Part shown: positions 1-64,000 of the stretch, piece after piece | How positions within the stretch are numbered: position 1 is the stretch's first letter | Layout of the letters: every line of letters starts with the position of its first letter | Origin: an uncultured Verrucomicrobiota bacterium | GTDB lineage: Bacteria > Verrucomicrobiota > Verrucomicrobiia > Limisphaerales > UBA8199 | NCBI GenBank assembly: GCA_964446585.1 | Contig: CAYUPI010000004.1 | Span: forward strand, 124,177 to 188,176 | DNA length: 64,000 nt | Direction: 5' to 3' | Program-made: the position numbers and the translations under genes | Notes under the pieces: generated by a model | What the model was told of the DNA's origin: nothing | What the model saw: the letters and a program-made list of their open reading frames with translations, nothing else | Database searches by the model: none

Positions 1-42
1 CGCGTGACGGAAGCGGTTGAACTGAACGCGCAGGGGCGAATT

Positions 43-690
43 ATGCGAGCGCTGTCATATTTGCTGGTTTGGGCCGGGACGGTGTTGGGGTTGGGTGCCG
101 CCGAAACGCAAATTGAGCCAACACTTTCTCCGCAGGTACAAACTCAACGGGCAGGGATCTGGCAAAGCGGCGTGGGTGAAGGCTTCCAGCGAGACGCGGA
201 GTCGTTTTCTACTCAACTCGGGGCGGGCTTCGGACTCAAAGTGTTCGGGAGTGAGCAAGCTCACAATTTGGCACTGCTCAATTTGTCTTATGGCCATATC
301 TGGGGCCCTGTCCGGGCGCAGCAGCACTGGTTCCGCGGAAACACCGAAGTACGCGTCGAATTCTTCACTGGTGCCCAATACTCTCCCGGTCGCGAATGGC
401 TGGTAGGACTTACCCCTCATCTCCGGTACTGCTTTGCCACGGGGAGTCGCTGGGTGCCGTTTGTGGATGGCGGTGTCGGCGTCTCCGCGACGAGCATTGG
501 CCCGCCGGACCTCAGCAACACCTTTGAGTTCAATCTCCATGGCAGTGTGGGCTGTCACTGGTTTGTCAAAGAGAATGTCGCGCTGACTTTCGAAGCCAGG
601 TATTTCCACATGTCGTGCGCGGATATCAGCAAGCCCAATTTGGGGGTGAACTGTGTCATGGCCGTCGTAGGCTTGACCTGGTACTTCTGA
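43..690 (+). CDS. Outer-membrane beta-barrel, acyloxyacyl hydrolase / PagL (lipid A deacylase)-like
   Basis: Signal peptide from ATG 43 (ORF is open from 4); amphipathic beta strands; FEFNLHG and RYFHMSCA segments resemble PagL-family motifs; C-terminal aromatic TWYF typical of barrels. Confidence 0.7.
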   Translation: MRALSYLLVWAGTVLGLGAAETQIEPTLSPQVQTQRAGIWQSGVGEGFQRDAESFSTQLGAGFGLKVFGSEQAHNLALLNLSYGHIWGPVRAQQHWFRGNTEVRVEFFTGAQYSPGREWLVGLTPHLRYCFATGSRWVPFVDGGVGVSATSIGPPDLSNTFEFNLHGSVGCHWFVKENVALTFEARYFHMSCADISKPNLGVNCVMAVVGLTWYF

Positions 691-823
691 GCGCCGGCGC
701 TGAGAAGGTGTAAAAGGGCGGGAGCGCCGCTTTGACTAACTCCGTGGCGTCGCGTTTTTGGGTGACGTAAAACTGATTCCCAGGTAAAAAGGTGTAACAG
801 TGAACCCAATTCCTGGAAACCTT

Positions 824-1669
824 ATGACACTCCGATTTCAGGCCGCTTTGATCTTGTTGAATTGCTCTTTGGTGCTGTGCCTGCCGCTCTCAACCCTGGC
901 CCAGGGTAGCCTCACTCCGCCTGGCGCTCCTGCTCCAACGTTCAAGACGCTTTCCCAGGTCGAGCCCCGATTCCCAATCTCGGACTATCAGACCAATCTC
1001 ACGATTTCGGGCTCCTATTACCTCATCACCAATCTGTTTGCCGGAACGAACACTAACGACGGCATCAACATCAGGACCAATGTCCACGACATCACCATCG
1101 ACCTCAACGGGTTCTCTATCATCAATACCAATGGAGCCGGCCCCTCATCGCCGGTCGGCGTTCGTATTTCCGAGGGCACGAATGTGGTAATCCGCAATGG
1201 ACAGATCGAGGGCTTCGACCGCGGAGTCCGTGCCGAGGGCCTGTTCTATGGCGTCGTCGTGGATAACGTGCACATCCGCAACTGCCGCCGAGCGGGAATT
1301 GAAGCAAATGGCGTAGCTGGCGATGGCACCCAGACGATGACGATCCGCAATTGCATCGTCGAGGGCATGGATGGCACAGGCGAAGCGACCAGCCTTACGG
1401 TGGATGGTATCACCCTCCTCAACTGCCGCGCAGTTGTGCAGAACTGCGTTATCCGGGATATCGTTGCGGTCGGAACTGGAATAGCCAACTGCATAGACGC
1501 GGTAAGCCCCACCAACACATTCGTTGACAATAACCTCTTCTCAAATGCGGACGTCGGATTGAAGGTGACCGGCGGAGGCACCCGGGTTTATTATCGCAAT
1601 AATCTTGCTGCCGGAATCACCACACCCTTCAGTGTCACGGGCGGCGTGGACCGCGGCGGCAATTTCTAG
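824..1669 (+). CDS. Exported right-handed parallel beta-helix protein
   Basis: Signal peptide, then QGSLTPPGAPAPTFKTL, GSYYLITNL and IDLNGFSI, with repeated I.NC/V.N beta-helix rungs. In-frame GTG at 800 is an alternative start. Confidence 0.7.
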   Translation: MTLRFQAALILLNCSLVLCLPLSTLAQGSLTPPGAPAPTFKTLSQVEPRFPISDYQTNLTISGSYYLITNLFAGTNTNDGINIRTNVHDITIDLNGFSIINTNGAGPSSPVGVRISEGTNVVIRNGQIEGFDRGVRAEGLFYGVVVDNVHIRNCRRAGIEANGVAGDGTQTMTIRNCIVEGMDGTGEATSLTVDGITLLNCRAVVQNCVIRDIVAVGTGIANCIDAVSPTNTFVDNNLFSNADVGLKVTGGGTRVYYRNNLAAGITTPFSVTGGVDRGGNF

Positions 1670-1690
1670 TATTCGATTAATCGGTTTCTA

Positions 1691-2641
1691 ATGGCCAAAG
1701 AAGTGGAAATCGCTAATTCCGAAAGGGGCTGTCAAAGGGTGTTCGGATTTCAGATTTCCTTTGTCATTCGTCATTCGACATCCGTCATTCCTGTTGCTCT
1801 CGCCCTTTGTCTCCGGCCATGTTCCCTGCTGCCGGCAGCCACCAGCATCAACTCCACAAACAAATTCGCCTATGGCGCCAATCTCGGCTGGATCGATGCT
1901 CGGGGTGATACCAATCGCGGCGCGATCATTGGCGAATTCGTTTGTTCGGGCTTTCTGTATGCCGCAAACATAGGATGGATACATCTCGGCAGCAACGCGC
2001 CCGCCAACGGCATCCAGTACCAGAACAGCTCGGCCACCGATTACGGCGTCAACCACGACGGCCAGGGCAATCTTCGAGGGCTAGCGTACGGCGCCAACAT
2101 CGGTTGGATAAACTTTGAATCCAATGGCGCGCCCAAAGTGAATCTTCAAACGGGCAAACTCAGCGGCTCAATCTACGCTGCCAATTGCGGCTGGATTAGT
2201 CTGAGCAACGCCTTTGCCGTTGACGAAACCGACAGCATCCCCGGCGGCACAGACGCCAACGCAGACGGCCTGCCCGACGCCTGGGAGCGGCTCTATTTCG
2301 GCACTACTAGTGTCAATCCCGATGCCGATGCGGATGGCGACGGCCTGTCGAATAAGGAGGAGTACCTTGCCGGCACGAATCCGACGAACTCCCTGAGCAA
2401 ACTTGAAATCATCGCCTCGACCTTCGCTTCCGGAGGGACAAACGGCAGCCTCACCTGGAGCAGTGTTCCCACCCGCGGTTATTTTATTGAGAAAGCGCTT
2501 GATTTAAGTGCCCCTGTCTGGACGGATAGCGGCTTGGGCGAGATTTTCCCCACTGGGTCCACCACCACGCGCGCGTTCACGGACACGAGCGCCCTGATGC
2601 GATTCTATCGCGTGGAAGCCGTTCGGCCCCTTGCTCCGTAA
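1691..2641 (+). CDS. Exported protein with four (G/A)AN(I/L/C)GWI repeats, Ca-binding-like DxDxDG motifs and a C-terminal FYRV domain
   Basis: Repeats AYGANLGWI, LYAANIGWI, AYGANIGWI, IYAANCGWI; DANADGLPD and DADGDGLSNKEEYLAGTNP; ends RFYRVEAVRPLAP. The true start is probably downstream of 1691 because the first ~35 codons overlap a DNA repeat. Confidence 0.7.
   Translation: MAKEVEIANSERGCQRVFGFQISFVIRHSTSVIPVALALCLRPCSLLPAATSINSTNKFAYGANLGWIDARGDTNRGAIIGEFVCSGFLYAANIGWIHLGSNAPANGIQYQNSSATDYGVNHDGQGNLRGLAYGANIGWINFESNGAPKVNLQTGKLSGSIYAANCGWISLSNAFAVDETDSIPGGTDANADGLPDAWERLYFGTTSVNPDADADGDGLSNKEEYLAGTNPTNSLSKLEIIASTFASGGTNGSLTWSSVPTRGYFIEKALDLSAPVWTDSGLGEIFPTGSTTTRAFTDTSALMRFYRVEAVRPLAP
1741..1790. 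repeat. Degenerate 7-nt array (TCATTCG / TTCGGAT type)
   Basis: ttcggat-ttcagat-ttcc followed by gtcattc-gtcattc-gacatcc-gtcattc; same family as 8998-9116 and 27358-27478. Confidence 0.65.
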
Positions 2642-2670
2642 GCGTCCAGCTTCAGCTAACTCCGTTCCCT

Positions 2671-4860
2671 TCAGTATCGCAGCGTGACGACTTCGTGAAT
2701 GTCTTCGATTCGCAAGTCCACCTTGCTGCCGGACTTATGGAGTTCAGTGGACTTGTTGAAGGCGCGGGCGGTCCTGGGACGGTCGCGCAACGTGATCGTC
2801 GCGCGATAGATGGGGGTGTCTTCGATCAGGGCAGGTAACACGTAGGGACGGTTTTTCGCCGGCATGGTGTGGGGCGGCGAGTTGTATGCGATGAAATGGA
2901 CCCGCAGCGTTCGCGTGGCCGAGTCGTCCGTGACCACGGCTTCGACGTTTGCGGGAGCGATGATTTCAATGCGGGGCGTCGGATCAAGAAAGCGCACAGC
3001 GTTGCGCAGCAGTTTGCGTGTTTCGACGATGTGATGTTCGCTCGCCGTCGCAAAATCGGGAGAACCGGCCAACGTCAGCACTGTGCCTTCGCCGACTTTA
3101 TTAATCAGAATGGCTGGTCCGACAGCGGCCTCGGCGCTCATCGGCCATTCGGTGCCTTCTTTCCCCTGCTGCTGGCGCACGGTGCGATACGGTTTCATCA
3201 ACTCGCCGACCTGCAGGGCCGAGGTAGCTTCATAGACGACCGCCGGTCCTTTGACCAGAAACGGCCAATCGAGCCGTCCCTCGGGAGCAAACCGTTTCTC
3301 GTGACTCGATGATCGGGAGCCAGGAAAGCGCACCCAGTTATCAAGTGAGTCCAGCTTGCTAACGAAGCGCGCACCGATGAGCGATTCAATCGACGACTTG
3401 CTCTGGACTTTCCCCCACCGATCGCAGCAACCGCTCAAACCTGTCACGAGCAGTTTGCCGCCTTCGGTCACGTAGCGGCGGAGCAATTCGACTTCGATGT
3501 CCGAGAGGATTGCTACGCCCGACAGCATGACCATGGGAAACTGCTGAAGCGTGGGCAGCGTCACGTTTTCATCGAGAATGACACCCCAAGGGATGTGCTC
3601 ATAGACCAGCGCCTTGTGCGCGCCGAGGAAGCACTGAAAGTAGTCCTCCGGCTTTTCGCGCGCGACCCAATCGCGTGTGCGGCTGCTGAAGTAGAGGCCA
3701 ACCTCGGCAACGGGCTGTTGGCCGAAATGTTTCCTGCGCGCAAGCGCATCGGCGAACGCCTCGCCGATGCGCTCATAAGCGAGCGGATCCAGACCACCGT
3801 CAAAGGCCGTCTTGTCCACAACTGTCACAAAAGCCCCATGCGTCAGCAACCCGAGCAATTCCCAACGAAGATCCGCCAGCGGACGAACAGTCTGGTTGTG
3901 ATACACTCGCGCGTCACGGGAAATGGCCACTTGCACCGGGCGGCCCGGCGTGGCGGCGCGGTAGAACTCAGCATTCAGCCCGACTGTCAGGGCGCTGAAC
4001 CCCCACATGCCCGTTTCGCCGGTGACGAAGTCGGAGTTGCCGGCGTGGCGCACAGGCAACTGGCCCACCTCCCAGGAAAACGGCGGGTTCCCGTGGTAGT
4101 TGAAATCGACGGACGCGTTCGGATTCAGAGACTTGATGCGTGCATAGAGCGCCTTTTCGAAATGCTCGCTCGCCTGGTAGCGGAATTCGAGCATACGCTC
4201 CCAGTCCGCGTCCCATGTGACGCCCTTGGGCATTTGTTTCCCGAAATCTTTCTCGAACAGCGCCTGACAGTTCGTGCACCAGCAGCCGTACGGAGGGCCA
4301 AACCCTTGATCGAGCATGTCAATGTGAAAGCCGTCGATTCCGTATACGAGCTCCTCGGCGACGATTTGCTTCATCGCTTCGAGATAGCCGGAATTGAGGC
4401 AGAAGCGGCCGAGCGGCTTGCCGTCCGCGCCGTGCATTTCCCATTCTGGATGCGCTTTGAGGAAATGACCGCCCTGCTGCACGACGCAGTAGGCGAGGAG
4501 AGGGAGCCGATGTTGGCGCGCTTCTTCGACGGCCTCGCGCAACGGGTCGCGGCCGCCGAGACCGGGCGCTTTCGGCAGAAACTTTGAAACGTAGTACGCG
4601 TAATCGCCGTCACGCGCCCAAAGCACGAGGTATTCGCAGTGAGCAGCCACTGCCCGGCGGACGATCTCGCGGCCGTCGAATCGTGAGCAGTAGCGCGCAT
4701 CATTCGTGTCGCTGTAGCCGAACTGTGCGCCCGTCGGGCCAACCTCCATGCCGACTAGGCTTCGCTCGAACCAAGGCGTAGAGGCTGCGGCGTTCCCATG
4801 GAGGCTTACACTTAAGATCACAACTACTGTCAAAGCCGGATGAACGAAACGCCTGGTCAT
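2671..4860 (-). CDS. Exported glycoside hydrolase-like protein (GHL6 / alpha-L-fucosidase-like TIM barrel plus beta-galactosidase trimerisation-like domain)
   Basis: Signal peptide; YGIDGFHIDM barrel strand and CWCTNC motif; C-terminal class I glutamine amidotransferase-like segment (LLRRYVTEGGKLLVTG). Confidence 0.6.
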   Translation of the reverse strand: MTRRFVHPALTVVVILSVSLHGNAAASTPWFERSLVGMEVGPTGAQFGYSDTNDARYCSRFDGREIVRRAVAAHCEYLVLWARDGDYAYYVSKFLPKAPGLGGRDPLREAVEEARQHRLPLLAYCVVQQGGHFLKAHPEWEMHGADGKPLGRFCLNSGYLEAMKQIVAEELVYGIDGFHIDMLDQGFGPPYGCWCTNCQALFEKDFGKQMPKGVTWDADWERMLEFRYQASEHFEKALYARIKSLNPNASVDFNYHGNPPFSWEVGQLPVRHAGNSDFVTGETGMWGFSALTVGLNAEFYRAATPGRPVQVAISRDARVYHNQTVRPLADLRWELLGLLTHGAFVTVVDKTAFDGGLDPLAYERIGEAFADALARRKHFGQQPVAEVGLYFSSRTRDWVAREKPEDYFQCFLGAHKALVYEHIPWGVILDENVTLPTLQQFPMVMLSGVAILSDIEVELLRRYVTEGGKLLVTGLSGCCDRWGKVQSKSSIESLIGARFVSKLDSLDNWVRFPGSRSSSHEKRFAPEGRLDWPFLVKGPAVVYEATSALQVGELMKPYRTVRQQQGKEGTEWPMSAEAAVGPAILINKVGEGTVLTLAGSPDFATASEHHIVETRKLLRNAVRFLDPTPRIEIIAPANVEAVVTDDSATRTLRVHFIAYNSPPHTMPAKNRPYVLPALIEDTPIYRATITLRDRPRTARAFNKSTELHKSGSKVDLRIEDIHEVVTLRY

Positions 4861-5143
4861 ACTCGGTGAGTAAAGCCGAAATTGGATTTGGCTTCAACCA
4901 GCCCAAGCAAATGAGCGGAACGGGGCTTCGCCCCAGCCGCGCTCCCCTGTGACTGGTCCTGAACCGAGGTCTTTTATCCTTGCCATCCGCTTGTGTGCAT
5001 TCTATGACCACCCCTCCGAGCGAGCCTGGACCTCGGCGCGATGAAATATCTGAAACCTTCTTTGGCGCTCGCGAGTATTGATCAATCAGGGACCATCGCG
5101 TCTCGGAAAAACTGCAACCTGCAATATCAAACCAACCTAAAAC

Positions 5144-5359
5144 ATGAAACAAAGAATGTGGAAATGGGGAACTTTAACCACAGCCTTCGCCCTGATCAGT
5201 TGCTTGCTCTCGGGCTGCGCTTGGTCAATCGGCGAACACAAAGAACTTGGCATGCCTACCCGAGGCCAGGAGTTGATCGATCTGAAGAAAGCCCGGGATA
5301 GTGGCGCCATCACCGAGGAGGAGTATCAGGCGCAGAAGCAACGCGTTCTTGGGAAATAA
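5144..5359 (+). CDS. Small lipoprotein with SHOCT domain
   Basis: Lipobox LSGC; QELIDLKKARDSGAITEEEYQAQKQRVL matches the SHOCT pattern. Confidence 0.8.
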   Translation: MKQRMWKWGTLTTAFALISCLLSGCAWSIGEHKELGMPTRGQELIDLKKARDSGAITEEEYQAQKQRVLGK

Positions 5360-5848
5360 GGTCGCTCGAAACTAAGCAGGGCCGGCGTCCGTGGTGGTAG
5401 GCGGGCCCGGACTCGACTGGCTGGTCGAGATTTGACTGCGAGATGTGGTGAAGGAGTGTGCCCGTCCCCGGCCGCAGCGACTCCAAAAAGGCCGCATCGC
5501 TGTGACAATCTCACCGCGCACGCTTAGCCTGAAGTTGCTGCGCCCGGGGACGGGCGGACTCCGTCGCGTCCACTCAGGCATTACGACAGAACATTGCAGA
5601 ACACTTGCCTTAGTCAGCCCGATGTGGAATTCTCTGGTATTGTCGTTCGAAGCTTCCAAGAGCAAAAAAGGGTGAATGATTGGCAAAGCGCGTGTAGCTT
5701 TTGTCGCAGACTCTTGGCAGGGTCACGCAAGCTGAGGTCGTGTTGTGAACGTCGGTAACGACGATCTGATCGTGTCGACAGCTGCGGGCGCAGTCCCGGC
5801 GCTGGCCTCCTTTTCGCAGGCTCAAGACCGGCCGCGAGAGGCGCATCA

Positions 5849-6995
5849 AATGTCCAGCAACGGCTACCGGCGCAAACGTGGTCTTTTGGCATGGATTTCG
5901 TTTCTGCTGGTTCTCGGAATCATGTTCGCCCCGGTGATCGGTTGGGCGGCTCAGACTGCGCGAGCGCGCATGTATTGTTTCTCGCCGCGCTTTCAGCCCG
6001 CCTGGGACGACAGCGCCACGTTCACGCTTTACCTGAGCACGCTGCCGATTCTTGGCCAGGACAATGGAGAATTAGCACCTTATTTTTTCACTACGAACTT
6101 CACGCATGGCTGCTATCTCGATCTGACGGATTACGTGGGCGGCAAATACGACGGATGGATGGAACTAAATGTTCCAAACCTTCCTGACGCCAATGGAAAC
6201 ACCTACCCGGATTTCTTCGAGGTCTCGCAGCCGGTCAATGGCACAACCAACGGGATATACAGCATCCCTGGCCTGTCCAACGGCACGAGGGCGGTCAGCG
6301 CCTCAAGGGGGCGCAGCGCCGGTTCTCACCTTGGCACCTGCATTCTAACCTTCTATGACACCATTTACGGGAACCTGCAGTTTTCTCCGACTTTCGAATT
6401 GATCGAGTACACCGGCCCGCTGACTTACACTCCAGGCTCAAACGTTGTTTCCGGAGTCGCGAGCCTGACACAAACGGGAAATTCAGCCAACCAAATGCAG
6501 GGCCCGGTCCAATTCGTGAAGGTTTTCACGAACCGCTTTAACCTGTCGATCCTTCAGCCCGGCGCATGGACCAATAACGCTAACCAGACTATTACGTTTA
6601 CGAACGACTTGTACGAGCGATTGCCGGCTTGGCCGACAAATTATGGCGGTGACTTCGAGTTCGATGACTGGGATCCGAATACGGCTGATCCAGATTATTT
6701 GATCTGGGGCCTGTCGATCGATGACACGAATGATTTCAATCACAATGGGATTCCCGACTTCAGCGATAATCCCCCGGCGCGGCGTCCGTCACTCTCTTTG
6801 AAGCTAAACTCGACAAATCTCTTAATCACCATCCATGGCGACGTGGGCCACCCGCATCAGATCCAGGAGAGCCTCGCGCTGCCGGCCACGAATTGGCAGA
6901 CGGTCGCCTCCGTCACCTTGACCAACGACCCTCAACTTGTCTCTGTCGCTCTGCCCGCAACGCGGGTGAAGTACTGGAGAGTGCAGGCGCAGTGA
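5849..6995 (+). CDS. Exported hypothetical protein with DxNxNGxPD motifs and C-terminal YWRV domain
   Basis: Hydrophobic N-terminal segment; DANGNTYPDFF and DFNHNGIPDF; ends VKYWRVQAQ. Start uncertain (ORF open from 5745). Confidence 0.65.
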
Positions 6996-7028
6996 GCCAA
7001 TTGGGTCGGGCTATTCTAGGACTCGCGG

Positions 7029-8549
7029 TTATGGCTGCGATTTCGTCTCCCGGTGCCAGATGTCACCTTCGCCGAAACTGAACCAGCGGGTAGTAGTGAC
7101 TTTTTGCTGAGTGAAAAAGTGGACGCCTTCTTTGCCTTGCATGTGGAGGTCGCCGAAGAAGGACTCGTTCCACCCATTGAACGGGAACCAGGCCATGGAG
7201 GCCGGGACGCCAATGTTGATTCCGACCATGCCGCACTGGATGCGGTGCTTGAATTCGCGGGCGGCCTTGCCCGAACGCGTGAAGATCGAAGCGCCGTTGC
7301 CGTAAGGCGAGCGGTTGGCCTGCTCGATCGCAGCGTCCAGATCGTCAAAGCGCATGACATTGAGGACCGGTCCGAAGATTTCCTCCTTGGCAACTGTCAT
7401 GCCGCTTTGGACTTCGTCAAGGATTGTTGCGCCAAGAAAGAAACCGTTGGGAGCGCCAGCCACTTTCACCCCGCGGCCATCCGCGGCGATTTTGGCGCCT
7501 TCTTTGGAGCCGATTTCGATGAGTTGCGCGACGCGGTCGCGGTGCTGCCGCGTGATGACCGGTCCCATGTGCGGCTGGGCTTCGATATCGGTGCGGCCCA
7601 CCTTGATTGCGCGAGCAGCTTCGACGAGCGACGGCAAGACCTTCTTGGCCGCGTCACCGATGACCACTGCAGTCGAGGCCGCCATGCAGCGTTCGCCGGC
7701 GCAGCCGTAAGCGCCTTCGATGACACCGCGAACTGAGTTTTCGATGTCGGCATCGGGCATGAGAAAAACGAAGTTCTTAGCTCCGCCGTTGGATTGGACT
7801 CGCTTGCCATTTTTGGTGCCCGTTTCGAAAATGTGCCGGGCAACGGGTGTTGAGCCGACGAAGGAGACGGCTTTTACCTCAGGGTGAGTCAGCAAGGCAT
7901 CCACACATTCGCGGCCGCCGTGGACAACGTTCAACACGCCTTTGGGCAGGCCGGCCTGTTCGAGCAACCTGGCGATCTTAAGGGCGGTCAGGGGCACCTT
8001 CTCGCTCGGTTTCAGCACGAAAGTATTGCCGCAAACAATGGCGGTGGGGTACATCCACAAGGGCACCATAGCGGGAAAATTGAAGGGCGTGATGCCCACG
8101 CAAACTCCGAGGGGCTGGCGGATGGTGTCGCAATCGATTCCACGAGCTATGTTCTCGATGCTCTCGCCCATCAAAAGCGACGGAATGCCGCAGGCGAACT
8201 CGACCATCTCGATTCCGCGCCGCACGTCGCCACGCGATTCTACCAGCGTTTTGCCGTGCTCGCGTGTGTTGCAGCGAACGAGCTCCTCGAAGTTTTCCTC
8301 CAGCAGAGTCTTGAAGCGGAAGAATACGCGGGCGCGCTCAGTCGGGGGCGTCTCCCACCAGGCGGGAAACGCGGCGGCGGCGGCTTCGACGGCCTCATTG
8401 ACGTGGCCGGCGGCGCACATGGGAGTTTCGGCGATCACGTCACCTGTGGAAGGGTTGTGAACCGGGGTTGTCGCCACGCCGTTTACCTGGCGCCATTCAC
8501 CGCCAAATGAAACGGGGCAAGGTTCGAGAATTGTTGCAGTGGAAGACAT
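7029..8549 (-). CDS. mmsA: CoA-acylating (methyl)malonate-semialdehyde dehydrogenase
   Basis: ITPFNFPAMVPLW, LKPSEK, SFVGST, GGAKN, GCAGERCMA with catalytic Cys, EEIFGPV, VGINIGVP. Confidence 0.92.
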   Translation of the reverse strand: MSSTATILEPCPVSFGGEWRQVNGVATTPVHNPSTGDVIAETPMCAAGHVNEAVEAAAAAFPAWWETPPTERARVFFRFKTLLEENFEELVRCNTREHGKTLVESRGDVRRGIEMVEFACGIPSLLMGESIENIARGIDCDTIRQPLGVCVGITPFNFPAMVPLWMYPTAIVCGNTFVLKPSEKVPLTALKIARLLEQAGLPKGVLNVVHGGRECVDALLTHPEVKAVSFVGSTPVARHIFETGTKNGKRVQSNGGAKNFVFLMPDADIENSVRGVIEGAYGCAGERCMAASTAVVIGDAAKKVLPSLVEAARAIKVGRTDIEAQPHMGPVITRQHRDRVAQLIEIGSKEGAKIAADGRGVKVAGAPNGFFLGATILDEVQSGMTVAKEEIFGPVLNVMRFDDLDAAIEQANRSPYGNGASIFTRSGKAAREFKHRIQCGMVGINIGVPASMAWFPFNGWNESFFGDLHMQGKEGVHFFTQQKVTTTRWFSFGEGDIWHRETKSQP

Positions 8550-8587
8550 AAATTTGGTGCGTGAGAGAATGACAAAATTGCTTCAGG

Positions 8588-8998
8588 TCATCGGGTCAGG
8601 CCGGTCGAAGGCTTCCAATCTTTATCTTTGATTTCGATCAGATAGCAGCCTGCATTATTTCCCATCAAATTCTCGGCATTGTGCTGTTCGGGCGGTGCCC
8701 AGCCCATTTCGCCGGCTTTAGCGTTCTCGAACGTTTCTTTCCCGTCCGGCGTGATGATCCGGAGCTTGGCATCGGTCAGCATGATATAAAGATGCGCCGG
8801 ATGCGTGTGCATACCAAATCCGCAAACGTCCTTCTCCGAACCCGTGTGGCACTCAATCACTCGAATCTTATCATTTTCGAAGGCGACCTTGTAAACTGCA
8901 GGTCCGTTCGAATTTGCTGCACTGCGCGGGGTATGACATCCTGCACAAACCAGGGCTAGAGCAGTGGCCGCGGCCATGACGGATGAGGCTTGACGCAT
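8588..8998 (-). CDS. Cupin-domain lipoprotein, BauB-like
   Basis: Start at ATG 8998; signal peptide with LVCAGC lipobox; cupin His motifs HTHP and EQHN; overall pattern ENDKIRVIE...LIEIK. Confidence 0.7.
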   Translation of the reverse strand: MRQASSVMAAATALALVCAGCHTPRSAANSNGPAVYKVAFENDKIRVIECHTGSEKDVCGFGMHTHPAHLYIMLTDAKLRIITPDGKETFENAKAGEMGWAPPEQHNAENLMGNNAGCYLIEIKDKDWKPSTGLTR

Positions 8999-9116
8999 GA
9001 AGCATGAATTCCGAAAAGCCAATGCCGAAAAATCTGACCAACGGCGTCCCTCTGGGTGTTGGAGTTTTGGCTTCGTTATTCCTTCGTCATTGGTCATTCG
9101 GATTTCGTCATTCATA
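8998..9116. repeat. Gene-less degenerate heptamer array with inverted arms (AATGACG type)
   Basis: Minus strand reads gaatgac-gaaatcc-gaatgac-caatgac-gaaggaa-taacgaa... and ends in a complementary-type arm (ttttcggcattggcttttcggaattc). It fills the gap between the preA stop and the cupin start. Confidence 0.7.
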
Positions 9117-10427
9117 TCAGGGGTGGGGCGGTATCGGTTCCATCTCGCCCTTCGCAACTCTTTCCTGGTATTGGGTCCAGGTCATTTTCAAGTCGCCGTT
9201 GGTGGGCGAGACCATGATGATGCAGTCATCAACAGGGCAGACCAGCGAACAGAGATTGCAGCCGACACAATCGGCCTCGCGGACTTTGGGGATGGGTTTG
9301 CCGGGCACGCGCCCCGGGCCCAGGCCAAAGCCGTCCGGATTGATCAGATCGATGCATTGGTGCGCGCCGTCTTCGCAGGCGATATAGCATAAGTTGCAAC
9401 CGATGCACTTGTCGTAATTGATGCGGGCGATCCGTTTGTAATTCAGGTCGAGAGCTTCCCATTTTTGCAGCGTCGGCACGGCCTTCCCAATGAGCTCGCC
9501 AACAGTCTTGAATCCCTTCGAGTCCAGATAATCGTTGAGCCCCTCGATCATGTCTTCGACGATACGAAAGCCATAGTGCATGATCGCAGTGCAGACTTGG
9601 ACGCTCGTTGAGCCGAGCGCGATGAACTCCGCCGCATCCCGCCAACTACCGATGCCACCGATGCCGGAAATGGGCAACTGGACTTCCGGGTCCTCAGCGC
9701 AGCTCTGGACCATGTTCAACGCAATCGGCCTTACCGCCGGGCCGCCATAGCCACCGTGCGTGCTTAAGCCGGCGACGAACGGTTCGGGCACCAGGCTGCC
9801 GAGATTGACCTGCGTGATGCTGTTGAGGGTATTGATCAACGAAATGGCGTCCGCGCCCGCCTTCCGGGCAGCACGCGCGACATATACGATGTCGGTGATG
9901 TTCGGCGTCAGCTTAACGATCACCGGAATGCCTGCGGCTTCCATAACCCATTCGACAATCTTCTGGGTAACCGCCGGCTGCTGGCCCACGGCCGAGCCCA
10001 TGCCACGCTCGCACATGCCGTGCGGGCAGCCGAAGTTGAGTTCCACGCCATCGGCGCCGGCATCTGCGGAGCGCTTCAGCATCTCATGCCAGCGTTCGCG
10101 CGTATCCACCATCAGTGAGGCAATCACAGCGCGGTCTGGCCAGCGCTTCTTCACTTCGGAAATCTCGCGAAAGTTCGTTTCGATTGATCGATCGCTGATC
10201 AGCTCGATGTTATTGAAGCCAACCATCCGCATCGTGCCGACGTTCAGGGCAGCGTAACGCGACGAGACGTTGACGATGGGGTCGCCAATCGTCTTCCAAA
10301 CCACGCCACCCCACCCGGCCTCAAATGCGCGGTGACACTGGTAGGCCGTGTTCGAGGGCGGGCCCGAGGCGACCCAAAATGGGTTTGGCGATTTGATGCC
10401 GGCGAGATTGATGCTGAGATCGGCCAT
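9117..10427 (-). CDS. preA: NAD-dependent dihydropyrimidine dehydrogenase subunit PreA
   Basis: NPFWVASGPP, NNIELISDR, ELNFGCPHGM, VKLTPN, THGGYGGPAVRPIAL; two C-terminal 4Fe-4S motifs (CIGCNLCYIAC, CVGCNLCSLVCP). Confidence 0.95.
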   Translation of the reverse strand: MADLSINLAGIKSPNPFWVASGPPSNTAYQCHRAFEAGWGGVVWKTIGDPIVNVSSRYAALNVGTMRMVGFNNIELISDRSIETNFREISEVKKRWPDRAVIASLMVDTRERWHEMLKRSADAGADGVELNFGCPHGMCERGMGSAVGQQPAVTQKIVEWVMEAAGIPVIVKLTPNITDIVYVARAARKAGADAISLINTLNSITQVNLGSLVPEPFVAGLSTHGGYGGPAVRPIALNMVQSCAEDPEVQLPISGIGGIGSWRDAAEFIALGSTSVQVCTAIMHYGFRIVEDMIEGLNDYLDSKGFKTVGELIGKAVPTLQKWEALDLNYKRIARINYDKCIGCNLCYIACEDGAHQCIDLINPDGFGLGPGRVPGKPIPKVREADCVGCNLCSLVCPVDDCIIMVSPTNGDLKMTWTQYQERVAKGEMEPIPPHP

Positions 10428-10430
10428 AAA

Positions 10431-10588
10431 AAACTTTCAAATTCCAACATCCACCAACTAGATAAGCCTCAAGTCGCAAGGCACACAAAACCTCCAAAAT
10501 CCAACAACCAACTTCCAGAAAAAGCTCAAATCACAAGATCCAAAACAGATGGTTCTCGTTTGGCTGTTGGAAGTTGGAGGTTGGAGCT
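10431..10588. repeat. Heptamer array plus inverted arm downstream of four-helix-bundle gene 1
   Basis: CCAA-type units from 10431 to about 10545 (ttcaaat-tccaaca...ctccaaa-atccaac-aaccaac-ttccaga), then TTGG-type units at about 10559-10588 (tttggct-gttggaa-gttggag-gttggag). Confidence 0.75.
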
Positions 10589-11086
10589 TCATTTTTGTTT
10601 GGGTCGTTTGCGGAATATGCTGGCGAAAATCATGAGCAACTCGTGGCCTTCGCGATACAGCTTACAGGCTTCTTCGACCAAAGGGGCCTCGGAGGCGGCA
10701 ATCGTCCGCAGAAAATATTTCGTCTCCTTGGCCTCTTTAACGCAGCGACTGATCGAGAAAAAGAAATTCCCTTTCGAAAAGCTTTCGTTTGCTTCGAGAT
10801 AGTTGGCGCCGACGCTCGTGCCGCATCCAACGTTCTGATCTATCAGCCTGTTGTTCGTCGAGTCGTGAAGAATCCTCTTCGAGAAGCGCACAATCGCCTC
10901 GCCGAAATCTGGAGTCCGTTCTTCCAAATCGAACTCATGCCGCGGTTGGCCGGTTCCGTTAGGCCCCTCGTTCAACAACCAGCCCAATGCAAGCGGCTCC
11001 GGATAAGGGACTTGCTCACCAGCCTTTTTTGAAGCTTGAAGCTTGGTTTTTGTCTGGCTGTTGGCTGTTGGGTGTTGAAGTTTCAT
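10589..11086 (-). CDS. Four-helix-bundle protein (TIGR02436 / 23S rRNA IVS protein-like)
   Basis: DLEERT..FGEAIVRF, LIDQ..GCGTSVGANYLEA and KEAKETKYFL motifs. The ATG overlaps the preT stop (ATGA, 11083-11086). Confidence 0.85.
   Translation of the reverse strand: MKLQHPTANSQTKTKLQASKKAGEQVPYPEPLALGWLLNEGPNGTGQPRHEFDLEERTPDFGEAIVRFSKRILHDSTNNRLIDQNVGCGTSVGANYLEANESFSKGNFFFSISRCVKEAKETKYFLRTIAASEAPLVEEACKLYREGHELLMIFASIFRKRPKQK
11030..11082. repeat. Heptamer array at the 5' end of four-helix-bundle gene 1
   Basis: Minus strand acttcaa-cacccaa-cagccaa-cagccag-acaaaaa-ccaagct-tcaagct-tcaaaaa. Confidence 0.75.
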
Positions 11087-12543
11087 TTCACTTGCCGCGC
11101 GTATTGTTCCTCCAACTCCCCCACCCTTATCGGCCCATCGAACCCGGACCCAATTGGTGGCCCGCCTTTCACACCGTATCGCGACGGCTGGATCGGGCCG
11201 GAAATTTTTTGCCCGACGAAAAAAGCGTGAATGCCGCGCGCGGCTTTTTTGCCCTCGGCGACGGCATTGACGACTTCGCGGCCGCCATTGGCGCAGTCGC
11301 CGCCCGTGAAGACATGGGGAAGGGAAGTCTGCCCCGAGTCAGCTCGGTGAACCACCACTCCCTGTTTGTCCAGCTCCAGGTCAGAAAAGAGCTTCTTCAA
11401 CAGGCCAACCTGCTTCTGCTCGCCGATGGCTTTAATGACCATGTCGAACGGCTCGACCCAGTCGGTGCCCGGCAGAACCTGCAGCTTTCCGTTTGTGCTG
11501 GCCGTTCGAGCGAGCTTGAGCCCGGTCACGTGGCCGGTGTCGTTCGAGAGAATTTCCACTGGAACTGCATGGAAGATGAATTCGCAACCATCCGCCTTGG
11601 CCATCTCTTGCTCGAATTCGTAAGCCGGCATTTCTTCCCGGGTCCGCCGATAGATGAGCACCGCCTTCTCCGCCCCCAGCCGCTTGGCCTGGGTAACGGC
11701 GTCAATCGCCGTGTTGCCGCCGCCGATTACCGCGACTCTGTTGCCAACTGGCACCTGGTGCAGCGGCTGCGCGTGAATCTGTTCGATGAAATAAAGGGCC
11801 TCGACTACCTCGGGCAAATCTTCGCCCGCGATATTCATCCGCGCGCCGCCGCCGAGTCCGAAGCCGATAAAGATCGCATCAAACTTCTTCTCGAGTTCCG
11901 CGATGGTTATGTCGCGGCCCACCTCGACGCCACAGCGAATTTCCACGCCCAAATCCTGGACCATCCGGACTTCAAGGAGGCTCGTCTCCGGCTTCATTTT
12001 GTAGTAAGCAATGCCGTAGGTGTTCAGCCCGCCAGCCTGAGGTTTCTTTTCGAAGACCACGGCCTGATGGCCGAGCTGCGCCAGCTCGGCGGCGCAGCCC
12101 AGGCCCGCCGGACCGCCACCCAGGATCGCCACGCGCTTGCCGGACTTCCGTGCGGGCGGGTTGAACAGCTGCACTCCGTTATCATAAACGTGGTCCGTCG
12201 CGTGCCTCTGCAGCCTGCCGATTTTGACCGGGTCGCCCTCGCGATCCAGCATCACGCAAGCCCCCTCGCATAGCACCTCCGTCGGGCATACGCGCGCGCA
12301 ACTGGCACCAAGAATGTTTGCGCTGAGAATCGTGCGCGCCGCTCCGGTCAAATTCCCCGTCGTGATTTTCTTAATGAAAGAAGGGATGTCGATGCCGGTC
12401 GGACAAGCATGAATGCAGGGAGCATCGAAGCAAAACAGGCAGCGGTTGGCTTCGATGATGGCTTCATGGGGAGCATAGCGCGGAGCAATCTCGGCCATGT
12501 TGGCCGCGGCAGCTTCCGCGCCTAACTGGGGATTGATCGGCAT
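11083..12543 (-). CDS. preT: Dihydropyrimidine dehydrogenase subunit PreT (GltD-like FAD/Fe-S oxidoreductase)
   Basis: RCLFCFDAPCIHACPTGIDIP, CARVCPTEVLCEGAC, GGGPAGL, VIGGGNTAIDA; upstream of preA in the same orientation; ATG at 12543 chosen. Confidence 0.9.
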   Translation of the reverse strand: MPINPQLGAEAAAANMAEIAPRYAPHEAIIEANRCLFCFDAPCIHACPTGIDIPSFIKKITTGNLTGAARTILSANILGASCARVCPTEVLCEGACVMLDREGDPVKIGRLQRHATDHVYDNGVQLFNPPARKSGKRVAILGGGPAGLGCAAELAQLGHQAVVFEKKPQAGGLNTYGIAYYKMKPETSLLEVRMVQDLGVEIRCGVEVGRDITIAELEKKFDAIFIGFGLGGGARMNIAGEDLPEVVEALYFIEQIHAQPLHQVPVGNRVAVIGGGNTAIDAVTQAKRLGAEKAVLIYRRTREEMPAYEFEQEMAKADGCEFIFHAVPVEILSNDTGHVTGLKLARTASTNGKLQVLPGTDWVEPFDMVIKAIGEQKQVGLLKKLFSDLELDKQGVVVHRADSGQTSLPHVFTGGDCANGGREVVNAVAEGKKAARGIHAFFVGQKISGPIQPSRYGVKGGPPIGSGFDGPIRVGELEEQYARQVK

Positions 12544-12632
12544 AAAATGGCTGACAAGCAGATCAGAATAGGGGAATTCTAAGTGAAATAAAAGAAGCAA
12601 TAATAGGATTTTAGGACAACTCAGGACCAGGA

Positions 12633-13877
12633 ATGACGACACCCCTAAATCCGAAACGGACAGTCGCTGAACTCAAGGAACTGCGCAGCCTCACTTCCGA
12701 TGAGAACGGAGCGCAGCGGGTCGCCTTTACGCCGACGTGGGTCAAAGCGCGCGATTGGCTGAGAGAGAAACTCAGGTCACTGCCCGTTGAGAGCCACATC
12801 GATGCCGCGGGCAACTCCTGGACGACGCTCGCCGGTGAATCCGAGCGGGCGCTACTGATCGGCGGGCATATCGATTCGGTGCCGAACGGCGGCTGGCTCG
12901 ATGGCTGCCTCAATCTACTCGCCGGGCTGGAGATCCTGAGGCGAGTCAACGCGGAGTACGGAGGGAAGCCGCCGGTCACCGTCCGGCTGGTCGATTGGGC
13001 GGACGAGGAAGGCGCGCGGTTCGGCAAGAGTTTATTTGGCTCCTCGGCCTGTTCCGGAAACCTGAACATGGACGAGGCCCGTGTTCTAACGGACAAGCAA
13101 GGCATCCGCTTGCCGGACGCGCTCAAGAGTGTCGGCGTGGACTTCGAGCGAGTGAAGGAGAGCGGCCGGGAGCTCAAGAATGCGGGTGCCTATATCGAGT
13201 TGCACATCGAGCAAGGGCCGGTGCTGCTGGATTTGGAGCTGCCGCTGGGCGCGGTGCTGGGCACGTTCGGCGTCGAGCGGCACGCCATCACCTTTCATGG
13301 CCAGGCGGCGCATTCAGGCAGCACGCCGATGAACCGTCGCAAGGACGCCTTCCTGGCCGCGGCGAAGATAAGCCAGGAGATTTACCGCATTGCCGAACGG
13401 AGCAAGGGAGGAGTTTGCACTATCGGCTCCTGCACGACCAAACCCGGCATTGTGACGAGCGTCGTCGAAGAGTGCCGCATCACGCTCGATCAGCGTCACC
13501 TGGACGCGGCGGCCCTGGCGCGGATGCTGCAGGAGGCCAAGGCTGCAAGCGAACGCTTCGCGAAGGAAGGCAACGTCGGAGTGTCGTGGGAGCGGTTGTG
13601 GCAAATCGAGCCGGTGTTGTTTAATCCGGATTTGATAGCTTTCTGTTCGGAGGCGATAACTGAAACGTGCGGCAAAACTCACCGGCTCCCTTCGGGCCCG
13701 CTGCATGATGCCGCCGAGGTGGCGCGCGCCGGCATCCCGACGGTGATGACGTTCGTCCAAAGTCTCCACGGGATCAGTCACAACAAGATTGAAGATACCA
13801 AAGAAGAGCACCTCGAGCTCTGCGTGGCCGCATTCGATAAACTAGCGGACAAGGCGATGAAGTGGGTGGAAGGTTGA
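12633..13877 (+). CDS. M20 Zn amidohydrolase, probable beta-ureidopropionase / N-carbamoyl-amino acid hydrolase
   Basis: GGHIDSVPNGGWLDG, DEEGARFG, ELHIEQGP, HSGSTPM, SGPLHDA; divergent from preTA. Confidence 0.85.
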   Translation: MTTPLNPKRTVAELKELRSLTSDENGAQRVAFTPTWVKARDWLREKLRSLPVESHIDAAGNSWTTLAGESERALLIGGHIDSVPNGGWLDGCLNLLAGLEILRRVNAEYGGKPPVTVRLVDWADEEGARFGKSLFGSSACSGNLNMDEARVLTDKQGIRLPDALKSVGVDFERVKESGRELKNAGAYIELHIEQGPVLLDLELPLGAVLGTFGVERHAITFHGQAAHSGSTPMNRRKDAFLAAAKISQEIYRIAERSKGGVCTIGSCTTKPGIVTSVVEECRITLDQRHLDAAALARMLQEAKAASERFAKEGNVGVSWERLWQIEPVLFNPDLIAFCSEAITETCGKTHRLPSGPLHDAAEVARAGIPTVMTFVQSLHGISHNKIEDTKEEHLELCVAAFDKLADKAMKWVEG

Positions 13878-14001
13878 AGCGTTAGAACGCTGAAACGTTG
13901 AATCGTCAAGCGTGGAATGGTGGAATGGTGGAAGAGTGGGAGCGTGGAAGCGTCAAAGCGTTGAAGAGTTAAAGAGCTGAAGCGTAGAAACGTGGAATCT
14001 A
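13875..14001 (+). repeat. Degenerate 8-nt tandem array, about 16 units
   Basis: TGAAGCGT TAGAACGC TGAAACGT TGAATCGT CAAGCGT GGAATGGT GGAATGGT GGAAGAGT GGGAGCGT GGAAGCGT CAAAGCGT TGAAGAGT TAAAGAGC TGAAGCGT AGAAACGT GGAATCTA. Confidence 0.9.
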
Positions 14002-14005
14002 AGTC

Positions 14006-14530
14006 GTGGAATTGAAGCGCGTCCATTCCCTCGATGAACTGAATTCCCTATCGCAAGAGGAGTTTGTGCGCGGCGTTGGTCCTGTCTTTGAGAGTTCGCC
14101 GTGGGTTGCGGAGGGAACCTGGCCGAGGAGACCGTTCAAAGATTTGGCCGAGCTGCATCTCGCGCTTTGCGAGACGGTCCGCGGCGCGGCTGAAGAAAAG
14201 CAGCTCGCTCTGATTCGTGCGCATCCGGATTTGGTCGGCCGCGCGGCCCTGGCTGGCACGCTGAGGCCCGAATCCACTCGTGAACAGGCCAGCGCCGGGT
14301 TGAACCGGCTCCAGCCTGGCGAAATCGCCGCGTTCCAGGAATTAAACCAGGCGTATCGAGCAAAGTTCAGGTTTCCGTTCGTGATCTGCGCCCGGCTCAA
14401 CAGGAAGGAAGCGATATTGAATGGCCTTCGAGCGCGCTTGCAGCATTCAAGCGTAGAGGAGATCAAGACGGCGCTTGCTGAGATTGAAAAAATCGCTTAT
14501 CTGCGGCTGCAAGACATCGTCCGAACCTGA
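14006..14530 (+). CDS. uraD: OHCU decarboxylase
   Basis: [51 protein letters not shown]. Confidence 0.92.
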
Positions 14531-14535
14531 CGGCT

Positions 14536-14892
14536 ATGCCCGCCAAACTGAGCACACACGTCCTGGATACGGCACATGGTTGCCCGGCGGCTGGCATGCA
14601 GATCGAGTTGTGGTCGCTCGCTGGCGGGACGCCGAGGCTGTTGAAAACAGCGCGCACGAACAGTAATGGCCGGACCGATCAAGCGCTGTTGGCCGCCGAT
14701 GAAATCAAAGCCGGGTCGTACGAACTCATATTCTTCGTGGGCGACTACTTTGCAAGCAAGAGTGCTTCAGTGCCGAGCACGCGTTTCCTGGATCGGGTCC
14801 CCGTCCGCTTCGGTATCGCCGATCCAACTGCTTCCTATCATGTGCCGCTGCTGGTGTCGCCCTGGGCCTACAGCACGTATCGCGGGAGTTGA
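14536..14892 (+). CDS. uraH: 5-hydroxyisourate hydrolase
   Basis: [38 protein letters not shown] (transthyretin-like signature). Confidence 0.95.
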
Positions 14893-14908
14893 GCACATTC
14901 GTCCACGG

Positions 14909-16390
14909 ATGAGCGCCGCAAAGCCAGCCTCGGAATGGGGAAAGATGGCCACTCGGGTTATGCGGCGCCTTGAAGAGCTTGGCCAAATCAGCGACGAACC
15001 GGGCCGGCTGACGCGCACCTTTTGCTCGCCTGCGATGCGCCGCGCGAATGACCATGTCGGTTCCTGGATGCGCCAAGCAGGCATGACGATCCGTCAGGAT
15101 GCCATCGGCAATCTGGTCGGCCATTACCCCGGTCAAAGTGCGAAGTGCGAAGTGCGAAGTGCGAAATGCGAAGTCCATCCTCCTCCGTCAGAAGCACTGC
15201 GGAGGACAATAAGTCCATCCTTCTCTGTCAAGAGCGCTGCGGGGGACAAGAAGTCCAAAGTTCTGCTGCTTGGCTCGCATCTCGATACGGTCCGGGATGC
15301 GGGCAAATTCGACGGCGCTCTGGGCGTGCTGGTAGCCATTGCCTGTGTCCAGAAGCTCCACGAGCGTGGCAGCCGGCTGCCATTTGACATTGACGTCCTC
15401 GGTTTTGGAGATGAGGAAGGCATCCGGTATTCCACAGCCTGCCTGGGTAGCAGGGTCCTCGCGGGAACTTTCGACCGACGCGATTTGAAACGCCGAGACG
15501 CCAACGGCGTCACCATGAGGGAGGCCATCCGCGAATTCGGCGGACGCCCGCAAGCATTGAGCGGCGCGCGGTTCGATCCCGAACGGTTGCTCGGGTACGC
15601 CGAGATCCACATCGAACAGGGACCTGTGCTGGAGCAGCAGAATCTCGCGGTCGGCGTCGTGTCCGCCATAGGCGGTCAAACCCGCGCTCGGATTTCGTTC
15701 ACTGGGCAGGCCGGACATGCCGGGACCACTCCGATGAACCTGCGCCGGGATGCGTTGTGCGGTGCCGCCGAGTTTATTTCGGTAGTCGAGGCGCTCGCTC
15801 GGAAACAGCGCGGGCTGGTGGCTACTGTCGGCGAGCTCAAAGTGCTCCGCGGCGCTTCCAATGTGATTCCCGGCCAGGTCCAGCTCAGCCTGGACGTGCG
15901 GCATGCGGAAGACGCCAGGCGGCGGGCCGCGTGCGCCGAATTGAAAAAGCGTGGCCGGGCCATCGCTTCTGAAAGAAAATTGCGATTTGAATGGAAACCG
16001 GTCAGTGAGTCACCTGCCATTCGGTGTGATCGATGGCTCTCTCAACTAATGAAGGAAGCCGTGCAGCGGCAGCAGGGCTCGGCCGTGAGTTTGCCCAGCG
16101 GGGCAGGGCATGACGCGGCGGCCATTGCGGCTATCGCCCCCGTAACTATGCTCTTCGTCCGGTGCAAGAACGGTCTCAGCCATCATCCGGCGGAATACGC
16201 CTCGAAAAGGGACGTGGGCATCGCTATGGCCGTCCTGGTTGATTTTTTGCGGGGGCTGGCAAAGAGATTTGGAACGTCCTGCGAGTCACCGACAGTGCGT
16301 AGCCGTGGACGTCAGTCGGCGCTGAAAAGCACGCGGGAAGAAGGTCCGCCGACTCACGTCGGCGGCTACAATTCAGCCCGCGATTTGTGA
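14909..16390 (+). CDS. allC: Allantoate amidohydrolase with repeat-derived internal insertion and C-terminal extension
   Basis: DAIGNLVG, GSHLDTVRDAGKFDG, DEEGIRY, EIHIEQGP, HAGTTPM, SGAGHDA, SHHPAE; lies between uraH and allB. Confidence 0.88.
   Translation: MSAAKPASEWGKMATRVMRRLEELGQISDEPGRLTRTFCSPAMRRANDHVGSWMRQAGMTIRQDAIGNLVGHYPGQSAKCEVRSAKCEVHPPPSEALRRTISPSFSVKSAAGDKKSKVLLLGSHLDTVRDAGKFDGALGVLVAIACVQKLHERGSRLPFDIDVLGFGDEEGIRYSTACLGSRVLAGTFDRRDLKRRDANGVTMREAIREFGGRPQALSGARFDPERLLGYAEIHIEQGPVLEQQNLAVGVVSAIGGQTRARISFTGQAGHAGTTPMNLRRDALCGAAEFISVVEALARKQRGLVATVGELKVLRGASNVIPGQVQLSLDVRHAEDARRRAACAELKKRGRAIASERKLRFEWKPVSESPAIRCDRWLSQLMKEAVQRQQGSAVSLPSGAGHDAAAIAAIAPVTMLFVRCKNGLSHHPAEYASKRDVGIAMAVLVDFLRGLAKRFGTSCESPTVRSRGRQSALKSTREEGPPTHVGGYNSARDL
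15136..15256 (+). repeat. AAGTGCG heptamer array followed by an imperfect 40-bp tandem duplication inside allC
   Basis: AAGTGCG x4 plus AAATGCG at 15136-15170; units 15171-15210 and 15211-15250 match at 33/40 positions by manual alignment. Confidence 0.9.
16299..16369. repeat. GTAG-type REP inverted pair inside the allC 3' end
   Basis: gtagccgtggacgtcagtcggcg (16299-16321) vs reverse complement of 16347-16369, gtagccgccgacgtgagtcggcg: 20/23 identity. Confidence 0.85.
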
Positions 16391-17763
16391 GCGATTCCAA
16401 TTTTGATCTCCTCATCCGGCGTGCCTCTGTCGTTACCGAGAGCGCCATCAACCGCATGGACATCGGCATCGCTTGGGGCCGCATCGCGGCGCTAGGGCCC
16501 GAGCTCAGCGGCTCTGCCCGCGAGACCATCGACGCCTCCGGGTTGCACGCCTTTCCCGGGTTGATTGATTCCCACGTCCATTTCAACGAGCCGGGCCGCG
16601 CGCATTGGGAAGGGTTCGACTCCGGCTCCCGCGCTCTCGCCGCCGGCGGCGGCACGCTCTTTTTCGACATGCCGCTCAATTCGACGCCGCCCACGATCGA
16701 CGCCGCCAGTTTCGATCGGAAACTCGCCGCCGCGCAGGCTAATTCGCTGGTGGATTTTGCGTTTTGGGGTGGACTCGTGCCGGGCAATGTCCAGCACATG
16801 GAAGCGCTCAGCGAGCGCGGTGTGGTCGGCTTTAAGGCGTTTATGGCCGACAGCGGCATCGAGGATTTCCCCCGGGCGGATGAAGTAACGTTGCGCGCTG
16901 GGATGAGGCAGGCCGCCCGATTGGGAAAAATTGTCGCCGTCCACGCGGAAAGCGAAGAGATGATTCGCTCGAAGACCGACCAGCTTCTGTCAGCCGGGTC
17001 CTCGTCCGCTCGCGATTACCTCGACTCTCGGCCCATCCCCGCCGAGCTCGATGCCATAGGCCGAGCGCTGGACATGGCTGGGGAGAGCGGCTGCGCATTG
17101 CACATCGTGCATGTCAGTTGCGGCGCGGGTGTTGCGCTTGTCGCTTCCGCTCGAAAGCAAGGAGTGAACGTTACCTGCGAAACTTGCCCACACTACCTCA
17201 CGCTGACTGAAGAGGACGTGTTTCGGTTGGGTGCAGTTGCGAAAAGCGCCCCGCCACTGCGTGCCAAACCAGCCCAGGATTCTTTGTGGGAGTACCTCAG
17301 GTCGGACCAGATCACCACGGTGGGCTCCGATCACTCGCCGTCGCCTCCCGAGCTGAAGACCGGCACGAATTTTTTCAGAGTCTGGGGCGGCATTTCCGGC
17401 ATTCAGCACACGCTGCCGCTTCTTCTTACCGAAGGCCACGTCCAGCGCAACGTCGTTCTGCCAATTATCGCGCGGCTCACCTCTTTCAATGTCGCTGAGC
17501 GATTTGCGCTGCCGGCTGCGAAAGGTCGAATTGGCCTGCAGGCCGAGGCGGATTTCGCGCTAGTGGATCTGGGGCTGTCTTCCGAAGTCCGGGCCGGCGA
17601 TTTGCTGTGCCGACACCCGCAAACGCCTTACATTGGACGCACGTTGACAGGCAAAGTTGTCCGGACCATTCTCCGCGGGCAAACGGTTTGTCTGGACGGG
17701 AAAATTGTCTCGCAACCGATGGGCCGTTTGGTCAGACGGGAAGGCTCGACGAGCCCAAAATGA
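16387..17763 (+). CDS. allB: Allantoinase
   Basis: PGLIDSHVHFNEPGR.HWEGF, GGGTLFFDMPLNS.PPT, VHAE, HIVHVS, CETCPHYL, PPLR, GSDHSP, WGGISG. Confidence 0.93.
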   Translation: MSDSNFDLLIRRASVVTESAINRMDIGIAWGRIAALGPELSGSARETIDASGLHAFPGLIDSHVHFNEPGRAHWEGFDSGSRALAAGGGTLFFDMPLNSTPPTIDAASFDRKLAAAQANSLVDFAFWGGLVPGNVQHMEALSERGVVGFKAFMADSGIEDFPRADEVTLRAGMRQAARLGKIVAVHAESEEMIRSKTDQLLSAGSSSARDYLDSRPIPAELDAIGRALDMAGESGCALHIVHVSCGAGVALVASARKQGVNVTCETCPHYLTLTEEDVFRLGAVAKSAPPLRAKPAQDSLWEYLRSDQITTVGSDHSPSPPELKTGTNFFRVWGGISGIQHTLPLLLTEGHVQRNVVLPIIARLTSFNVAERFALPAAKGRIGLQAEADFALVDLGLSSEVRAGDLLCRHPQTPYIGRTLTGKVVRTILRGQTVCLDGKIVSQPMGRLVRREGSTSPK

Positions 17764-17842
17764 CGGCGAGCCGTGGAGCTATTGATTTTTGCGGCGCGCG
17801 ACGTGTTGACCTTAGAATGCAGCAGATTTGAACCGCTTAGTT

Positions 17843-18586
17843 ATGACTAACCTCTTTGGCAGCACCCGTAGCGCAATTAAAGAGCGCTATGGCTTGATTG
17901 CTCCCAGCGGCTTTGTGCCCAGCGTTCTGCCCGGCTGGCAAAAGGCTGTGTGCCACGTAGTCATCTCTCCTGCCCTGGGCGCGCGGTTCTGCCAAATTCA
18001 CGTTACGCTGGAACAGGACGGCCAGTGTCAGGGCAACACCGGCGCGAATGAGTATTTCATCTATGTCCTCGAAGGCGCGGCCAGCATTCTGGTCGAAGAA
18101 CGCCGGCGCCGGCTCGAGACTGGCAACTACGTTTACCTGCCGGCCGCCACCGACGTGCAATTGAAAAGCAACGGGTCCGCCACTCGCATTTTGATTTTTC
18201 AAAAGCCTTATCAACCGTTGCCCGGCGTGGCCAAACCGACCGCCCTGGTCGGCCAGGAGCGCGACATCAAAGGCCAGCCCTTCCTCGGCAATGAAGACGC
18301 CCGGTTGCAAGTGCTGTTGCCCGAGGAGCCCGCCTTCGACATGGCCGTCAATATTTTTACTTATCAGCCAGGAGCGACACTGCCGTTCGTGGAAACCCAC
18401 ATCATGGAGCATGGCCTTCTGATGCTGCGAGGGCAGGGCATCTACCGGTTGAATGCCGATTGGCATCCGGTGCAAGCCGGCGATGTGATCTGGATGGCGC
18501 CGTATTGCCCGCAATGGTTCGTGGCGATGGGCAAAACACCGGCCAGTTACATCTACTACAAAGACGTGAACCGGGATCCGATTTGA
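17843..18586 (+). CDS. allE: (S)-ureidoglycine aminohydrolase (bicupin)
   Basis: FDMAVNIFTYQPGATLPFVETHIMEHGLLML.GQGIYRL, GDVIWMAPYCPQWF, YIYYKDVNRDP. Confidence 0.92.
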   Translation: MTNLFGSTRSAIKERYGLIAPSGFVPSVLPGWQKAVCHVVISPALGARFCQIHVTLEQDGQCQGNTGANEYFIYVLEGAASILVEERRRRLETGNYVYLPAATDVQLKSNGSATRILIFQKPYQPLPGVAKPTALVGQERDIKGQPFLGNEDARLQVLLPEEPAFDMAVNIFTYQPGATLPFVETHIMEHGLLMLRGQGIYRLNADWHPVQAGDVIWMAPYCPQWFVAMGKTPASYIYYKDVNRDPI

Positions 18587-18593
18587 ATATCTG

Positions 18594-18635
18594 AAGCCCG
18601 AGGTCCGAAGTGCGAAATGCGAAGTCCGAAATCCG
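18594..18635 (+). repeat. Heptamer array, AAGTGCG family
   Basis: AAGCCCG AGGTCCG AAGTGCG AAATGCG AAGTCCG AAATCCG just after the allE stop. Confidence 0.85.
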
Positions 18636-18734
18636 GAGACGGATGCTTTAGTGACGGTCTGCCGTTCGCGCGCCCGGGCTTTTTCGATCGTTGCTTTCTC
18701 CCCGCGCACCGCTACCATCCGCGCTTCGAGTGTT

Positions 18735-19382
18735 ATGACGCCAGCGCGTGCCCCGAAAAACGAGAAGAAACGGCTCAAAGTGCTGTGGGAATACTCCGTG
18801 CTCGACACCGTGCCGGAGGAAATCTTCGACGACTTGACTGAACTGGCGGCGCGCATCTGCGAGGCGCCGATCGCTATGATTACGCTCGTGGACGAAAAAC
18901 GTCAGTGGTTCAAATCCAAGGTCGGCGTCAGCGTCAGCGAGACGTCGCGGGACATTTCCTTTTGTTCCCATGCCATTACGCAGCCCGGGTTGTTTATCGT
19001 GCCGGATGCAACCAAGGACGAGCGATTTGCGGATAACCCCCTCGTGACTTCCGATCCGAAGGTGCGCTTTTACGCGGGCGCGCCGCTCATTACGGCCGAC
19101 GGTTATGCCCTGGGAACACTCTGTGTCATTGACAAAGTCCCGCGCGAATTGCACCCCGACCAGAAACAGGCCTTATGCATCCTCGCCCGCCACGTCGTCA
19201 TCCAACTGGAACTCCGCAGACGTTCCGCAGAGCTGGCCAGTGCCCGGAACGAACTCGGGAGAATGAAGACCGCCCTGGCTCAGGTGCGAAAGGAGCTGGC
19301 CAAAGTCCGCCGCGGGCTGCGTCGGTCCCGAGCGACCCACAACTCGCGTCCCGCCCGCCCCAAGGCCAAAGGCCGCAGGTAA
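18735..19382 (+). CDS. Stand-alone GAF-domain protein with basic coiled-coil tail
   Basis: RL..L.EYSVLDT.PEE.FDDLT.LAARIC..PIAMITLVDE.RQWFKS, SFCSHAI, VRFYAGAPL, LGTLCVID; no output domain follows. Confidence 0.85.
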   Translation: MTPARAPKNEKKRLKVLWEYSVLDTVPEEIFDDLTELAARICEAPIAMITLVDEKRQWFKSKVGVSVSETSRDISFCSHAITQPGLFIVPDATKDERFADNPLVTSDPKVRFYAGAPLITADGYALGTLCVIDKVPRELHPDQKQALCILARHVVIQLELRRRSAELASARNELGRMKTALAQVRKELAKVRRGLRRSRATHNSRPARPKAKGRR

Positions 19383-19428
19383 TTTCTCTGGCGCGTTCGC
19401 CGCGCCGACTGACGGCCCCGTTCCTTTC

Positions 19429-20676
19429 ATGGCGCTTTCGCTGACCATTGACAGCCCTCGCCTCGAGAAACAACTCGGAGCCCTTGCCGCCATTTCCGAA
19501 GCGCCGCCTCCGGTGGTTACGCGCGTGCTGTTTTCCGATGCCGATCGCCGCGGGCGGTCGTTCGTGAAGGATCTTTGCCGTGAAGCCAGCCTACAAGTGA
19601 GCGAAGACGCGGTTGGTAACCTCTTCGCCCGCTGGTCAGGAAAAGAGTCGCAACTGACGCCGATTGCCACCGGATCCCACATTGACGCCGTCCCAAACGC
19701 GGGGCGTTTCGATGGCGTGGTCGGCGTGCTTGGCGCATTGGAAGCCGTGCGCTCGCTAAAGAGCGCGGGTTTCGAACCGCGCCGGAGCATTGAAATCATC
19801 ATGTTCACGGCGGAAGAGCCGACCCGCTTCGGCATGGGTTGCCTGGGCAGCCGCCTGCTGTCGGGAGCGCTGAGCCCGGAGAAGGCCGCCGCCTTGCGCG
19901 ATCCCGAAGGCAAGACCCTCGACCTGTGGCGCACTGAGGCCGGGTATGGGAAACGGCCATTGACCTCTGTCCGGTTGGCGCGGAACTGCTACGCCGGTTT
20001 CATCGAGCTGCACATCGAGCAAGGACCGCTGCTTGAACGAGAGCGCGTGGCAATCGGAGTTGTCAGGATCATCGCAGCCCCTAGTACCCTGCGCGTGCGA
20101 CTTGTCGGAACAGGGGGCCACGCCGGTGCCGTGCTGATGCCGGACAGGCATGACGCCTTGCTCGCGGGTGCGGAGATCGCGCTCGCCGTCGAGCAAGCCG
20201 CATTGTGCAGCGGCAGTCCAGATACAGTCGCCACTACGGGAGCTTTCCGCATCGAGCCGGGTGCCGTCAACAGCGTGCCGTCGGGCGCCTGGTTGGAAAT
20301 AGATCTGCGCGACGTGCAACTAAGCACGAGGGACGCAGCCCTCCGTCAGATTGAGACGGCTGTCCGCGACATCTGCCAACGCCGAGGCGTCGAATTTCAA
20401 CTCGAACGCCTGAACGCGGACGCGCCGGCCACCTGTGATCCAGAACTCATCAAGACCGTCCTCTCGGTGTGCGATGAGCTCGACTTGTCCGCCCGGGAAA
20501 TGATCAGTCGCGCTTACCACGATACGCTGTTCATGGCCAGGTTATGTCCTACAACCATGATCTTCATCCCGTGCCGTGGGGGCGTCAGCCATAGGCCGGA
20601 CGAATATTCCTCGCCGGACCAGATCCGTGACGGAGTACTGGTCCTCGCGCAAAGTTTAGCGCGACTAGGCGTCTGA
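19429..20676 (+). CDS. M20 amidohydrolase, probable ureidoglycolate amidohydrolase (plant UAH-like)
   Basis: ATGSHIDAVP, EEPTRFG..CLGSRLL, SRAYHDTLFMAR, MIFIPC.GG.SH.P.EYSSP resemble plant UAH motifs as recalled; located in the ureide cluster. Confidence 0.75.
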   Translation: MALSLTIDSPRLEKQLGALAAISEAPPPVVTRVLFSDADRRGRSFVKDLCREASLQVSEDAVGNLFARWSGKESQLTPIATGSHIDAVPNAGRFDGVVGVLGALEAVRSLKSAGFEPRRSIEIIMFTAEEPTRFGMGCLGSRLLSGALSPEKAAALRDPEGKTLDLWRTEAGYGKRPLTSVRLARNCYAGFIELHIEQGPLLERERVAIGVVRIIAAPSTLRVRLVGTGGHAGAVLMPDRHDALLAGAEIALAVEQAALCSGSPDTVATTGAFRIEPGAVNSVPSGAWLEIDLRDVQLSTRDAALRQIETAVRDICQRRGVEFQLERLNADAPATCDPELIKTVLSVCDELDLSAREMISRAYHDTLFMARLCPTTMIFIPCRGGVSHRPDEYSSPDQIRDGVLVLAQSLARLGV

Positions 20677-20694
20677 ACCAGGCCCGCCTTTTTA

Positions 20695-20723
20695 TTGCAG
20701 GCGCGGGATTTTTTGGCTATGCT
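20695..20723 (+). promoter_or_regulatory. Putative sigma70 promoter for xdh
   Basis: TTGCAG (20695-20700), 17 nt, TATGCT (20718-20723), upstream of ATG 20738. Confidence 0.45.
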
Positions 20724-20737
20724 TGGCTGGAAGCACT

Positions 20738-23700
20738 ATGGACGGGGCCCTTGAGTTTATTCTGAACAGCCGTCGGGTTCGGCTCGCGGATTGTTCGCCC
20801 AATGCCACTCTGCTGGATTATCTCAGGGGCTGCGGTTTTACCGGTTCCAAAGAAGGCTGCGCCGAGGGCGATTGCGGAGCGTGTTCCGTGGCAATCGTGG
20901 ACCGGGATTCCCGGGGACGCGCCTGCTACCGCGCCATCAACAGTTGCCTGGTGCCGATTTCACTCCTGGCGGGGCGCGAGATTATCTCGGTCGAAGGAGT
21001 AGCCTTTCGCAACAAAACCCAAAACCCAAAACCCAAAATCCAATCGCGCCACGCGGTGTCTCCCACCGAGGCAATCGACGAGGTCCAGCTCCACCCGGTC
21101 CAGGAAACAATGGTTCGCTGCCACGGCTCGCAATGCGGCTATTGCACGCCCGGGTTCATCCTGTCGCTGTTCGAGGGCTATTACCGCGGCGACATTTCCA
21201 AATCGGATCAACTGGACGATCAGCTTTGCGGCAATCTTTGCCGGTGCACCGGCTACCGACCGATTCGTGAAGCGGCTCTCGAGGCCTTCCCGGCACGACA
21301 TCGCAAAAATGGCCGAGACCCATTCGCGGAGCGGCTGGAACGGCCGGTCCCGTCTCTGGATGAAGTCGAGTACGCGCTCGACGGTGAAATGTTTTTCCGG
21401 CCATCGTCGCTCCCGCAGCTCCTGCAGTTGATGGAGCGATTTCCTGACAGCAGGCTGATCGCCGGTGCGACGGAACTTGGACTGGACATTACGAAGCGAT
21501 TCAAGAAGTTCCCAACCCTCATCTCAGTTGAGGCGGTGCCCGACTTGAAAGAAATCCACTCGACGGATTCTGAATGGCGCATCGGCGCTGCTGCTACGCT
21601 CACCGAAATCGAGGAACAGATGGCGGAGGAATTTCCAGCTCTCGCCGACATGTTGCGCGTCTTTGGCTCGCGCCAAATCCGCAATCGCGCCACCATGGGC
21701 GGCAACCTTGTCACGGCTTCGCCCATCGGCGACAGCGCGCCGGTGTTGCTGGCGCTGGACGCCAAAGTCGTTCTGGTCTCTGCTCAACCTGCACTTGCGA
21801 CGCCCCCCTCGCAGCTTCCCTCGCTGATCGAGCGCATACTGCAGCTCGACGACTTTTTTGTGACTTATCGCAAAACCGCGCTGCGGCCGGGTGAAATCCT
21901 CAAAACAATTTTGGTGCCGCGTTCCGACAGCGAATCCGGCCTTCGTCGATTCTGCCGGTGGTATAAAGTTTCGAAGCGACGGGAAATGGACATCAGTACC
22001 GCGGCGGCCTGTTTTTGCGTCGATATCGACCACCAGCGCATCGTCAGGGACGCCCGACTCGCTTATGGTGGCGTGGCTCCGATGCCTGTGCGCGCCCACA
22101 AGACTGAGGCAGCTCTGCTCGGGATGCCGTGGAGCAAAGAGACACTCTCTCGAGTTGTACCCATCTTGCAGAGTGAGTTCACCCCGATTTCCGACGTGCG
22201 CGGCTCGGCCGAGTACCGACGAGGGCTGGGTGCGAGCCTTTTTGAGAAGTTCTATCAAGAGACCTCTGAGGAGCCGAACGATCGCCGGGACCAAGGTCTG
22301 CCGCTGCTCGTTAGGTCTCCGGCCGAAGGACGGAAGCGCGCGTTGCCGCATGAGAGCGCGCACAAGCATGTCACGGGCGAGGCGATTTACACCGATGACC
22401 AAGCCTGCGGCACACGCATGCTCGACGTCTGGCCTGTCTGTTCGCCGCACGCGCGCGCGCGGGTCCTCCGGCGGGATGCGACGGTCGCATGCAAGATGCC
22501 CGGCATAAAAGCGGTGCTCCTGGCTGAAGACGTACCGGGCCTGAACGATGCGGGCACAAAACTCGATGAAGCGTTGCTGGCCACTGATAATGTGTTTTAT
22601 CACGGTCAGATTGTCGCGCTGGTCGTTGGTGAATCTCAGGAAGTTTGCCGTGCCACGGCTGATAAAGTTCTTGTCGATTACGAGCCCCTTGAGCCGATTC
22701 TGACTCTGACGGAGGCGATCGCCCAAGGGAGCTTTCACAATGAACCGAATTTTATCCGCCGCGGCGACATTGAGGCGGCGCTTGCCGCTGCGCCCTTGAT
22801 TCTGCGCGGCGAATTCGAGTTAGGCGGCCAGGAACACTTTTACCTCGAAACTCATGCGGCGTGGGCCGAACCGGGCGAGGATGGCACGATGTTCGTGACC
22901 TCATCGACCCAGCATCCTTCCGAAGTCCAGACGGTGGTGGCGCACGCCCTCCGTCAGCCCGTAAACAATATCATTGTGCAATGTCCTCGTATGGGCGGTG
23001 GCTTCGGCGGCAAGGAAACCCAGGCGGCAATGCCCGCGGCCCTGGCTGCGCTAGCCGCGCATCATACTGGCCGAGCCGTGCGCGTTCGATTCAATCGCGA
23101 TCAGGACATGATCCTCACCGGCCATCGGCATCCCTTCCGGGCGGAATTCGCGGTCGGCTTCGACACCCAGGGCCGGCTGCTGGCGGCGCGAGTGCACCTG
23201 ACCTCAAACGGCGGTTGGGCATTGGATCTATCACAAGCCGTCACTGACCGCGCGCTCTTTCATCTGGATAATGCCTATTACATTCCCGCGGTCGAGTTTC
23301 GCGGCCAGGTGGCGAAGACCAATCTTTCGTCGAACACCGCTTTTCGGGGGTTCGGTGGCCCGCAGGGCATGCTCGTCATCGAGGAAATCATCGATCGCAT
23401 CGCACGTCGGCTCGGCCTTCCACCGGAAACGGTCCGCGAACGAAATCTCTATCGTGGCAAGGGCGAGACGAACACAACTCATTACGGACTGGAGATCGCG
23501 GACAACCGCATTCAAACCATCTGGCGCGAGTTGAAGATGTCCAGCGGCCTGACACGGCGCCGCGCCGAGATTGCAGCCTGGAACCGGAAGCATCCTCATC
23601 GGAAGCGCGGTCTGGCGATGACTCCCGTCAAGTTCGGTATCAGCTTCACGGTGACGCATCTCAATCAGGCAGGCGCGTTCGTTTTGATTTACCAGGATGG

Positions 23701-24682
23701 CACAGTGCAGGTGAATCATGGAGCCACCGAAATGGGGCAGGGCGTACATACGAACATCACGGCGATCGCCGCTCGTGAATTGGGCGTTGGACTCGATCAG
23801 GTCCGCGTGATGCCGACCAGCACGGACAAAGTCCCGAACACTTCTGCCACCGCGGCCTCTTGCGGCACGGATCTCAATGGCGCGGCGGTCAGAAACGCCT
23901 GTGAGATCCTTCGCGGCCGACTGGCTCCAATCGCCGCCGACGTGCTCAAACTGAAAATCGGACGCCGGCCCGTGCCCGAGCAATTGACTTTTGCTGAAGG
24001 CCACGTTTACTGGCGCCGGCGCCCGCGCATTTCGGTCAGCTTTGCTGACGTCGCCCGCGCGGCGGTCCAGCGACGCATCAGCCTCTCCGCCGCGGGATAC
24101 TACGCCACGCCAGGAATCCGATACGACCGCGCCGCCGGCCGCGGCCACCCCTTCTATTATTTTGCCTGTGGCGCTGCGGTTTCCGAAGTCGAAGTGGACG
24201 GCTTCACCGGGATGCACCGCGTCTTGCGGGTGGACATCCTCCACGATGTCGGCGACTCGATCAACGAGGGTGTCAATCGCGGCCAAATCGAAGGCGGCTT
24301 CGTCCAGGGGATGGGCTGGTTGACGATGGAAGAACTGAAATGGGACCACCAGGGCCATCTACTTACCCATTCTCCCGACACCTACAAGATTCCCGCGGTC
24401 GGCGACATGCCGCAGGTCTTCAATGTCTCGCTTCTCAAGAACGCCGCGCAAAAGGGCACGATCTACGGGAGCAAAGCCGTCGGGGAGCCGCCGTTGATGC
24501 TGGCAATCTCTGTCCGCGAGGCTATTCGCGATGCCGTCGCAGCGTTTGGGCCTCCAAAAACCCAGGTGCCCTTGCCTTCACCCGCCACCTGTGAGGCGAT
24601 TTACCTCACGATTCAGGCATTTCAGAGCCGAAAGAAGCCGTCGATTCTTGCGCCGGCCCCGCAGCTCCTTGCCGCAGGTTGA
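20738..24682 (+). CDS. xdhAB: Xanthine dehydrogenase, single-chain XdhA-XdhB fusion
   Basis: KEGCAEGDCGAC and SQCGYCTPG/GNLCRCTGY (2Fe-2S); IAGATELGL and IRNRATMGGN (FAD); GQEHFYLE, MGGGFGGKE, AFRGFGGPQG, TAASCG, SKAVGEPPL (Moco), all in one frame. Confidence 0.93.
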   Translation: MDGALEFILNSRRVRLADCSPNATLLDYLRGCGFTGSKEGCAEGDCGACSVAIVDRDSRGRACYRAINSCLVPISLLAGREIISVEGVAFRNKTQNPKPKIQSRHAVSPTEAIDEVQLHPVQETMVRCHGSQCGYCTPGFILSLFEGYYRGDISKSDQLDDQLCGNLCRCTGYRPIREAALEAFPARHRKNGRDPFAERLERPVPSLDEVEYALDGEMFFRPSSLPQLLQLMERFPDSRLIAGATELGLDITKRFKKFPTLISVEAVPDLKEIHSTDSEWRIGAAATLTEIEEQMAEEFPALADMLRVFGSRQIRNRATMGGNLVTASPIGDSAPVLLALDAKVVLVSAQPALATPPSQLPSLIERILQLDDFFVTYRKTALRPGEILKTILVPRSDSESGLRRFCRWYKVSKRREMDISTAAACFCVDIDHQRIVRDARLAYGGVAPMPVRAHKTEAALLGMPWSKETLSRVVPILQSEFTPISDVRGSAEYRRGLGASLFEKFYQETSEEPNDRRDQGLPLLVRSPAEGRKRALPHESAHKHVTGEAIYTDDQACGTRMLDVWPVCSPHARARVLRRDATVACKMPGIKAVLLAEDVPGLNDAGTKLDEALLATDNVFYHGQIVALVVGESQEVCRATADKVLVDYEPLEPILTLTEAIAQGSFHNEPNFIRRGDIEAALAAAPLILRGEFELGGQEHFYLETHAAWAEPGEDGTMFVTSSTQHPSEVQTVVAHALRQPVNNIIVQCPRMGGGFGGKETQAAMPAALAALAAHHTGRAVRVRFNRDQDMILTGHRHPFRAEFAVGFDTQGRLLAARVHLTSNGGWALDLSQAVTDRALFHLDNAYYIPAVEFRGQVAKTNLSSNTAFRGFGGPQGMLVIEEIIDRIARRLGLPPETVRERNLYRGKGETNTTHYGLEIADNRIQTIWRELKMSSGLTRRRAEIAAWNRKHPHRKRGLAMTPVKFGISFTVTHLNQAGAFVLIYQDGTVQVNHGATEMGQGVHTNITAIAARELGVGLDQVRVMPTSTDKVPNTSATAASCGTDLNGAAVRNACEILRGRLAPIAADVLKLKIGRRPVPEQLTFAEGHVYWRRRPRISVSFADVARAAVQRRISLSAAGYYATPGIRYDRAAGRGHPFYYFACGAAVSEVEVDGFTGMHRVLRVDILHDVGDSINEGVNRGQIEGGFVQGMGWLTMEELKWDHQGHLLTHSPDTYKIPAVGDMPQVFNVSLLKNAAQKGTIYGSKAVGEPPLMLAISVREAIRDAVAAFGPPKTQVPLPSPATCEAIYLTIQAFQSRKKPSILAPAPQLLAAG
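21014..21041 (+). repeat. AAAACCC x3 plus AAAATCC heptamer array inside xdh
   Basis: Direct reading; translated within NKTQNPKPKIQ between the two 2Fe-2S subdomains. Confidence 0.85.
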
Positions 24683-25625
24683 ATTCTTTTTCGTAAACAA
24701 GCTCCGCCCGTTTATCGATGAACTGGGCCATGATGCTTACCGCGATCTCCGGCACACTCCGCGACCGAATCTTGATTCCAACTGGACATACCACGCGACG
24801 CAGCTCGTCCTCGGTCGCAAGTTTTTCCTCGCGGAAATGCTCGAAGATGGTGCGTGCCTTGCGCGAGCTGCCAATCATGCCGAGGAAAACGAAGGGCTTG
24901 TGGATCCACTCTCTCAGCAGCAGTGCATCATGACGGTGACCGCGGGTGACTATCAGGCCGAGGCTCGGGGTGTCCGGCAGAGGCAGTGGCAACAGCTTTT
25001 CCCACACGTCCGCTCGCAGTGAAACTCCGTGCGGAAAATACTTATGGTTCGCCAGCGCGGGCCGGTCGTCAAAGACTGTGACCGCGAAATCCAGTTGCAG
25101 GGCCAGCGGCGCAACCGCCTGGGCGAGGTGGCCCGCGCCGCCGATCCAGAGCGCGCACGGCGGGGTGACGGTTTCCTGATAAAGCCACGCCTCGCGAGGC
25201 GGGTTGTCTGGCAGAGCCATGATGAAATAGTCCCTGGTCACGCCCCAGGAGAGCTTCCTCGGCCGTTTGACCAGTTCCGTCCAAAAACTTTCGCCGATGT
25301 TTTGTGCGTTAGGGACAATCACTCCGAAAACCTTGCCGCCGCAAATCAGGCCGTCGTCCCAGCCGAAATCGTGATCGAGCAACAGGTCGAAAGACTCCGC
25401 CTTTCCTTTTCGCATTGATTGGAGGGCGCGCTGCTGAATTTCAGCTTCCAGACAACCGCCGCCTACCGTTCCCGTGATGCGGCCGTCCGCATGAAACAAG
25501 GCCTTGGCGCCGACCTTTTGCGGGCTGGAACCCTTTACGCCCGAGATGATTCCCAAGGCGACCGGTTCGCCCCGCCGAGCGGCGTCCGCCAACTCCTGGA
25601 ATACCGCATTGTTCATTGTCTCCAC
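24606..25625 (-). CDS. xdhC: XdhC/CoxI family Moco-insertion accessory protein
   Basis: GSSPQKVGAK, GTVGGGCLEA, ICGG, IGGAGHLA, VFDDRP, VTRGHRHD, FLGMIGSSRK, CPVG. Confidence 0.9.
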   Translation of the reverse strand: METMNNAVFQELADAARRGEPVALGIISGVKGSSPQKVGAKALFHADGRITGTVGGGCLEAEIQQRALQSMRKGKAESFDLLLDHDFGWDDGLICGGKVFGVIVPNAQNIGESFWTELVKRPRKLSWGVTRDYFIMALPDNPPREAWLYQETVTPPCALWIGGAGHLAQAVAPLALQLDFAVTVFDDRPALANHKYFPHGVSLRADVWEKLLPLPLPDTPSLGLIVTRGHRHDALLLREWIHKPFVFLGMIGSSRKARTIFEHFREEKLATEDELRRVVCPVGIKIRSRSVPEIAVSIMAQFIDKRAELVYEKEFNLRQGAAGPAQESTASFGSEMPES

Positions 25626-25704
25626 TAAACCTATCGCTCGCGGGCAAATTAGTCGAGTTTCCAGGGAGTGGTTCCCTCAGTGGCCAGTGCCATGTCGAGA
25701 AGGG

Positions 25705-25802
25705 GCGCGGACACCCCGTCCGCGAATTTCGGTTCGTGCTGGCGGCGGGAATGCGGTCGAGCAACCTGCCGACAGAAACGCGGACGGAGGCGTCCGCGCT
25801 CC
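25705..25802. repeat. Second REP family, inverted pair (GCGCGGAC...GTCCGCG)
   Basis: Hairpin gcgcggacaccccgtccgcg at 25705-25724 and inverted hairpin cgcggacggaggcgtccgcgctcc at 25779-25802. Confidence 0.7.
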
Positions 25803-25845
25803 GGGCCGCGCATTTCTTGGATCCGCCTTGACGGCTAACCGCTAA

Positions 25846-25868
25846 ACATTTCAACGCTGTTGAAATGT
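25846..25868. promoter_or_regulatory. Perfect palindrome, candidate operator
   Basis: ACATTTCAAC-gct-GTTGAAATGT in the divergent xdhC/thrC intergenic region. Confidence 0.5.
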
Positions 25869-25910
25869 GTTGGGATCGTGCCATGATTCCTCCCTGATGG
25901 CTGATGATTG

Positions 25911-25933
25911 CGCCGACTGACGTCGGCGGCTAC
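25911..25933 (-). repeat. Solo GTAG-type REP
   Basis: Reverse complement gtagccgccgacgtcagtcggcg, 22/23 identical to the 16347-16369 arm. Confidence 0.85.
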
Positions 25934-25954
25934 TGCATTAGTCAATATCGAACG

Positions 25955-27301
25955 ATGTCATACCGAGCCTGGTTCAAGTGCATCAACCTGGACTGCGGAG
26001 CTACGTATCCGCTGAACCGGATCGTGTACGAGTGCGGGCGCTGCCAATCCCTGCTCGAGGTCCAGCACGACCTGGCGGCGCTGGCGCGTCGCGACGCCAA
26101 GGGTTGGATGAAACTCTTTGAAGATCGCTACAAGAGCAACCTCTGGCCCTACGGCTCGGGAGTGTGGGGCAAAAAGGAATGGATTCTGCCCCAGATTGAC
26201 AACGACAACATCGTCTCGCTGTACGAAGGCGGAACGAACCTCTTCTGGGCCGAACGCTTCGGCAAAGTTATTGGCGTCGAGGACCTCTGGATTAAGCTCT
26301 GCGGCAACACGCACAGCGGTTCTTTCAAAGACCTGGGCATGACCGTTCTCGTTTCCCAGGTCAAGCAGATGATTTCCGAGGGCGCGCCGATCAAAGCGGT
26401 CGCTTGCGCATCCACCGGCGACACCTCGGCCGCCCTGGCCACTTACTGCGCCGCAGCCGGCGTTCAATCCGTCGTCCTGCTTCCGCGCGGTAAGATCTCG
26501 ACAGCTCAACTGGTTCAACCCATTTCAAGCGGCGCGCTCGTGCTCTATCTCGACACGGACTTTGATGGATGTATGCAATTAGTGCGCGAGATCACCAAGG
26601 ACGATTCGATTTACCTGGCCAACTCTATGAACTCGTTGCGGGTCGAAGGCCAGAAGACCGTCGGCATCGAGATCGTGCAACAGTTCGATTGGGAAGCGCC
26701 AGATGTCATCGTTATTCCCGGCGGCAACCTGGGCAATGTCTCTGCTTTGGGGGCGGGGCTAATGATGATGAAGCAGCTTGAACTCATCGCGAAGCTGCCG
26801 CGTATTGTCGTCGCCCAGGCAGAGCGCGCCAACCCGCTTTATCGCTCGTATCTTCGGAATTACTCCGCTTTCGAGCCGGTGCCGGCCCGGAAGACGCTCG
26901 CCAGCGCGATCCAGATCGGTAATCCGGTCAGTTTCCAGAAGGCTGTCCGCACGCTCAAGCAATTCAACGGTATCGTCGAGCAAGCCACGGAAGAGGAACT
27001 GGCGGACGCCGCAGCGCTCGGGGATCGCACCGGAATGTTTAATTGCCCGCACACGGGCGTGGCCCTCGCTGTGCTGATGAAATTAATCAAGACCGGCAAG
27101 ATTGATTCGGCTGAGCGCGTGGTAGTCATCTCGACCGCGCACGGATTGAAATTCGTCGAGATGAAGGTCAAGTATCATCAACGCGAACTGGAATTCGCAT
27201 CCCGACACGCCAATCAGCCGATTGAACTACCGGCGCGGCTGGACGCGGTCAAAGACGCCCTGCAGAACGCTCTGCAGGCCAAGAGGGACGTCGAAGTTTA
27301 A
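25955..27301 (+). CDS. thrC: Threonine synthase
   Basis: [17 protein letters not shown] (PLP Lys), [58 protein letters not shown]. Confidence 0.93.
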
Positions 27302-27357
27302 GGGGTCAAACGCGGCCGCACCTAGCCAAGGACTTCTGCAAAAGCGCAATGTTCTCG

Positions 27358-27478
27358 AATGACGAATGACAAATGCTAAATGACGAAAGAAATCCTAATG
27401 ACCAAATCCTGAAAACGCTCCGACTCTGTTGCTTGTATTAGTCATTCGTCATTCTTCAGTCATTTGACATTCGTCATT
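27358..27478. repeat. Gene-less inverted heptamer-array hairpin (AATGACG type)
   Basis: aatgacgaatgacaaatg (27358-27375) vs reverse complement of 27461-27478, aatgacgaatgtcaaatg: 17/18; lies between convergent thrC and TPR genes. Confidence 0.88.
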
Positions 27479-27525
27479 TGGGTTTCAGAGAGCCCCCGCT
27501 TTCGAAGCAGGGCGAAGCTAGGCCT

Positions 27526-28533
27526 TTACTTCGGCGCGGCTTTGGTCGGCGGTGCGTTGGTCTCTTTCGCCTCTCTTACCTCCTTTTCCTGCAGCTCGAT
27601 GTTGCGCGCAAGGCGGTTCTTCAGGTCGGCGTACATTTCGTTCGTGACGGCCGCGATGTGCGCCCGGGCTTCAGCGAATCGCTCCGCATGTAACTTGAGG
27701 CGGGCAAAATGCAGGTACACGCCTTCCCGCTCGATCTCGTCATGGGCAATCTTCAGCGCGTTCGTCCAGGCGTTGAGCGCGTCCTCGGTGCGCGTCGGCT
27801 TGATGCCGTAATAGGTCTGGGCGACGTCCGACGCCAGCGGAAAATTCGTTGGGTCGAGTTTCAGCGCCTTGGCGTAAAGTTGTAACGCTTTGTCGAAGAC
27901 TTGCTGCTCCGTGATTCCGTAGAACTCCTTCGCGTCCTTTCGGAAAAGATAAACCGTCGTCCCAAAGTTATGATAATACACCGGCTCAAGCGGGTTCAAT
28001 TCGATTGCTTTAGCGTAATACTCGAACGCCTTTTTGACCGGGCCGTCGTGGCCGTAGATGTTTGCGAGGTTGTTGTAGACCGCTGGATTGTTTGTATCCA
28101 GTTCGAGCGCCTTTTCCAGTTGCTCCTGGGCGGCCGCTTCGTCGTGAATGTCGCCCAGAAAGCTCGCGTAGGCGACGCGCGCGCGGACATGTTCCGGATG
28201 CCGCTTGATGAAATCCTCGTATCGCTTGCGAATGGGGTCGAAGCGCTCATGGATGCGCCGGTTCAGATCCGCCGGCTTGGCACCGGCGCCTTTGGCGGCG
28301 AATTCGTTGTTCTCCTGAATCCATTTGTCAACCTCGGCCTGGACGGCGTCGTCATCCTCGACCAGTTCGGTGTATTCTAGTTCCACCGCGTCGCTGGGCG
28401 CGGCCGGCACGCCTGCCGTTCCCTGGGCGGCCTGTGCCCGCCCACCTTCCGTCTGCCGCACCACGTTGGTGACCACCGCCGGGTTGTTAGTCACCAGCAC
28501 CGCTCCCAACACCGCCATCAGAAAACTGTTCAC
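27526..28533 (-). CDS. Exported tetratricopeptide-repeat protein
   Basis: Hydrophobic N-terminus; TPR-like LEKALELD..NP.VYNNLA and YAKAIELNP.EP.YY.NFG. Confidence 0.8.
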   Translation of the reverse strand: MNSFLMAVLGAVLVTNNPAVVTNVVRQTEGGRAQAAQGTAGVPAAPSDAVELEYTELVEDDDAVQAEVDKWIQENNEFAAKGAGAKPADLNRRIHERFDPIRKRYEDFIKRHPEHVRARVAYASFLGDIHDEAAAQEQLEKALELDTNNPAVYNNLANIYGHDGPVKKAFEYYAKAIELNPLEPVYYHNFGTTVYLFRKDAKEFYGITEQQVFDKALQLYAKALKLDPTNFPLASDVAQTYYGIKPTRTEDALNAWTNALKIAHDEIEREGVYLHFARLKLHAERFAEARAHIAAVTNEMYADLKNRLARNIELQEKEVREAKETNAPPTKAAPK

Positions 28534-28770
28534 GCGCTCAGCCTAGCATTCGCGGCGGCCAAGTCCAAACAACAAACCCGGAGTCCAATGACAAAGTCAT
28601 TTCGGAACTCCTTGACACGAATTTCACGAATTTGCACGAACGCGAGGCCGGCGAAAACAGCGCCCAAGCGCGCGTTGCCGCTCGGCCCGGCGCTATTTCT
28701 ATCCCACTTTCCCGGCATTGAACGATACGGACCTCGGATTCCGAGTAGTGCTGGCCTGCCCAAGACCAAG

Positions 28771-28785
28771 GTCCAAAGTCCAAGG
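28771..28785 (+). repeat. 15-bp direct repeat, copy 1 (in heptamer array)
   Basis: gtccaaagtccaagg, identical to 29911-29925. Confidence 0.8.
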
Positions 28786-29055
28786 CTTGTGCGCTTGAGA
28801 TCGCCTTGCGACATGATAGCATGCTTTCGCGTGAGCGCGCCCAAGAAAGCACTTCTTTCTGACCCAGGACGAGCCAAGAAGCCGAGCTCTCATCCCGAGC
28901 GACCGTTTGCGGGCTCGACCCCCAGACATGGAAAAGGCGACGGAAATGTACAAGAGGGCATCGTTGGAAGTTCGGACAAAACCGCAGCATCCGGCTGGAA
29001 ATTCAAACCCGACTGCCTCGGGAATGCCGTTCGCTACACAACGACGCGTGAGACG

Positions 29056-29886
29056 ATGGCAAGGGGGCTTTCGCATCTGCGACTGGCGCCAGGCATGCGG
29101 GTGCTGGAAGTAGGGTGCGGCGCAGGCGGCTACACGAAATTGATGGCCGAGGCACTCCAGGGCAAGGGGGAATGGGTTGGGGTGGATCACGATGCACAAC
29201 TGCTCGAGCAGGCGCGCAGAGAGGTTGACATCGCTGTGCCCCTGAGCTTTCAGACGGGAAGCGCTGTGAGGCTGCCTTTCCCGAATGGTTCATTCGATGC
29301 CGTCGTGAGCGCGTTTCTTTTGTGCGTCCTTACTTCGCCGATTGAGGCCCTGCGCGAAATGATACGGGTGACGAGGCGAGACGGTGTCATTTCTTCGGTG
29401 TCGTGCTTTTGCAAGTCTGGTGGGCTGCCAGTGTTCCACGGCGTGGAGTCCTGGCCGGGCATGGAACGCTATGTGGAGCTGGAGCCTCGGGTGCGGAGCG
29501 CTTTCCGGCAACTCGTTCGCAATCCAGGCCTTGGCCTGCCGAACGGCAAAGATCTCGATGTGTGGGCGGATTATGCGCGCGGCGGGTTGGTGGACCTGCA
29601 GATTACCGGTTATTTGCCCGTGTATGCGCCCGCGGATTCACGCTGGACTGAAGAAGAGGGGCTAGACTGGCTGAAACGAAGGGAGAGGATTGAGTTGCAG
29701 CTTTTCGAACGCTTGGGCGGCGATCACGGCCGCCTCGAAAAGGCGGGGGTGACGAAGCAGGAAGTGGACGAGTTGCTCACGCTTACCAAATGCCGCTTTG
29801 CTCACCTTCGCTCGGCGGGCGCCTTGCACCGCAACATGGACGCATTCCCAGATCCAAATGTGATTATCAGCGGACGAGTGCCGTGA
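29056..29886 (+). CDS. Class I SAM-dependent methyltransferase
   Basis: VLEVGCGAGG, VGVDHD, LPFPNGSFDAVV, EALREMIRVTRRDG. Start uncertain (ORF open from 28588). Confidence 0.8.
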   Translation: MARGLSHLRLAPGMRVLEVGCGAGGYTKLMAEALQGKGEWVGVDHDAQLLEQARREVDIAVPLSFQTGSAVRLPFPNGSFDAVVSAFLLCVLTSPIEALREMIRVTRRDGVISSVSCFCKSGGLPVFHGVESWPGMERYVELEPRVRSAFRQLVRNPGLGLPNGKDLDVWADYARGGLVDLQITGYLPVYAPADSRWTEEEGLDWLKRRERIELQLFERLGGDHGRLEKAGVTKQEVDELLTLTKCRFAHLRSAGALHRNMDAFPDPNVIISGRVP

Positions 29887-29910
29887 TCGCATCGGCCTCG
29901 CTTTTTCAAA

Positions 29911-29925
29911 GTCCAAAGTCCAAGG
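29911..29925 (+). repeat. 15-bp direct repeat, copy 2 (in heptamer array)
   Basis: Within caaagtc-caaagtc-caaggtc-caaggcc-agaagtc. Confidence 0.8.
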
Positions 29926-29963
29926 TCCAAGGCCAGAAGTCCAGCGCGTGCCGGTTAAAACCT

Positions 29964-29992
29964 TTGACCCTTGGGGCAACTTTTCCTATTTT
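29964..29992 (+). promoter_or_regulatory. Putative sigma70 promoter for the secretion operon
   Basis: TTGACC, 17 nt, TATTTT, 38 nt before the gspE ATG. Confidence 0.4.
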
Positions 29993-30029
29993 AAAGTGTT
30001 GAAAACAAGAATGAAGGGTTGACAAACGG

Positions 30030-31781
30030 ATGGCCTTTTTATCGCTAAGAGAATTTCTGGGGCGCATGGGCCTGGCGACCGCCGACGAGTTCGATACATG
30101 GAACAAGGCGTGGCGCGTGGCGGTCGAAAGCGGCTCGCAGGAATCGCTCCTGGGGTTCATTTGCCGCGAGCGAGGGCTGGCGGAAGATGTGTTCCTGCAG
30201 CAGTTGGCCCAGGCCATGAACTGGCCGTTTCTCGATTTGCCGAAACTGACCATCCCCGCCGAAGCGCGCAACCGGATTTCGACCAAGGTCGCCTTTCAGC
30301 ACTCGGTCCTGCCGACGCAAGTGCAGGACGGCACGCTGCAGGTGGTGGTCAGCAATCCGTTCGACACCGCGATGCTCAACGCTGTCAGGTTCGACGCGCG
30401 CGGCCCGGTGCAATTCGCGCTGGCGACCAAGGCCGAGATTGAGAAGGCGCTGAAGAAGTATTACGGAGTCGGCGCCGAAACCCTGGACGAAATGGGCGAC
30501 GAGGCGCCGCTGGATCTCGAGCTGCCCACTGACAAGGAAATTACGGAAAGCGACCAGGAGGCCAGCGTCATCAAGTTCGTCAACCAGGTTATCTGGGAAG
30601 CGTTCAAAGACCGCGCGACGGACATACATTTCGAGCCGGCGGAGGATGAGTTGCGCATCCGCTACCGCATTGACGGCATCCTGCACCAGACCCCGATGCC
30701 TCCACAGCTCAAACGGTATCAGGCGGCGTTGATCTCGCGCATCAAGGTCATGTCGGGAATGAATATTTCCGAGAAACGGCTGCCGCAGGACGGCCGCATC
30801 AATGTCCGCATCAAGGGCGAGGAAATCGACATCCGCGTTTCGACCGTGCCAACGGTCTATGGCGAAAGCGTGTCGTTGCGGTTGCTGACCCGCGGCAAGA
30901 TCTTCCTCAGCCTGGACAAACTCGGCTTTTCGCCGTTGGAAGAACAGGCGATCCGCGAAATCATCGTCAAGCCGCACGGAATTTTTCTGGTCACTGGACC
31001 GACAGGCTCGGGGAAGTCCACGTCGCTCTACGCGTTTCTGAGCACGATCAATTCGGTCCACAAGCGCATCATCACGATCGAGGAACCGGTCGAGTACGAA
31101 CTCAAAGGCATCAATCAGATCGCGGTGCGGCCGGAAATCGGGCTGACGTTCGCCATGGGCCTGCGGCATATCCTGCGTCAGGATCCGAACGTGATCATGG
31201 TGGGTGAAATTCGCGATTTGGAGACGGCGGAAATTGCCATTCGCGCGGCGTTGACGGGCCACCTGGTCTTCAGCACGCTGCACACCAACGACGCGCCCAG
31301 CGCTTTTACCCGGCTGATTGACATGGGGATTGAGCCGTTTCTTGTTGCCTCATCAGTGGAAGCCGTGATGGCCCAACGACTAGTCCGGACAATTTGCCCT
31401 CATTGCAGAACGGAACAAACGGTCGAGCGCGATTATTTGCGTCGGATTGGGTTTCCGCCCGACGAGATCGCCACTGCCAAGTTCTGGCGTGGCGCCGGCT
31501 GCGAGGATTGCCGGCAACTGGGATACCAGGGCCGAATGGGCATCTATGAACTGCTCATTCTCAACGAAGCGCTGCGCCCGTTGATTCTGAACCGCGCCGC
31601 TGCTTCGACCATTGCGCAAAAGGCGATCGAGTTCGGCATGCGTACGCTGCGGACCGACGGCTGGAACAAAGTGCGCGCGGCCCAGACGACCATCGAGGAA
31701 GTGCTGCGCGTCACTCAGGTCGAGGAACACCTGGATGCTCTGGTGGAGGACACCAAATCGGAATTGTGGGTGAAGAGCTAA
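30030..31781 (+). CDS. gspE: Type II secretion / type IV pilus ATPase (GspE/PilB family)
   Basis: RATDIHFEP, RLPQDGRI, Walker A GPTGSGKST, TIEEPVEY, LRQDPNVIMVGEIRD, TGHLVFSTLHTND; Zn motif CPHC...GCEDC. Confidence 0.92.
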   Translation: MAFLSLREFLGRMGLATADEFDTWNKAWRVAVESGSQESLLGFICRERGLAEDVFLQQLAQAMNWPFLDLPKLTIPAEARNRISTKVAFQHSVLPTQVQDGTLQVVVSNPFDTAMLNAVRFDARGPVQFALATKAEIEKALKKYYGVGAETLDEMGDEAPLDLELPTDKEITESDQEASVIKFVNQVIWEAFKDRATDIHFEPAEDELRIRYRIDGILHQTPMPPQLKRYQAALISRIKVMSGMNISEKRLPQDGRINVRIKGEEIDIRVSTVPTVYGESVSLRLLTRGKIFLSLDKLGFSPLEEQAIREIIVKPHGIFLVTGPTGSGKSTSLYAFLSTINSVHKRIITIEEPVEYELKGINQIAVRPEIGLTFAMGLRHILRQDPNVIMVGEIRDLETAEIAIRAALTGHLVFSTLHTNDAPSAFTRLIDMGIEPFLVASSVEAVMAQRLVRTICPHCRTEQTVERDYLRRIGFPPDEIATAKFWRGAGCEDCRQLGYQGRMGIYELLILNEALRPLILNRAAASTIAQKAIEFGMRTLRTDGWNKVRAAQTTIEEVLRVTQVEEHLDALVEDTKSELWVKS

Positions 31782-31785
31782 CAAA

Positions 31786-31930
31786 AATTCCAAGACCCAA
31801 ATTCCAAATCCCAAGAAAGCTCCAACTTGCAAATCCCAAGCTCCAGAAACGGACCAAGCGCCCGAGCCAGAGGCGGGAGCCGACGCAGTGTGAGTCGCCG
31901 GTTTCGGATTTTAGCTTTTGGCCTTTTCCT
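31786..31930. repeat. CCAA-type heptamer array with weak complementary arm
   Basis: aattcca-agaccca-aattcca-aatccca-agaaagc-tccaact-tgcaaat-cccaagc-tccagaa; resembles the array at 10431-10545. Confidence 0.7.
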
Positions 31931-33713
31931 AAGCCTGGCCTTCCTCGTTGCCTGCGGCCAGCTTGAGGCGGCTCCCGGCACGACCACGAATTCAGCCCCT
32001 GGCGCCTCCAGGACCGTTGTTCGGACGAATGCCTTTCGTCCTCCGCAGCGGACGCCGGCAAAAACCAATGTCGCCGGAAAGACTCAGGCGGGTAAGGCGA
32101 CGACCAATGCAGTTCCCGCGATGCAGCAGCTCCTAAACAAGATCCGAACGCAACCCACGGCTACCTACAAAAGCTTGAGGGCCAGCAAGGCTTTCTGGCC
32201 TGTCGTCCTCGGGGTGGCGGCCGGCCTGGTGGCAGCCGCAGTTTTCCTCTCCAAACTTCTCAAGGCAAAAGCAGGCCAGACGAAAGTCGTAGTCACGGAA
32301 ATGCAGACGCCGTCACTCGCGGGCCGGCCGGCAAGAAAGCCCGCGACTATCCACGTCTGCAATGTGTTGCAGGTCGGGGCCGAGGCGCGGTATTTATGGC
32401 AGTTCGACGCGCAGAACGTCGGATTTGCATTGAATCGCCAGCAGACCAGCCTGCCCGGCGAAGCGCTTCCAAAACACCTGATTGGCAAAAGCTGGCGTTC
32501 GCTGTTCCAGCGCAAGCTCAATGTAGCGTGGCTGCCCCCCGAGCAAGTGTTTCTCCGCGTTGTCCACTTGCCACGCAGCGAATTTGGCGAGACGCTGTCC
32601 ATGGTCGAGTTGCAGTTGGAGAAGCTCTCGCCGATTCCAGTGACGCAAATAGTTTGGAGCATCCAGGTGCTGTCCCACGCCCAGGAGACATTGCAAACGG
32701 TCATCGTAATGATCGTCGCCCGCGACGTCGTCGAGGAAATCCTGGGCCAACTGGAGGGGCAGGGTTACCTCGCGGACCGGCTGGAACTGCCGCTGCTCGA
32801 TGAGTTGCAGGCCACAGCCATCACGGCCGATGGCGCCTGGATTTATCCGCAAGCGCGCAGCGGCCAGAATAACGCCCTGGTCGCCTGGTGGTACGGCGGA
32901 GTGCTTCAAAATCTGGATTTGGTGACGCTGCCGAGCTCTCCGCAGTCGCCGAGTATTCAGGAACAATTGTTGCAGATGGCCTGGGCCGGCGAGATGGACG
33001 GCTGGCTCAAGTCGCCTCCGCACTGGCATTTGGTGGCGGAGGGCAGCACTGCGCTGCAATGGGAACCGGCGCTGCGGGAAGGGTTGGAACAGCCGGTGAC
33101 CTTGTCGCCGCCGCTTTCGAGCGCTGACCTGGCGGCGCTTACTGCCCAGCGCGCGGCGCATTCGGACCCACGTGCGAACCTGTTGCCGATTGAATTCTCG
33201 ACCCGCTACCAACAGCAGTTCATGGACAGGCTGTGGATGCGCGGTCTGACGGCGGTGCTGGGGCTTTACCTGCTGGGCCTGGCTGTCTATGGGGTTGCCC
33301 TGGGAGTCGCGACGTTCCGGACGCGCGCCGTTGAATATGGTGTGGCGCAAATTGGGACGCAGTACACAAATACGATGCAGCTTAAGGCGCGCTACCAGGT
33401 GCTCAAGGATCGGCAGGAACTCAAATACGCGGCACTCGATTGCTGGAATCATATTGCCCGGTACCTGCCGGAAAGCGCGGTCTTGGAGACGATGAACTTC
33501 TCGGATGGAAAAAGGCTGACATTGGACGGGACGGCTGCCGCGGACCAACGGAAAGAAGTGTACGACTTCGAGAGCGCGTTACGCTCGGCGGCCTCGACTA
33601 ATGGCGATCTTATGTTCAATCCCAATGGGGGAGACCATGTCCAGTACCATGTGCAGCAGGGAAACGTGCGATGGAATTTTAGTCTGGAACTCAAGCGTGT
33701 GGAGGTCGAATGA
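31890..33713 (+). CDS. GspL / PilM-PilN-like inner-membrane platform protein
   Basis: Follows gspE; cytoplasmic segment (LPPEQVFLRVVHLP, QLEKLSP), then a TM helix and a PilN-like periplasmic part (YLPESAVLETMNF...LTLDG). GTG 31890 start is a guess. Confidence 0.65.
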   Translation: MSRRFRILAFGLFLSLAFLVACGQLEAAPGTTTNSAPGASRTVVRTNAFRPPQRTPAKTNVAGKTQAGKATTNAVPAMQQLLNKIRTQPTATYKSLRASKAFWPVVLGVAAGLVAAAVFLSKLLKAKAGQTKVVVTEMQTPSLAGRPARKPATIHVCNVLQVGAEARYLWQFDAQNVGFALNRQQTSLPGEALPKHLIGKSWRSLFQRKLNVAWLPPEQVFLRVVHLPRSEFGETLSMVELQLEKLSPIPVTQIVWSIQVLSHAQETLQTVIVMIVARDVVEEILGQLEGQGYLADRLELPLLDELQATAITADGAWIYPQARSGQNNALVAWWYGGVLQNLDLVTLPSSPQSPSIQEQLLQMAWAGEMDGWLKSPPHWHLVAEGSTALQWEPALREGLEQPVTLSPPLSSADLAALTAQRAAHSDPRANLLPIEFSTRYQQQFMDRLWMRGLTAVLGLYLLGLAVYGVALGVATFRTRAVEYGVAQIGTQYTNTMQLKARYQVLKDRQELKYAALDCWNHIARYLPESAVLETMNFSDGKRLTLDGTAAADQRKEVYDFESALRSAASTNGDLMFNPNGGDHVQYHVQQGNVRWNFSLELKRVEVE

Positions 33714-34360
33714 AGGGTTATTGGGAAAACCTGCGTCCTTTTGAGAAGCGCGTGTTTGTCGGTGTGACCACCGGCCTTTTTGTTCTCGTCAACATTTTGG
33801 TCGTGTTCCCGCACTTCGGCGACTGGGACAAGATGAAGTATCGAATGGCCGGTGCCCAACGGACCCTGGCGACACGCGACGCGGAGATCAAGCAGAAGCC
33901 TCGCTATGAAACGGAACTAAAAAAACTGGAAAAGGAAGGCTTGGACGTTCCCGCGGAGGAGCAAGCTTTGCAATTCTCGCGCACTGTTTCCGACGAGATG
34001 GTCAGGTGCGGAGTCACTCCGTTGTCTGCCGGAAGAATTCAGACGCGCACCAACCAGTTTTTTTTGGAACTGTCGCAGACGATCACCGTTCAGGCCGGCG
34101 AACAGCAACTCGTCGATTTTTTGTTCAATCTCGGTTCGGGGAATTCGTTGATCCGAGTTCGCGATTTGTCGTTGCACCCAGACGCGCAGACACGCCAACA
34201 ACTTGCCGCCACAGTGAAGCTGGTTGCCTCCTATCAGAAGAACCCGACAGCTAGGGTAGCTTCGCCATCACGGACGGCCTCGGTAAGGCCTGCTCCAAGT
34301 CCGGCGCCTGTTAGTGCGTTTAGTCCACCAAATCAACCCGGAAAGACATCTGCCAAATGA
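33710..34360 (+). CDS. GspM / PilO-like protein
   Basis: WENLRPFEKR N-terminus, single TM helix, coiled coil, LVDFLFNL and LIRVRDLSL; overlaps both neighbours. Confidence 0.7.
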   Translation: MKGYWENLRPFEKRVFVGVTTGLFVLVNILVVFPHFGDWDKMKYRMAGAQRTLATRDAEIKQKPRYETELKKLEKEGLDVPAEEQALQFSRTVSDEMVRCGVTPLSAGRIQTRTNQFFLELSQTITVQAGEQQLVDFLFNLGSGNSLIRVRDLSLHPDAQTRQQLAATVKLVASYQKNPTARVASPSRTASVRPAPSPAPVSAFSPPNQPGKTSAK

Positions 34361-36888
34361 CTTCAAAAACGACCCTCCTTGCTTTGCTCCTGACCGGCTC
34401 CGGTTTGCTTGCTCAAATTCCGCCACCGCCCGGGGACACTGCTGGAACCAACCGGGACGAAATCCTGCGCCAGGCCCTTCGCCAGGCAATCGAGGCCAGG
34501 ACGAACCCGGCCACGGCCAGTACTGCTCCAGTCGCCGTGCCGAAAGTGATCCTGACGGATTCGCCTGTTCCGTCGCTTCGGGCAGGACCAACCGACGCTG
34601 CGGCCGCGGGGACCAACCGCATCTTAGTTCCCAGCGATACAGCCGTACTTCAGCCACCAGCGACCAACCCTATCGCCGTGTCTTCGAATCCACCCGTAGT
34701 GGTTCCCAACCCCGAGCCTAAAGTTACGCCGACAGATTCGCCTGCTCCGGCGGTGCAGGCAGCGACAACCAACCCTGCAACCGCGGCGACCAATCGAATC
34801 ATCATTCCCACCAATACTGTTGGAGGTCCGCCATCACCGATCTACCGCATCGCCGTGCCGGCCAATCCGGCGGGAAGCAACGTCGCGCCCGTCAACAGCC
34901 TCGCGGCTTCCGGCAACCCGGCCGCAATACCAGCTCCTGCTTCCGTGCCGGCGACAGCCTCCGTCCAGCCCGGGAAAACGCCGGCGGTCGAGCCGGGATC
35001 TGCTGCGGCGACCAACGCGCCCGCTGCAGTGGAGGAAACGACGCCTCCCGGCATGATCAACTTCCGCGCGGTGGATCTCAATGATGTGCTCACGCTTTAT
35101 TCGGAGCTGGTGAACCGGACGATTCTTCGGCCAACCACCCTCCCGGCTGTTCTCATCACGCTAAAGAACCAGACCCTGCTCACCAAACATGAGGCGATCC
35201 AGGCCCTGGACGCCGTGTTGGCGCTCAATGGTATTTCGATTGTTCCCATGGGTGAAAAATTCGTCAAAGTAGTGCCATCTGCTCAAGCGAATCAGACCGG
35301 CGCGGCATTGCACGAGGAGAAAGCGAAGGATCTCCCTGAACTCGGGTCCTACGTCACTCACATCGTCCAATTGAGATACGTCAAACCCAGCGAGTTAATG
35401 ACAGTCCTGACGCCGTTCGCCAGCCAGATTCCGAATCCGATTCTACCGATTGACGGCAGCGCGATTCTCGTGCTGCGCGACAATACTGAAAACGTCAAAC
35501 GCATGTTGGAGATGGTGGAAAAGATCGATGTGGCGGTGCCGGCGGAGTTCATTTCTGAAGTCATTCCGATCAAATACGCGCTGGCTTCGGACATCGCCAG
35601 CGCCTTGAACAGCCTGAGCGCCGGGGGTGGCGGCACAACGGTTGGGGCAGGCGCCGGTGGGGGAACGGCGCGTGGCGGGACCGGGCGCTTTGGAGGTGGT
35701 TTCGGCGCCCAACGCACGGTGGGTGGGGTAGGTGGCGTGGGTGGGGCATATCCGGGCGCGCTCAACACGCCCGGAATTCAACAGCAAGCCCCGGGCGCCG
35801 TGGGCACAACCCCCGGAACCGGAGGCACGTTCAGTGACCGCCTTCGGTCGATTATTCAGCGCGCCAGCGGCCCAGGCGAAATTCAAGTGATCGGGACGAT
35901 GAAAATCATTGCGGATGAACGAACCAACTCGTTGCTGGTCTTTGCCGGCCGGCAGGACATGGACACGATCAAAAAGATCATTTCACAACTCGACGTGGTG
36001 CTGGCTCAGGTCCTGATCGAGGCAGTCATTATTGAGGTCACGTTGGGGCCAGACAGCAAGGACTTTGGGTTCAGCTATTTGCAGCACCCCCAGACCGTCG
36101 GAAAGTGGACGGGAGTCGGCTCGGCTGGCGCAGGACAATTTCTGACTCCAGGAAGCTTCGCCGGGGCCGTCGGGACCAACGCCGCCAGCGGCCTGGCCGG
36201 CGGGTTCAACTACCTGTTCAGCTACGGTCAGGACCTCGATGTGACAATCACCGCCATCGAAAGCTCCAGCCGCGCCAAGATCCTGCAGCGGCCGCGCATC
36301 CAGACTTCGCACGCCGTCCAGGCGCAATTGTTCGTCGGTGAATCACGGCCTTACCCGCAAGGGAGCTATTACGGTGGAGGCTCCTTTGGCGGATATTCCA
36401 CGATCCAGCAACTACAGATCGGTGTGACGCTGGACGTGACGCCGCTGATCAATCCGGACGGCCTGGTGGTGATGGACATCCATCAAACGATTGAGAACTA
36501 CGCAGGGTTCACGGAGATCACCGGTGTTGGACAGGTGCCGAACACGACGCGGAAGGAAGCCGCGGCGAAGGTCGCGGTGCGCGATCGCGATACGATCATG
36601 CTGGGCGGTCTGATTGAGACTGACAAATCCAAGAGCGGCTCGGGCGTTCCCTTCCTGATGGATATTCCACTGTTGGGCTACTTGTTCCGCAGCACTTCGA
36701 CGTCCGAAACCCGAAAGGAGCTGATTGTCCTCATCCGCCCGACTGTGCTGCCGACGCCAGAAATTGCGGCCCTCACCGCCAAAGCGGAGAAAGATCGAAT
36801 GCCCGGAGTGAGCCGTGCCGAGAAAGAGATTCTGGCCGAAGAAGCGGCGCGCCTCAAGCAGGCGGATAAACAACTCAAGGGACCCTAA
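34357..36888 (+). CDS. gspD: Secretin (GspD family) with Pro/Ala/Thr-rich N-terminal extension
   Basis: INFRAVDL (N0), IIADERTNSLLV, QVLIEAVIIEV, P.IQT, IGVTLDVTPLIN, IMLGGLI, GVPFLMDIPLLGYLFRS, ELIVLIRPTV. Confidence 0.9.
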   Translation: MTSKTTLLALLLTGSGLLAQIPPPPGDTAGTNRDEILRQALRQAIEARTNPATASTAPVAVPKVILTDSPVPSLRAGPTDAAAAGTNRILVPSDTAVLQPPATNPIAVSSNPPVVVPNPEPKVTPTDSPAPAVQAATTNPATAATNRIIIPTNTVGGPPSPIYRIAVPANPAGSNVAPVNSLAASGNPAAIPAPASVPATASVQPGKTPAVEPGSAAATNAPAAVEETTPPGMINFRAVDLNDVLTLYSELVNRTILRPTTLPAVLITLKNQTLLTKHEAIQALDAVLALNGISIVPMGEKFVKVVPSAQANQTGAALHEEKAKDLPELGSYVTHIVQLRYVKPSELMTVLTPFASQIPNPILPIDGSAILVLRDNTENVKRMLEMVEKIDVAVPAEFISEVIPIKYALASDIASALNSLSAGGGGTTVGAGAGGGTARGGTGRFGGGFGAQRTVGGVGGVGGAYPGALNTPGIQQQAPGAVGTTPGTGGTFSDRLRSIIQRASGPGEIQVIGTMKIIADERTNSLLVFAGRQDMDTIKKIISQLDVVLAQVLIEAVIIEVTLGPDSKDFGFSYLQHPQTVGKWTGVGSAGAGQFLTPGSFAGAVGTNAASGLAGGFNYLFSYGQDLDVTITAIESSSRAKILQRPRIQTSHAVQAQLFVGESRPYPQGSYYGGGSFGGYSTIQQLQIGVTLDVTPLINPDGLVVMDIHQTIENYAGFTEITGVGQVPNTTRKEAAAKVAVRDRDTIMLGGLIETDKSKSGSGVPFLMDIPLLGYLFRSTSTSETRKELIVLIRPTVLPTPEIAALTAKAEKDRMPGVSRAEKEILAEEAARLKQADKQLKGP

Positions 36889-36900
36889 GCGTCCAGCACA

Positions 36901-39900
36901 ATGGCAAACTGGAACCAAGCACCGCCGGTGCCAGGGCGCTCGCGCCGCCAACGCGTTCGTCCCACCGCAACCTTGGCTCTGAAACTCCTTGCGTTGGGTA
37001 CGCTGCTGCTTTGCTCGCTGTCGGCTCACGGTCAGGTATCCGGTCCTTTGGTGATAAACCCGATCGGCGACACCAACGTCATGCCGGGGACGACCATCAC
37101 GATCATCACTTCGGTCACTAACACCGACGTGAGCGTTAATGAGTTGCTCTGGAGTCTGGCGAACCCACCCTCGGGCGCCAGCATTACCAACGGTTCTACG
37201 CCGACCACGGGTCTTTTCACGTGGACGCCTTCGGCGTCGCAGGCCCCGAGCACGAACACGATTAACGTGCAAGTCCAGGACAGATTTAATCTGACGAACC
37301 ACACTTCAGCGAGTTTCCGGGTGAACGTCTTTACCAACACCGCTCCGACGCCTCCTTTCCTGGCGCCGATCAACGATGTGACGATTGTGGCGGGCCAATC
37401 GTTCACAAATACCAACAGTGCCCACACCACTGACGGAACCACCAATGCGCTCCTCTGGTCGCTCGAACCGGGCGCGCCTGACGGCGCGAGCATCGGCACG
37501 AACACCGGTATATTCTCCTGGAAGCCCACCGCGCAGCAAGCCGACAACTATACGATTGGGGTCACTGTCACGGAGCAAAGCTCTCCGCCGCTGAGCAGCA
37601 CCGAAGAATTTAACATTAATGTCATTCTCACCAATAATTGCAGTGGTTTTGATGATTTCGTGGCTGCGGTAGAGCAGGGGGGCGTCGTGCCGCTGCCGGA
37701 TTGTCCGACCATCGTCTTGTCGAACACGTTGATAATTGCGAATGATGTCACGCTCGACGCCGGCTCGGCGAAAGTTTTGATTACCGGCAATAACCTGATC
37801 CGCCTCTTCACGGTATTGGCGCCCGCCACCCTGACTTTGAATCATTTGACGCTGTCCGGCGGGATGAGCACTAATGGCGGCGCGATTTACGTCCAGCAAG
37901 GTGCCGTGGCTTTACTCTCCAACTGCATTTTCAGCGGCAACTCGGCTGTTGGCAGCAACGGTGTTGCCGGCGCCAAAGGAGCCGACACATCCGGCACCGG
38001 CGGAAACGGCACCAGCGGCACCGGCGGCGGTGCGGCTGAGGGTGGCGCGATCTACAATGCGGGAGCACTCACACTTTCGGCCTGCCAATTCCTGACGAAC
38101 CAGGCGACAGGAGGGACTGGCGGTGCTGGCGGCAATGGTGGCAATGGCCGGTACCAAGGTGGCAATGGCGGCAATGGCGGCAGCGGCGGCCATGCGCGGG
38201 GCGGGGCCGTTTTCAATATTGGCACCAACAATGTCACAATCGATTCCTGCACCTTCACGGGAAATTCAGCCGCCAGCGGCAGCGGCGCCTCGGGCGGCAC
38301 CGACGGGACCGGTGGCACGCGTTCGGGCTTGCCCGGAATCGGCGGCGCGGCCGGGGTGACCTCCGGCGCTGGCGTGTGCAGCACGGGGGACATAACCCTA
38401 ACCAGTTGCACGTTCTCGCAAAATTCCGCCACGGGGGGAGACAGCGCTGCCGGCGGAACTCAAGTCAACGGCAACGGCAGCAATGGGCCACGGGGTGGAG
38501 ATGGATTGGGCGGTGGTGTCTTCGGTGCGGCTATTGGCGCAGTGACCAACTGCACATTCTTCGGCAACAGCGTCACAGGTGGCAAGGGTGGCAATGGAGG
38601 CGCGGGCAACTATAACGCTGGCAACGGAGGCAACGGAGGCAACGGCCTTGGGGGTGCGTTCTATGGCTCGGCCGGCACAAATTATATCGTGAACTGCACG
38701 ATCGCACAAAACCAGGCCGTCGGAGGCACAAACGGCGTCGCCGGGACTGGTCCTTTCAGAGGAACTGACGGCAGCCCGGGATTAGCTCGCGGCGCGGGCG
38801 TCTATCGCGCCGCAGGGACTTTCATCCTGAAGAATACCATTTTGGTCACTAATGCGCCCGGCACCAATGCCTACGGCACAATCACCGATGCCGGCAATAA
38901 TCTTAGTTCGGACGCAAGTTTGGCGGGCAGCAGCCGAAAGAACGTCGATCCCAGAACATCGCCGTTGTCCGGCGACCCTCCACAGACCATGGCCTTGCTT
39001 CACGACAGTCCGGCGGTTGACGCAGCGGACGATTTAGCCGCGCCCGACGTGGATGAGCGCGGCACTAGACGGCCGGTTGGCCCGCACAGCGACATTGGCG
39101 CTTATGAGTACCCTACGCAGCTTGCTCCTGCCATTATTTCTCCGCCGAGCAGCCAGACGGTTATGGTCGGTAGCAATGCGACGTTCGTGGTTTCGGCTAC
39201 TGGCGATCCGCCGCTGGCCTATCGGTGGCAATTCAAGGGCACCAACATTGCCGGAGCTACCAGGACGACCTTCACGGTAACGAATGCGCAGCCTACCAAC
39301 GCCGGCGATTACACCGTATCCGTGTCCAACCACGTATCCGTCGTTGTCAGTCCCGCAGCTACGCTCACAGTCTGCGTGCCAGTCACCATCAGCGGCCATG
39401 TAATGGATGGTACGAATGGTCTGAGCGGAGTGACCGTCACCGCCGGGGCCAATTCAGCCCTGACGGACACAAACGGCGCTTACACTATCTCGGGAATTTG
39501 CCCCGGTGATTACTTCGTCTTCGCTTCGCTCAGCGGCTACGAGTTCAGCCCGGCGCAGGAAGTGATCACACCACCAGGCGCTTCGAATGTCAATTTCACG
39601 GTTAAGCAGCCAGTGTACACGATCAGCGGCCGCGTGGTGGCCGGGACCAACGGTGTGAGCGGCGTCCGCATTTTCGGCGGCCAAACGACTGACGCCAATG
39701 GCTATTTTACCCTCTCCTTGCCGGCGGGCACGAACACACTGACTCCGCTGAAGCCAGGCTTCAACTACACCTTTCAACCCCCCAACCGTATCGTCGTGGT
39801 GCCTCCGAGCGCTACCAACCAGGATTTCATTGCTGGTTGGCGGATCGCATCTCTCGTGCGCCTGGCTGATGGCACCATCCAGTTTCAAGTGATCGGGACG

Positions 39901-40035
39901 GGAACCATCCGCGTCGAAGCCTCCAGCAACCTCGTCAACTGGGTGACTCTTTCCAACCACGTCGCACCCTACACGTTCATCGACCACACAGCCGGCTCGG
40001 TGCCACAGCGATTTTATCGCGCAGCGCAGCCGTGA
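36901..40035 (+). CDS. Large exported surface protein (Ig-like repeats, Gly-rich beta-helix / choice-of-anchor-Q-like region, Ig domain, beta-sandwich repeats, C-terminal FYR domain)
   Basis: Signal peptide; two GASI...TG.F.W.P repeats; GGAIYN and GGNGG repeats; TMALLHDSPAVDAA and DIGAYE; PPLAYRWQFKG Ig fold; ends QRFYRAAQP. Confidence 0.8.
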   Translation: MANWNQAPPVPGRSRRQRVRPTATLALKLLALGTLLLCSLSAHGQVSGPLVINPIGDTNVMPGTTITIITSVTNTDVSVNELLWSLANPPSGASITNGSTPTTGLFTWTPSASQAPSTNTINVQVQDRFNLTNHTSASFRVNVFTNTAPTPPFLAPINDVTIVAGQSFTNTNSAHTTDGTTNALLWSLEPGAPDGASIGTNTGIFSWKPTAQQADNYTIGVTVTEQSSPPLSSTEEFNINVILTNNCSGFDDFVAAVEQGGVVPLPDCPTIVLSNTLIIANDVTLDAGSAKVLITGNNLIRLFTVLAPATLTLNHLTLSGGMSTNGGAIYVQQGAVALLSNCIFSGNSAVGSNGVAGAKGADTSGTGGNGTSGTGGGAAEGGAIYNAGALTLSACQFLTNQATGGTGGAGGNGGNGRYQGGNGGNGGSGGHARGGAVFNIGTNNVTIDSCTFTGNSAASGSGASGGTDGTGGTRSGLPGIGGAAGVTSGAGVCSTGDITLTSCTFSQNSATGGDSAAGGTQVNGNGSNGPRGGDGLGGGVFGAAIGAVTNCTFFGNSVTGGKGGNGGAGNYNAGNGGNGGNGLGGAFYGSAGTNYIVNCTIAQNQAVGGTNGVAGTGPFRGTDGSPGLARGAGVYRAAGTFILKNTILVTNAPGTNAYGTITDAGNNLSSDASLAGSSRKNVDPRTSPLSGDPPQTMALLHDSPAVDAADDLAAPDVDERGTRRPVGPHSDIGAYEYPTQLAPAIISPPSSQTVMVGSNATFVVSATGDPPLAYRWQFKGTNIAGATRTTFTVTNAQPTNAGDYTVSVSNHVSVVVSPAATLTVCVPVTISGHVMDGTNGLSGVTVTAGANSALTDTNGAYTISGICPGDYFVFASLSGYEFSPAQEVITPPGASNVNFTVKQPVYTISGRVVAGTNGVSGVRIFGGQTTDANGYFTLSLPAGTNTLTPLKPGFNYTFQPPNRIVVVPPSATNQDFIAGWRIASLVRLADGTIQFQVIGTGTIRVEASSNLVNWVTLSNHVAPYTFIDHTAGSVPQRFYRAAQP

Positions 40036-40043
40036 TTTTGGGT

Positions 40044-41069
40044 CTAATAAGCCGCTTGAGCGCCTCTGATCGACCTCTTCTTCATCCAGGGCATTAAACT
40101 GCGCAGCCGGGCGCCGACTTTTTCGATTGGATGCTGCTGGCCCTTCTTGAGCAGCGCGTTGTATTTTTTGTAGCCGCCCTGGTATTCGGAGATCCAGCCC
40201 TTGGCGAATTTGCCGGACTGGATGCCTTTGAGAGCCGCTTTCATTCGCTTCTTGACACCCGCATCAATGATTTTAGGTCCCATCGTCACATCGCCCCATT
40301 TGGCGGTTTCGGAAACCGAGAAGCGCATGCCGCTGATGCCCGCCTCATTGATCAAATCCACAATGAGCTTGAGTTCGTGCAGGCACTCGAAGTAGGCCAT
40401 CTCCGGTTGATACCCAGCTTCGATCAGGGTCTCGTACCCGGCCATTATTAGCGCGGTCGCGCCGCCGCATAAAACCGTTTGTTCGCCAAACAAATCGGTT
40501 TCGGTTTCCTCCCGGAAGGTCGTTTCCAGCACGCCCGCGCGCGTTGCGCCGATGCCCTTGGCCCAGGCCAGCGCAACTTGCCTGGCCCGCCCGCTCGGAT
40601 TCTGGTAAACGCCGATCAGGGCAGGCACCCCCTTGCCTTCCAGGTACTGCCGCCGCAAGATGTGGCCCGGCCCTTTGGGCGCAACCAGAATCACATCCAC
40701 TGATTTAGGCGGGACCACGGTCCTAAAATGAATGGCAAAGCCGTGAGAAAAGAGCAGCGTCTTGCCCTTGCTCAAATTCGGCGCAATGTCCCGCACATAC
40801 ACAGCCGGCTGCTTGGTGTCCGGCAGCCCGACGAAGATCACTTCGGCCCGCCGCACGGCCTCGGCTGTTGAAACCACGCCGAAGCCCTTTTCCTTAGCAA
40901 CAGGAATGGATTTGCTGCCCTGATAGAGGCCGATAATCACTTTCATCCCGCTGTCCCTGAGGTTCAGCGCGTGGGCGTGCCCTTGTGAGCCGAAACCGAG
41001 CACAGCCAGGGTTTTGTTCCGCAGCAGTCCAATATTCGCATCTTTGTCGCTATAAACTTTTGCCGGCAT
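40044..41069 (-). CDS. ilvC: Ketol-acid reductoisomerase
   Basis: [63 protein letters not shown]. Confidence 0.97.
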
Positions 41070-41077
41070 TTGCTTTG

Positions 41078-41112
41078 GTTGTGAGTTGAGAGTTGGGAGT
41101 TGAGACTGCTGA
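41078..41112. repeat. Heptamer array between ilvN and ilvC
   Basis: GTTGTGA GTTGAGA GTTGGGA GTTGAGA CTGCTGA. Confidence 0.8.
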
Positions 41113-41119
41113 ACAGGGG

Positions 41120-41593
41120 TTATTTGCGAGCCATCGCCACGCGGCCCGTGCGAGTCAAATCCAATACTCCGAATGTTTTCATCAGGCTCAGGAATTTCTC
41201 CACTTTGCTTTCGTCGCCCGTGACCTCGATCGTAAGGCTTTTGGGTTGCACATCGACAATTTTCGAACGGAAGATGTCGGTAATTTGCATGACTTCAGCG
41301 CGGGTCTTGGAATCGATGGTGACCTTCACCAACACTAACTCTCGATCAACGTATTCACCATCGCGAAAGTCCTGGACCTTGATGACATCAGCCAGTTTGT
41401 TCAGTTGTTTGACGATTTGTTCGAGCGTGGCATCGTCCCCGCGCGTGACGATAGTCATGCGCGAGGCTGTGGGGTCGGCGGTGGGCGCCACGTTGAGCGA
41501 ATCAATGTTATAGCCCCGGCCGCTGAACAATCCGGCCACGCGCGTCAACACGCCGAATTTATTTTCCACCAAAACCGAGATGGTATGCCGCAT
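41120..41593 (-). CDS. ilvN: Acetolactate synthase small regulatory subunit
   Basis: [50 protein letters not shown]. Confidence 0.96.
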
Positions 41594-41645
41594 AAGACCC
41601 CGAGCCCAGTCGAGGCGCGCAAGATTACGCTCGCCCTGGGGCTGG

Positions 41646-42470
41646 TCAAGTGAAGAACGGATTGTGGCCTTTTTCCTCGACGACTGTGGTCAGCGGGCCG
41701 TGCCCCGGACAAATCAGCGTTTCGGGTGGCAGCGACAGAATCTGGTCCCGCACTTTTTGTTTGGCCAGGTCCCACGACTGATTGCCGCGTCCAATCGAGC
41801 CGGCGAAAATCGCATCGCCAACGATCGCCACGTGCGGCGCGTCTTCCGGCCAGGTGCCAACGATGTACGTGACGCCATCCTCCGCATGGCCGGGCGTGTC
41901 GCGATGTGTGATCCGCAAACTCCCCAGGTGAATGAAATCATTTGGCCGATTTCGCTGATCCACTGGAGCACTCTTCGAGCTGGAGTGCGCGCGCACTTTG
42001 GGAAATTTTTCGCGCACCGCGCCGACTCCGGCGATGTGGTCGGGGTGCGTGTGGGTGATGAAAAGATGCCGGAGCTGAAGTCCGTTTTCGGCGATCAACT
42101 TCAGGGCCGGCGTGGCGTCCCACCCTGTGTCGAACAGCGCTGCCTCACGCGAGACCTCGTCCCAGATCAGGTAACAATTGACAGTGATTCCATCTCCGGC
42201 GGTGGTCAGAACTCGCAATTCGCGCCAGGTATTCAGTTCTTTCTCGGTGGGCAGCCAGCCTTGGGCAATGCCTTCCAACTTGCCCGGATGCAACCCAATC
42301 AACGCGCCTAATTGATTGAAGTCAGGCTTTTTGGCGTACTGGCCGGATTCCTCGAGCGCACTCAGCTCCGGCTCCGCGAGGCCCGCAGCTTTGGCCGCCG
42401 CCGCGGCCGGGACATTGGACATAGCGCGGGCCTTGCGGATGATATCTCCTAAATGATCTTCCAGGTTCAT
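41646..42470 (-). CDS. Metallo-beta-lactamase-fold hydrolase with N-terminal XRE-like helix-turn-helix
   Basis: LGDIIRKAR...AAKAAGL....LSALE HTH-like segment; THTHPDHIAG, TPGHAEDG, GDAIFAGS, PGHGP. Confidence 0.8.
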   Translation of the reverse strand: MNLEDHLGDIIRKARAMSNVPAAAAAKAAGLAEPELSALEESGQYAKKPDFNQLGALIGLHPGKLEGIAQGWLPTEKELNTWRELRVLTTAGDGITVNCYLIWDEVSREAALFDTGWDATPALKLIAENGLQLRHLFITHTHPDHIAGVGAVREKFPKVRAHSSSKSAPVDQRNRPNDFIHLGSLRITHRDTPGHAEDGVTYIVGTWPEDAPHVAIVGDAIFAGSIGRGNQSWDLAKQKVRDQILSLPPETLICPGHGPLTTVVEEKGHNPFFT

Positions 42471-42527
42471 GGTTCAAACGGTAGCCGCGCGTGCGGGGAG
42501 TTCAAGATTTAGGTGACGTCATCTGGC

Positions 42528-43649
42528 TCACATTCGGTCAGGAATCGCTCGCGCCACTTGCTCGCTCAACCGCTCCAGCCAGTAGGCCCCTCTGGCCTTG
42601 GCCTCCTCCTCGTCGGCTACTTCCGTCAAAGCGCGAACATATCTGAAAGCGTGCCTTACTCGAGCGCTGCGAGTGACCGCGCCTGCGAGGCCAATGCAGG
42701 GAATCCCCAAGTCCTGACAACGCACGGCTATTTGACCAACGCCTTTGCCCATGAGCGTGGATTGATCGATCGCCCCCTCACCGGTGACCACCAGATCGGC
42801 CGAGCGCAACCGCAGCTCGAGCGCCGCTGAGCGAGCGAACAGATCAAAGCCCGGCACCAATCGCGCGTCAGCAAACGCCATCAGACCAAAGCCCAATCCG
42901 CCGGCTGCTCCTGCGCCCGGCACACGGCTGAAATCACGGCCGAATCTCATTTTAACGATTCTCCTTAGCCGGTTCAGGCAGCACTCCGCTAGCGGAAAGT
43001 CTTCCGGCCGCAGGCCCTTTTGTGGGCCGTAGATCCTGGTGGCACCGCGACTGCCGAGTAGAGGATTTTGCACATCCACGGCTACTACAACTTCATGGAA
43101 CCAGCGCCGGTGATTCGGCGGCCGAAGTCGAGCCAGTCTCACCAAGTCAGGCCAATGTTCGATCCCGCGCTCAGTTCCATCCAGAAACTTCCAACCGAGA
43201 GCTCGGGCCAGGCCAAAACCGGCATCATTGGTCGCGCTGCCGCCGATGCCGACGAGACATCGCCTTGCTCCTTTGCGTTTCGCTGCTCGGAACACGGCGC
43301 CCAATCCAAATGTATCCAGTTCGAACGGGTGAAATTTCTTCGCCGGCAGCATCGACAGGCCGATCACGCGCGCCGATTCGATGATGGCGGTCCGGCTCTT
43401 CGGCTCCCACCACCACGGAGCCGGGCAAGGACGATGCGCCGCGTCCACCGTTCGAACCTGTTGACGTCTGGCGCCGAGCAAGCCGCTCATGACCTCGCCA
43501 AATCCTTCTCCACCGTCGCTCATCGGCAGCAGAGTCAATTGGTCTTGCGGCCGGGCCCTGATCCAGCCGTGGCGAATCGCTTCGGCCGCCGCGCGCGCGG
43601 TCAAAGTTCCTTTGAACTTGTCGGGGATTATTAGGACTTTCAGCCGCAT
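42528..43649 (-). CDS. glxK: Glycerate kinase
   Basis: IIPDKFKGTL, PMSDGGEG, GIGGSATNDAG, DVQNPLLG..GA..IYGPQKG, GAGAAGGLG, VTGEG.ID. Confidence 0.92.
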   Translation of the reverse strand: MRLKVLIIPDKFKGTLTARAAAEAIRHGWIRARPQDQLTLLPMSDGGEGFGEVMSGLLGARRQQVRTVDAAHRPCPAPWWWEPKSRTAIIESARVIGLSMLPAKKFHPFELDTFGLGAVFRAAKRKGARRCLVGIGGSATNDAGFGLARALGWKFLDGTERGIEHWPDLVRLARLRPPNHRRWFHEVVVAVDVQNPLLGSRGATRIYGPQKGLRPEDFPLAECCLNRLRRIVKMRFGRDFSRVPGAGAAGGLGFGLMAFADARLVPGFDLFARSAALELRLRSADLVVTGEGAIDQSTLMGKGVGQIAVRCQDLGIPCIGLAGAVTRSARVRHAFRYVRALTEVADEEEAKARGAYWLERLSEQVARAIPDRM

Positions 43650-43714
43650 GATTCTGAAAATTTGGCGTTGAACTTGAACGCCGCTATGGCAAATTGAATA
43701 ACGATCTCTAAACT

Positions 43715-44053
43715 ATGAACAAACCAAAGATTATTGCCTACCTAAAACCGAGTTGCGGCTGGAGTCAGGGTGTGCGCGCGGTGCTGCGTCAGTACGACTT
43801 ACCGTTCGAGGACCGTGACATCATCAACGACCCGGCCCAACGCCAGGAAATGATCGAGAAGAGCGGGCAGATGCTCAGTCCGTGTGTGGAGATCAACGGC
43901 CGCATGCTTGCAGACATCAGCGGTGAGGAAGTCGAAGCCTATCTTCTCGCAAACAGTTTGGTGGCGCGCACTGATCGGCAGCCGGATGCTCCGACCAATC
44001 AGCCCTGCGCGCACGAGCTGCCCGAGGCAGCCCCGCTGCATTTCCGACGGTAG
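43715..44053 (+). CDS. Glutaredoxin-like protein (single-Cys active site)
   Basis: YLKPSCGWS, SGQ.LSPCVEING; thioredoxin-fold pattern. Confidence 0.8.
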   Translation: MNKPKIIAYLKPSCGWSQGVRAVLRQYDLPFEDRDIINDPAQRQEMIEKSGQMLSPCVEINGRMLADISGEEVEAYLLANSLVARTDRQPDAPTNQPCAHELPEAAPLHFRR

Positions 44054-44116
44054 ATTCTGGTCCTCTCGCCCCTCAATTAGATTGATCCTTGACTGGGGCT
44101 TCGCCACGCTCCGGCC

Positions 44117-44983
44117 ATGGAAGTGGTGAGGTCGATTGCGACCATGCAGCGCCTGGCCAGCAATTGGCGGCGGCGGGGCGTGCGGGTGGGTCTCGTCCCG
44201 ACAATGGGATTTCTTCACCCGGGTCACTTAAGCCTGGTCAAACGCGCCCGCAAATTGGCAGGACCCCGTGGCCAGGTCGTTGTCAGTATTTATGTCAATC
44301 CCACGCAGTTTGGGCCGCGCGAGGATTTCTCAAGGTATCCGCGCGATCTGAGCCGGGACCTGCGACTTTGTCGCGCGGAAAAAGTTGATGTGGTCTTTGC
44401 GCCGAAGGATCGGGACATGTATCCGTCGAATGGAGCCGGACCGTTCACCTCCTACGTGGTGGAAGAAAGCCTTTCGGCCGCGATGGAAGGAGCGTCACGG
44501 CCCACGCATTTTCGAGGCGTCACCACCGTGGTCGCCAAACTGTTCAATATCGTGCATCCGACTTTCGCCGTGTTCGGCGCCAAAGATTACCAACAGGCGG
44601 CGATTGTGAAACGTATGGTGCGCGATCTGAATTTTCCTTTGGGAATTGCGGTAGCGCCGATTTGCCGCGAGCCGGATGGCTTGGCGATGAGTTCCCGCAA
44701 CCGCTTCCTCAAGGGAGACTTACGGATGCAAGCCACGGTGCTGCGGCGCTCGATAGAAAAGGTTCATGCTGCCTTGAGAAGGGCATCCCGGCCGCTTCCG
44801 GCAGCAAAGCTGAAGCGGGAAGTCAAAGACATGGTTAAGAAAGCATCGGGCGCGCGCCTGGATTACGTCGAGTTCTTCGAGTCGAACACGCTGGAACCGG
44901 TGCGCAACGTCGTTCGTGGCACGCACATGGCGCTGGCCGTTTTCTTTGGCAAAACACGGCTGATTGATAACTCGCGCCTCTGA
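44117..44983 (+). CDS. panC: Pantoate--beta-alanine ligase
   Basis: VPTMGFLHPGHLSL, SIYVNPTQFGP.ED, RPTHFRGV, FGAKDYQQ, REPDGLAMSSRN, TRLIDN. Confidence 0.96.
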   Translation: MEVVRSIATMQRLASNWRRRGVRVGLVPTMGFLHPGHLSLVKRARKLAGPRGQVVVSIYVNPTQFGPREDFSRYPRDLSRDLRLCRAEKVDVVFAPKDRDMYPSNGAGPFTSYVVEESLSAAMEGASRPTHFRGVTTVVAKLFNIVHPTFAVFGAKDYQQAAIVKRMVRDLNFPLGIAVAPICREPDGLAMSSRNRFLKGDLRMQATVLRRSIEKVHAALRRASRPLPAAKLKREVKDMVKKASGARLDYVEFFESNTLEPVRNVVRGTHMALAVFFGKTRLIDNSRL

Positions 44984-44998
44984 GTGACGTGGGCTTCC

Positions 44999-46600
44999 AT
45001 GAAGAATTTTGACTTTCTGGTTTTGGGCAGCGGTATAGCCGGTCTCACGTTTGCATTGAAAGTCGCGTCGCGCGGGCGCGTCGCGATCATCACCAAGAAG
45101 GATCGGGCCGAGTCGAACACGAACTATGCGCAGGGGGGCATCGCCGCAGTCACGAGCCAGGAGGATTCTTTCGAGCTCCACGTCCGCGACACGCTCCAGG
45201 CCGGGGCCGGATTGTGCCAGGAATCCGTCGTTCGGACTATCGTCCAGGAGGGACCGGCCCGGATCGCCGAGTTGATCGAGCTGGGCATGCACTTTTCAGA
45301 GCGGGAAGTTCCGCGCTCACACGGTGCGCGCGAGCTGGATTTGGGAAAAGAGGGTGGTCATTCGAAGCGCAGGATTCTGCATGCGCAGGATGTGACCGGA
45401 CGCGAAGTGGAGCGGGCGTTGCTGGCGGCAGTGGCCGAGCGGCCGAACATTCACACCTTCGAGAACCATTTCGCGATTGATCTGGTGACGAGTCAGAAAC
45501 TCGGCGCGGGCGGCGACAACCGCTGCCTGGGCGTCTATGTGTTGGATAAGGCCCCAGGCCAGGTCGAAACGTTCGCGGCTCCGGTGACGCTGCTGGCCAC
45601 GGGCGGCTGCGGCAAAGTGTACCTCTACACAACTAATCCGGACATTGCCACGGGCGATGGCGTGGCGATGGCCTATCGCGCCGGGGCGACGGTGTCCAAC
45701 ATGGAGTTCATCCAGTTCCATCCCACGTGCCTCTATCACCCGAAAGCGAAATCGTTCCTGATCAGCGAAGCAGTGCGCGGGGAAGGCGGCGTGCTCAAGA
45801 CCATCAATGGCGTCGAATTCATGGACCAGTACCACCCGCTCAAATCACTCGCGCCACGCGACGTTGTCGCTCGCGCCATCGACAGCGAGATGAAACAGAG
45901 CGGCGCCGACTACGTCCTGCTCGACATCACCCACAAGCCCGCCCAATTTATCATCGAGCGCTTCCCGAACATCTATCAGACCTGCCTCCGGTACGGAATC
46001 GACATCACGAAAGAACCGATTCCCGTCGTGCCTGCGGCGCACTATCAGTGCGGCGGCGTGCGCACCAACATCGATGGCGAGACGGACATTAGCGGGCTCT
46101 ACGCGGTAGGCGAAGTGGCCTGTACTGGACTGCACGGGGCCAATCGTTTGGCCAGCAACTCGCTGCTGGAAGCGCTCGTCTGCGCTCACCGGGCGGCCCA
46201 ACGAGTCGTCTCCGGCACACTGCGGAGCTATGAATTATCAATTCCCCTTTGGCACTCCGGCCGGGCGGACAACCCGGATGAAATGGTGGTTGTGTCCCAC
46301 AACTGGGAAGAAATTCGTCGCGCGATGTGGGACTATGTCGGAATTGTTCGCACCGATAAGCGCCTGCAGCGGGCACACAAACGGATCGCGAACCTGCAAG
46401 AAGAGATCCAGCAGTATTACTGGGATTTCATCGTGACGACCGACCTGCTCGAACTGCGCAACATTGCGACCGTGGCGGAGTTGATCGTGACCAGTGCTTT
46501 GTTGCGGCCGGAGAGTCGTGGATTGAATTACAATCTGGATTATCCCGAGCCGAATCCTGTGTGGGCACAGAAGGACACGATGCTTCGGAAAGAGACATAG
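44999..46600 (+). CDS. nadB: L-aspartate oxidase
   Basis: [78 protein letters not shown]. Confidence 0.95.
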
Positions 46601-46640
46601 AGCGCGCACTAAAAGCCGGAGGAACGCCGGAGTCCCGGCT

Positions 46641-47183
46641 TCAGAAACGGAAGCTCATCTTCAGATAAAGCCATTCTGATTCCAGGACGCCCGCGCCGTT
46701 GGTTCGCGAACGTCCGAAGATGTCGTCCGGGAAGATTCGGCCGAAGCCCGTTCCCAAAGCGGCCCAGACCTGGTAAGAATTTCGGGAAGGCATTCTCTTA
46801 AAGAGTAGCATGACTGTGCTGTCGCGCTTCAATTCCATCTGCGCCGCATCTCTCCGCGAAAACCTGTCGGGCCGGAACTCGTCCGTGTAACCGAAGAGCT
46901 GCGGAACCTGGGAATCGGCGCTTTCAGGCGCGACGTTATGCAAGGCTTCGGCAGGTCGGGCGTAGTAGGTGAATCGACTCGACGAGAGGAGCTGGCCAGC
47001 ATCCAACTCATTCGGAATCTGTTCTTCGGCTGGAATACTCGAGCAACAGAGGCAGACCACAACACCGATAACAGTTAGAGGAAAGAAGCGTCGTCGAATT
47101 TGGTCCTGACGCCCCGCGCCCGCGGCTGCCGGACTTGGCAATGCCGCACGGTGCTTAGTCTTGCACTCGAACTGGAAACTCAT
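46641..47183 (-). CDS. Hypothetical protein, possibly exported
   Basis: Fills the gap between nadB and the aquaporin gene; hydrophobic stretch VIGVVVCLCC; ends YLKMSFRF. Start uncertain. Confidence 0.4.
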   Translation of the reverse strand: MSFQFECKTKHRAALPSPAAAGAGRQDQIRRRFFPLTVIGVVVCLCCSSIPAEEQIPNELDAGQLLSSSRFTYYARPAEALHNVAPESADSQVPQLFGYTDEFRPDRFSRRDAAQMELKRDSTVMLLFKRMPSRNSYQVWAALGTGFGRIFPDDIFGRSRTNGAGVLESEWLYLKMSFRF

Positions 47184-47419
47184 GCTCCACTGGCAGCACC
47201 TCGGATGCCAAGGCCTCCTGTCGTCTGGAGCTCCCAAGGGATTGTGGCAGGCGACGTAAAGCACGCTTCGACCGATTTTGGATTCTGGATTTGTAGAACT
47301 GAGCCGTCCGGCAGCGTCTGGCACGAATACTCGGGAAATTGAAATCTTGTACGCATTTGGGACAGTATTTCGGCGGCGCTTGACATCCTGCCGTTTCCCT
47401 ACACAGTGCAGCCATTGCC

Positions 47420-48046
47420 ATGAAAAAATATATCACGGAGTTCATTGGTACCTTTTTTCTCGTGCTCACCATCGGTTGTTCGGTGCTGCTAGGTGGACCA
47501 CACGTCGTGCCGCCTTTGGCTATCGGCTCCGTCCTGATGGTAATGGTTTACGCGGGTGGCCACATTTCCGGCGCTCACTACAATCCCGCTGTTACGCTCG
47601 GCGTGTTTCTGCGCGGCCGATGCCCCGTCAAGGATGTTGTTCCCTATTGGCTGGCGCAGTTGCTCGCGGCATTGCTGGCTGCCGTTGCCTTGAGTTACCT
47701 GAAGGGCGAGGCGCAGGCGAACCCGATAGCACTGAAAGTAGGTCCGGCGCTGCTCGCCGAATTTCTGTTCACCTTCGCGCTGGTTTACGTCGTGCTCAAC
47801 TGTGCCACCGCCAAGGCCAACGCGGGCAACTCCTTTTATGGGCTGGCGATCGGTTTTACCGTAATGACAGGGGCGTTCACCGTCGGCACCGTATCCGGCG
47901 CGGCCTTCAACCCGGCAGTGGCCGTGGGCATTACCCTTATGGGGTTTTCCGCCTGGTCAAACATTTGGGTGTATTTCCTGGCTAACTTAAGCGCCGGGGT
48001 CGCTGGCGCCGCGATGTTTAATCTCCTTAACCCGGAAGATGCGTAG
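47420..48046 (+). CDS. aqpZ: Aquaporin (MIP family)
   Basis: EFIGTFFL, two NPA motifs (SGAHYNPAVT, SGAAFNPAVA), AEFLFTF. Confidence 0.9.
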   Translation: MKKYITEFIGTFFLVLTIGCSVLLGGPHVVPPLAIGSVLMVMVYAGGHISGAHYNPAVTLGVFLRGRCPVKDVVPYWLAQLLAALLAAVALSYLKGEAQANPIALKVGPALLAEFLFTFALVYVVLNCATAKANAGNSFYGLAIGFTVMTGAFTVGTVSGAAFNPAVAVGITLMGFSAWSNIWVYFLANLSAGVAGAAMFNLLNPEDA

Positions 48047-48130
48047 CGTGCCTGAAGGGATTGAGGCGAGAAGACGCCGCAATGCTCGGACGAAGGCCGC
48101 TCGTTTCACGGTTGAAACGCGCGCGCCAGT

Positions 48131-48445
48131 TTAATGTGCGTCGGCCTTGCGGGGGCTGCGGAAGGTATCTTCAATATAACGAGAGAGCATCTCCTCTTGC
48201 TCAGGCGTGAGCTTGGATTTCCGGCTCATTTTGAGCATCCATTTGTGCCATTCCGCATCAGAATATTTTGCGGGGTCGTAGAACTTGTGGCACTTGGCGC
48301 ACTTGGCGATGTAAAGCCGGCGCGCGACGCTTGCTTCGTCGGTAGGAGAATCAACCGCGACTGCCGGCCCCGCGCAGCCCGCCAGGGCCATGCCGCCTAG
48401 ATTCAGGCACACGAGCAAAAGGTACGCCCAGGTGGTCGGTTTCAT
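48131..48445 (-). CDS. Small c-type cytochrome lipoprotein
   Basis: Lipobox LAGC; heme motif CAKCH; W...MLKM providing a candidate distal Met. Confidence 0.75.
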   Translation of the reverse strand: MKPTTWAYLLLVCLNLGGMALAGCAGPAVAVDSPTDEASVARRLYIAKCAKCHKFYDPAKYSDAEWHKWMLKMSRKSKLTPEQEEMLSRYIEDTFRSPRKADAH

Positions 48446-48533
48446 CTTAAGAACTTCGCGCCAATCTTTATTGAGAATCAGTCTCAGTGTCAACTCTGAA
48501 CCGCGCCCTGGCTTTGGCGCGAGCGCGAGGTTC

Positions 48534-51500
48534 TCACGCTGCCTGCATTGCTTTGAGCGATCGGGAGCGCCACAGATAGTAGATGGCCGGATAGACCAGC
48601 AGTTCCATGGTGGTCGAAGTGACGACGCCGCCGATCATGGGTGTGGCGATGCGTTTCATCACGTCCGCGCCAGTGCCGTGACTCCAGAGGATCGGCATCA
48701 GTCCGGCGATGATGACTGAGGCGGTCATGGCTTTGGGGCGGACGCGCTTGACCGCGCCGTGATAGATGGCGTCGCGCAAGTCGGTCGCATGGCGCATGAG
48801 ACCCTTCTTCTGCCAGTCGGCGTATGCGAGGTCCAGGTAGAGGAGCATGACGACGCCGGTTTCGGCATCGAGCCCGGCGAGGGCAATGATGCCAACCCAG
48901 ACCGCCACGCTCAAATTGTAGTGGAGCAGGGCGAGCACGCCGAAAGCGCCCACGAGTGAAAATGGCACGGCCAGCATCACGATGGCAGTCTTGATGGCCG
49001 AGCGCGTGTTGAGGTAAATGATTAAGATAATGATGAGCAGCGTGAGCGGAATGACGATCATGAATCGTGCCTTGGCGCGGAGCATGTATTCATATTGGCC
49101 GCTCCAGAAGATGTTATAGCCGCCGGGTAGGTGGATGCGGCCGTTCGCGACGGCTTCGTCGACGGCGCGTATGGCCATCTGGACGTAGGTGCCGATATCG
49201 ATGCCTTTGACGTCCACATAAATCCAGGCATTAGGCACCGCGGCCTCGCTCTTGATTCCCATCGGAGCATGGACGATTTCGATGCGGGCTAACTGGCCCA
49301 GCGGGACCTGAGGACCCGAGGGCGTTGGCACAATGATTTCGCGCAACGCCTCCGGACTTTCGCGAAAATCGCGGCTGTAGCGAAGGTTTACGGCATATCG
49401 TTCGAGTCCTTCGACGGTCGTTGTGAGCGCCATGCCGCCCAGCGCCACCTCGAGTACGTCCTGGACCGCTCCGATCGTTAAGCCGTATCTGGCAATGGCA
49501 TCACGGTCGATTTGGAACTCGATGTAATTGCCGCCCATTGTGCGCTCAGCAAACGCGCTCAAAGTGCCCGGCACGGTCTTAACCACAGCTTCAATCTCGG
49601 ATGCCACCCGCTCCAACTCGGCGAGGTCGGGGCCGGCGACCTTGATGCCGACTGGAGTCTTGATGCCCGTCGCCAGCATGTCGATGCGCGTCTTAATCGG
49701 CATCGTCCAGGCATTGTTCAAACCCGGAATCTGAACAGCGCGATTCATCGCTTCCGTCAACTCATCGGGCGTGCGGCGGCGATGAGCGATGATGTTCCCA
49801 GAGTCATCGAGGATTTCCACTTTCGGCCATTCCTCTTCGGGCTTGAGCATGATGGTGGTTTCAATCATGTCGAAGGGCGCGGGGTCGGTTGCCGTTTCAG
49901 CGCGGCCGATCTTGCCGAAGACTTGATGGACTTCGGGGAAGCGGCGTAAGATTTTGTCGGTGGTCTGGAGGACCTCGCGTGCTTTGGTGGGTGAGATCCC
50001 CGGAAAAGTCGTGGGCATGTAGAGCAGGTCGCCTTCATAAAGAGGCGGCATGTATTCGGAGCCGATGTTTTGGTATGGGAAATATTTCCCAATCTTGAAG
50101 GCCAATTCCTTGGTTCTGCCATCGGGCAACAGTTTGGCGGCGAGCGCATTCCAGGGCAGGAAGGTCCAGATAATGAGGGCAGCAGCGGTGGCGATGACAG
50201 GCCAGCGCCACTTGATTACAAAATCGATTGCCGGATGGTAGAGCCAAATGAGGAAACGGTTGATCGGATTTTTCTCCTCGGCGGGAATCTTCCCGCGAAT
50301 GAAAAAGCCCATGAGCACGGGTGCGAGCGTGATCGATAGCAGCGCCGCCGCAGCCATGGAATAAGTTTTGGTGAAGGCCAGAGGCTTGAAGAGGCGGCCT
50401 TCCTGCGCCTGGAGTGCAAACACGGGAATGAAGGAAACGGTGATTACCAGCAGAGAGTAAAAGAGCGTGGGCCCGACCTCGATGGAGGCATCACGGATTA
50501 TATCCCAATGGGGCTTTTTGCCCTGGTCACGCTCCATGTGCTTATGAGCGTTTTCGATCATGATGATGACCGCGTCCACCATGGCGCCGATGGCGATCGC
50601 GATGCCGCCGAGCGACATGATGTTCGAGCTGATGCCCTGCTCGAACATGACGAGAAAAGACATGAGGACGGCGACGGGCAGGATGATGATGGCGACCAAC
50701 GCGCTGCGCAGATGCAGGAGGAAAGCGATGCAAACCAGCGCCACAACAAGGCTTTCCTCGATGAGTTTCTCTTCAAGAGTCCTGACTGCGCGTTGAATGA
50801 GCGCGCTGCGGTCGTAGGCAATCGTGTATTTCACATTCGCGGGGAGGCCCTTCATAGCGGTGTCGAGCTTTCGTTTGACGTCGAGGATAACCTGCCGGGC
50901 GTTTGCGCCGTAGCGAACGACGACAATGCCGCCGACGGTTTCACCCTCGCCGTTCAGTTCGGCGATCCCGCGCCGCATATCGGGACCGAGCTCGACATTG
51001 GCGATCTGGCCGAGGAGAATCGGAACTCCCTTGTCGCCGACGCCTACGGCGATCTTGCGGAGATCGTCAAGTTTTTGAACGTAGCCACGCACGCGGAGGA
51101 TGAATTCCTTTTCGGCCAGCTCGATCGAGCGCCCGCCGACTTCGCCATTGCTGCGTTTGACGGCCATAGCGACCTCGGAAACAGAAAGGTTGTAGGCGCG
51201 GAGCCGGGCGGGATCTACGGTGACCTGATACTGTTTCACGAAGCCGCCAATGGAAGCGACTTCGGAAACGCCTTCCACAGAAGCCAACTGGTAGCGGAGA
51301 TACCAATCCTGCATGGAACGGAGTTCCGCGAGGTCGCGGTTGGTGGAGTTGATGGAATACATGAAAGCCCAGCCGACGCCAGTGGCATCCGGGCCGAGGC
51401 TGGGGGAGACGCCCGAGGGCAGGCGACCGCTCAAGCCGCTGAGATATTCGAGCACGCGGCTGCGCGCCCAGTAGGGATCGGTGCCGTCGGCGAAGATGAC

Positions 51501-51782
51501 ATAGACGAACGAAAAGCCGTAGAAAGAGTAGCCACGAACTACCTTCGCGCCCGGCACGGAAAGCATTTTGGTGGTAATGGGATAGGTGACTTGATCCTGG
51601 ACGATTTGGGGTGCCTGCCCCGGCCATTCGGTGTAAATGATGACCTGGACATCCGATTGGTCAGGGATGGCGTCCAGGGGGATGTTCTTGAGCGCGTAAA
51701 CGCCGCCCAGCACCAGAACAATCGTCCCTAGCAGGACGATAAATTTGTTCCTGAGGGAGAAATCTATAATGCGCTGGAGCAT
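48534..51782 (-). CDS. cusA: Heavy-metal RND efflux permease, CusA/SilA type
   Basis: PLDAIPDQSDVQVI, LGPDATGVGW, NIMSLGGIAIAIGAMVD, MPPLYEGDLLYMPTTFPG, WTMPIKTRIDM, KRVRPKAMT. Confidence 0.93.
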   Translation of the reverse strand: MLQRIIDFSLRNKFIVLLGTIVLVLGGVYALKNIPLDAIPDQSDVQVIIYTEWPGQAPQIVQDQVTYPITTKMLSVPGAKVVRGYSFYGFSFVYVIFADGTDPYWARSRVLEYLSGLSGRLPSGVSPSLGPDATGVGWAFMYSINSTNRDLAELRSMQDWYLRYQLASVEGVSEVASIGGFVKQYQVTVDPARLRAYNLSVSEVAMAVKRSNGEVGGRSIELAEKEFILRVRGYVQKLDDLRKIAVGVGDKGVPILLGQIANVELGPDMRRGIAELNGEGETVGGIVVVRYGANARQVILDVKRKLDTAMKGLPANVKYTIAYDRSALIQRAVRTLEEKLIEESLVVALVCIAFLLHLRSALVAIIILPVAVLMSFLVMFEQGISSNIMSLGGIAIAIGAMVDAVIIMIENAHKHMERDQGKKPHWDIIRDASIEVGPTLFYSLLVITVSFIPVFALQAQEGRLFKPLAFTKTYSMAAAALLSITLAPVLMGFFIRGKIPAEEKNPINRFLIWLYHPAIDFVIKWRWPVIATAAALIIWTFLPWNALAAKLLPDGRTKELAFKIGKYFPYQNIGSEYMPPLYEGDLLYMPTTFPGISPTKAREVLQTTDKILRRFPEVHQVFGKIGRAETATDPAPFDMIETTIMLKPEEEWPKVEILDDSGNIIAHRRRTPDELTEAMNRAVQIPGLNNAWTMPIKTRIDMLATGIKTPVGIKVAGPDLAELERVASEIEAVVKTVPGTLSAFAERTMGGNYIEFQIDRDAIARYGLTIGAVQDVLEVALGGMALTTTVEGLERYAVNLRYSRDFRESPEALREIIVPTPSGPQVPLGQLARIEIVHAPMGIKSEAAVPNAWIYVDVKGIDIGTYVQMAIRAVDEAVANGRIHLPGGYNIFWSGQYEYMLRAKARFMIVIPLTLLIIILIIYLNTRSAIKTAIVMLAVPFSLVGAFGVLALLHYNLSVAVWVGIIALAGLDAETGVVMLLYLDLAYADWQKKGLMRHATDLRDAIYHGAVKRVRPKAMTASVIIAGLMPILWSHGTGADVMKRIATPMIGGVVTSTTMELLVYPAIYYLWRSRSLKAMQAA

Positions 51783-51788
51783 TTTTCG

Positions 51789-51860
51789 TGGAGCGTCAGG
51801 AGCGTGGAGCGTGGGGAGCGTCAGGCGGGAGCGTGTCTGCTAAGCTCGCACGCTCTGACG
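51789..51860. repeat. GAGCGT-type array and inverted arm at the 3' end of four-helix-bundle gene 2
   Basis: tggagcg-tcaggagcg-tggagcg-tggggagcg-tcaggcgggagcgtg, then inverted cacgctctgacgc at 51848-51860. Confidence 0.8.
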
Positions 51861-52275
51861 CAGCTACGATATACTCTACAGGGACCTCGCGCAGCTCACA
51901 GCCCGCGCCACACCATGAAGCGGCATCGTTCATCATGTTGGACAATTGCCCACAAATGTGGTCGTATTGATCGCTCAGTTTCGTCTGTGTGTCGGCAACC
52001 AGGTATCCGCAATTAAGGGCGAAGCTCAGATGGACCTCGGTTTCGGCGGCCTCAGTGTCACTATCGCTGAGTTTACTGACAAACGCCGCTTGATACCGGC
52101 GCTTACGCCAAGCTTCTGCGATGTTCGTGCAAACGGACCTGGAGGATCTCCGTATCTGATCAATCAATGAGAACTTTTCCTCCGACGGCCAAGTGCGGCT
52201 TAGTCGGAAAATCTCCATTGCTGAGTCATAGGCGAGTCTGTAAACCCGCAGTTCCTTATAGTCTTTGGCTCTCAT
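51796..52275 (-). CDS. Four-helix-bundle protein (TIGR02436 / 23S rRNA IVS protein-like)
   Basis: DYKELRVYRLAY, EEKFSLIDQIRRSSRSVCTNIAEAWRKRRY, SKLSDSDTEAAET, ALNCGY; tail LREVPVEY. Confidence 0.92.
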   Translation of the reverse strand: MRAKDYKELRVYRLAYDSAMEIFRLSRTWPSEEKFSLIDQIRRSSRSVCTNIAEAWRKRRYQAAFVSKLSDSDTEAAETEVHLSFALNCGYLVADTQTKLSDQYDHICGQLSNMMNDAASWCGAGCELREVPVEYIVAASERASLADTLPPDAPHAPRS

Positions 52276-52337
52276 ACGCTCGGCTTAGACGTTCGTTCTC
52301 ATTTTAGTGTGTTATTTACCCATCACTTCTCGCGCGC

Positions 52338-52380
52338 CTACGCACCACGCTCCCCACGCTCGCACGCTTCGACGCTCACT
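52338..52380. repeat. ACGCTC-type array upstream of four-helix-bundle gene 2
   Basis: 52347-52361 (acgctccccacgctc) is the exact reverse complement of 51807-51821 (gagcgtggggagcgt). Confidence 0.85.
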
Positions 52381-52386
52381 CCGCCC

Positions 52387-54321
52387 CTACCGTCCCCGCG
52401 AATGCTGCCTCCGCCAATTCGCCTCGGCCGTTTCGCCGTGGTTTACCTTGGTCGTCTCCACAAGGTCCATCTCACACTTTGGACAATTGCCCGGTTGGTC
52501 CGACACCACGTCGGCATGCTCGGCCATCGGACAGGTATAAAGTCTAGAAGGCATTGTCATCGCAGAGCCGCCGGCCTGTTTCGAGGCGGAGCTTGGGCGG
52601 ACCATGACGGGAATCAGGGTCATTCCGCAGCGCGGACACTTGCCCGGCTTGTCCCGATGGACGTCGATGTGTTCGTGCATCGGGCAGGTGTAGTACTCCA
52701 ACTTCCCGCCCGGTTGGATGCGCGCGAGGATTTCGCGGCCAACCGGCACGAGAGTCATGCCGCACAGGGGACATTTGCCCGCGTGATTGTATTCCAGCGA
52801 GACGTGTTCAGGCATCGGGCAGATATAGACGACTGGCTCGGCATCGGAGGCTGGGGGATTAGTGCCTGCGCCCGCCGCGACGGTCGGCATAACCGGCGCG
52901 GTCGGTTGAAGTACTTCTCCCGGCGCGCCGGGGCGCTGCATTTTTTGGATTGCTTCCCGTAACTGGCTCTCGGAATCGAGCATGAACTGGCCGGAAGTAA
53001 CCACCTTTTCCCCTTCCTTGAGTCCGACTAATACCTGGTAAAAGCCATGTTCTGCGGCAGCGCCAAGGCTTACGGTGCGAGGCTCGAAGCGCCCTCCCGC
53101 CAGAGCGACGAAGACCGTGTTCTTTTCCCCACTGCGAAGCACGGCCGAATCCGGTACCAGAACCTCGGAGGTGGCCAGTTCGCACGTCATCTCGACTGTC
53201 GCGTACATGCCGGGCTTAAGGAAATAACCGGGGTTGTGGAATTCCATCCGCACCCGGGCAGTTCGGGTCTTCTCATCTACTGTTGGGTAAATATAGGTCA
53301 CGCGCCCGCGGAACTTCGTGTCGGGCTGCGACGCCAGGCTCACGACCGCCTCCTGGCCAAGCCGGATGAAGGGCAAATCCTGCTCATAGACCTGCGCCTG
53401 GATCCAGACCGTGGCGAGATCAGCCAGCCGGTAAAGTTTCATGCCCGGCTCGACCATCTGGCCTTCAACGACCATTTTCTCGACAACTATGCCGTCGCGC
53501 GGCGCATTCATCCGGAGAGTCTTTTTCGGAGTCCGGCTGCGTTCCAACCCGGCGATCTGGTCCTCCGAAATGTCCCAGTATCGCAACTTGGTCATGGAGG
53601 CCGTTTTGCGTAAATCCGCAGCGATCCCGTCCTGGTTCGTCGAGGAGCCGAGCGTCAGGAGATATTCGGTTTGCGCGAGGTAGAGCTCGGGCGAATAGAT
53701 CTCGAACAACGGTTCACCGCGGTGCATTTGCTGGCCGGTGGCGTCCACATAAAGCTTTTCGATCCAGCCGCGGAACTTGGTGCTGACTTCCGACAGCGCG
53801 GTTTCGTCGTAATCAAGCACGCCAACGGTGCGGATGGTCCTCCGCAAGGGCCCCCGTTCGATCAAGGCGGTGCGGATACCCATGTTCTGAGTGGTGACGG
53901 GATCGATGGTAATGGTTTGTGAAGAGCTTCTGCTCGCCTCATCTTCATAGACCGGCACCATTTCCATTCCCATGGAATCCTTGCCCGGCGTCTGTCGAGC
54001 TTCACCGGGCATCATCGTGGACTTGTAAAATTTGATTTTGCGTTCGCCGGCGGGAGCCGCCGCCGCCGCCAGGGTATTCTGGCCCTGTTTTCGGATGGGG
54101 GTGAGCTTCATGCCGCAGATGGGGCAGTTGCCGGGTTTGTCCTGGATGACCTGAAGATGCATTCCGCAGGTGAAGAGGGTTTGGGTTGTCTCGCGCGCGC
54201 CTGAGGCCGCAACGTTGTCGCCGCGGCCACAGCCGGACAGCCATACCGCGGCGCTGCCTGCGATGCCGAGAGTAAGGAGAATTATCGCGTTGAGTTTCAC
54301 GGGCTTGAATTGAAAATTCAT
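52387..54321 (-). CDS. cusB: RND periplasmic adaptor, CusB-like, with multiple heavy-metal-binding domains
   Basis: GWIEKLYVD, LYRLADLATVW, VTYIYPTV...TRT, LKPGMY, VVTSGQFMLDSES; four C(P/G)M...CP.C(G/E)M modules plus YKSTM...KDSMGMEM. Confidence 0.9.
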   Translation of the reverse strand: MNFQFKPVKLNAIILLTLGIAGSAAVWLSGCGRGDNVAASGARETTQTLFTCGMHLQVIQDKPGNCPICGMKLTPIRKQGQNTLAAAAAPAGERKIKFYKSTMMPGEARQTPGKDSMGMEMVPVYEDEASRSSSQTITIDPVTTQNMGIRTALIERGPLRRTIRTVGVLDYDETALSEVSTKFRGWIEKLYVDATGQQMHRGEPLFEIYSPELYLAQTEYLLTLGSSTNQDGIAADLRKTASMTKLRYWDISEDQIAGLERSRTPKKTLRMNAPRDGIVVEKMVVEGQMVEPGMKLYRLADLATVWIQAQVYEQDLPFIRLGQEAVVSLASQPDTKFRGRVTYIYPTVDEKTRTARVRMEFHNPGYFLKPGMYATVEMTCELATSEVLVPDSAVLRSGEKNTVFVALAGGRFEPRTVSLGAAAEHGFYQVLVGLKEGEKVVTSGQFMLDSESQLREAIQKMQRPGAPGEVLQPTAPVMPTVAAGAGTNPPASDAEPVVYICPMPEHVSLEYNHAGKCPLCGMTLVPVGREILARIQPGGKLEYYTCPMHEHIDVHRDKPGKCPRCGMTLIPVMVRPSSASKQAGGSAMTMPSRLYTCPMAEHADVVSDQPGNCPKCEMDLVETTKVNHGETAEANWRRQHSRGR

Positions 54322-54349
54322 AAAGAGTCGGGTCCAGTGCAGGTGCGGG

Positions 54350-55840
54350 CTACAATCCACCGCGGCCGATTTTGTTCGGCAACGATTGCGCGGTGCCGCT
54401 CATGGGCGAAATATTGGAGCCCATCGAGGAGCTGACAGGCGACATGCCTTGAATGATCAAGGAGAGTTCGGTGAGGACGATTTCGCGTTGCGCTGCGGCC
54501 TCGACCTTATCCAGTTGGAAGCCAAGGAGGGTGCGCTCAGCATCGCTGAGGTTGAAAAAGTCGATTTGACCAGCCAGGTAGCCGGAGCGGGCAACTTCGA
54601 GTGACTGGCGGGCTTTAGGCAGGAGTTGATCGTTCAGAAGAGTCAGGCTCCGGCTTGTCTCCCGATATCGATAGGATTTTTCGGCGAAGTCCACCGCCAG
54701 GGCGATCTGCTCGGCAGAGAGACGCGCCTCGGCCGAGCTTTTGGTGGCCTGCGCCTCGGCGATTTGGGCAGCAATTTTGTCTCGCCAGATGGGGAGCGAA
54801 AGAGTACCCGGGTTACCAGGGAATCGGTACAGCGTAGGGTTCATTTTCACATCAGCCATGAGCCCGAGGCTGAAGTCGGGAAAGCGACCCTTTTGGGCGA
54901 GGACAATGGAGGCTTCAGCGGCGCGGATTTCGGCTTCTATGGCTTTGAGTCGCTGATTCGCTGCGAGGGCGGTCGCGAATACATTTTCCGAAGTCAGATC
55001 GAGGGGTGTGGCGGCAACATGCTGCGGGAGGGGCGGCGCGGGCGCGTCAGCTTTCATTCCCAGGGCGGCCTTGAACTGAGCCATTAGCGAACTGTGCGAG
55101 TCCTTGAGGTTGGCGAGCTCCGTACGGAGCCGGTCCTGCTCGATTTGGGCGCGGAGGACGTCCTGAAGGGTGACTTTACCGACCTCGTTCTGGGAGTGGG
55201 CGAGTTTTTCCAACTCGTTCAGGAGTTGAAGAGTCTCCTGATTGACGCGGATTTTTTCCTCGAGGAAGTAAAGCTGGTAATAGGCGCGCTTGAGCTCGAA
55301 AGCGCTATTGAGGACGGCGGACTGGAAAGCGAAATATTTGGCCCGGCTTGCGGCGGAGGCGACCTCTGCACCGACTCGGAGCTTATCAGGCCACGGGATG
55401 GTTGCCATGAGGCCGGGCATGACGGAGGTGACGATGTTCTGAACATCCATCTGGAACGTAAACTGAGGGTCCGGGAAGGACCGGGCCTGCGTGATGCGCT
55501 CGACGGAAGCGAGCCAGTCGAAGTAGGCCGCCTCGATCTTCGGCTGATTCAGAAAGGCGTAGGTGAGATAGTTGCTAAGGCTGGAATCTGGTAAAAGCTC
55601 CGGCAGGGGGGGCTTGCGACCCTGCGGGCGATAACTGGCCGCCACTTCTCGCGTCTGTTGGCGGGCCTCTTGCTCGCCCTTGGTGGGGATGCCCTGGCAG
55701 CCGGAGAGAACGAGGGCGGCTGCAGCGAGGGCGAATGGAATTACCGTGAGCTCGCGGTGAAATCGTTCCTGCACGGAGTTCAGCGCGGGCCGCGACTGGT
55801 GTGCGGTGAGCGGGAGCGGGCAAATGGGATGGCGCGGCAT
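54350..55840 (-). CDS. TolC-family outer-membrane efflux lipoprotein (CusC-like)
   Basis: Lipobox LSGC; ARSFPDP, VTLQDVLRAQ, LPIWRDK, AGQIDFFNL; first gene of the cus-like operon. Confidence 0.85.
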   Translation of the reverse strand: MPRHPICPLPLTAHQSRPALNSVQERFHRELTVIPFALAAAALVLSGCQGIPTKGEQEARQQTREVAASYRPQGRKPPLPELLPDSSLSNYLTYAFLNQPKIEAAYFDWLASVERITQARSFPDPQFTFQMDVQNIVTSVMPGLMATIPWPDKLRVGAEVASAASRAKYFAFQSAVLNSAFELKRAYYQLYFLEEKIRVNQETLQLLNELEKLAHSQNEVGKVTLQDVLRAQIEQDRLRTELANLKDSHSSLMAQFKAALGMKADAPAPPLPQHVAATPLDLTSENVFATALAANQRLKAIEAEIRAAEASIVLAQKGRFPDFSLGLMADVKMNPTLYRFPGNPGTLSLPIWRDKIAAQIAEAQATKSSAEARLSAEQIALAVDFAEKSYRYRETSRSLTLLNDQLLPKARQSLEVARSGYLAGQIDFFNLSDAERTLLGFQLDKVEAAAQREIVLTELSLIIQGMSPVSSSMGSNISPMSGTAQSLPNKIGRGGL

Positions 55841-56251
55841 GGAATTCCGTTTTGTTTAACGTATCTTCGTTGCAGTCCTGTAATCGGGCGAGCGCCTACG
55901 CAGCCGTGAGTTGGCCACATTTCATCCCCGCGCCGCGCAACCCGTGCCTCATGCTACTGCTTACGCTGCGGAAGACAAAATCCCTCAGAAAATTTCTGGG
56001 GACGCCTGGCACCGGCAGACTGGATTCTTAATCACAGCCATTCCTGGAAAGATTTGTTTGGGGGATTTTGGAAGAATTGGCGTATTATCTTTGAAAGGGA
56101 TAAAATTGGCGACTGAGCTGCCAAGAATGATCAAACATGAGATTTCAACGAACGGTCGAGGCGGAGGGCCGCAACCCTGGAAGCGCCCTCACAAACCAGT
56201 ACAAAGTCACGGTCGTCTCTGATGTGATAGTTTCGTAGTGGCGGTCACAAT

Positions 56252-56599
56252 ATGAACGGGAAGCGAACACCTGATGATGAGAGCGCCTTGCGGCAGGTTT
56301 TGGGCGAATGGGCTGTGGCAGCGCCGCTACCGCCGCGCTTCCGGGAACAGGTGTGGCAGCGGATAGCGCGAGCGGAGAAGCAGGCGGAAGGACTTCTATG
56401 GACCAGTCTATTGGATCTGGTCGAGGTCGTATTGCGGCGGCCTAAAGTGGCCTTGTCGTATGTCAGTGTGCTCCTGGCCTTAGGGGTGGTCGTGGGCGCC
56501 TGGGCGGCACAGGCCAAAAGCAAACATCTGGACGCAGACCTGAGCTCGCGCTACGTCCAGTCGATAGCGCCGTATCGAGCCGACAACGTTGCGCCATGA
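56252..56599 (+). CDS. Membrane-anchored anti-sigma-factor-like protein (CnrY position)
   Basis: Short cytoplasmic N-terminus (LRQVL.EW....PLPPRF..QVWQRI), one TM helix, short periplasmic tail; overlaps the next gene. Confidence 0.65.
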   Translation: MNGKRTPDDESALRQVLGEWAVAAPLPPRFREQVWQRIARAEKQAEGLLWTSLLDLVEVVLRRPKVALSYVSVLLALGVVVGAWAAQAKSKHLDADLSSRYVQSIAPYRADNVAP

Positions 56600-57099
56600 A
56601 GCGGGGTGGAATCATTCTGCTTCTCGGGTTGCTCTTAGCGGTCGCAGCCGGAGCGGGCTTCTATTACGGAGGCACGGCCGCGTATCGGAGGATGATGCAC
56701 GAACCGCAACCGGAACTGGCGTGGCTTAAGAAGGAATTTCACTTAAGCGACGCCGAGTACGCACGAATCTCGGCTTTGCATGAAGCTTATCTACCCCAAT
56801 GCCGGGAGCGATGTCGCCGGATCGACGAACAGAATTCAAAATTGAAGGAGTTGCTCGGTCGGAGCACGAATGTAACGGCTGAAGTGCGCGAGCTGCTGAC
56901 CGAACGGGCGAAGATGCGGGCCGATTGCGAGGCGGAAATGCTGAAGCACTTCCTGGAAGTAAGCCGCACCATGCCGCCCGAGCAAGGGCGCCGTTACCTG
57001 GCGTGGGTTGAGCAGCAAACGTCACTGCGGGGCGAGGGCATGGAGCAGCGGCACCACATGAACCACGGCGACGGAATGGCCGGCGATCCGCACAAGTAG
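56596..57099 (+). CDS. Periplasmic heavy-metal sensor-like helical protein (CnrX position)
   Basis: N-terminal anchor; EFHLSDAEYARI..LHEAY, MLKHFLEV..TMPPEQ..RY; His/Met-rich tail. Confidence 0.75.
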   Translation: MKRGGIILLLGLLLAVAAGAGFYYGGTAAYRRMMHEPQPELAWLKKEFHLSDAEYARISALHEAYLPQCRERCRRIDEQNSKLKELLGRSTNVTAEVRELLTERAKMRADCEAEMLKHFLEVSRTMPPEQGRRYLAWVEQQTSLRGEGMEQRHHMNHGDGMAGDPHK

Positions 57100-57106
57100 C
57101 CAGGCC

Positions 57107-57697
57107 ATGAGCGGAACAAACTGCGAAGAACTGGATGCGGAAGACATGAGTCGGCTGAAGGCCGGGCACGGAGCGGCGTTGAACGCGCTGATGGATCGCC
57201 ATGCCGAGCGCCTCTTCAATTACTTGCTGCGCCAACTCGGCAATGAAGCGGATGCCGCCGACCTCGCCCAGGAGGCATTCGTCAGAGTTTATCAGAATTG
57301 TGCGCGTTTCGATCCGGAGCGGAAGTTCTCGACTTGGTTGTTTACCATCGCAACAAACCTAGTTCGTGACCGGTTTCGATGGCGCATGCGGCACAGGGAG
57401 GTTTCGATAGATGCAGCAGACGACGAGGGCGCAGCACTCCAAGACTCGCTGCCGGACACCACCGGCTCTCCCGAGGAGCAGATCGAGGCTCGGGAACGCG
57501 CGTCGGAAGTTCGCCGAGCTGTGGAATCGCTACCGGAGGAACTGCGGACGCCGTTGATTCTTTCCGAATACGAGGGGATGACGCATGCCGAGATCGGTAC
57601 AGTGCTGGGGTGCTCGGCAAAGGCAATTGAGTCCCGACTCAGTCGCGCCCGAGGGCGTCTGCGAAAACGACTGGAGGGGTTGCTCCAGCCCGGTTAG
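57107..57697 (+). CDS. ECF RNA polymerase sigma factor (CnrH position)
   Basis: DLAQEAFVRVY, FSTWLFTIATNL..DR.R, LP..LRTPLIL..YEGMTHAEI..VLGCS..AIESRLSRAR. Confidence 0.92.
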   Translation: MSGTNCEELDAEDMSRLKAGHGAALNALMDRHAERLFNYLLRQLGNEADAADLAQEAFVRVYQNCARFDPERKFSTWLFTIATNLVRDRFRWRMRHREVSIDAADDEGAALQDSLPDTTGSPEEQIEARERASEVRRAVESLPEELRTPLILSEYEGMTHAEIGTVLGCSAKAIESRLSRARGRLRKRLEGLLQPG

Positions 57698-57705
57698 AAG
57701 TGCGC

Positions 57706-57724
57706 GGGAGGCAGGTGGCCTCCC
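57706..57724. terminator. Possible hairpin between convergent genes
   Basis: gggaggc-aggtg-gcctccc; no clear U-tract. Confidence 0.3.
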
Positions 57725-57739
57725 GACTCCAAAAGAGTT

Positions 57740-58036
57740 CTAACTCTTCTTTTTCGCCTCAGCTTCGGCCTTTTCGATCTTCTTGACGTATTTGGCCGGG
57801 TCTTTCTTGAAATCTTTCACGCAGTCTTTGCAGCAAAACTGGATCTCTCGGCCCTCATGGACATACACAAACGGTTTCCCCATTTCACCGAGTTTTTCAC
57901 CTGAGACCACGCAAGTCTTCAGGGTATAAGGCTTTGGCTTGGTGTCCGTCTTCTGGTCGGCGGCCAGCCCAACCATGGGGGCGGTTAATGTGGAAACTGC
58001 CAGAATGGCAGCAGTAAGATTCTTGAGTTTTTTCAT
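57740..58036 (-). CDS. Exported YHS/TRASH-like small metal-binding protein
   Basis: Signal peptide; CVVSGEKL and YVHEGREIQFCCKDCVKDFKKDPAKY. Confidence 0.8.
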   Translation of the reverse strand: MKKLKNLTAAILAVSTLTAPMVGLAADQKTDTKPKPYTLKTCVVSGEKLGEMGKPFVYVHEGREIQFCCKDCVKDFKKDPAKYVKKIEKAEAEAKKKS

Positions 58037-58621
58037 AATTTTGTTCGAGGTCGCATCTATTATACGCCGGATGCCGGCATTCCCTTCAATCTTTTTTTGG
58101 GCAGAAGTAGGGCGTCTGCTCGATGGTTCTGTGCAATTTCTGCGCAATTCATTACAGAAGTTTAATCCGCTAAATTGCCTTTGTATGAAACTAAATCATG
58201 TCGGTCGGTGTCTCTCTAGCTGGATATGAAAATGAAATCGAATCGCACCCGATTGATTGTAGAATTCAAGAAGTTTCAACGCCTGCCCGATTTGCCGATC
58301 GGCAAGGTAGCCGACACCAACCGATCTTCAGCGAACTCCAAAGAGCACGGGGCCACATTGCCTACCGTCTGTCGTGAGGCTGTATTTCCCGCCCATGGCT
58401 TCGCGGAATGATCTTTAAAGGGGCTTCCGTCACGGGTGTAGGGTCGCTTAGTGTACTTTTCCTGCGCCGGCCTTTTTTTCTCTACCTGTTAAGTCCCTTC
58501 GCGTGATTGGAGGCGTGTTGGCGCCGTTCAGCGAGAATTTAATCGACTCCGATGGCCGACCCTTTCTCGCCACCCAATCCTGCAAACCAATAGTGCCAGG
58601 CGTGTTGGATAAATCTGCGGC

Positions 58622-59419
58622 TCAGGACCAATTCAGCACCGCTTGTCGCCCGGCGCGCCGGCTCCGAGCGATAACCGTGGTGATGTATTCTTTTGCGCGC
58701 CCGACGGCTCTGGGCAACCGCAGCCCACGCGCCAGAAAGGCTGTGATTGCTGCAGCATAGGTGCAGCCTGTGCCGTGAGTGAAGACGCCTCGAATAAACG
58801 GCGCGCTCAGTAGCAATTCCTGATTGCCGTCGTAAAATGTGTCCACCGCCACTTTGAGCCCGCGCAAATGCCCGCCCTTCACCAGCGCCGCACAGCCAAA
58901 GAGGCCGTGCAGTTCCCGCGCGGCAGAGCGCATCTCTTCGACTGAACGGATCTTCCTGCCGAGCAGGATCTCTGCCTCCCGCAAGTTAGGCGTAATCAGG
59001 CTGGCTTGCGGAAGCAGATCATCTATGAGGTGTCCTATAGCGGAAGGCTGCAAGAGCTGTGCGCCGCTGGTTGCAACCATCACTGGATCGACTACCAGCG
59101 GTGTGGGATTGCTTTGCCAATAGCGCGCGACCGCCCGGATAATTTCCACCGAATACAGCATCCCGGTTTTTGCGGCGCCAGGTCGAAATGTCTTCACCAC
59201 CGCTTCTAGTTGACGGGTGACCATGGTCGGTCGGCAGGCCTGGATGGCCAGCACCGCAGCTGGGTTTTGGGCCGTGATGCAAGTGATCGCCGTGATCCCG
59301 TGGACGCCAAGCGCAGAGAATGTCTTTAGATCGGCTTGAATCCCTGCTCCCCCTCCACTATCCGAGCCGGCGATGGTGAGGGCGACGGGGAGCCTCTTGC
59401 GGTTCAGCATTGGGGACAT
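58622..59419 (-). CDS. thiD: Hydroxymethylpyrimidine/phosphomethylpyrimidine kinase
   Basis: LTIAGSDSGGGAGIQADLKTF, KTGML, VVDPVMVATSG, ITPNL.EA, VKGGH, THGTGCT. Confidence 0.95.
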   Translation of the reverse strand: MSPMLNRKRLPVALTIAGSDSGGGAGIQADLKTFSALGVHGITAITCITAQNPAAVLAIQACRPTMVTRQLEAVVKTFRPGAAKTGMLYSVEIIRAVARYWQSNPTPLVVDPVMVATSGAQLLQPSAIGHLIDDLLPQASLITPNLREAEILLGRKIRSVEEMRSAARELHGLFGCAALVKGGHLRGLKVAVDTFYDGNQELLLSAPFIRGVFTHGTGCTYAAAITAFLARGLRLPRAVGRAKEYITTVIARSRRAGRQAVLNWS

Positions 59420-59431
59420 TGTAGCAGGGAC

Positions 59432-59473
59432 CGTGAAACGTGAAACGTGAAACGTGATGCGTGATGCATGACG
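59432..59473. repeat. Heptamer array in the divergent thiD/polX gap
   Basis: CGTGAAA x3, CGTGATG x2, CATGACG. Confidence 0.88.
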
Positions 59474-59527
59474 TAATTGCGCTACTCGCCGCTCGACACT
59501 CCAGACCTGGCATATCATATTCGGCTC

Positions 59528-61291
59528 ATGGACAAGGAACAGGTTGCCGAGGTGTTGGTGAACATCGCCACGCTGCTGGAATTGAAGGGCGAAAATCCGT
59601 TCAAGACCCGCGCCTATCACAACGCCGCCCGGGCACTCGAAGCGATGAGCGAATCACTGGAGAAAGTGGTTGCCGACGAGCGACTGGGCGAAATCAAAGG
59701 CATCGGCGAGTCGATTCAGAAAAAAATTACCGAACTATTGGAAACAGGAAAACTGGCTTACTACGAAGAATTGAAAGCCGCCATGCCCCCCGGCCTGGTC
59801 CTGATGCTCGAAATCCCGGGCCTGGGCCCGAAAAAGATCAAAGCGCTCCATGATGAGCTGGGGATTGAAAGCGTCGAGCAGTTGGAAAAGGCGTGCAAGG
59901 ACGGCGAAGTGGCAAAACTGGCGGGTTTCGGGGAAAAAACGCAGACCAACATACTCGAAGGAATTAACCGGCGCCGTTCCTACGCATCGCGGCATTTGAT
60001 CAGCGAGGCGCTTCCGCTAGCGGATTCATTATTGGAAGCATTGCGGTCGCATCGCGACGTCATTCGCTGCAGCGCGGCCGGAAGCTTGCGGCGGCATCGC
60101 GAAGTCATCGGCGACGTTGACTTGCTCGCTTCGTCCAAAAAGCCGGCCGCAGTACTGGATTTTTTCTCTGAGCAACCGGGAATTCTGAGTGTGATTGCCA
60201 AAGGGGAGACGAAGGCCAGTGTCTTGTTAAAGGGCGGCATCCAATCCGACCTGCGCGTCGTGAGCGACGCGGAATTTCCTTACGCCCTGATGTATTTCAC
60301 GGGCAATAAAGAGCATAACATCGTCATGCGTCAGCGGGCCATCGACCGGGGCTTGCGCTTAAATGAGTACGGCCTGTTCCGATCGAAGGTCGAAACGCGA
60401 GATCCCAAGCTGCTGGTTCACTGCAAGACCGAGGAGGAAATTTTTGAGAATCTCGGTCTGCACTATGTCCCACCGGAGATGCGCGAGGATACGGGCGAAA
60501 TCAAGCTGGCCGAAGACGGGCCGCTGTCGCGCCTGGTCGAGTGGACTGACCTGAAGGGCTCGTTGCATAATCATTCGACCTGGAGCGACGGTCACCAGCG
60601 GCCGGAAGAGATCGCCGCGGCGATGCGCGAGCTCGGCCTAGCTTATTGGGGGGTCACGGACCACTCAAAGGCATCTTTCCAGGCCAACGGCCTGGATGAG
60701 ACCCGCCTGCGCAAGCAGCTTGCCGAAATCAATCGAATCAACCAGCAACTCGCCGAGCAGGGAACCGATTTCCGCCTGCTCACCGGAGCGGAAGTGGACA
60801 TTTTGAAGGACGGCAGACTCGACTTCTCTGATGAGATGTTGGGCGAGCTGGATGTGGTCATCGCGAGCATTCATCAAAGCTTCAGCCAGACGGAAGCGGA
60901 AACGACCCGACGACTCATTGGCGCCGCGCAGAATCCCTATGTGCATATCCTGGGGCACCTGACCGGGCGGCTATTGCTAGAGCGCGAGCCCTATAAGGTG
61001 GATCAGCACGCCGTCATCGATGCCTGCGCCGAGACCGGCACCTGGATCGAGCTCAACGCTAATCCACACCGGTTCGACTTGGACTGGCGACTGTGGCCGT
61101 ATGCGAAATCTAAAGGTGTGAAATGCGTGATTAACTGTGACGCGCATCGGCTCGAGCACGCCGCTTTTCTGCGGCTCGGAGCCGGGATTGCCAGGAAAGG
61201 GTGGCTAACAAAGGGAGATGTGGTGAACACACTACCGTTGGCGGCATTACGGCGTGAACTCGGCAAGAAACGGGCAAAAGTGGTCAAATGA
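59528..61291 (+). CDS. polX: DNA polymerase X with PHP domain
   Basis: GENPFKTRAY, IPGLGPKK, AGSLRR..EVIGDVDLL, QSDLRVV, YFTGNKEHN, LHNHSTWSDG, VTDHS, INCDAH. Confidence 0.93.
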   Translation: MDKEQVAEVLVNIATLLELKGENPFKTRAYHNAARALEAMSESLEKVVADERLGEIKGIGESIQKKITELLETGKLAYYEELKAAMPPGLVLMLEIPGLGPKKIKALHDELGIESVEQLEKACKDGEVAKLAGFGEKTQTNILEGINRRRSYASRHLISEALPLADSLLEALRSHRDVIRCSAAGSLRRHREVIGDVDLLASSKKPAAVLDFFSEQPGILSVIAKGETKASVLLKGGIQSDLRVVSDAEFPYALMYFTGNKEHNIVMRQRAIDRGLRLNEYGLFRSKVETRDPKLLVHCKTEEEIFENLGLHYVPPEMREDTGEIKLAEDGPLSRLVEWTDLKGSLHNHSTWSDGHQRPEEIAAAMRELGLAYWGVTDHSKASFQANGLDETRLRKQLAEINRINQQLAEQGTDFRLLTGAEVDILKDGRLDFSDEMLGELDVVIASIHQSFSQTEAETTRRLIGAAQNPYVHILGHLTGRLLLEREPYKVDQHAVIDACAETGTWIELNANPHRFDLDWRLWPYAKSKGVKCVINCDAHRLEHAAFLRLGAGIARKGWLTKGDVVNTLPLAALRRELGKKRAKVVK

Positions 61292-61878
61292 AACGGCCGC
61301 TGGGAACGAAGGACAATGTTATGAAACGGAAACCATCGCGCCTCAGGCGGGCCAAAACGGCCTTGCTGGTAATCGATATTCAGGATCGGCTGCTGCCGGC
61401 GATCTTCGAGAAGGAGCGGCTGGTTCGAAACAGCGTGCTGTTGATCAAAGGGGCGACTATTCTCGGGCTGCCGATTTTCGTTACCGAACAATATCGCAGA
61501 GGGTTGGGATTGACGACTCTGGAGATTGCGTCAGCAATCGCTGGATTTGCGCCGATCGAAAAGGTCACTTTCAGTTCATGTGGCGCCCCCGGCCTGGTGA
61601 CCACGCTGAAGCAGAGGGGCTTGATCGACGTTCTATTATGTGGAATGGAGGCGCATGTCTGCGTTCTTCAGACGTGTCTGGACCTGGTTGGCGATGGCTT
61701 CAACGTCTTCGTAGTGGCGGATGCTGTGTCTGCGCGCAACCCCGAAAACTCGCGACTGGCAATAGACCGGATGCGCAGCGCGGGGGCGTTGATTGTTTCG
61801 ACCGAGATGGTGTTCTTTGAGCTGCTCGAGCGCGCCGCGACCGACGAGTTCAAGCAGATTCTGGCTCTGGTGAGATGA
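61288..61878 (+). CDS. Isochorismatase-family hydrolase
   Basis: LLVIDIQDRL, VTEQY..GLG.T, KVTFSSC, GMEAHVCVLQT, FELLERA. Confidence 0.9.
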   Translation: MKRPLGTKDNVMKRKPSRLRRAKTALLVIDIQDRLLPAIFEKERLVRNSVLLIKGATILGLPIFVTEQYRRGLGLTTLEIASAIAGFAPIEKVTFSSCGAPGLVTTLKQRGLIDVLLCGMEAHVCVLQTCLDLVGDGFNVFVVADAVSARNPENSRLAIDRMRSAGALIVSTEMVFFELLERAATDEFKQILALVR

Positions 61879-61885
61879 GAACGTG

Positions 61886-61976
61886 CTGTAGGAGCCGACG
61901 TAAGGAGGCTCTGACCGAAAAATCGAAAATCCCAAACCCAGAATTGATCAGAGCTTCCTTACGTCGGCTCCTACAG
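61886..61976. repeat. GTAG-type REP inverted pair (REPIN-like)
   Basis: ctgtaggagccgacgtaaggaggctctga (61886-61914) vs reverse complement of 61948-61976: 28/29 identity. Confidence 0.9.
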
Positions 61977-61979
61977 ATA

Positions 61980-62618
61980 TTAATCCAGCTTCTTTACCCG
62001 GATGTTCTTGTAACGCACGACGCTCTTGGGGTCATGCGCCTGCAGCGCGAAAGTGCCCGACGCGAGCTTGCGCGTGTAGTTGTGGCCGGGCTGAGCGCCG
62101 TCCGGTTCCGTATATTCCAGCACGGTCTGGCCGTCCACCTTCACAGTAATCTTTTTGCCTTTGACGATGACTTCCTCGGTCCACCATTTGTCATCCTGCG
62201 CCGGAGACTTGGCAATATTGACAACGTCGTAGAGGCTGCCGGTCTTTTTCCAATCGCTGTGTGTATTATCAACCTGGCATTCAAAACCGTATTTCGGGAA
62301 GCCTCTTTCCTGATACTGCGAATGGAAATAAATGCCGCCATTGGCGCCATGGTCGGTCATGACGTCCACTTTGAGGTCGAAGTTCGTAAAGGGAGCGAGG
62401 TCGCCAACGTAGTACAAGTGAGCGGTCTCTCCGCGCGTCACGAAGGCGCCATCCTCAATTTTCCAGGTATTGGTGTGATCGATGGAGCTCTTCCAGCCAT
62501 TGAACGTGGTTCCGTCACAGAGCAGGGTGAACCCGGGTTCGACCTCAGCCGCCGTAAGCCCGGGAACGGCGATCAAGAGCGCGCTGACCGCAAAGCCAGA
62601 CAGTAGGTTTCTTTTCAT
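61980..62618 (-). CDS. Exported DUF1080 (3-keto-disaccharide hydrolase-like) protein
   Basis: Signal peptide; LCDGTTFNGW, NFDLKVD, NGGIYF, ECQV, TGSLY, GTFALQAHD..S.VRYKNIRVK. Confidence 0.88.
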   Translation of the reverse strand: MKRNLLSGFAVSALLIAVPGLTAAEVEPGFTLLCDGTTFNGWKSSIDHTNTWKIEDGAFVTRGETAHLYYVGDLAPFTNFDLKVDVMTDHGANGGIYFHSQYQERGFPKYGFECQVDNTHSDWKKTGSLYDVVNIAKSPAQDDKWWTEEVIVKGKKITVKVDGQTVLEYTEPDGAQPGHNYTRKLASGTFALQAHDPKSVVRYKNIRVKKLD

Positions 62619-62691
62619 GCGCCGGACACTAAACGAGCGAGTTGTGTGCGCAAGGAAAAAGGTACTCGGATGAGTTGGCGAACGTTGCCGC

Positions 62692-63849
62692 TTACAACGC
62701 AGGCTCCAGCGCCGCGGCTAGTTCTTCCGGCGTCAGCGAAATCGGGTTCGCTTTCGTGCTGGTGGCCTTGCCCGCCTTCTCCACTAGTTCTGCGGTGTGA
62801 ACTCGCGTGACACCGTAGGCTCGCAGCCGAGGAATCTTCAAGTCCGCCACAAGCGCGTGGACCCACTCGACGCCGTCATCAGCAGTCGCCGACTCGCGGC
62901 CGGTTAACAAACGCGCGACTTCTTCAAAACGGTTCAGCGGCTGGCTGGTGCCGCCGCGCCGCCGCAGGGCCGCCACGTTTACCGCCATAACATGTGGTAG
63001 AAGGGCTGCGCAGACGGCTCCATGCGGCGCGGGAAACATCCCGCCGATCGGTCCGGCAAATCCGTGCACTGCCCCCAGTCCGGCATTTGCGAGGGCGAGT
63101 CCACCGAACAAACTGGCGGCGGCCATGTCCTCGCGGGCTGCGGGGGCTTTGCGGCCTTGCTCGAAAGCGACTTTGAGCGAGCGAGCAACGCGCCGAAGTC
63201 CTGCCACACAGACGGCATCCGTCATCGGGTTTGCCCGCGAGCTGACATAAGGCTCGATCAGTTGTGTGAGCGCGTCCAATCCGGTGCTGGCTGTAATGGA
63301 CGACGGCAGGTCATAAGTCAGCTCCGGGTCAACCACGGCCAACCGGGGAAGCATGAAGGCGCTGCGCAGGCTGACCTTGACCCGATGGATCGGCGAGGCC
63401 AGCACGGCATTACGGGTGACCTCGGTGCCCGTGCCGGCGGTGGTAGGAAGGGCGATGTACGGCGCAGCAGGACGGCTCAAGGTTTTGGCCTGGCCAACCA
63501 CCTCGAGATAGTTCAGCAAATCCCCCTCATTCGTCAGCATGGCAGAAATGGCTTTGCCGCCGTCCAGCGCACTGCCTCCGCCAAAGCCAATAACCAGATC
63601 GCAGCGTTCGTTGCTGGCGAGCGCGACGCCTTCTTGAACGGTCGAAATTTCGGGCTCACCGGCTACCGAAAAAGTGCTAGTTTCGATCCCTTGCACTCGC
63701 AGCTGCGCCAGCAGCGGCGCAGCTCGGCTAGGATTGCGGCCAGTCACAACCAGCGCGCGGCGGCCCATCTCTTTGGCGAGCGGGCCAACTTCGCGCACAG
63801 CCCCGGCGCCGAATATAATCCGAGTCGCGGTCGCAAATTCAAATCGCAT
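62692..63849 (-). CDS. Iron-containing alcohol dehydrogenase
   Basis: GGGSALDGGK, PTTAGTGTEVT, VVDPELT, GLDALTQLIE, NAGLGAVHG..G, HGAVCA. Confidence 0.92.
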   Translation of the reverse strand: MRFEFATATRIIFGAGAVREVGPLAKEMGRRALVVTGRNPSRAAPLLAQLRVQGIETSTFSVAGEPEISTVQEGVALASNERCDLVIGFGGGSALDGGKAISAMLTNEGDLLNYLEVVGQAKTLSRPAAPYIALPTTAGTGTEVTRNAVLASPIHRVKVSLRSAFMLPRLAVVDPELTYDLPSSITASTGLDALTQLIEPYVSSRANPMTDAVCVAGLRRVARSLKVAFEQGRKAPAAREDMAAASLFGGLALANAGLGAVHGFAGPIGGMFPAPHGAVCAALLPHVMAVNVAALRRRGGTSQPLNRFEEVARLLTGRESATADDGVEWVHALVADLKIPRLRAYGVTRVHTAELVEKAGKATSTKANPISLTPEELAAALEPAL

Positions 63850-63911
63850 CGTTCGGAGCCGACTGGCGATCACTGATAACCGATTGCAGTTCACCGCGAT
63901 TGCATCCCTCT

Positions 63912-64000
63912 TCAAACGCGCGGATCCTCGGGAAACACGCTCGTGAATTTCACGCTAAGTCGAGGTTCAGCCATCATCGAAGCGACCGTATCACGCCACA
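63912..64000 (-). CDS. Partial (3' end) antibiotic-biosynthesis-monooxygenase / LsrG-like protein
   Basis: Reads WRDTVASMMAEPRLSVKFTSVFPEDPRV*; truncated by the window edge. Confidence 0.6.
   Translation of the reverse strand, partial: WRDTVASMMAEPRLSVKFTSVFPEDPRV

Follow-up and report, generated by a model that had tools for sequence, protein, structure and literature searches.

In the window, a stretch of 64,000 nucleotides of DNA from an uncultured Verrucomicrobiota bacterium, three M20 amidohydrolase genes (M20-1, M20-2 and M20-3) were found within 8.04 kb (12633-20676), and the locus raises the question of whether the third of them encodes a (S)-ureidoglycolate amidohydrolase (UAH) completing a urea-free ureide route. 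The UAH gene was reportedly identified by Werner et al. in 2010 and has been characterised in Arabidopsis. UAH is treated as a plant enzyme in PMC10120013 and PMC3793230, the former, a 2023 paper, describing the activity as 'found in plants'. Percudani et al. gave EC 3.5.3.19 (now 3.5.1.116) to UAH-like genes and showed AllA to be a Ni-dependent urea lyase (PMC3793230), whereas Yue et al. listed plant allantoate amidohydrolase (AAH) and UAH among genes acquired from bacteria (PMC3493653), so that bacterial homologues had been noticed by 2012.

The analysis strongly favours M20-3 as a functional bacterial orthologue of plant UAH (EC 3.5.1.116), which would perform the final ureide step of the gene row. 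In its support stand the homology, the conserved residues, the place in the tree, the order of the genes and the failure to detect alternative enzymes, and we infer the substrate, the products, the metal and the co-transcription. Since no report of measured activity was found for bacterial members of the clade in the literature searched (subscription journals lay outside its coverage), the assignment is based on an identity of about 55% to a single plant enzyme that has been characterised.

The gene row and its three M20 proteins

The + strand was found to contain M20-1, an OHCU decarboxylase, a HIU hydrolase, the AAH (M20-2), an allantoinase, a (S)-ureidoglycine aminohydrolase (UGlyAH), a GAF protein, the UAH orthologue (M20-3) and a single-chain xanthine dehydrogenase (XDH), in this order, on the same strand throughout and with gaps of about 130 bp or less (Table 1). 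The genes divergent from M20-1 were preT, a small inserted ORF, preA and a methylmalonate-semialdehyde dehydrogenase gene. A promoter and terminator scan of positions 12300-26000 gave nothing above the shuffled expectation.

Table 1. Features of the purine and ureide gene row, in positions of the window
Feature	Position	Strand	Evidence
M20-1 (P0002), carbamoylase-family amidohydrolase	12633..13877	+	TIGR01879, 297 bits; under every equivalog cut-off
OHCU decarboxylase	14006..14530	+	PF09349, 165 bits
5-hydroxyisourate (HIU) hydrolase	14536..14892	+	PF00576, 121 bits
Allantoate amidohydrolase (AAH), M20-2 (P0003, residues 82-574)	14909..16390	+	NF006775, 537.8 bits vs cut-off 479
Allantoinase	16387..17763	+	TIGR03178, 533 bits vs cut-off 358
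(S)-ureidoglycine aminohydrolase (UGlyAH), maker of the UAH substrate	17828..18586	+	TIGR03214, 314 bits vs cut-off 200
Stand-alone GAF-domain protein, between UGlyAH and UAH	18651..19382	+	PF01590, 63 bits
UAH orthologue M20-3 (P0001), predicted (S)-ureidoglycolate amidohydrolase, EC 3.5.1.116	19429..20676	+	415 aa; PDB match, clade, SRAYHD
Single-chain xanthine dehydrogenase, XdhA and XdhB fused, 1319 aa	20723..24682	+	TIGR02963, 480 vs 467; TIGR02965, 977 vs 850; Pfam domains
XdhC-type molybdenum cofactor insertion chaperone, after XDH on the opposite strand	24606..25625	-	PF13478, PF02625

The ORF of M20-3 was found to be stop-free and to encode an M20 amidohydrolase of hydantoinase/carbamoylase-type architecture (PF01546, 96.7 bits; TIGR01879, 353.6 bits, cut-off 204), with the motifs IATGSHIDAV, AEEPTRFG and SRAYHDTLFMAR in the translation. 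A sequence-only reading had described the three paralogues by the motifs GGHIDSV, GSHLDTV and TGSHIDAV and had ascribed EEPTRFG and SRAYHD.LFMAR to the third; each of these is present in the translations. In a search of all PDB sequences, the top matches of M20-3 were the Arabidopsis UAH chains 4PXE (437.6 bits, E 4e-130) and 4PXB (434.8 bits), and the alignment with AtUAH was found to run end to end. The runner-up chain, a carbamoylase-family amidase, scored 238.7 bits, about 200 bits under Arabidopsis UAH, followed by E. coli allantoate amidohydrolase (174.6 bits) and yeast beta-alanine synthase (166 bits). Apart from the generic family model TIGR01879, M20-3 was found to lie under every listed NCBIfam equivalog and subfamily cut-off, including that of the ErtE model (379.7 bits, cut-off 520). 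NCBIfam contains no UAH-specific model and the equivalog and subfamily matches were below cut-off, so NCBIfam could neither confirm nor name M20-3.

All three M20 proteins were found to pass TIGR01879 (M20-3 with 354, M20-1 with 297 and M20-2 with 366 bits), and a whole-genome tblastn found them to be the only members of the subfamily in the genome. Their mutual identity of 29-31% indicates old paralogues and not recent duplicates. M20-2 was found to carry the metal motif LLLGSHLDTV and the features of AAH, namely a passed curated model, a glycine at the position of Tyr423 of AtUAH and a QXR motif (GQTR). Its ORF is listed as 14666-16390, but roughly 80 codons at the 5' end lie over the HIU hydrolase gene, which places the real start later, likely at 14909. 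Just ahead of its GSHLDTV motif, an in-frame insert of about 38 aa (window 15136-15257) was found to consist of 5.6 copies of the heptamer AAGTGCG and 2.2 copies of a 40-nt unit that contains a hairpin, the sole other match in the genome being a 22-nt heptamer run in the spacer between the UGlyAH and GAF genes (window 18606-18627).

M20-1 was found to carry the metal motif LLIGGHIDSV and to form a long, unplaced branch in a tree of 60 rows. Its divergent orientation to preT-preA makes it a candidate beta-ureidopropionase, and no dihydropyrimidinase was found near it. The head-to-head arrangement of M20-1 with preT-preA and the methylmalonate-semialdehyde dehydrogenase gene is repeated in locus L052 and partly in L016 and L017.

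Specificity residues, phylogeny and competing assignments

The residues H84, D95, E129, E130, H195 and H388 of M20-3 (the putative metal ligands and catalytic Glu) were found to be invariant in the bacterial, plant, charophyte and red-algal members. Between the chains 4PXE and 4PXB a single aligned residue differs, E being changed to A at chain position 137, the counterpart of E129 in M20-3. From this match, chain and full-length numbering are offset by 46, by which Y363 of M20-3, the tyrosine of SRAYHD, corresponds to Tyr423 of AtUAH. According to a 2026 review (PMC13751858, citing Shin et al. 2014), Tyr423 limits ligand positioning in UAH and is replaced by glycine in AAH, and the QXR motif of AAH holds the second ureido group of allantoate. 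The ascription of SRAYHD to plant UAH in the sequence-only reading is thus borne out by the review, the tyrosine being the specificity residue.

M20-3 was found to contain SRAYHD and no QXR, with AAPSTLR at the place where AAH has GQxR, and in an alignment of 142 sequences this combination was common to M20-3 and all members of its clade. In the same alignment, E. coli AllC contained SGAGHD and GQRR, M20-2 contained SGAGHD and GQTR, and M20-1 contained SGPLHD with neither the Tyr nor QXR. SRAYHD, which was not a seed motif in the orthologue search, was found in 79 of 80 bacterial orthologues (the best 80 of at least 597), and the syntenic AAH was found to contain SGAGHD in 45 of 45 loci. The nearest non-UAH groups (P0141, P0143, P0155 and P0159) keep the Tyr and have Gly for Arg (SGAYHD); they are unnamed in every source and could represent a further undescribed specificity within the family.

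A homologue search over 1.84 billion cluster representatives gave matches in two bands, one above about 45% identity and a mass at or below 40%. By cluster look-up, the upper band was found to contain the ureidoglycolate hydrolases of Salix and Populus, proteins of Chara, Spirogloea and Pyropia, and IMG proteins named 'ureidoglycolate amidohydrolase'. In the 60-row maximum-likelihood tree, M20-3 shared a clade of 19 rows (SH-aLRT 99) with all of these plant, algal and IMG-named proteins, and E. coli AllC, M20-1 and M20-2 fell outside of it. The phylogeny proposed as a check on the sequence-only reading thus placed M20-3 with plant and algal UAH and not with N-carbamoyl-amino-acid hydrolases.

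It is improbable that M20-3 is a second allantoate/ureidoglycine amidohydrolase or a broad ureide amidohydrolase, with ureidoglycolate decaying spontaneously or by an unknown lyase. Slow decay of ureidoglycolate to glyoxylate and urea has been reported (PMC3793230), the UAH family is about 30% identical to AAH, and the top NCBIfam names for M20-3 are 'allantoate amidohydrolase' subfamilies, but the protein lies under the cut-off of all those models. The Gly and QXR are absent from M20-3 and present in M20-2, the real AAH of the cluster, whereas the Tyr, which is reported to exclude the second ureido group, is kept in the orthologues (79 of the best 80 of at least 597).

The assignment of M20-3 as an N-carbamoyl-L-amino-acid or N-carbamoyl-beta-alanine hydrolase of a hydantoin or pyrimidine pathway is held to be very unlikely. 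Many homologues of 70-79% identity are named N-carbamoyl-L-amino-acid hydrolase in IMG, but M20-3 lies outside all carbamoylase-like representatives in the 60-row tree. Model scores of about 380 bits (ErtE) and 354 bits (the generic carbamoylase model) point towards a carbamoylase, against which stand the unreached ErtE cut-off and the scores of solved carbamoylases, at most 239 bits compared with 437 for UAH. The preT-preA genes and the methylmalonate-semialdehyde dehydrogenase gene lie 7-12 kb upstream of M20-3; however, preT-preA is adjoined by M20-1 and not by M20-3, whose conserved neighbour is UGlyAH and not a hydantoinase.

The UAH assignment of M20-3 leaves the origin of the gene to be considered. 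In a second tree with 34 named bacterial orthologues, the UAH clade was supported at 98 against outgroups, M20-3 was nested in a 17-row Verrucomicrobiota clade (SH-aLRT 98), and the bacterial sequences were found apart from the eukaryotic ones (support 85). Both trees were quick searches without bootstraps and left the deep branching within the UAH clade unresolved. Nesting within the Verrucomicrobiota clade makes the gene look native to the phylum and not recently taken from a plant, and the tree of named orthologues led us to reject a recent transfer from plants. Recent acquisition from a plant or alga, in which 'plant-type' would be literal, is suggested by the identity of about 55% to plant UAH and the adjoining eukaryote-like single-chain XDH, but is extremely improbable given this clade, the separation of bacterial from eukaryotic sequences, the GC content, which was found to be even across the whole cluster, and the presence of the gene at 67-69% identity in 4 of 24 sampled genera of the same family. 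The plant-type route of the sequence-only reading is supported: AAH, UGlyAH and the predicted UAH stand in one row, and the genome gave no match to AllA, AllD, urease or, with a silent control, allantoicase. A plant origin is contradicted by the Verrucomicrobiota clade and by relatives in several phyla. 'Plant-type' is a historical and misleading label, with no plant origin implied.

The predicted urea-free route and its distribution in bacteria

The genome was found to be of 6.4 Mb in 150 contigs with a completeness of 96.84%. In searches whose controls worked, it showed no match for ureidoglycolate lyase (AllA), Ldh_2 (AllD), urease alpha or uricase, and no urea carboxylase was found above cut-off. 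No match to allantoicase was found either, although its control was silent, which makes this weak evidence of absence. As the genome is a draft of 150 contigs, these absences are not proof; the genome content nevertheless fits a urea-free route. The search for glyoxylate carboligase gave sub-threshold matches to thiamine enzymes only, and malate synthase was found. Far from the cluster, a PuuD-like protein of 272 aa was found (PF06181 Urate_ox_N, 273 bits; contig C36:29483-30310, L084:1528-2346, minus strand). It carries no evident cytochrome c tail and may catalyse the step from urate to 5-hydroxyisourate that is absent from the window.

In the proposed pathway, xanthine would be converted to urate by the single-chain XDH and urate to 5-hydroxyisourate by the PuuD-like protein encoded elsewhere, followed by the predicted action of HIU hydrolase, OHCU decarboxylase, allantoinase, AAH, UGlyAH and UAH in turn. 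The prediction for M20-3 is a dimer of the M20 hydrolase type whose centre binds two metal ions, probably Mn2+. Hydrolysis of (S)-ureidoglycolate at the carbamoyl amide would yield hydroxyglycine, decaying to glyoxylate and NH3, and carbamate, from which CO2 and NH3 would follow. The four nitrogens of the ring would all be released as ammonia, which would spare the cell any need for urease, and glyoxylate would enter metabolism via malate synthase.

When one genome per species was scanned for two motifs of the clade, at least 599 stretches emerged, of which at least 597 were confirmed, and motif-matching UAH relatives were thereby found in at least 597 species genomes. The best 80 of the at least 597 belong to Verrucomicrobiota, Acidobacteriota, Chloroflexota, Deinococcota, Planctomycetota and others. 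In these best 80 of at least 597 loci, many of them on short contigs, UGlyAH lay no more than 10 kb from the UAH orthologue in 63, nearly always immediately upstream and on the same strand, followed by allantoinase in 49, AAH in 46, HIU hydrolase in 44 and XDH in 37. The GAF protein, possibly a ligand sensor, was found in 3 of the same best 80 of at least 597 loci, all of them close relatives, which marks it as a lineage-specific addition to the operon. A homologue of the single-chain XDH (52-70% identity) adjoins UAH in many Verrucomicrobiota and Bryobacterales loci.

The distribution of UAH was found to be patchy: besides the sampled genera of the same family, the gene was present in 1 of the order's 16 other families, and a phylum-wide sample of 150 genomes contained one further orthologue. 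Judged by sequence, the ammonia-only ureide route recurs among bacteria as an operon of patchy distribution. UAH of the Verrucomicrobiota type (58-67% identity) was also found in metagenome-assembled genomes labelled Akkermansia, Bifidobacteriaceae and Saccharimonadales (loci L005, L006, L008 and L053), labels which are probably binning or labelling errors and not real hosts.

AllA was not found in five other UAH-bearing genomes, two of which contain urease, so UAH is not generally tied to the lack of urease; the predicted UAH thus appears to replace the lyase AllA without being bound to the absence of urease. At a rather low probability, the module of AAH, UGlyAH, UAH and single-chain XDH in soil and freshwater Verrucomicrobiota, Acidobacteriota, Chloroflexota and Deinococcota would represent the bacterial lineage that donated the ureide pathway of Archaeplastida, and would also hold the first bacterial UAH enzymes, as the activity is still ascribed to plants in recent papers.

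The UAH family is already annotated in many bacteria by IMG and NCBI. About half of the close homologues are named 'ureidoglycolate amidohydrolase' in IMG and the rest 'N-carbamoyl-L-amino-acid hydrolase', whereas the NCBI names are 'M20 family metallo-hydrolase' or, once, 'ureidoglycolate amidohydrolase'. With its predicted function, M20-3 supplies the final step by which this Verrucomicrobium recovers purine nitrogen and would explain the use of urate and allantoin nitrogen by a genome with no detected urease. Many bacterial copies of UAH are labelled as carbamoylase or generic M20 hydrolase in databases; a curated UAH model keyed on SRAYHD would mend such annotations and would make it easier to predict whether urea or ammonia is released in the soil nitrogen cycle.

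Comparison with known systems

The ureidoglycolate lyases, AllA of E. coli and DAL3 of yeast (EC 4.3.2.3), share with UAH the substrate and the glyoxylate product but are of unrelated fold, Ni-dependent and urea-releasing (PMC3793230). The absence of AllA matches here and in the five other UAH-bearing genomes fits a non-orthologous replacement.

The Geobacillus L-N-carbamoylase (3N5F) and the beta-alanine synthases (1R3N, 8C46) belong to the same superfamily as M20-3 and have a similar length and domain layout, whereas they score at most 238 bits (437 for UAH), do not contain the Tyr/Arg signature of SRAYHD and stand in another gene context. E. coli AllC (1Z2L, 4PXD) and M20-2 share with M20-3 the M20 carbamoylase-type family and the two-metal chemistry, AAH acting one step earlier. 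They differ by an identity of only about 30%, by Gly in place of Tyr together with QXR, and by a position outside the UAH clade.

The UAH of Arabidopsis thaliana (At5g43600; 4PXB, 4PXC and 4PXE) shares with M20-3 the metal and catalytic residues, the tyrosine of SRAYHD, the clade and the place in the pathway after UGlyAH. M20-3 differs in having no N-terminal targeting extension (415 aa compared with about 470-530 aa in the plant and algal representatives) and in being encoded in a bacterial operon, and its activity and metal preference are predicted only. On the strength of its sequence, M20-3 is best filed as a further member of the known UAH family.

Follow-up and report, generated by a model that had tools for sequence, protein, structure and literature searches.

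A four-helix-bundle gene enclosed by complementary repeat arrays at the cusB–cusA junction: a possible intervening-sequence-like cassette in a heavy-metal efflux operon

Cyanobacteria and other bacteria carry heptamer arrays (STRR in cyanobacteria) that have gone unexplained for decades, and the S23p family of four-helix-bundle proteins has, to our knowledge, a known function solely in its Avd branch. In Coxiella burnetii, an S23p ORF lies in the intervening sequence (IVS) at helix 45 of the 23S rRNA, an insert of 428 nt whose 28-bp terminal stem is cut by RNase III (PMC4990558); that paper also cites excision of the Leptospira IVS by RNase III, as well as the work of Ralph and McClelland on such elements. 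The family member XCC0516 (PDB 2GSC) has been reported as a homopentamer (PMC4990558). The STRR and heptamer arrays of cyanobacteria and Xanthomonas consist of 7–9-nt units, lie mostly in intergenic regions between co-oriented genes and often form convergent pairs capable of folding into hairpins, as at hupS–hupL, for which roles in transcript stability or translational coupling have been proposed (PMC2670836; PMC4692102); Xanthomonas has 70–75 convergent GGGAATC pairs. These reports describe arrays or hairpins alone; our literature search found no paper that ties them to an enclosed four-helix-bundle gene, and no description of the arm–gene–arm architecture presented here.

The window, that is, the whole 64-kb stretch of verrucomicrobial DNA that was analysed, carries a minus-strand operon whose first gene encodes an outer-membrane factor (OEP; 54350..55840, Pfam match). 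It is followed by a CusB-like membrane-fusion protein (MFP) with four HMBD repeats (52387..54360, profile matches) and a CusA/CzcA-family heavy-metal RND pump (48534..51782). The pump scores 1137 bits against TIGR00914 (cut-off 701) and the adaptor 134.5 bits against RND_mfp (cut-off 94.9), while the adaptor stays below the cut-off of the CusB-specific model (212 vs 390); as the operon encodes all three components, the system is of the CusCBA type. The operon neighbourhood holds OEP, MFP, RND, ECF sigma factor, Metal_resist and YHS proteins only, and five Logan contigs were 100% identical to the window in a look-up of strain variation. Between cusB and cusA lie 604 bp (51783–52386, minus strand), which we call cassette 2; an independent cassette of the same design, cassette 1, is found elsewhere in the window.

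Cassette 2 is a heritable unit of five ordered parts, all on the minus strand: a GAGCGU 5′ arm, a leader, an S23p/Avd-type gene, same-sense units and an ACGCUC 3′ arm. The 5′ arm (52331..52387), which supplies the upstream strand of the closing stem in the MFE and centroid folds alike, reads in mRNA sense as an (N)GAGCGU array, GUGAGCGU CGAAGCGU GCGAGCGU GGGGAGCGU GGUGCGU, and its first base is the final base of the cusB stop codon. An A-rich leader (52276..52330), delimited from the sequence, connects it to the start codon of the 159-aa ORF (51796..52275). The ORF tail holds the same-sense GAGCGU copies (51841..51866, CGUCAGAGCGUGCGAGC), recognised by direct match and local fold, and beyond them the 3′ arm (51783..51840), an mRNA-sense ACGCUC(C) array defined by the inverted match and the folds, which contains the last ~13 codons of the ORF (TLPPDAPHAPRS, derived from the array at 51787–51835) and its stop codon (51796–51798). 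The stop lies 13 nt, and the end of the 3′ arm 8 nt, ahead of the cusA AUG. TRF places tandem arrays at 51787–51825 and 52346–52377; as in arrays of the STRR type, these are head-to-tail 7–9-nt intergenic units with an inverted partner array and are capable of forming a hairpin. Cyanobacterial members of the cassette family (L057, L074, L077 and L180) use arrays of the STRR kind as their arms.

A perfect 15-bp inverted match (51807–51821 / 52347–52361), extending to 25 nt at 84%, spans the ORF, and the same-sense copy at 51844–51861 matches 52358–52375 at 89% over 18 nt. The initial annotation, made from the letters alone, had described a 604-bp gap holding an ORF, a perfect inverted match around it, a shorter same-sense copy permitting a local hairpin and final codons translated from the array, all of which we recovered at the positions given there. 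Such a match might be a chance, low-complexity by-product of two unrelated G/C-rich arrays, given that the window is rich in tandem arrays (60 TRF rows); when inverted matches with arms at least 300 nt apart were counted, however, the 15-bp match beat all 200 dinucleotide shuffles of the 604 bp, in which the longest match was 6–10 nt. A search of the cassette for promoter-like and terminator-like sites found none, which fits co-transcription with cusC, cusB and cusA. Scanning the 64-kb window with Rfam, rRNA included, found no family, a second Rfam search was equally negative, and a PADLOC scan gave no result.

The encoded protein belongs to the 23S-rRNA-IVS-protein/S23p/Avd-like four-helix bundles, with 96.8 bits against PF05635 (cut-off 33.8) and 90.4 against TIGR02436 (cut-off 24). 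Residues 1–138 form the core, and the tail is encoded by repeats. A low-confidence structure model (pLDDT 62) places helices at residues 10–28, 31–57, 62–88 and 94–116, followed by a disordered tail; together with profile matches to the solved four-helix-bundle structures 2GSC (E = 6.6e-11) and 2RLD, it indicates the four long helices of this fold. The protein resembles Avd in its homologous four-helix-bundle fold and in having a basic surface (phrog_3206, E = 3.8e-7), but it falls well below the cut-off of the Avd equivalog NF033474 (18.5 bits vs 80), and neither a reverse transcriptase nor template/variable repeats lie nearby. The protein is under strong purifying selection (dN/dS ~0.07), and synonymous sites between cassettes are saturated. 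A strongly basic patch, QIRRSSRS...AEAWRKRRY, is invariant. His106, Cys108 and Cys122 are invariant in the cassette 2 clade only, the corresponding counts for other clades being 59/141, 36/141 and 52/141.

In the predicted RNA folds, both MFE and centroid close cassette 2 between the G of the UAG that ends cusB and the UG of the AUG that opens cusA (z = −2.7), the arms enclosing the whole cassette in a predicted closing stem of ~37 bp whose outermost helix takes in part of the cusA AUG. The same-sense copies form the 5′ half of an alternative local hairpin with the 3′ array (−36.1 kcal/mol, z = −3.6); the duplex energy of the 3′ arm is −72.7 kcal/mol with the 5′ arm and −35.4 kcal/mol with the local copy. 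Both of the alternative stems proposed in the initial annotation are present in the predictions. Folding is a weak discriminator here: reversing the 5′ flank lowers the median number of MFE pairs significantly but only from 52.5 to 44 (p = 7e-9), and the G-rich flank goes on pairing with the C-rich one, a result that counts for a chance association of two such arrays and against an IVS-like reading. Among the comparative loci, duplex energies over whole flanks were uninformative.

Cassette 2 resembles the 23S IVSs in several respects. Both elements have complementary termini that close a long stem (28 bp in Coxiella, ~37 bp predicted in cassette 2) with an ORF for a PF05635 protein in its loop, both are of a similar size class (428 nt and 604 bp), both occur sporadically among relatives, and for both a selfish or mobile origin is suspected. 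They differ in that cassette 2 lies in a polycistronic mRNA between protein genes and not in a 23S rRNA gene, in that its arms are tandem 7–9-nt units whereas IVS arms are unique sequence, and in that its ORF is under strong purifying selection and placed so as to couple translation, while that of Coxiella is decaying and seems not to be translated.

We propose, with a probability of roughly 45%, that cassette 2 is an IVS-like gene cassette resident in an operon, looped out of the transcript, probably a substrate of RNase III, and relaying translation to the gene downstream. In the operon transcript the arms would zip into a duplex of ~37 bp, bounded by the cusB stop codon on one side and the AUG of cusA on the other, looping out the 0.5-kb insert and bringing cusB and cusA as near to each other as in cassette-free operons with an 11-nt spacer. 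By analogy with the homologous 23S rRNA IVSs, such a duplex would be of the substrate type that RNase III cuts. Ribosomes on the ORF, reading through the C-rich 3′ arm, would open the stem, with the local hairpin as an alternative partner for the 3′ arm, and ribosomes stopping 13 nt before the cusA AUG could pass on to cusA. The net effect would be an insert that keeps the genes it separates coupled while making its own conserved protein.

The arms were compared across 141 loci. Between cognate flanks the longest exact inverted match is 11 nt in the median and at least 12 nt in 67 loci, against a median of 8 nt, and 12 nt in 3 loci, for non-cognate flanks. The units differ from locus to locus yet the arms remain complementary, as in GTGTGGGA/CCCACAC, GGGGAGCA/TGCTCCCC and GGATGGGT/ACCCATCC; units covary within subfamilies, an identical unit recurs in ~20 relatives, and the type of unit is correlated with the protein clade (Mantel r = 0.36, 0/999 permutations). 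Across these loci and many phyla the arm unit changes while arm complementarity stays, and we regard this as the general design. The chance reading is already contradicted by these comparative data, and we consider it extremely improbable. Exceptions weigh against the IVS-like model: in some family members (such as L181) the arrays are direct, not inverted, and many arrays of this genome have neither an ORF nor a partner array.

The polarity of the arms is tied to the strand of the ORF. Of 140 loci, 132 have a G-rich 5′ flank; the two arms run in the expected polarity in 102 and in the opposite one in 3. In both families of the window the G-rich arm is untranslated and the C-rich arm translated. 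Genes next to the cassette gene are co-oriented with it in 83% (upstream) and 73% (downstream) of cases, close to what is expected for ordinary bacterial genes. Were the cassette a DNA-level mobile element, its arms would be terminal inverted repeats for excision and insertion, or repeats kept alike by template switching or gene conversion, and the RNA stem a by-product, which leaves this polarity relative to translation unexplained. The arm mismatches, on the other hand, are in keeping with a DNA-level reading but do not decide between selection in RNA and in DNA: G.U-compatible types (134) are in no excess over A.C types (148), and so give no sign that pairing was selected in sense RNA rather than maintained in DNA.

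That protein clade predicts unit type can also be read as recognition, the pentameric four-helix-bundle protein binding the repeat units of its own cassette, in RNA or in DNA, and thereby controlling both its synthesis and what becomes of the operon transcript. In diversity-generating retroelements the homologue Avd is a pentamer associated with nucleic acid (PMC10053308); tandem units would fit a multimeric binder, and the basic patch is invariant. Although synonymous sites are saturated, the GAGCGT core has stayed conserved, which favours recognition and speaks against the IVS-like model, simple selection for pairing needing no conserved core. However, the correlation between clade and unit is also expected from simple co-inheritance, many-to-many arm pairing alone would slow unit change, and the Coxiella S23p is apparently not made in vivo (PMC4990558); we judge such self-recognition to be quite improbable.

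Cassette 1 (10428..11086, minus strand) was located by array positions and shows the same design in an unrelated operon. Its ORF (10589–11086) lies between a PreT-like gene and preA, with an ATG that overlaps the preT stop (ATGA), and matches TIGR02436 (E = 3e-11; 43.4 vs a cut-off of 24) while staying below the PF05635 cut-off (27.8 vs 33.8). Here the C/A-rich 5′ arm is the translated one; next come a local hairpin and, up to the preA AUG, a 3′ arm rich in G and T. The arrays are of the CCAAC/GTTGG type, and the predicted fold closes like that of cassette 2. Arrays at 13.9, 27.4 and 41.1 kb, considered as sites of cassette 1, hold instead purine-catabolism genes, a convergent-gene hairpin and ilvC/ilvH. 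There is no BLAST similarity between the two cassette proteins, and tblastn, a motif regex and an HMM of the cassette 2 relatives did not recover cassette 1 from the window because the two proteins are too distant. Relatives of cassette 1 lie again at preT|preA or between PSD1 and DUF1501 genes, with covarying arm units within the subfamily (AGCTCC/GGAGCT, ATTCC/GGAAT and CCCC/GGGG). Among at most 8000 candidates considered per search, matches number more than 7900 for one subfamily and ~3000 for the other. Protein subfamily, unit, polarity and operon thus all differ between the two cassettes, in line with the independence that had been claimed for cassette 2.

In each of four of the closest CusA orthologues (86–90% identity), cusB is followed by cusA without such a gene in between, with spacers of 11, 11, 60 and 418 nt, which bears out the claim that the cassette splits cusB from cusA. 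About 20 other loci in heavy-metal RND operons carry the same protein subfamily with GAGCGT/ACGCTC arms. In these the 5′ arm begins at the stop of the upstream gene, a leader-equivalent spacer of ~40–60 nt usually contains an AGGA/GGAG Shine-Dalgarno-like motif, and the ORF tail holds 2–8 same-sense copies; where the downstream start is readable, the ORF stop is either 0–25 nt away from the start codon of the RND gene or, as GTGA, overlaps with it. Relatives at least 61% identical, which share an SWCGxGCELRE extension, are all found in OEP–MFP–RND heavy-metal operons except one (L107, 62% identity, in a UbiD-type context), and a Scytonema relative lies between DUF305 and an MFP–RND pair. Two operon classes carry close relatives. 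Within a class the cassette protein (83–87%) and CusA (78–87%) co-diverge; between classes the protein retains ~75% identity, far above the ~54% of CusA, and one protein (L101) groups with the other class. An apparent lack of co-divergence, obtained with N-terminal fragments of CusA (Spearman 0.21), was overturned by a comparison over 800 aa of CusA, in which discordance appears only between classes and for L101.

Judged from these comparisons, cassette 2 is an insertion, but an old one, neither private nor recent. The independent event assumed in the initial annotation therefore stands as an origin separate from that of cassette 1 and fails as a private or recent one, given ~20 loci, co-divergence with CusA and a dN/dS of ~0.07. 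The annotation had also named what would count against it, a conserved gene of cus operons that lacks these repeats: the gene is indeed conserved and recurrent, but the repeats are always present, and the gene is dispensable, being absent from close orthologues.

This distribution invites the view that heavy-metal RND operons in Limisphaerales-type Verrucomicrobiota have domesticated the gene as an accessory, its product being perhaps a regulator or chaperone that binds metal, amid repeats that are ordinary intergenic arrays. The near-exclusive OEP–MFP–RND context in two classes, the co-divergence with CusA within a class, the Scytonema relative, the low dN/dS, the clade-specific His and Cys residues and the abundance of ORF-less arrays in the window are all in keeping with it. 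Yet the gene is missing from all four of the close CusA orthologues examined, the arms are mutually complementary and track the protein clade, one cassette (L010) sits at a different junction, cusC|cusB, of the same operon, and arm–ORF–arm designs recur in unrelated operons, at atpG|atpD, kinase|regulator, preT|preA and PSD1|DUF1501. We think an accessory role of this kind unlikely.

Much of the same evidence speaks for mobility at the DNA level: presence and absence among orthologues with clean 11-nt empty sites, the shift, inside a single operon clade, to cusC|cusB, the grouping of L101 and the excess of between-class identity, one subfamily in unrelated operons, and family members 55–65% identical across phyla, some of them on cyanobacterial plasmids. 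In older literature, moreover, IVSs were suggested to be what is left of mobile elements (PMC4990558). As in REP/RAYT and MITE/IS systems, a gene lies between inverted repeats, repeat types are specific to gene clades, and many ORF-less repeat copies occupy other intergenic regions. Cassette 2, however, has no transposase-like protein: its sole ORF is the four-helix-bundle gene, of a family without a known catalytic motif, and no transposase, recombinase or endonuclease was found in or beside it. The other arrays of the window are many different units and not copies of its arm unit, no target-site duplication was seen when filled and empty junctions were compared, and saturated synonymous sites with mostly operon-bound co-divergence imply that movement is rare. 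A mobile element in this sense appears improbable to us, and we retain the IVS-like cassette as our working model.

A wider version of the IVS-like model would hold that S23p/TIGR02436 genes with paired arms are widespread, unrecognised operon-resident elements, each clade recognising its own unit, with an arm duplex that excises the element structurally or via RNase III and relays translation, and with ORF-less heptamer arrays and array hairpins in Verrucomicrobiota, Cyanobacteria (STRR), Chloroflexota and Xanthomonas as footprints or derivatives. We offer this generalisation as speculation that is more probably wrong than right by a wide measure.

What the data do join is the four-helix-bundle family, very large and present in many phyla, and the heptamer arrays, in one repeatable arm–gene–arm architecture at the junctions of coupled genes. 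Protein tails that derive from repeats, and extensions at the N-termini of neighbouring genes, are by-products of the arms that matter for annotation. The model is testable in its loop-out, its possible RNase III processing and its relay to the downstream gene, and cultured cyanobacteria carry the same design, for example on Nostoc plasmids such as pNSMS101 of Nostoc sp. MS1 (gene NSMS1_RS31795). If true, it would show how an operon tolerates a 0.6-kb insert between tightly coupled genes.

The efflux operon of the window, read on the minus strand, begins with an outer-membrane factor (54350-55840), followed by a CusB-like membrane-fusion protein with four HMBD repeats (52387-54360) and a CusA/CzcA-family RND pump (48534-51782). 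The 604 bp between cusB and cusA (51783-52386) are occupied by cassette 2, whose only ORF (51796-52275, minus strand) encodes 159 residues; the cassette fits precisely into the space from one gene's stop codon to the start codon of the next. In the mRNA, the cusB stop is followed by a (N)GAGCGU array, an A-rich leader of ~55 nt and the ORF, in whose tail two same-sense GAGCGU copies precede a complementary ACGCUC(C) array. The last ~13 codons and the stop of the ORF are read from this array, and eight bases separate it from the cusA AUG. The arms contain a perfect 15-bp inverted match (51807-51821/52347-52361), which extends to 25 nt at 84%, and the same-sense copy lies at 51844-51861. The gap, its ORF, the 15-bp match, the same-sense copy and the array-read codons had been described in the initial annotation and were found again. 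Inside the cassette there are no promoter-like or terminator-like sites, nor is there a match to any Rfam family. Next to the operon, within 56252-58147, lie genes for a Metal_resist-domain protein (56596-57099), an ECF sigma factor (57107-57697) and a YHS-domain protein (57740-58147; a weak match, 26.0 bits, under the 30.3 cut-off), which are likely regulators of the operon.

By its profile matches, the cassette 2 protein is a clear member of PF05635 (96.8 bits, cut-off 33.8) and TIGR02436 (90.4 bits, cut-off 24), the four-helix-bundle family first seen as S23p in intervening sequences (IVSs) of 23S rRNA. It has relatives in the PDB (2GSC and 2RLD), and a structure model, of low confidence, has four helices and a disordered tail. 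The protein also resembles Avd, the accessory protein of diversity-generating retroelements, yet by the curated model it is not one (18.5 bits, cut-off 80); no reverse transcriptase is found near cassette 2. As judged from substitution patterns, the ORF is under strong purifying selection: pN is 0.15, synonymous sites are saturated (median pS 0.80), and dN/dS, where computable, is ~0.07. His106, Cys108 and Cys122 are invariant in the heavy-metal clade only, a hint of adaptation to the heavy-metal context rather than a demonstration of function.

Chance does not produce such a match: when the 604 bp were dinucleotide-shuffled 200 times, inverted matches whose arms were separated by at least 300 nt reached a maximum of 6-10 nt per shuffle. 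When a 621-nt RNA is folded, the minimum-free-energy and centroid structures each close the entire cassette (z = -2.7), with a predicted stem of ~37 bp in four helices, separated by small loops and bulges of 1-2 bases. The first paired base is the G of the UAG that ends cusB, and the UG of the cusA AUG falls within the outermost helix. Both alternative stems that had been proposed are predicted by folding, the arm-arm duplex (-72.7 kcal/mol) having about double the stability of the local pairing (-35.4 kcal/mol); the local hairpin alone has -36.1 kcal/mol (z = -3.6). Among arm mismatches, G·U-compatible changes are not favoured (134 vs 148), so pairing could be kept at the DNA level, the arms being maintained as terminal inverted repeats, by template switching or by gene conversion. 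The GAGCGT core persists although synonymous sites are saturated; this reflects either a many-to-many register constraint or recognition of the sequence, possibly by the cassette protein itself.

At least 7996 relatives of the protein have E < 1e-5 among the best 8000 candidates scored, and the best 120 are 66-87% identical to it; among genomes with a name, a Limisphaerales (Verrucomicrobiota) MAG is closest. Wherever the context is readable, relatives of at least 61% identity with the SWCGxGCELRE extension belong to heavy-metal RND operons, with the sole exception of L107 (62% identical), which has a UbiD-type context. The usual site is the adaptor/pump junction (loci L006-L009, L012, L044, L092-L106 and L108, and the P0083 contig), while L010 has its cassette one junction earlier, after the outer-membrane factor and before the adaptor. 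All the heavy-metal relatives share both anatomy and unit: the (N)GAGCGT array begins at the upstream stop codon, and the tail consists of GAGCGT copies, a loop and the ACGCTC array. Where the downstream start is readable, it lies 0-25 nt from the ORF stop or overlaps it as GTGA. The C-terminal tails differ among relatives and plainly stem from the repeats (motifs include DAPRS and RSxRS), and in a second operon class the pump itself has an N-terminal extension that is read from the C-rich array. Two loci with acidobacterial names (L044, on a contig titled Candidatus Acidoferrum, and P0134) have operon and cassette sequences of almost the same type as those of Verrucomicrobiota, which is due either to whole-operon transfer or to a binning error.

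Operons were also sampled by CusA, without bias as to cassette presence. The four-helix-bundle gene is absent in all four of the closest CusA orthologues examined (86-90% identical), whose cusB-cusA spacers measure 60, 11, 11 and 418 nt. The 60-nt spacer (L172, 4941-5000) has a short C-rich mini-array (CTCCAGCTCTCCAGCTTTCCA), possibly left over from a 3' arm that was lost; the 418-nt spacer (L175, 4583-5000) has four copies of an unrelated repeat, AGTCCCGAAGGGAC, and directly before the cusA start heptamers of the CTTCGTCATTC type. In the CusA tree, the cassette-free L172-L174 are the closest relatives of the window's operon and are nested among cassette-bearing operons; L010, with its cassette at the other junction, belongs to the same clade. 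Within each class, cassette protein and CusA have diverged to a similar extent (83-87% vs 78-87% identity in class I, 80-85% vs 79-83% in class II), while between the classes the cassette protein is ~75% and CusA ~54% identical, and one class I operon (L101) has a cassette protein nearer to class II. A lack of co-divergence drawn from short CusA fragments was overstated. On the whole, the cassette is dispensable and separable: it mostly resides in its operon for long, is occasionally lost cleanly, and has changed junction or operon class at least a few times. The initial interpretation is thus partly supported, as the cassette is separable and independent of cassette 1, but it is also ancient, found again and again in heavy-metal operons, and selected.

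The design extends far beyond these operons. Metagenomes and a genome set with one member per species yielded 160 loci of the wider family, with proteins 47-66% identical to that of the window, from Chloroflexota, Cyanobacteriota, Cloacimonadota, Planctomycetota, Bacteroidota, Acidobacteriota and others, in which the design is constant and the unit varies (GTGTGGGA/CCCACAC, GGGGAGCA/TGCTCCCC, GGATGGGT/ACCCATCC, GTGTGAGGG/CCTCACAC and GGGGACAC/GTGTCCCC, for example). The longest exact inverted match between cognate flanks (141 loci) has a median of 11 nt and reaches at least 12 nt in 67 loci, against a median of 8 nt and 3 loci for non-cognate flanks, and 8 nt and 15 loci for flanks in direct orientation. 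The 5' flank is G-rich in 132/140 loci, and both arms have the expected polarity in 102/140 and the opposite one in 3. Arm unit type correlates with protein distance (Mantel r = 0.36, 0/999 permutations). The arm-gene-arm unit is inherited together and can be absent, and its arms stay complementary while their sequence changes between lineages. Host junctions typically split partner genes: ATP synthase gamma/beta subunits, histidine kinase/response regulator, histidine phosphatase/CobQ-like gene, DUF305 gene/MFP-RND pair, preT/preA and PSD1/DUF1501; at another site a UbiD-like gene precedes the cassette and a small ORF rich in cysteine, by eye resembling a zinc ribbon, follows it. Plasmids of cultured cyanobacteria also bear the design, such as that of Nostoc sp. 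MS1 with GGGAGCA arms. An exception to the inverted-arm rule is the family member on a plasmid of Oscillatoria nigro-viridis PCC 7112 (L181, 2240-3040), whose G/A-rich arrays of ~150-200 nt are direct.

Cassette 1, also proposed initially, is real: with its CCAAC/GTTGG-type arms it spans 10428-11086 (minus strand), and its ORF (10589-11086, minus strand; TIGR02436, E = 3e-11) separates a PreT-like gene from preA and has an ATG that overlaps the preT stop. Polarity is reversed relative to cassette 2, the C/A-rich 5' arm coming first and being translated, and the G/T-rich 3' arm ending at the preA AUG; the predicted fold likewise closes the cassette. Its relatives are found at preT/preA again or between PSD1 and DUF1501 genes, and in this subfamily the unit covaries between arms (AGCTCC/GGAGCT, ATTCC/GGAAT, CCCC/GGGG).

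Many further heptamer arrays, some paired and others unpaired, occur in the window. Two inverted arrays, (CGAATGA)n and (TCATTCG)n, form a long hairpin (27356-27478) that is flanked by the end of one gene, at 27301, and by a convergent gene (27526-28533); a similar pair, CATGAAG/CTTCGTCATTC, lies downstream of preA (8975-9091). A G/A-rich array of ~125 nt with RAGCGT and GGAATGGT units (13873-13997, plus strand) fills the gap between an M20 amidohydrolase gene and the OHCU decarboxylase gene; it has the core of the cassette 2 arm, without complementary partner or ORF. In the M20 amidohydrolase gene ending at 16390, a heptamer array (AAGTGCG x5) and a 40-nt unit present twice lie in frame (15136-15257, plus strand), adding ~41 codons ahead of the M20 domain; the paralogue at 12633-13877 has no such insertion.

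Most likely, the cassette works through pairing of its arms in the operon transcript. The tandem units would permit many pairing registers, which should help segments 0.5 kb apart to meet, and pairing would loop out the insert, leaving the end of cusB as near to the start of cusA as it is where no cassette is present. Because the ORF extends into the C-rich arm and terminates beside the cusA AUG, ribosomes translating it would unwind the stem and could be passed on to cusA; a ribosome ending at cusB would likewise unzip the stem from its base, in which the start codon of cusA would be held. In both families of the window the G-rich arm is untranslated and the C-rich arm translated, which would avoid exposing a long C-rich untranslated stretch, the kind of site used by Rho. 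The predicted duplex would also be long enough as a substrate for RNase III, the enzyme that cuts homologous 23S rRNA IVSs at their bordering stem (28 bp in Coxiella; PMC4990558).

The arms belong with the heptamer tandem arrays of the cyanobacterial STRR type, whose hairpins between co-transcribed genes have been noted, with suggested roles in stability or translational coupling (PMC2670836). Convergent GGGAATC array pairs number 70 in Xanthomonas campestris and 75 in X. citri (PMC4692102); X. campestris also has a solved S23p homologue, XCC0516 (PDB 2GSC). In the literature searched, of which coverage was incomplete, we found no report of a four-helix-bundle gene between such arrays. The closest known kind is the 23S rRNA IVS with an S23p ORF, which has in common the protein family, the terminal stem and the ORF in the loop, and from which cassette 2 differs in its host RNA, its repeat-built arms and an ORF that is selected and putatively coupled to translation. 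We classify cassette 2 as an IVS-like element of mRNA operons, with arms built of repeats.
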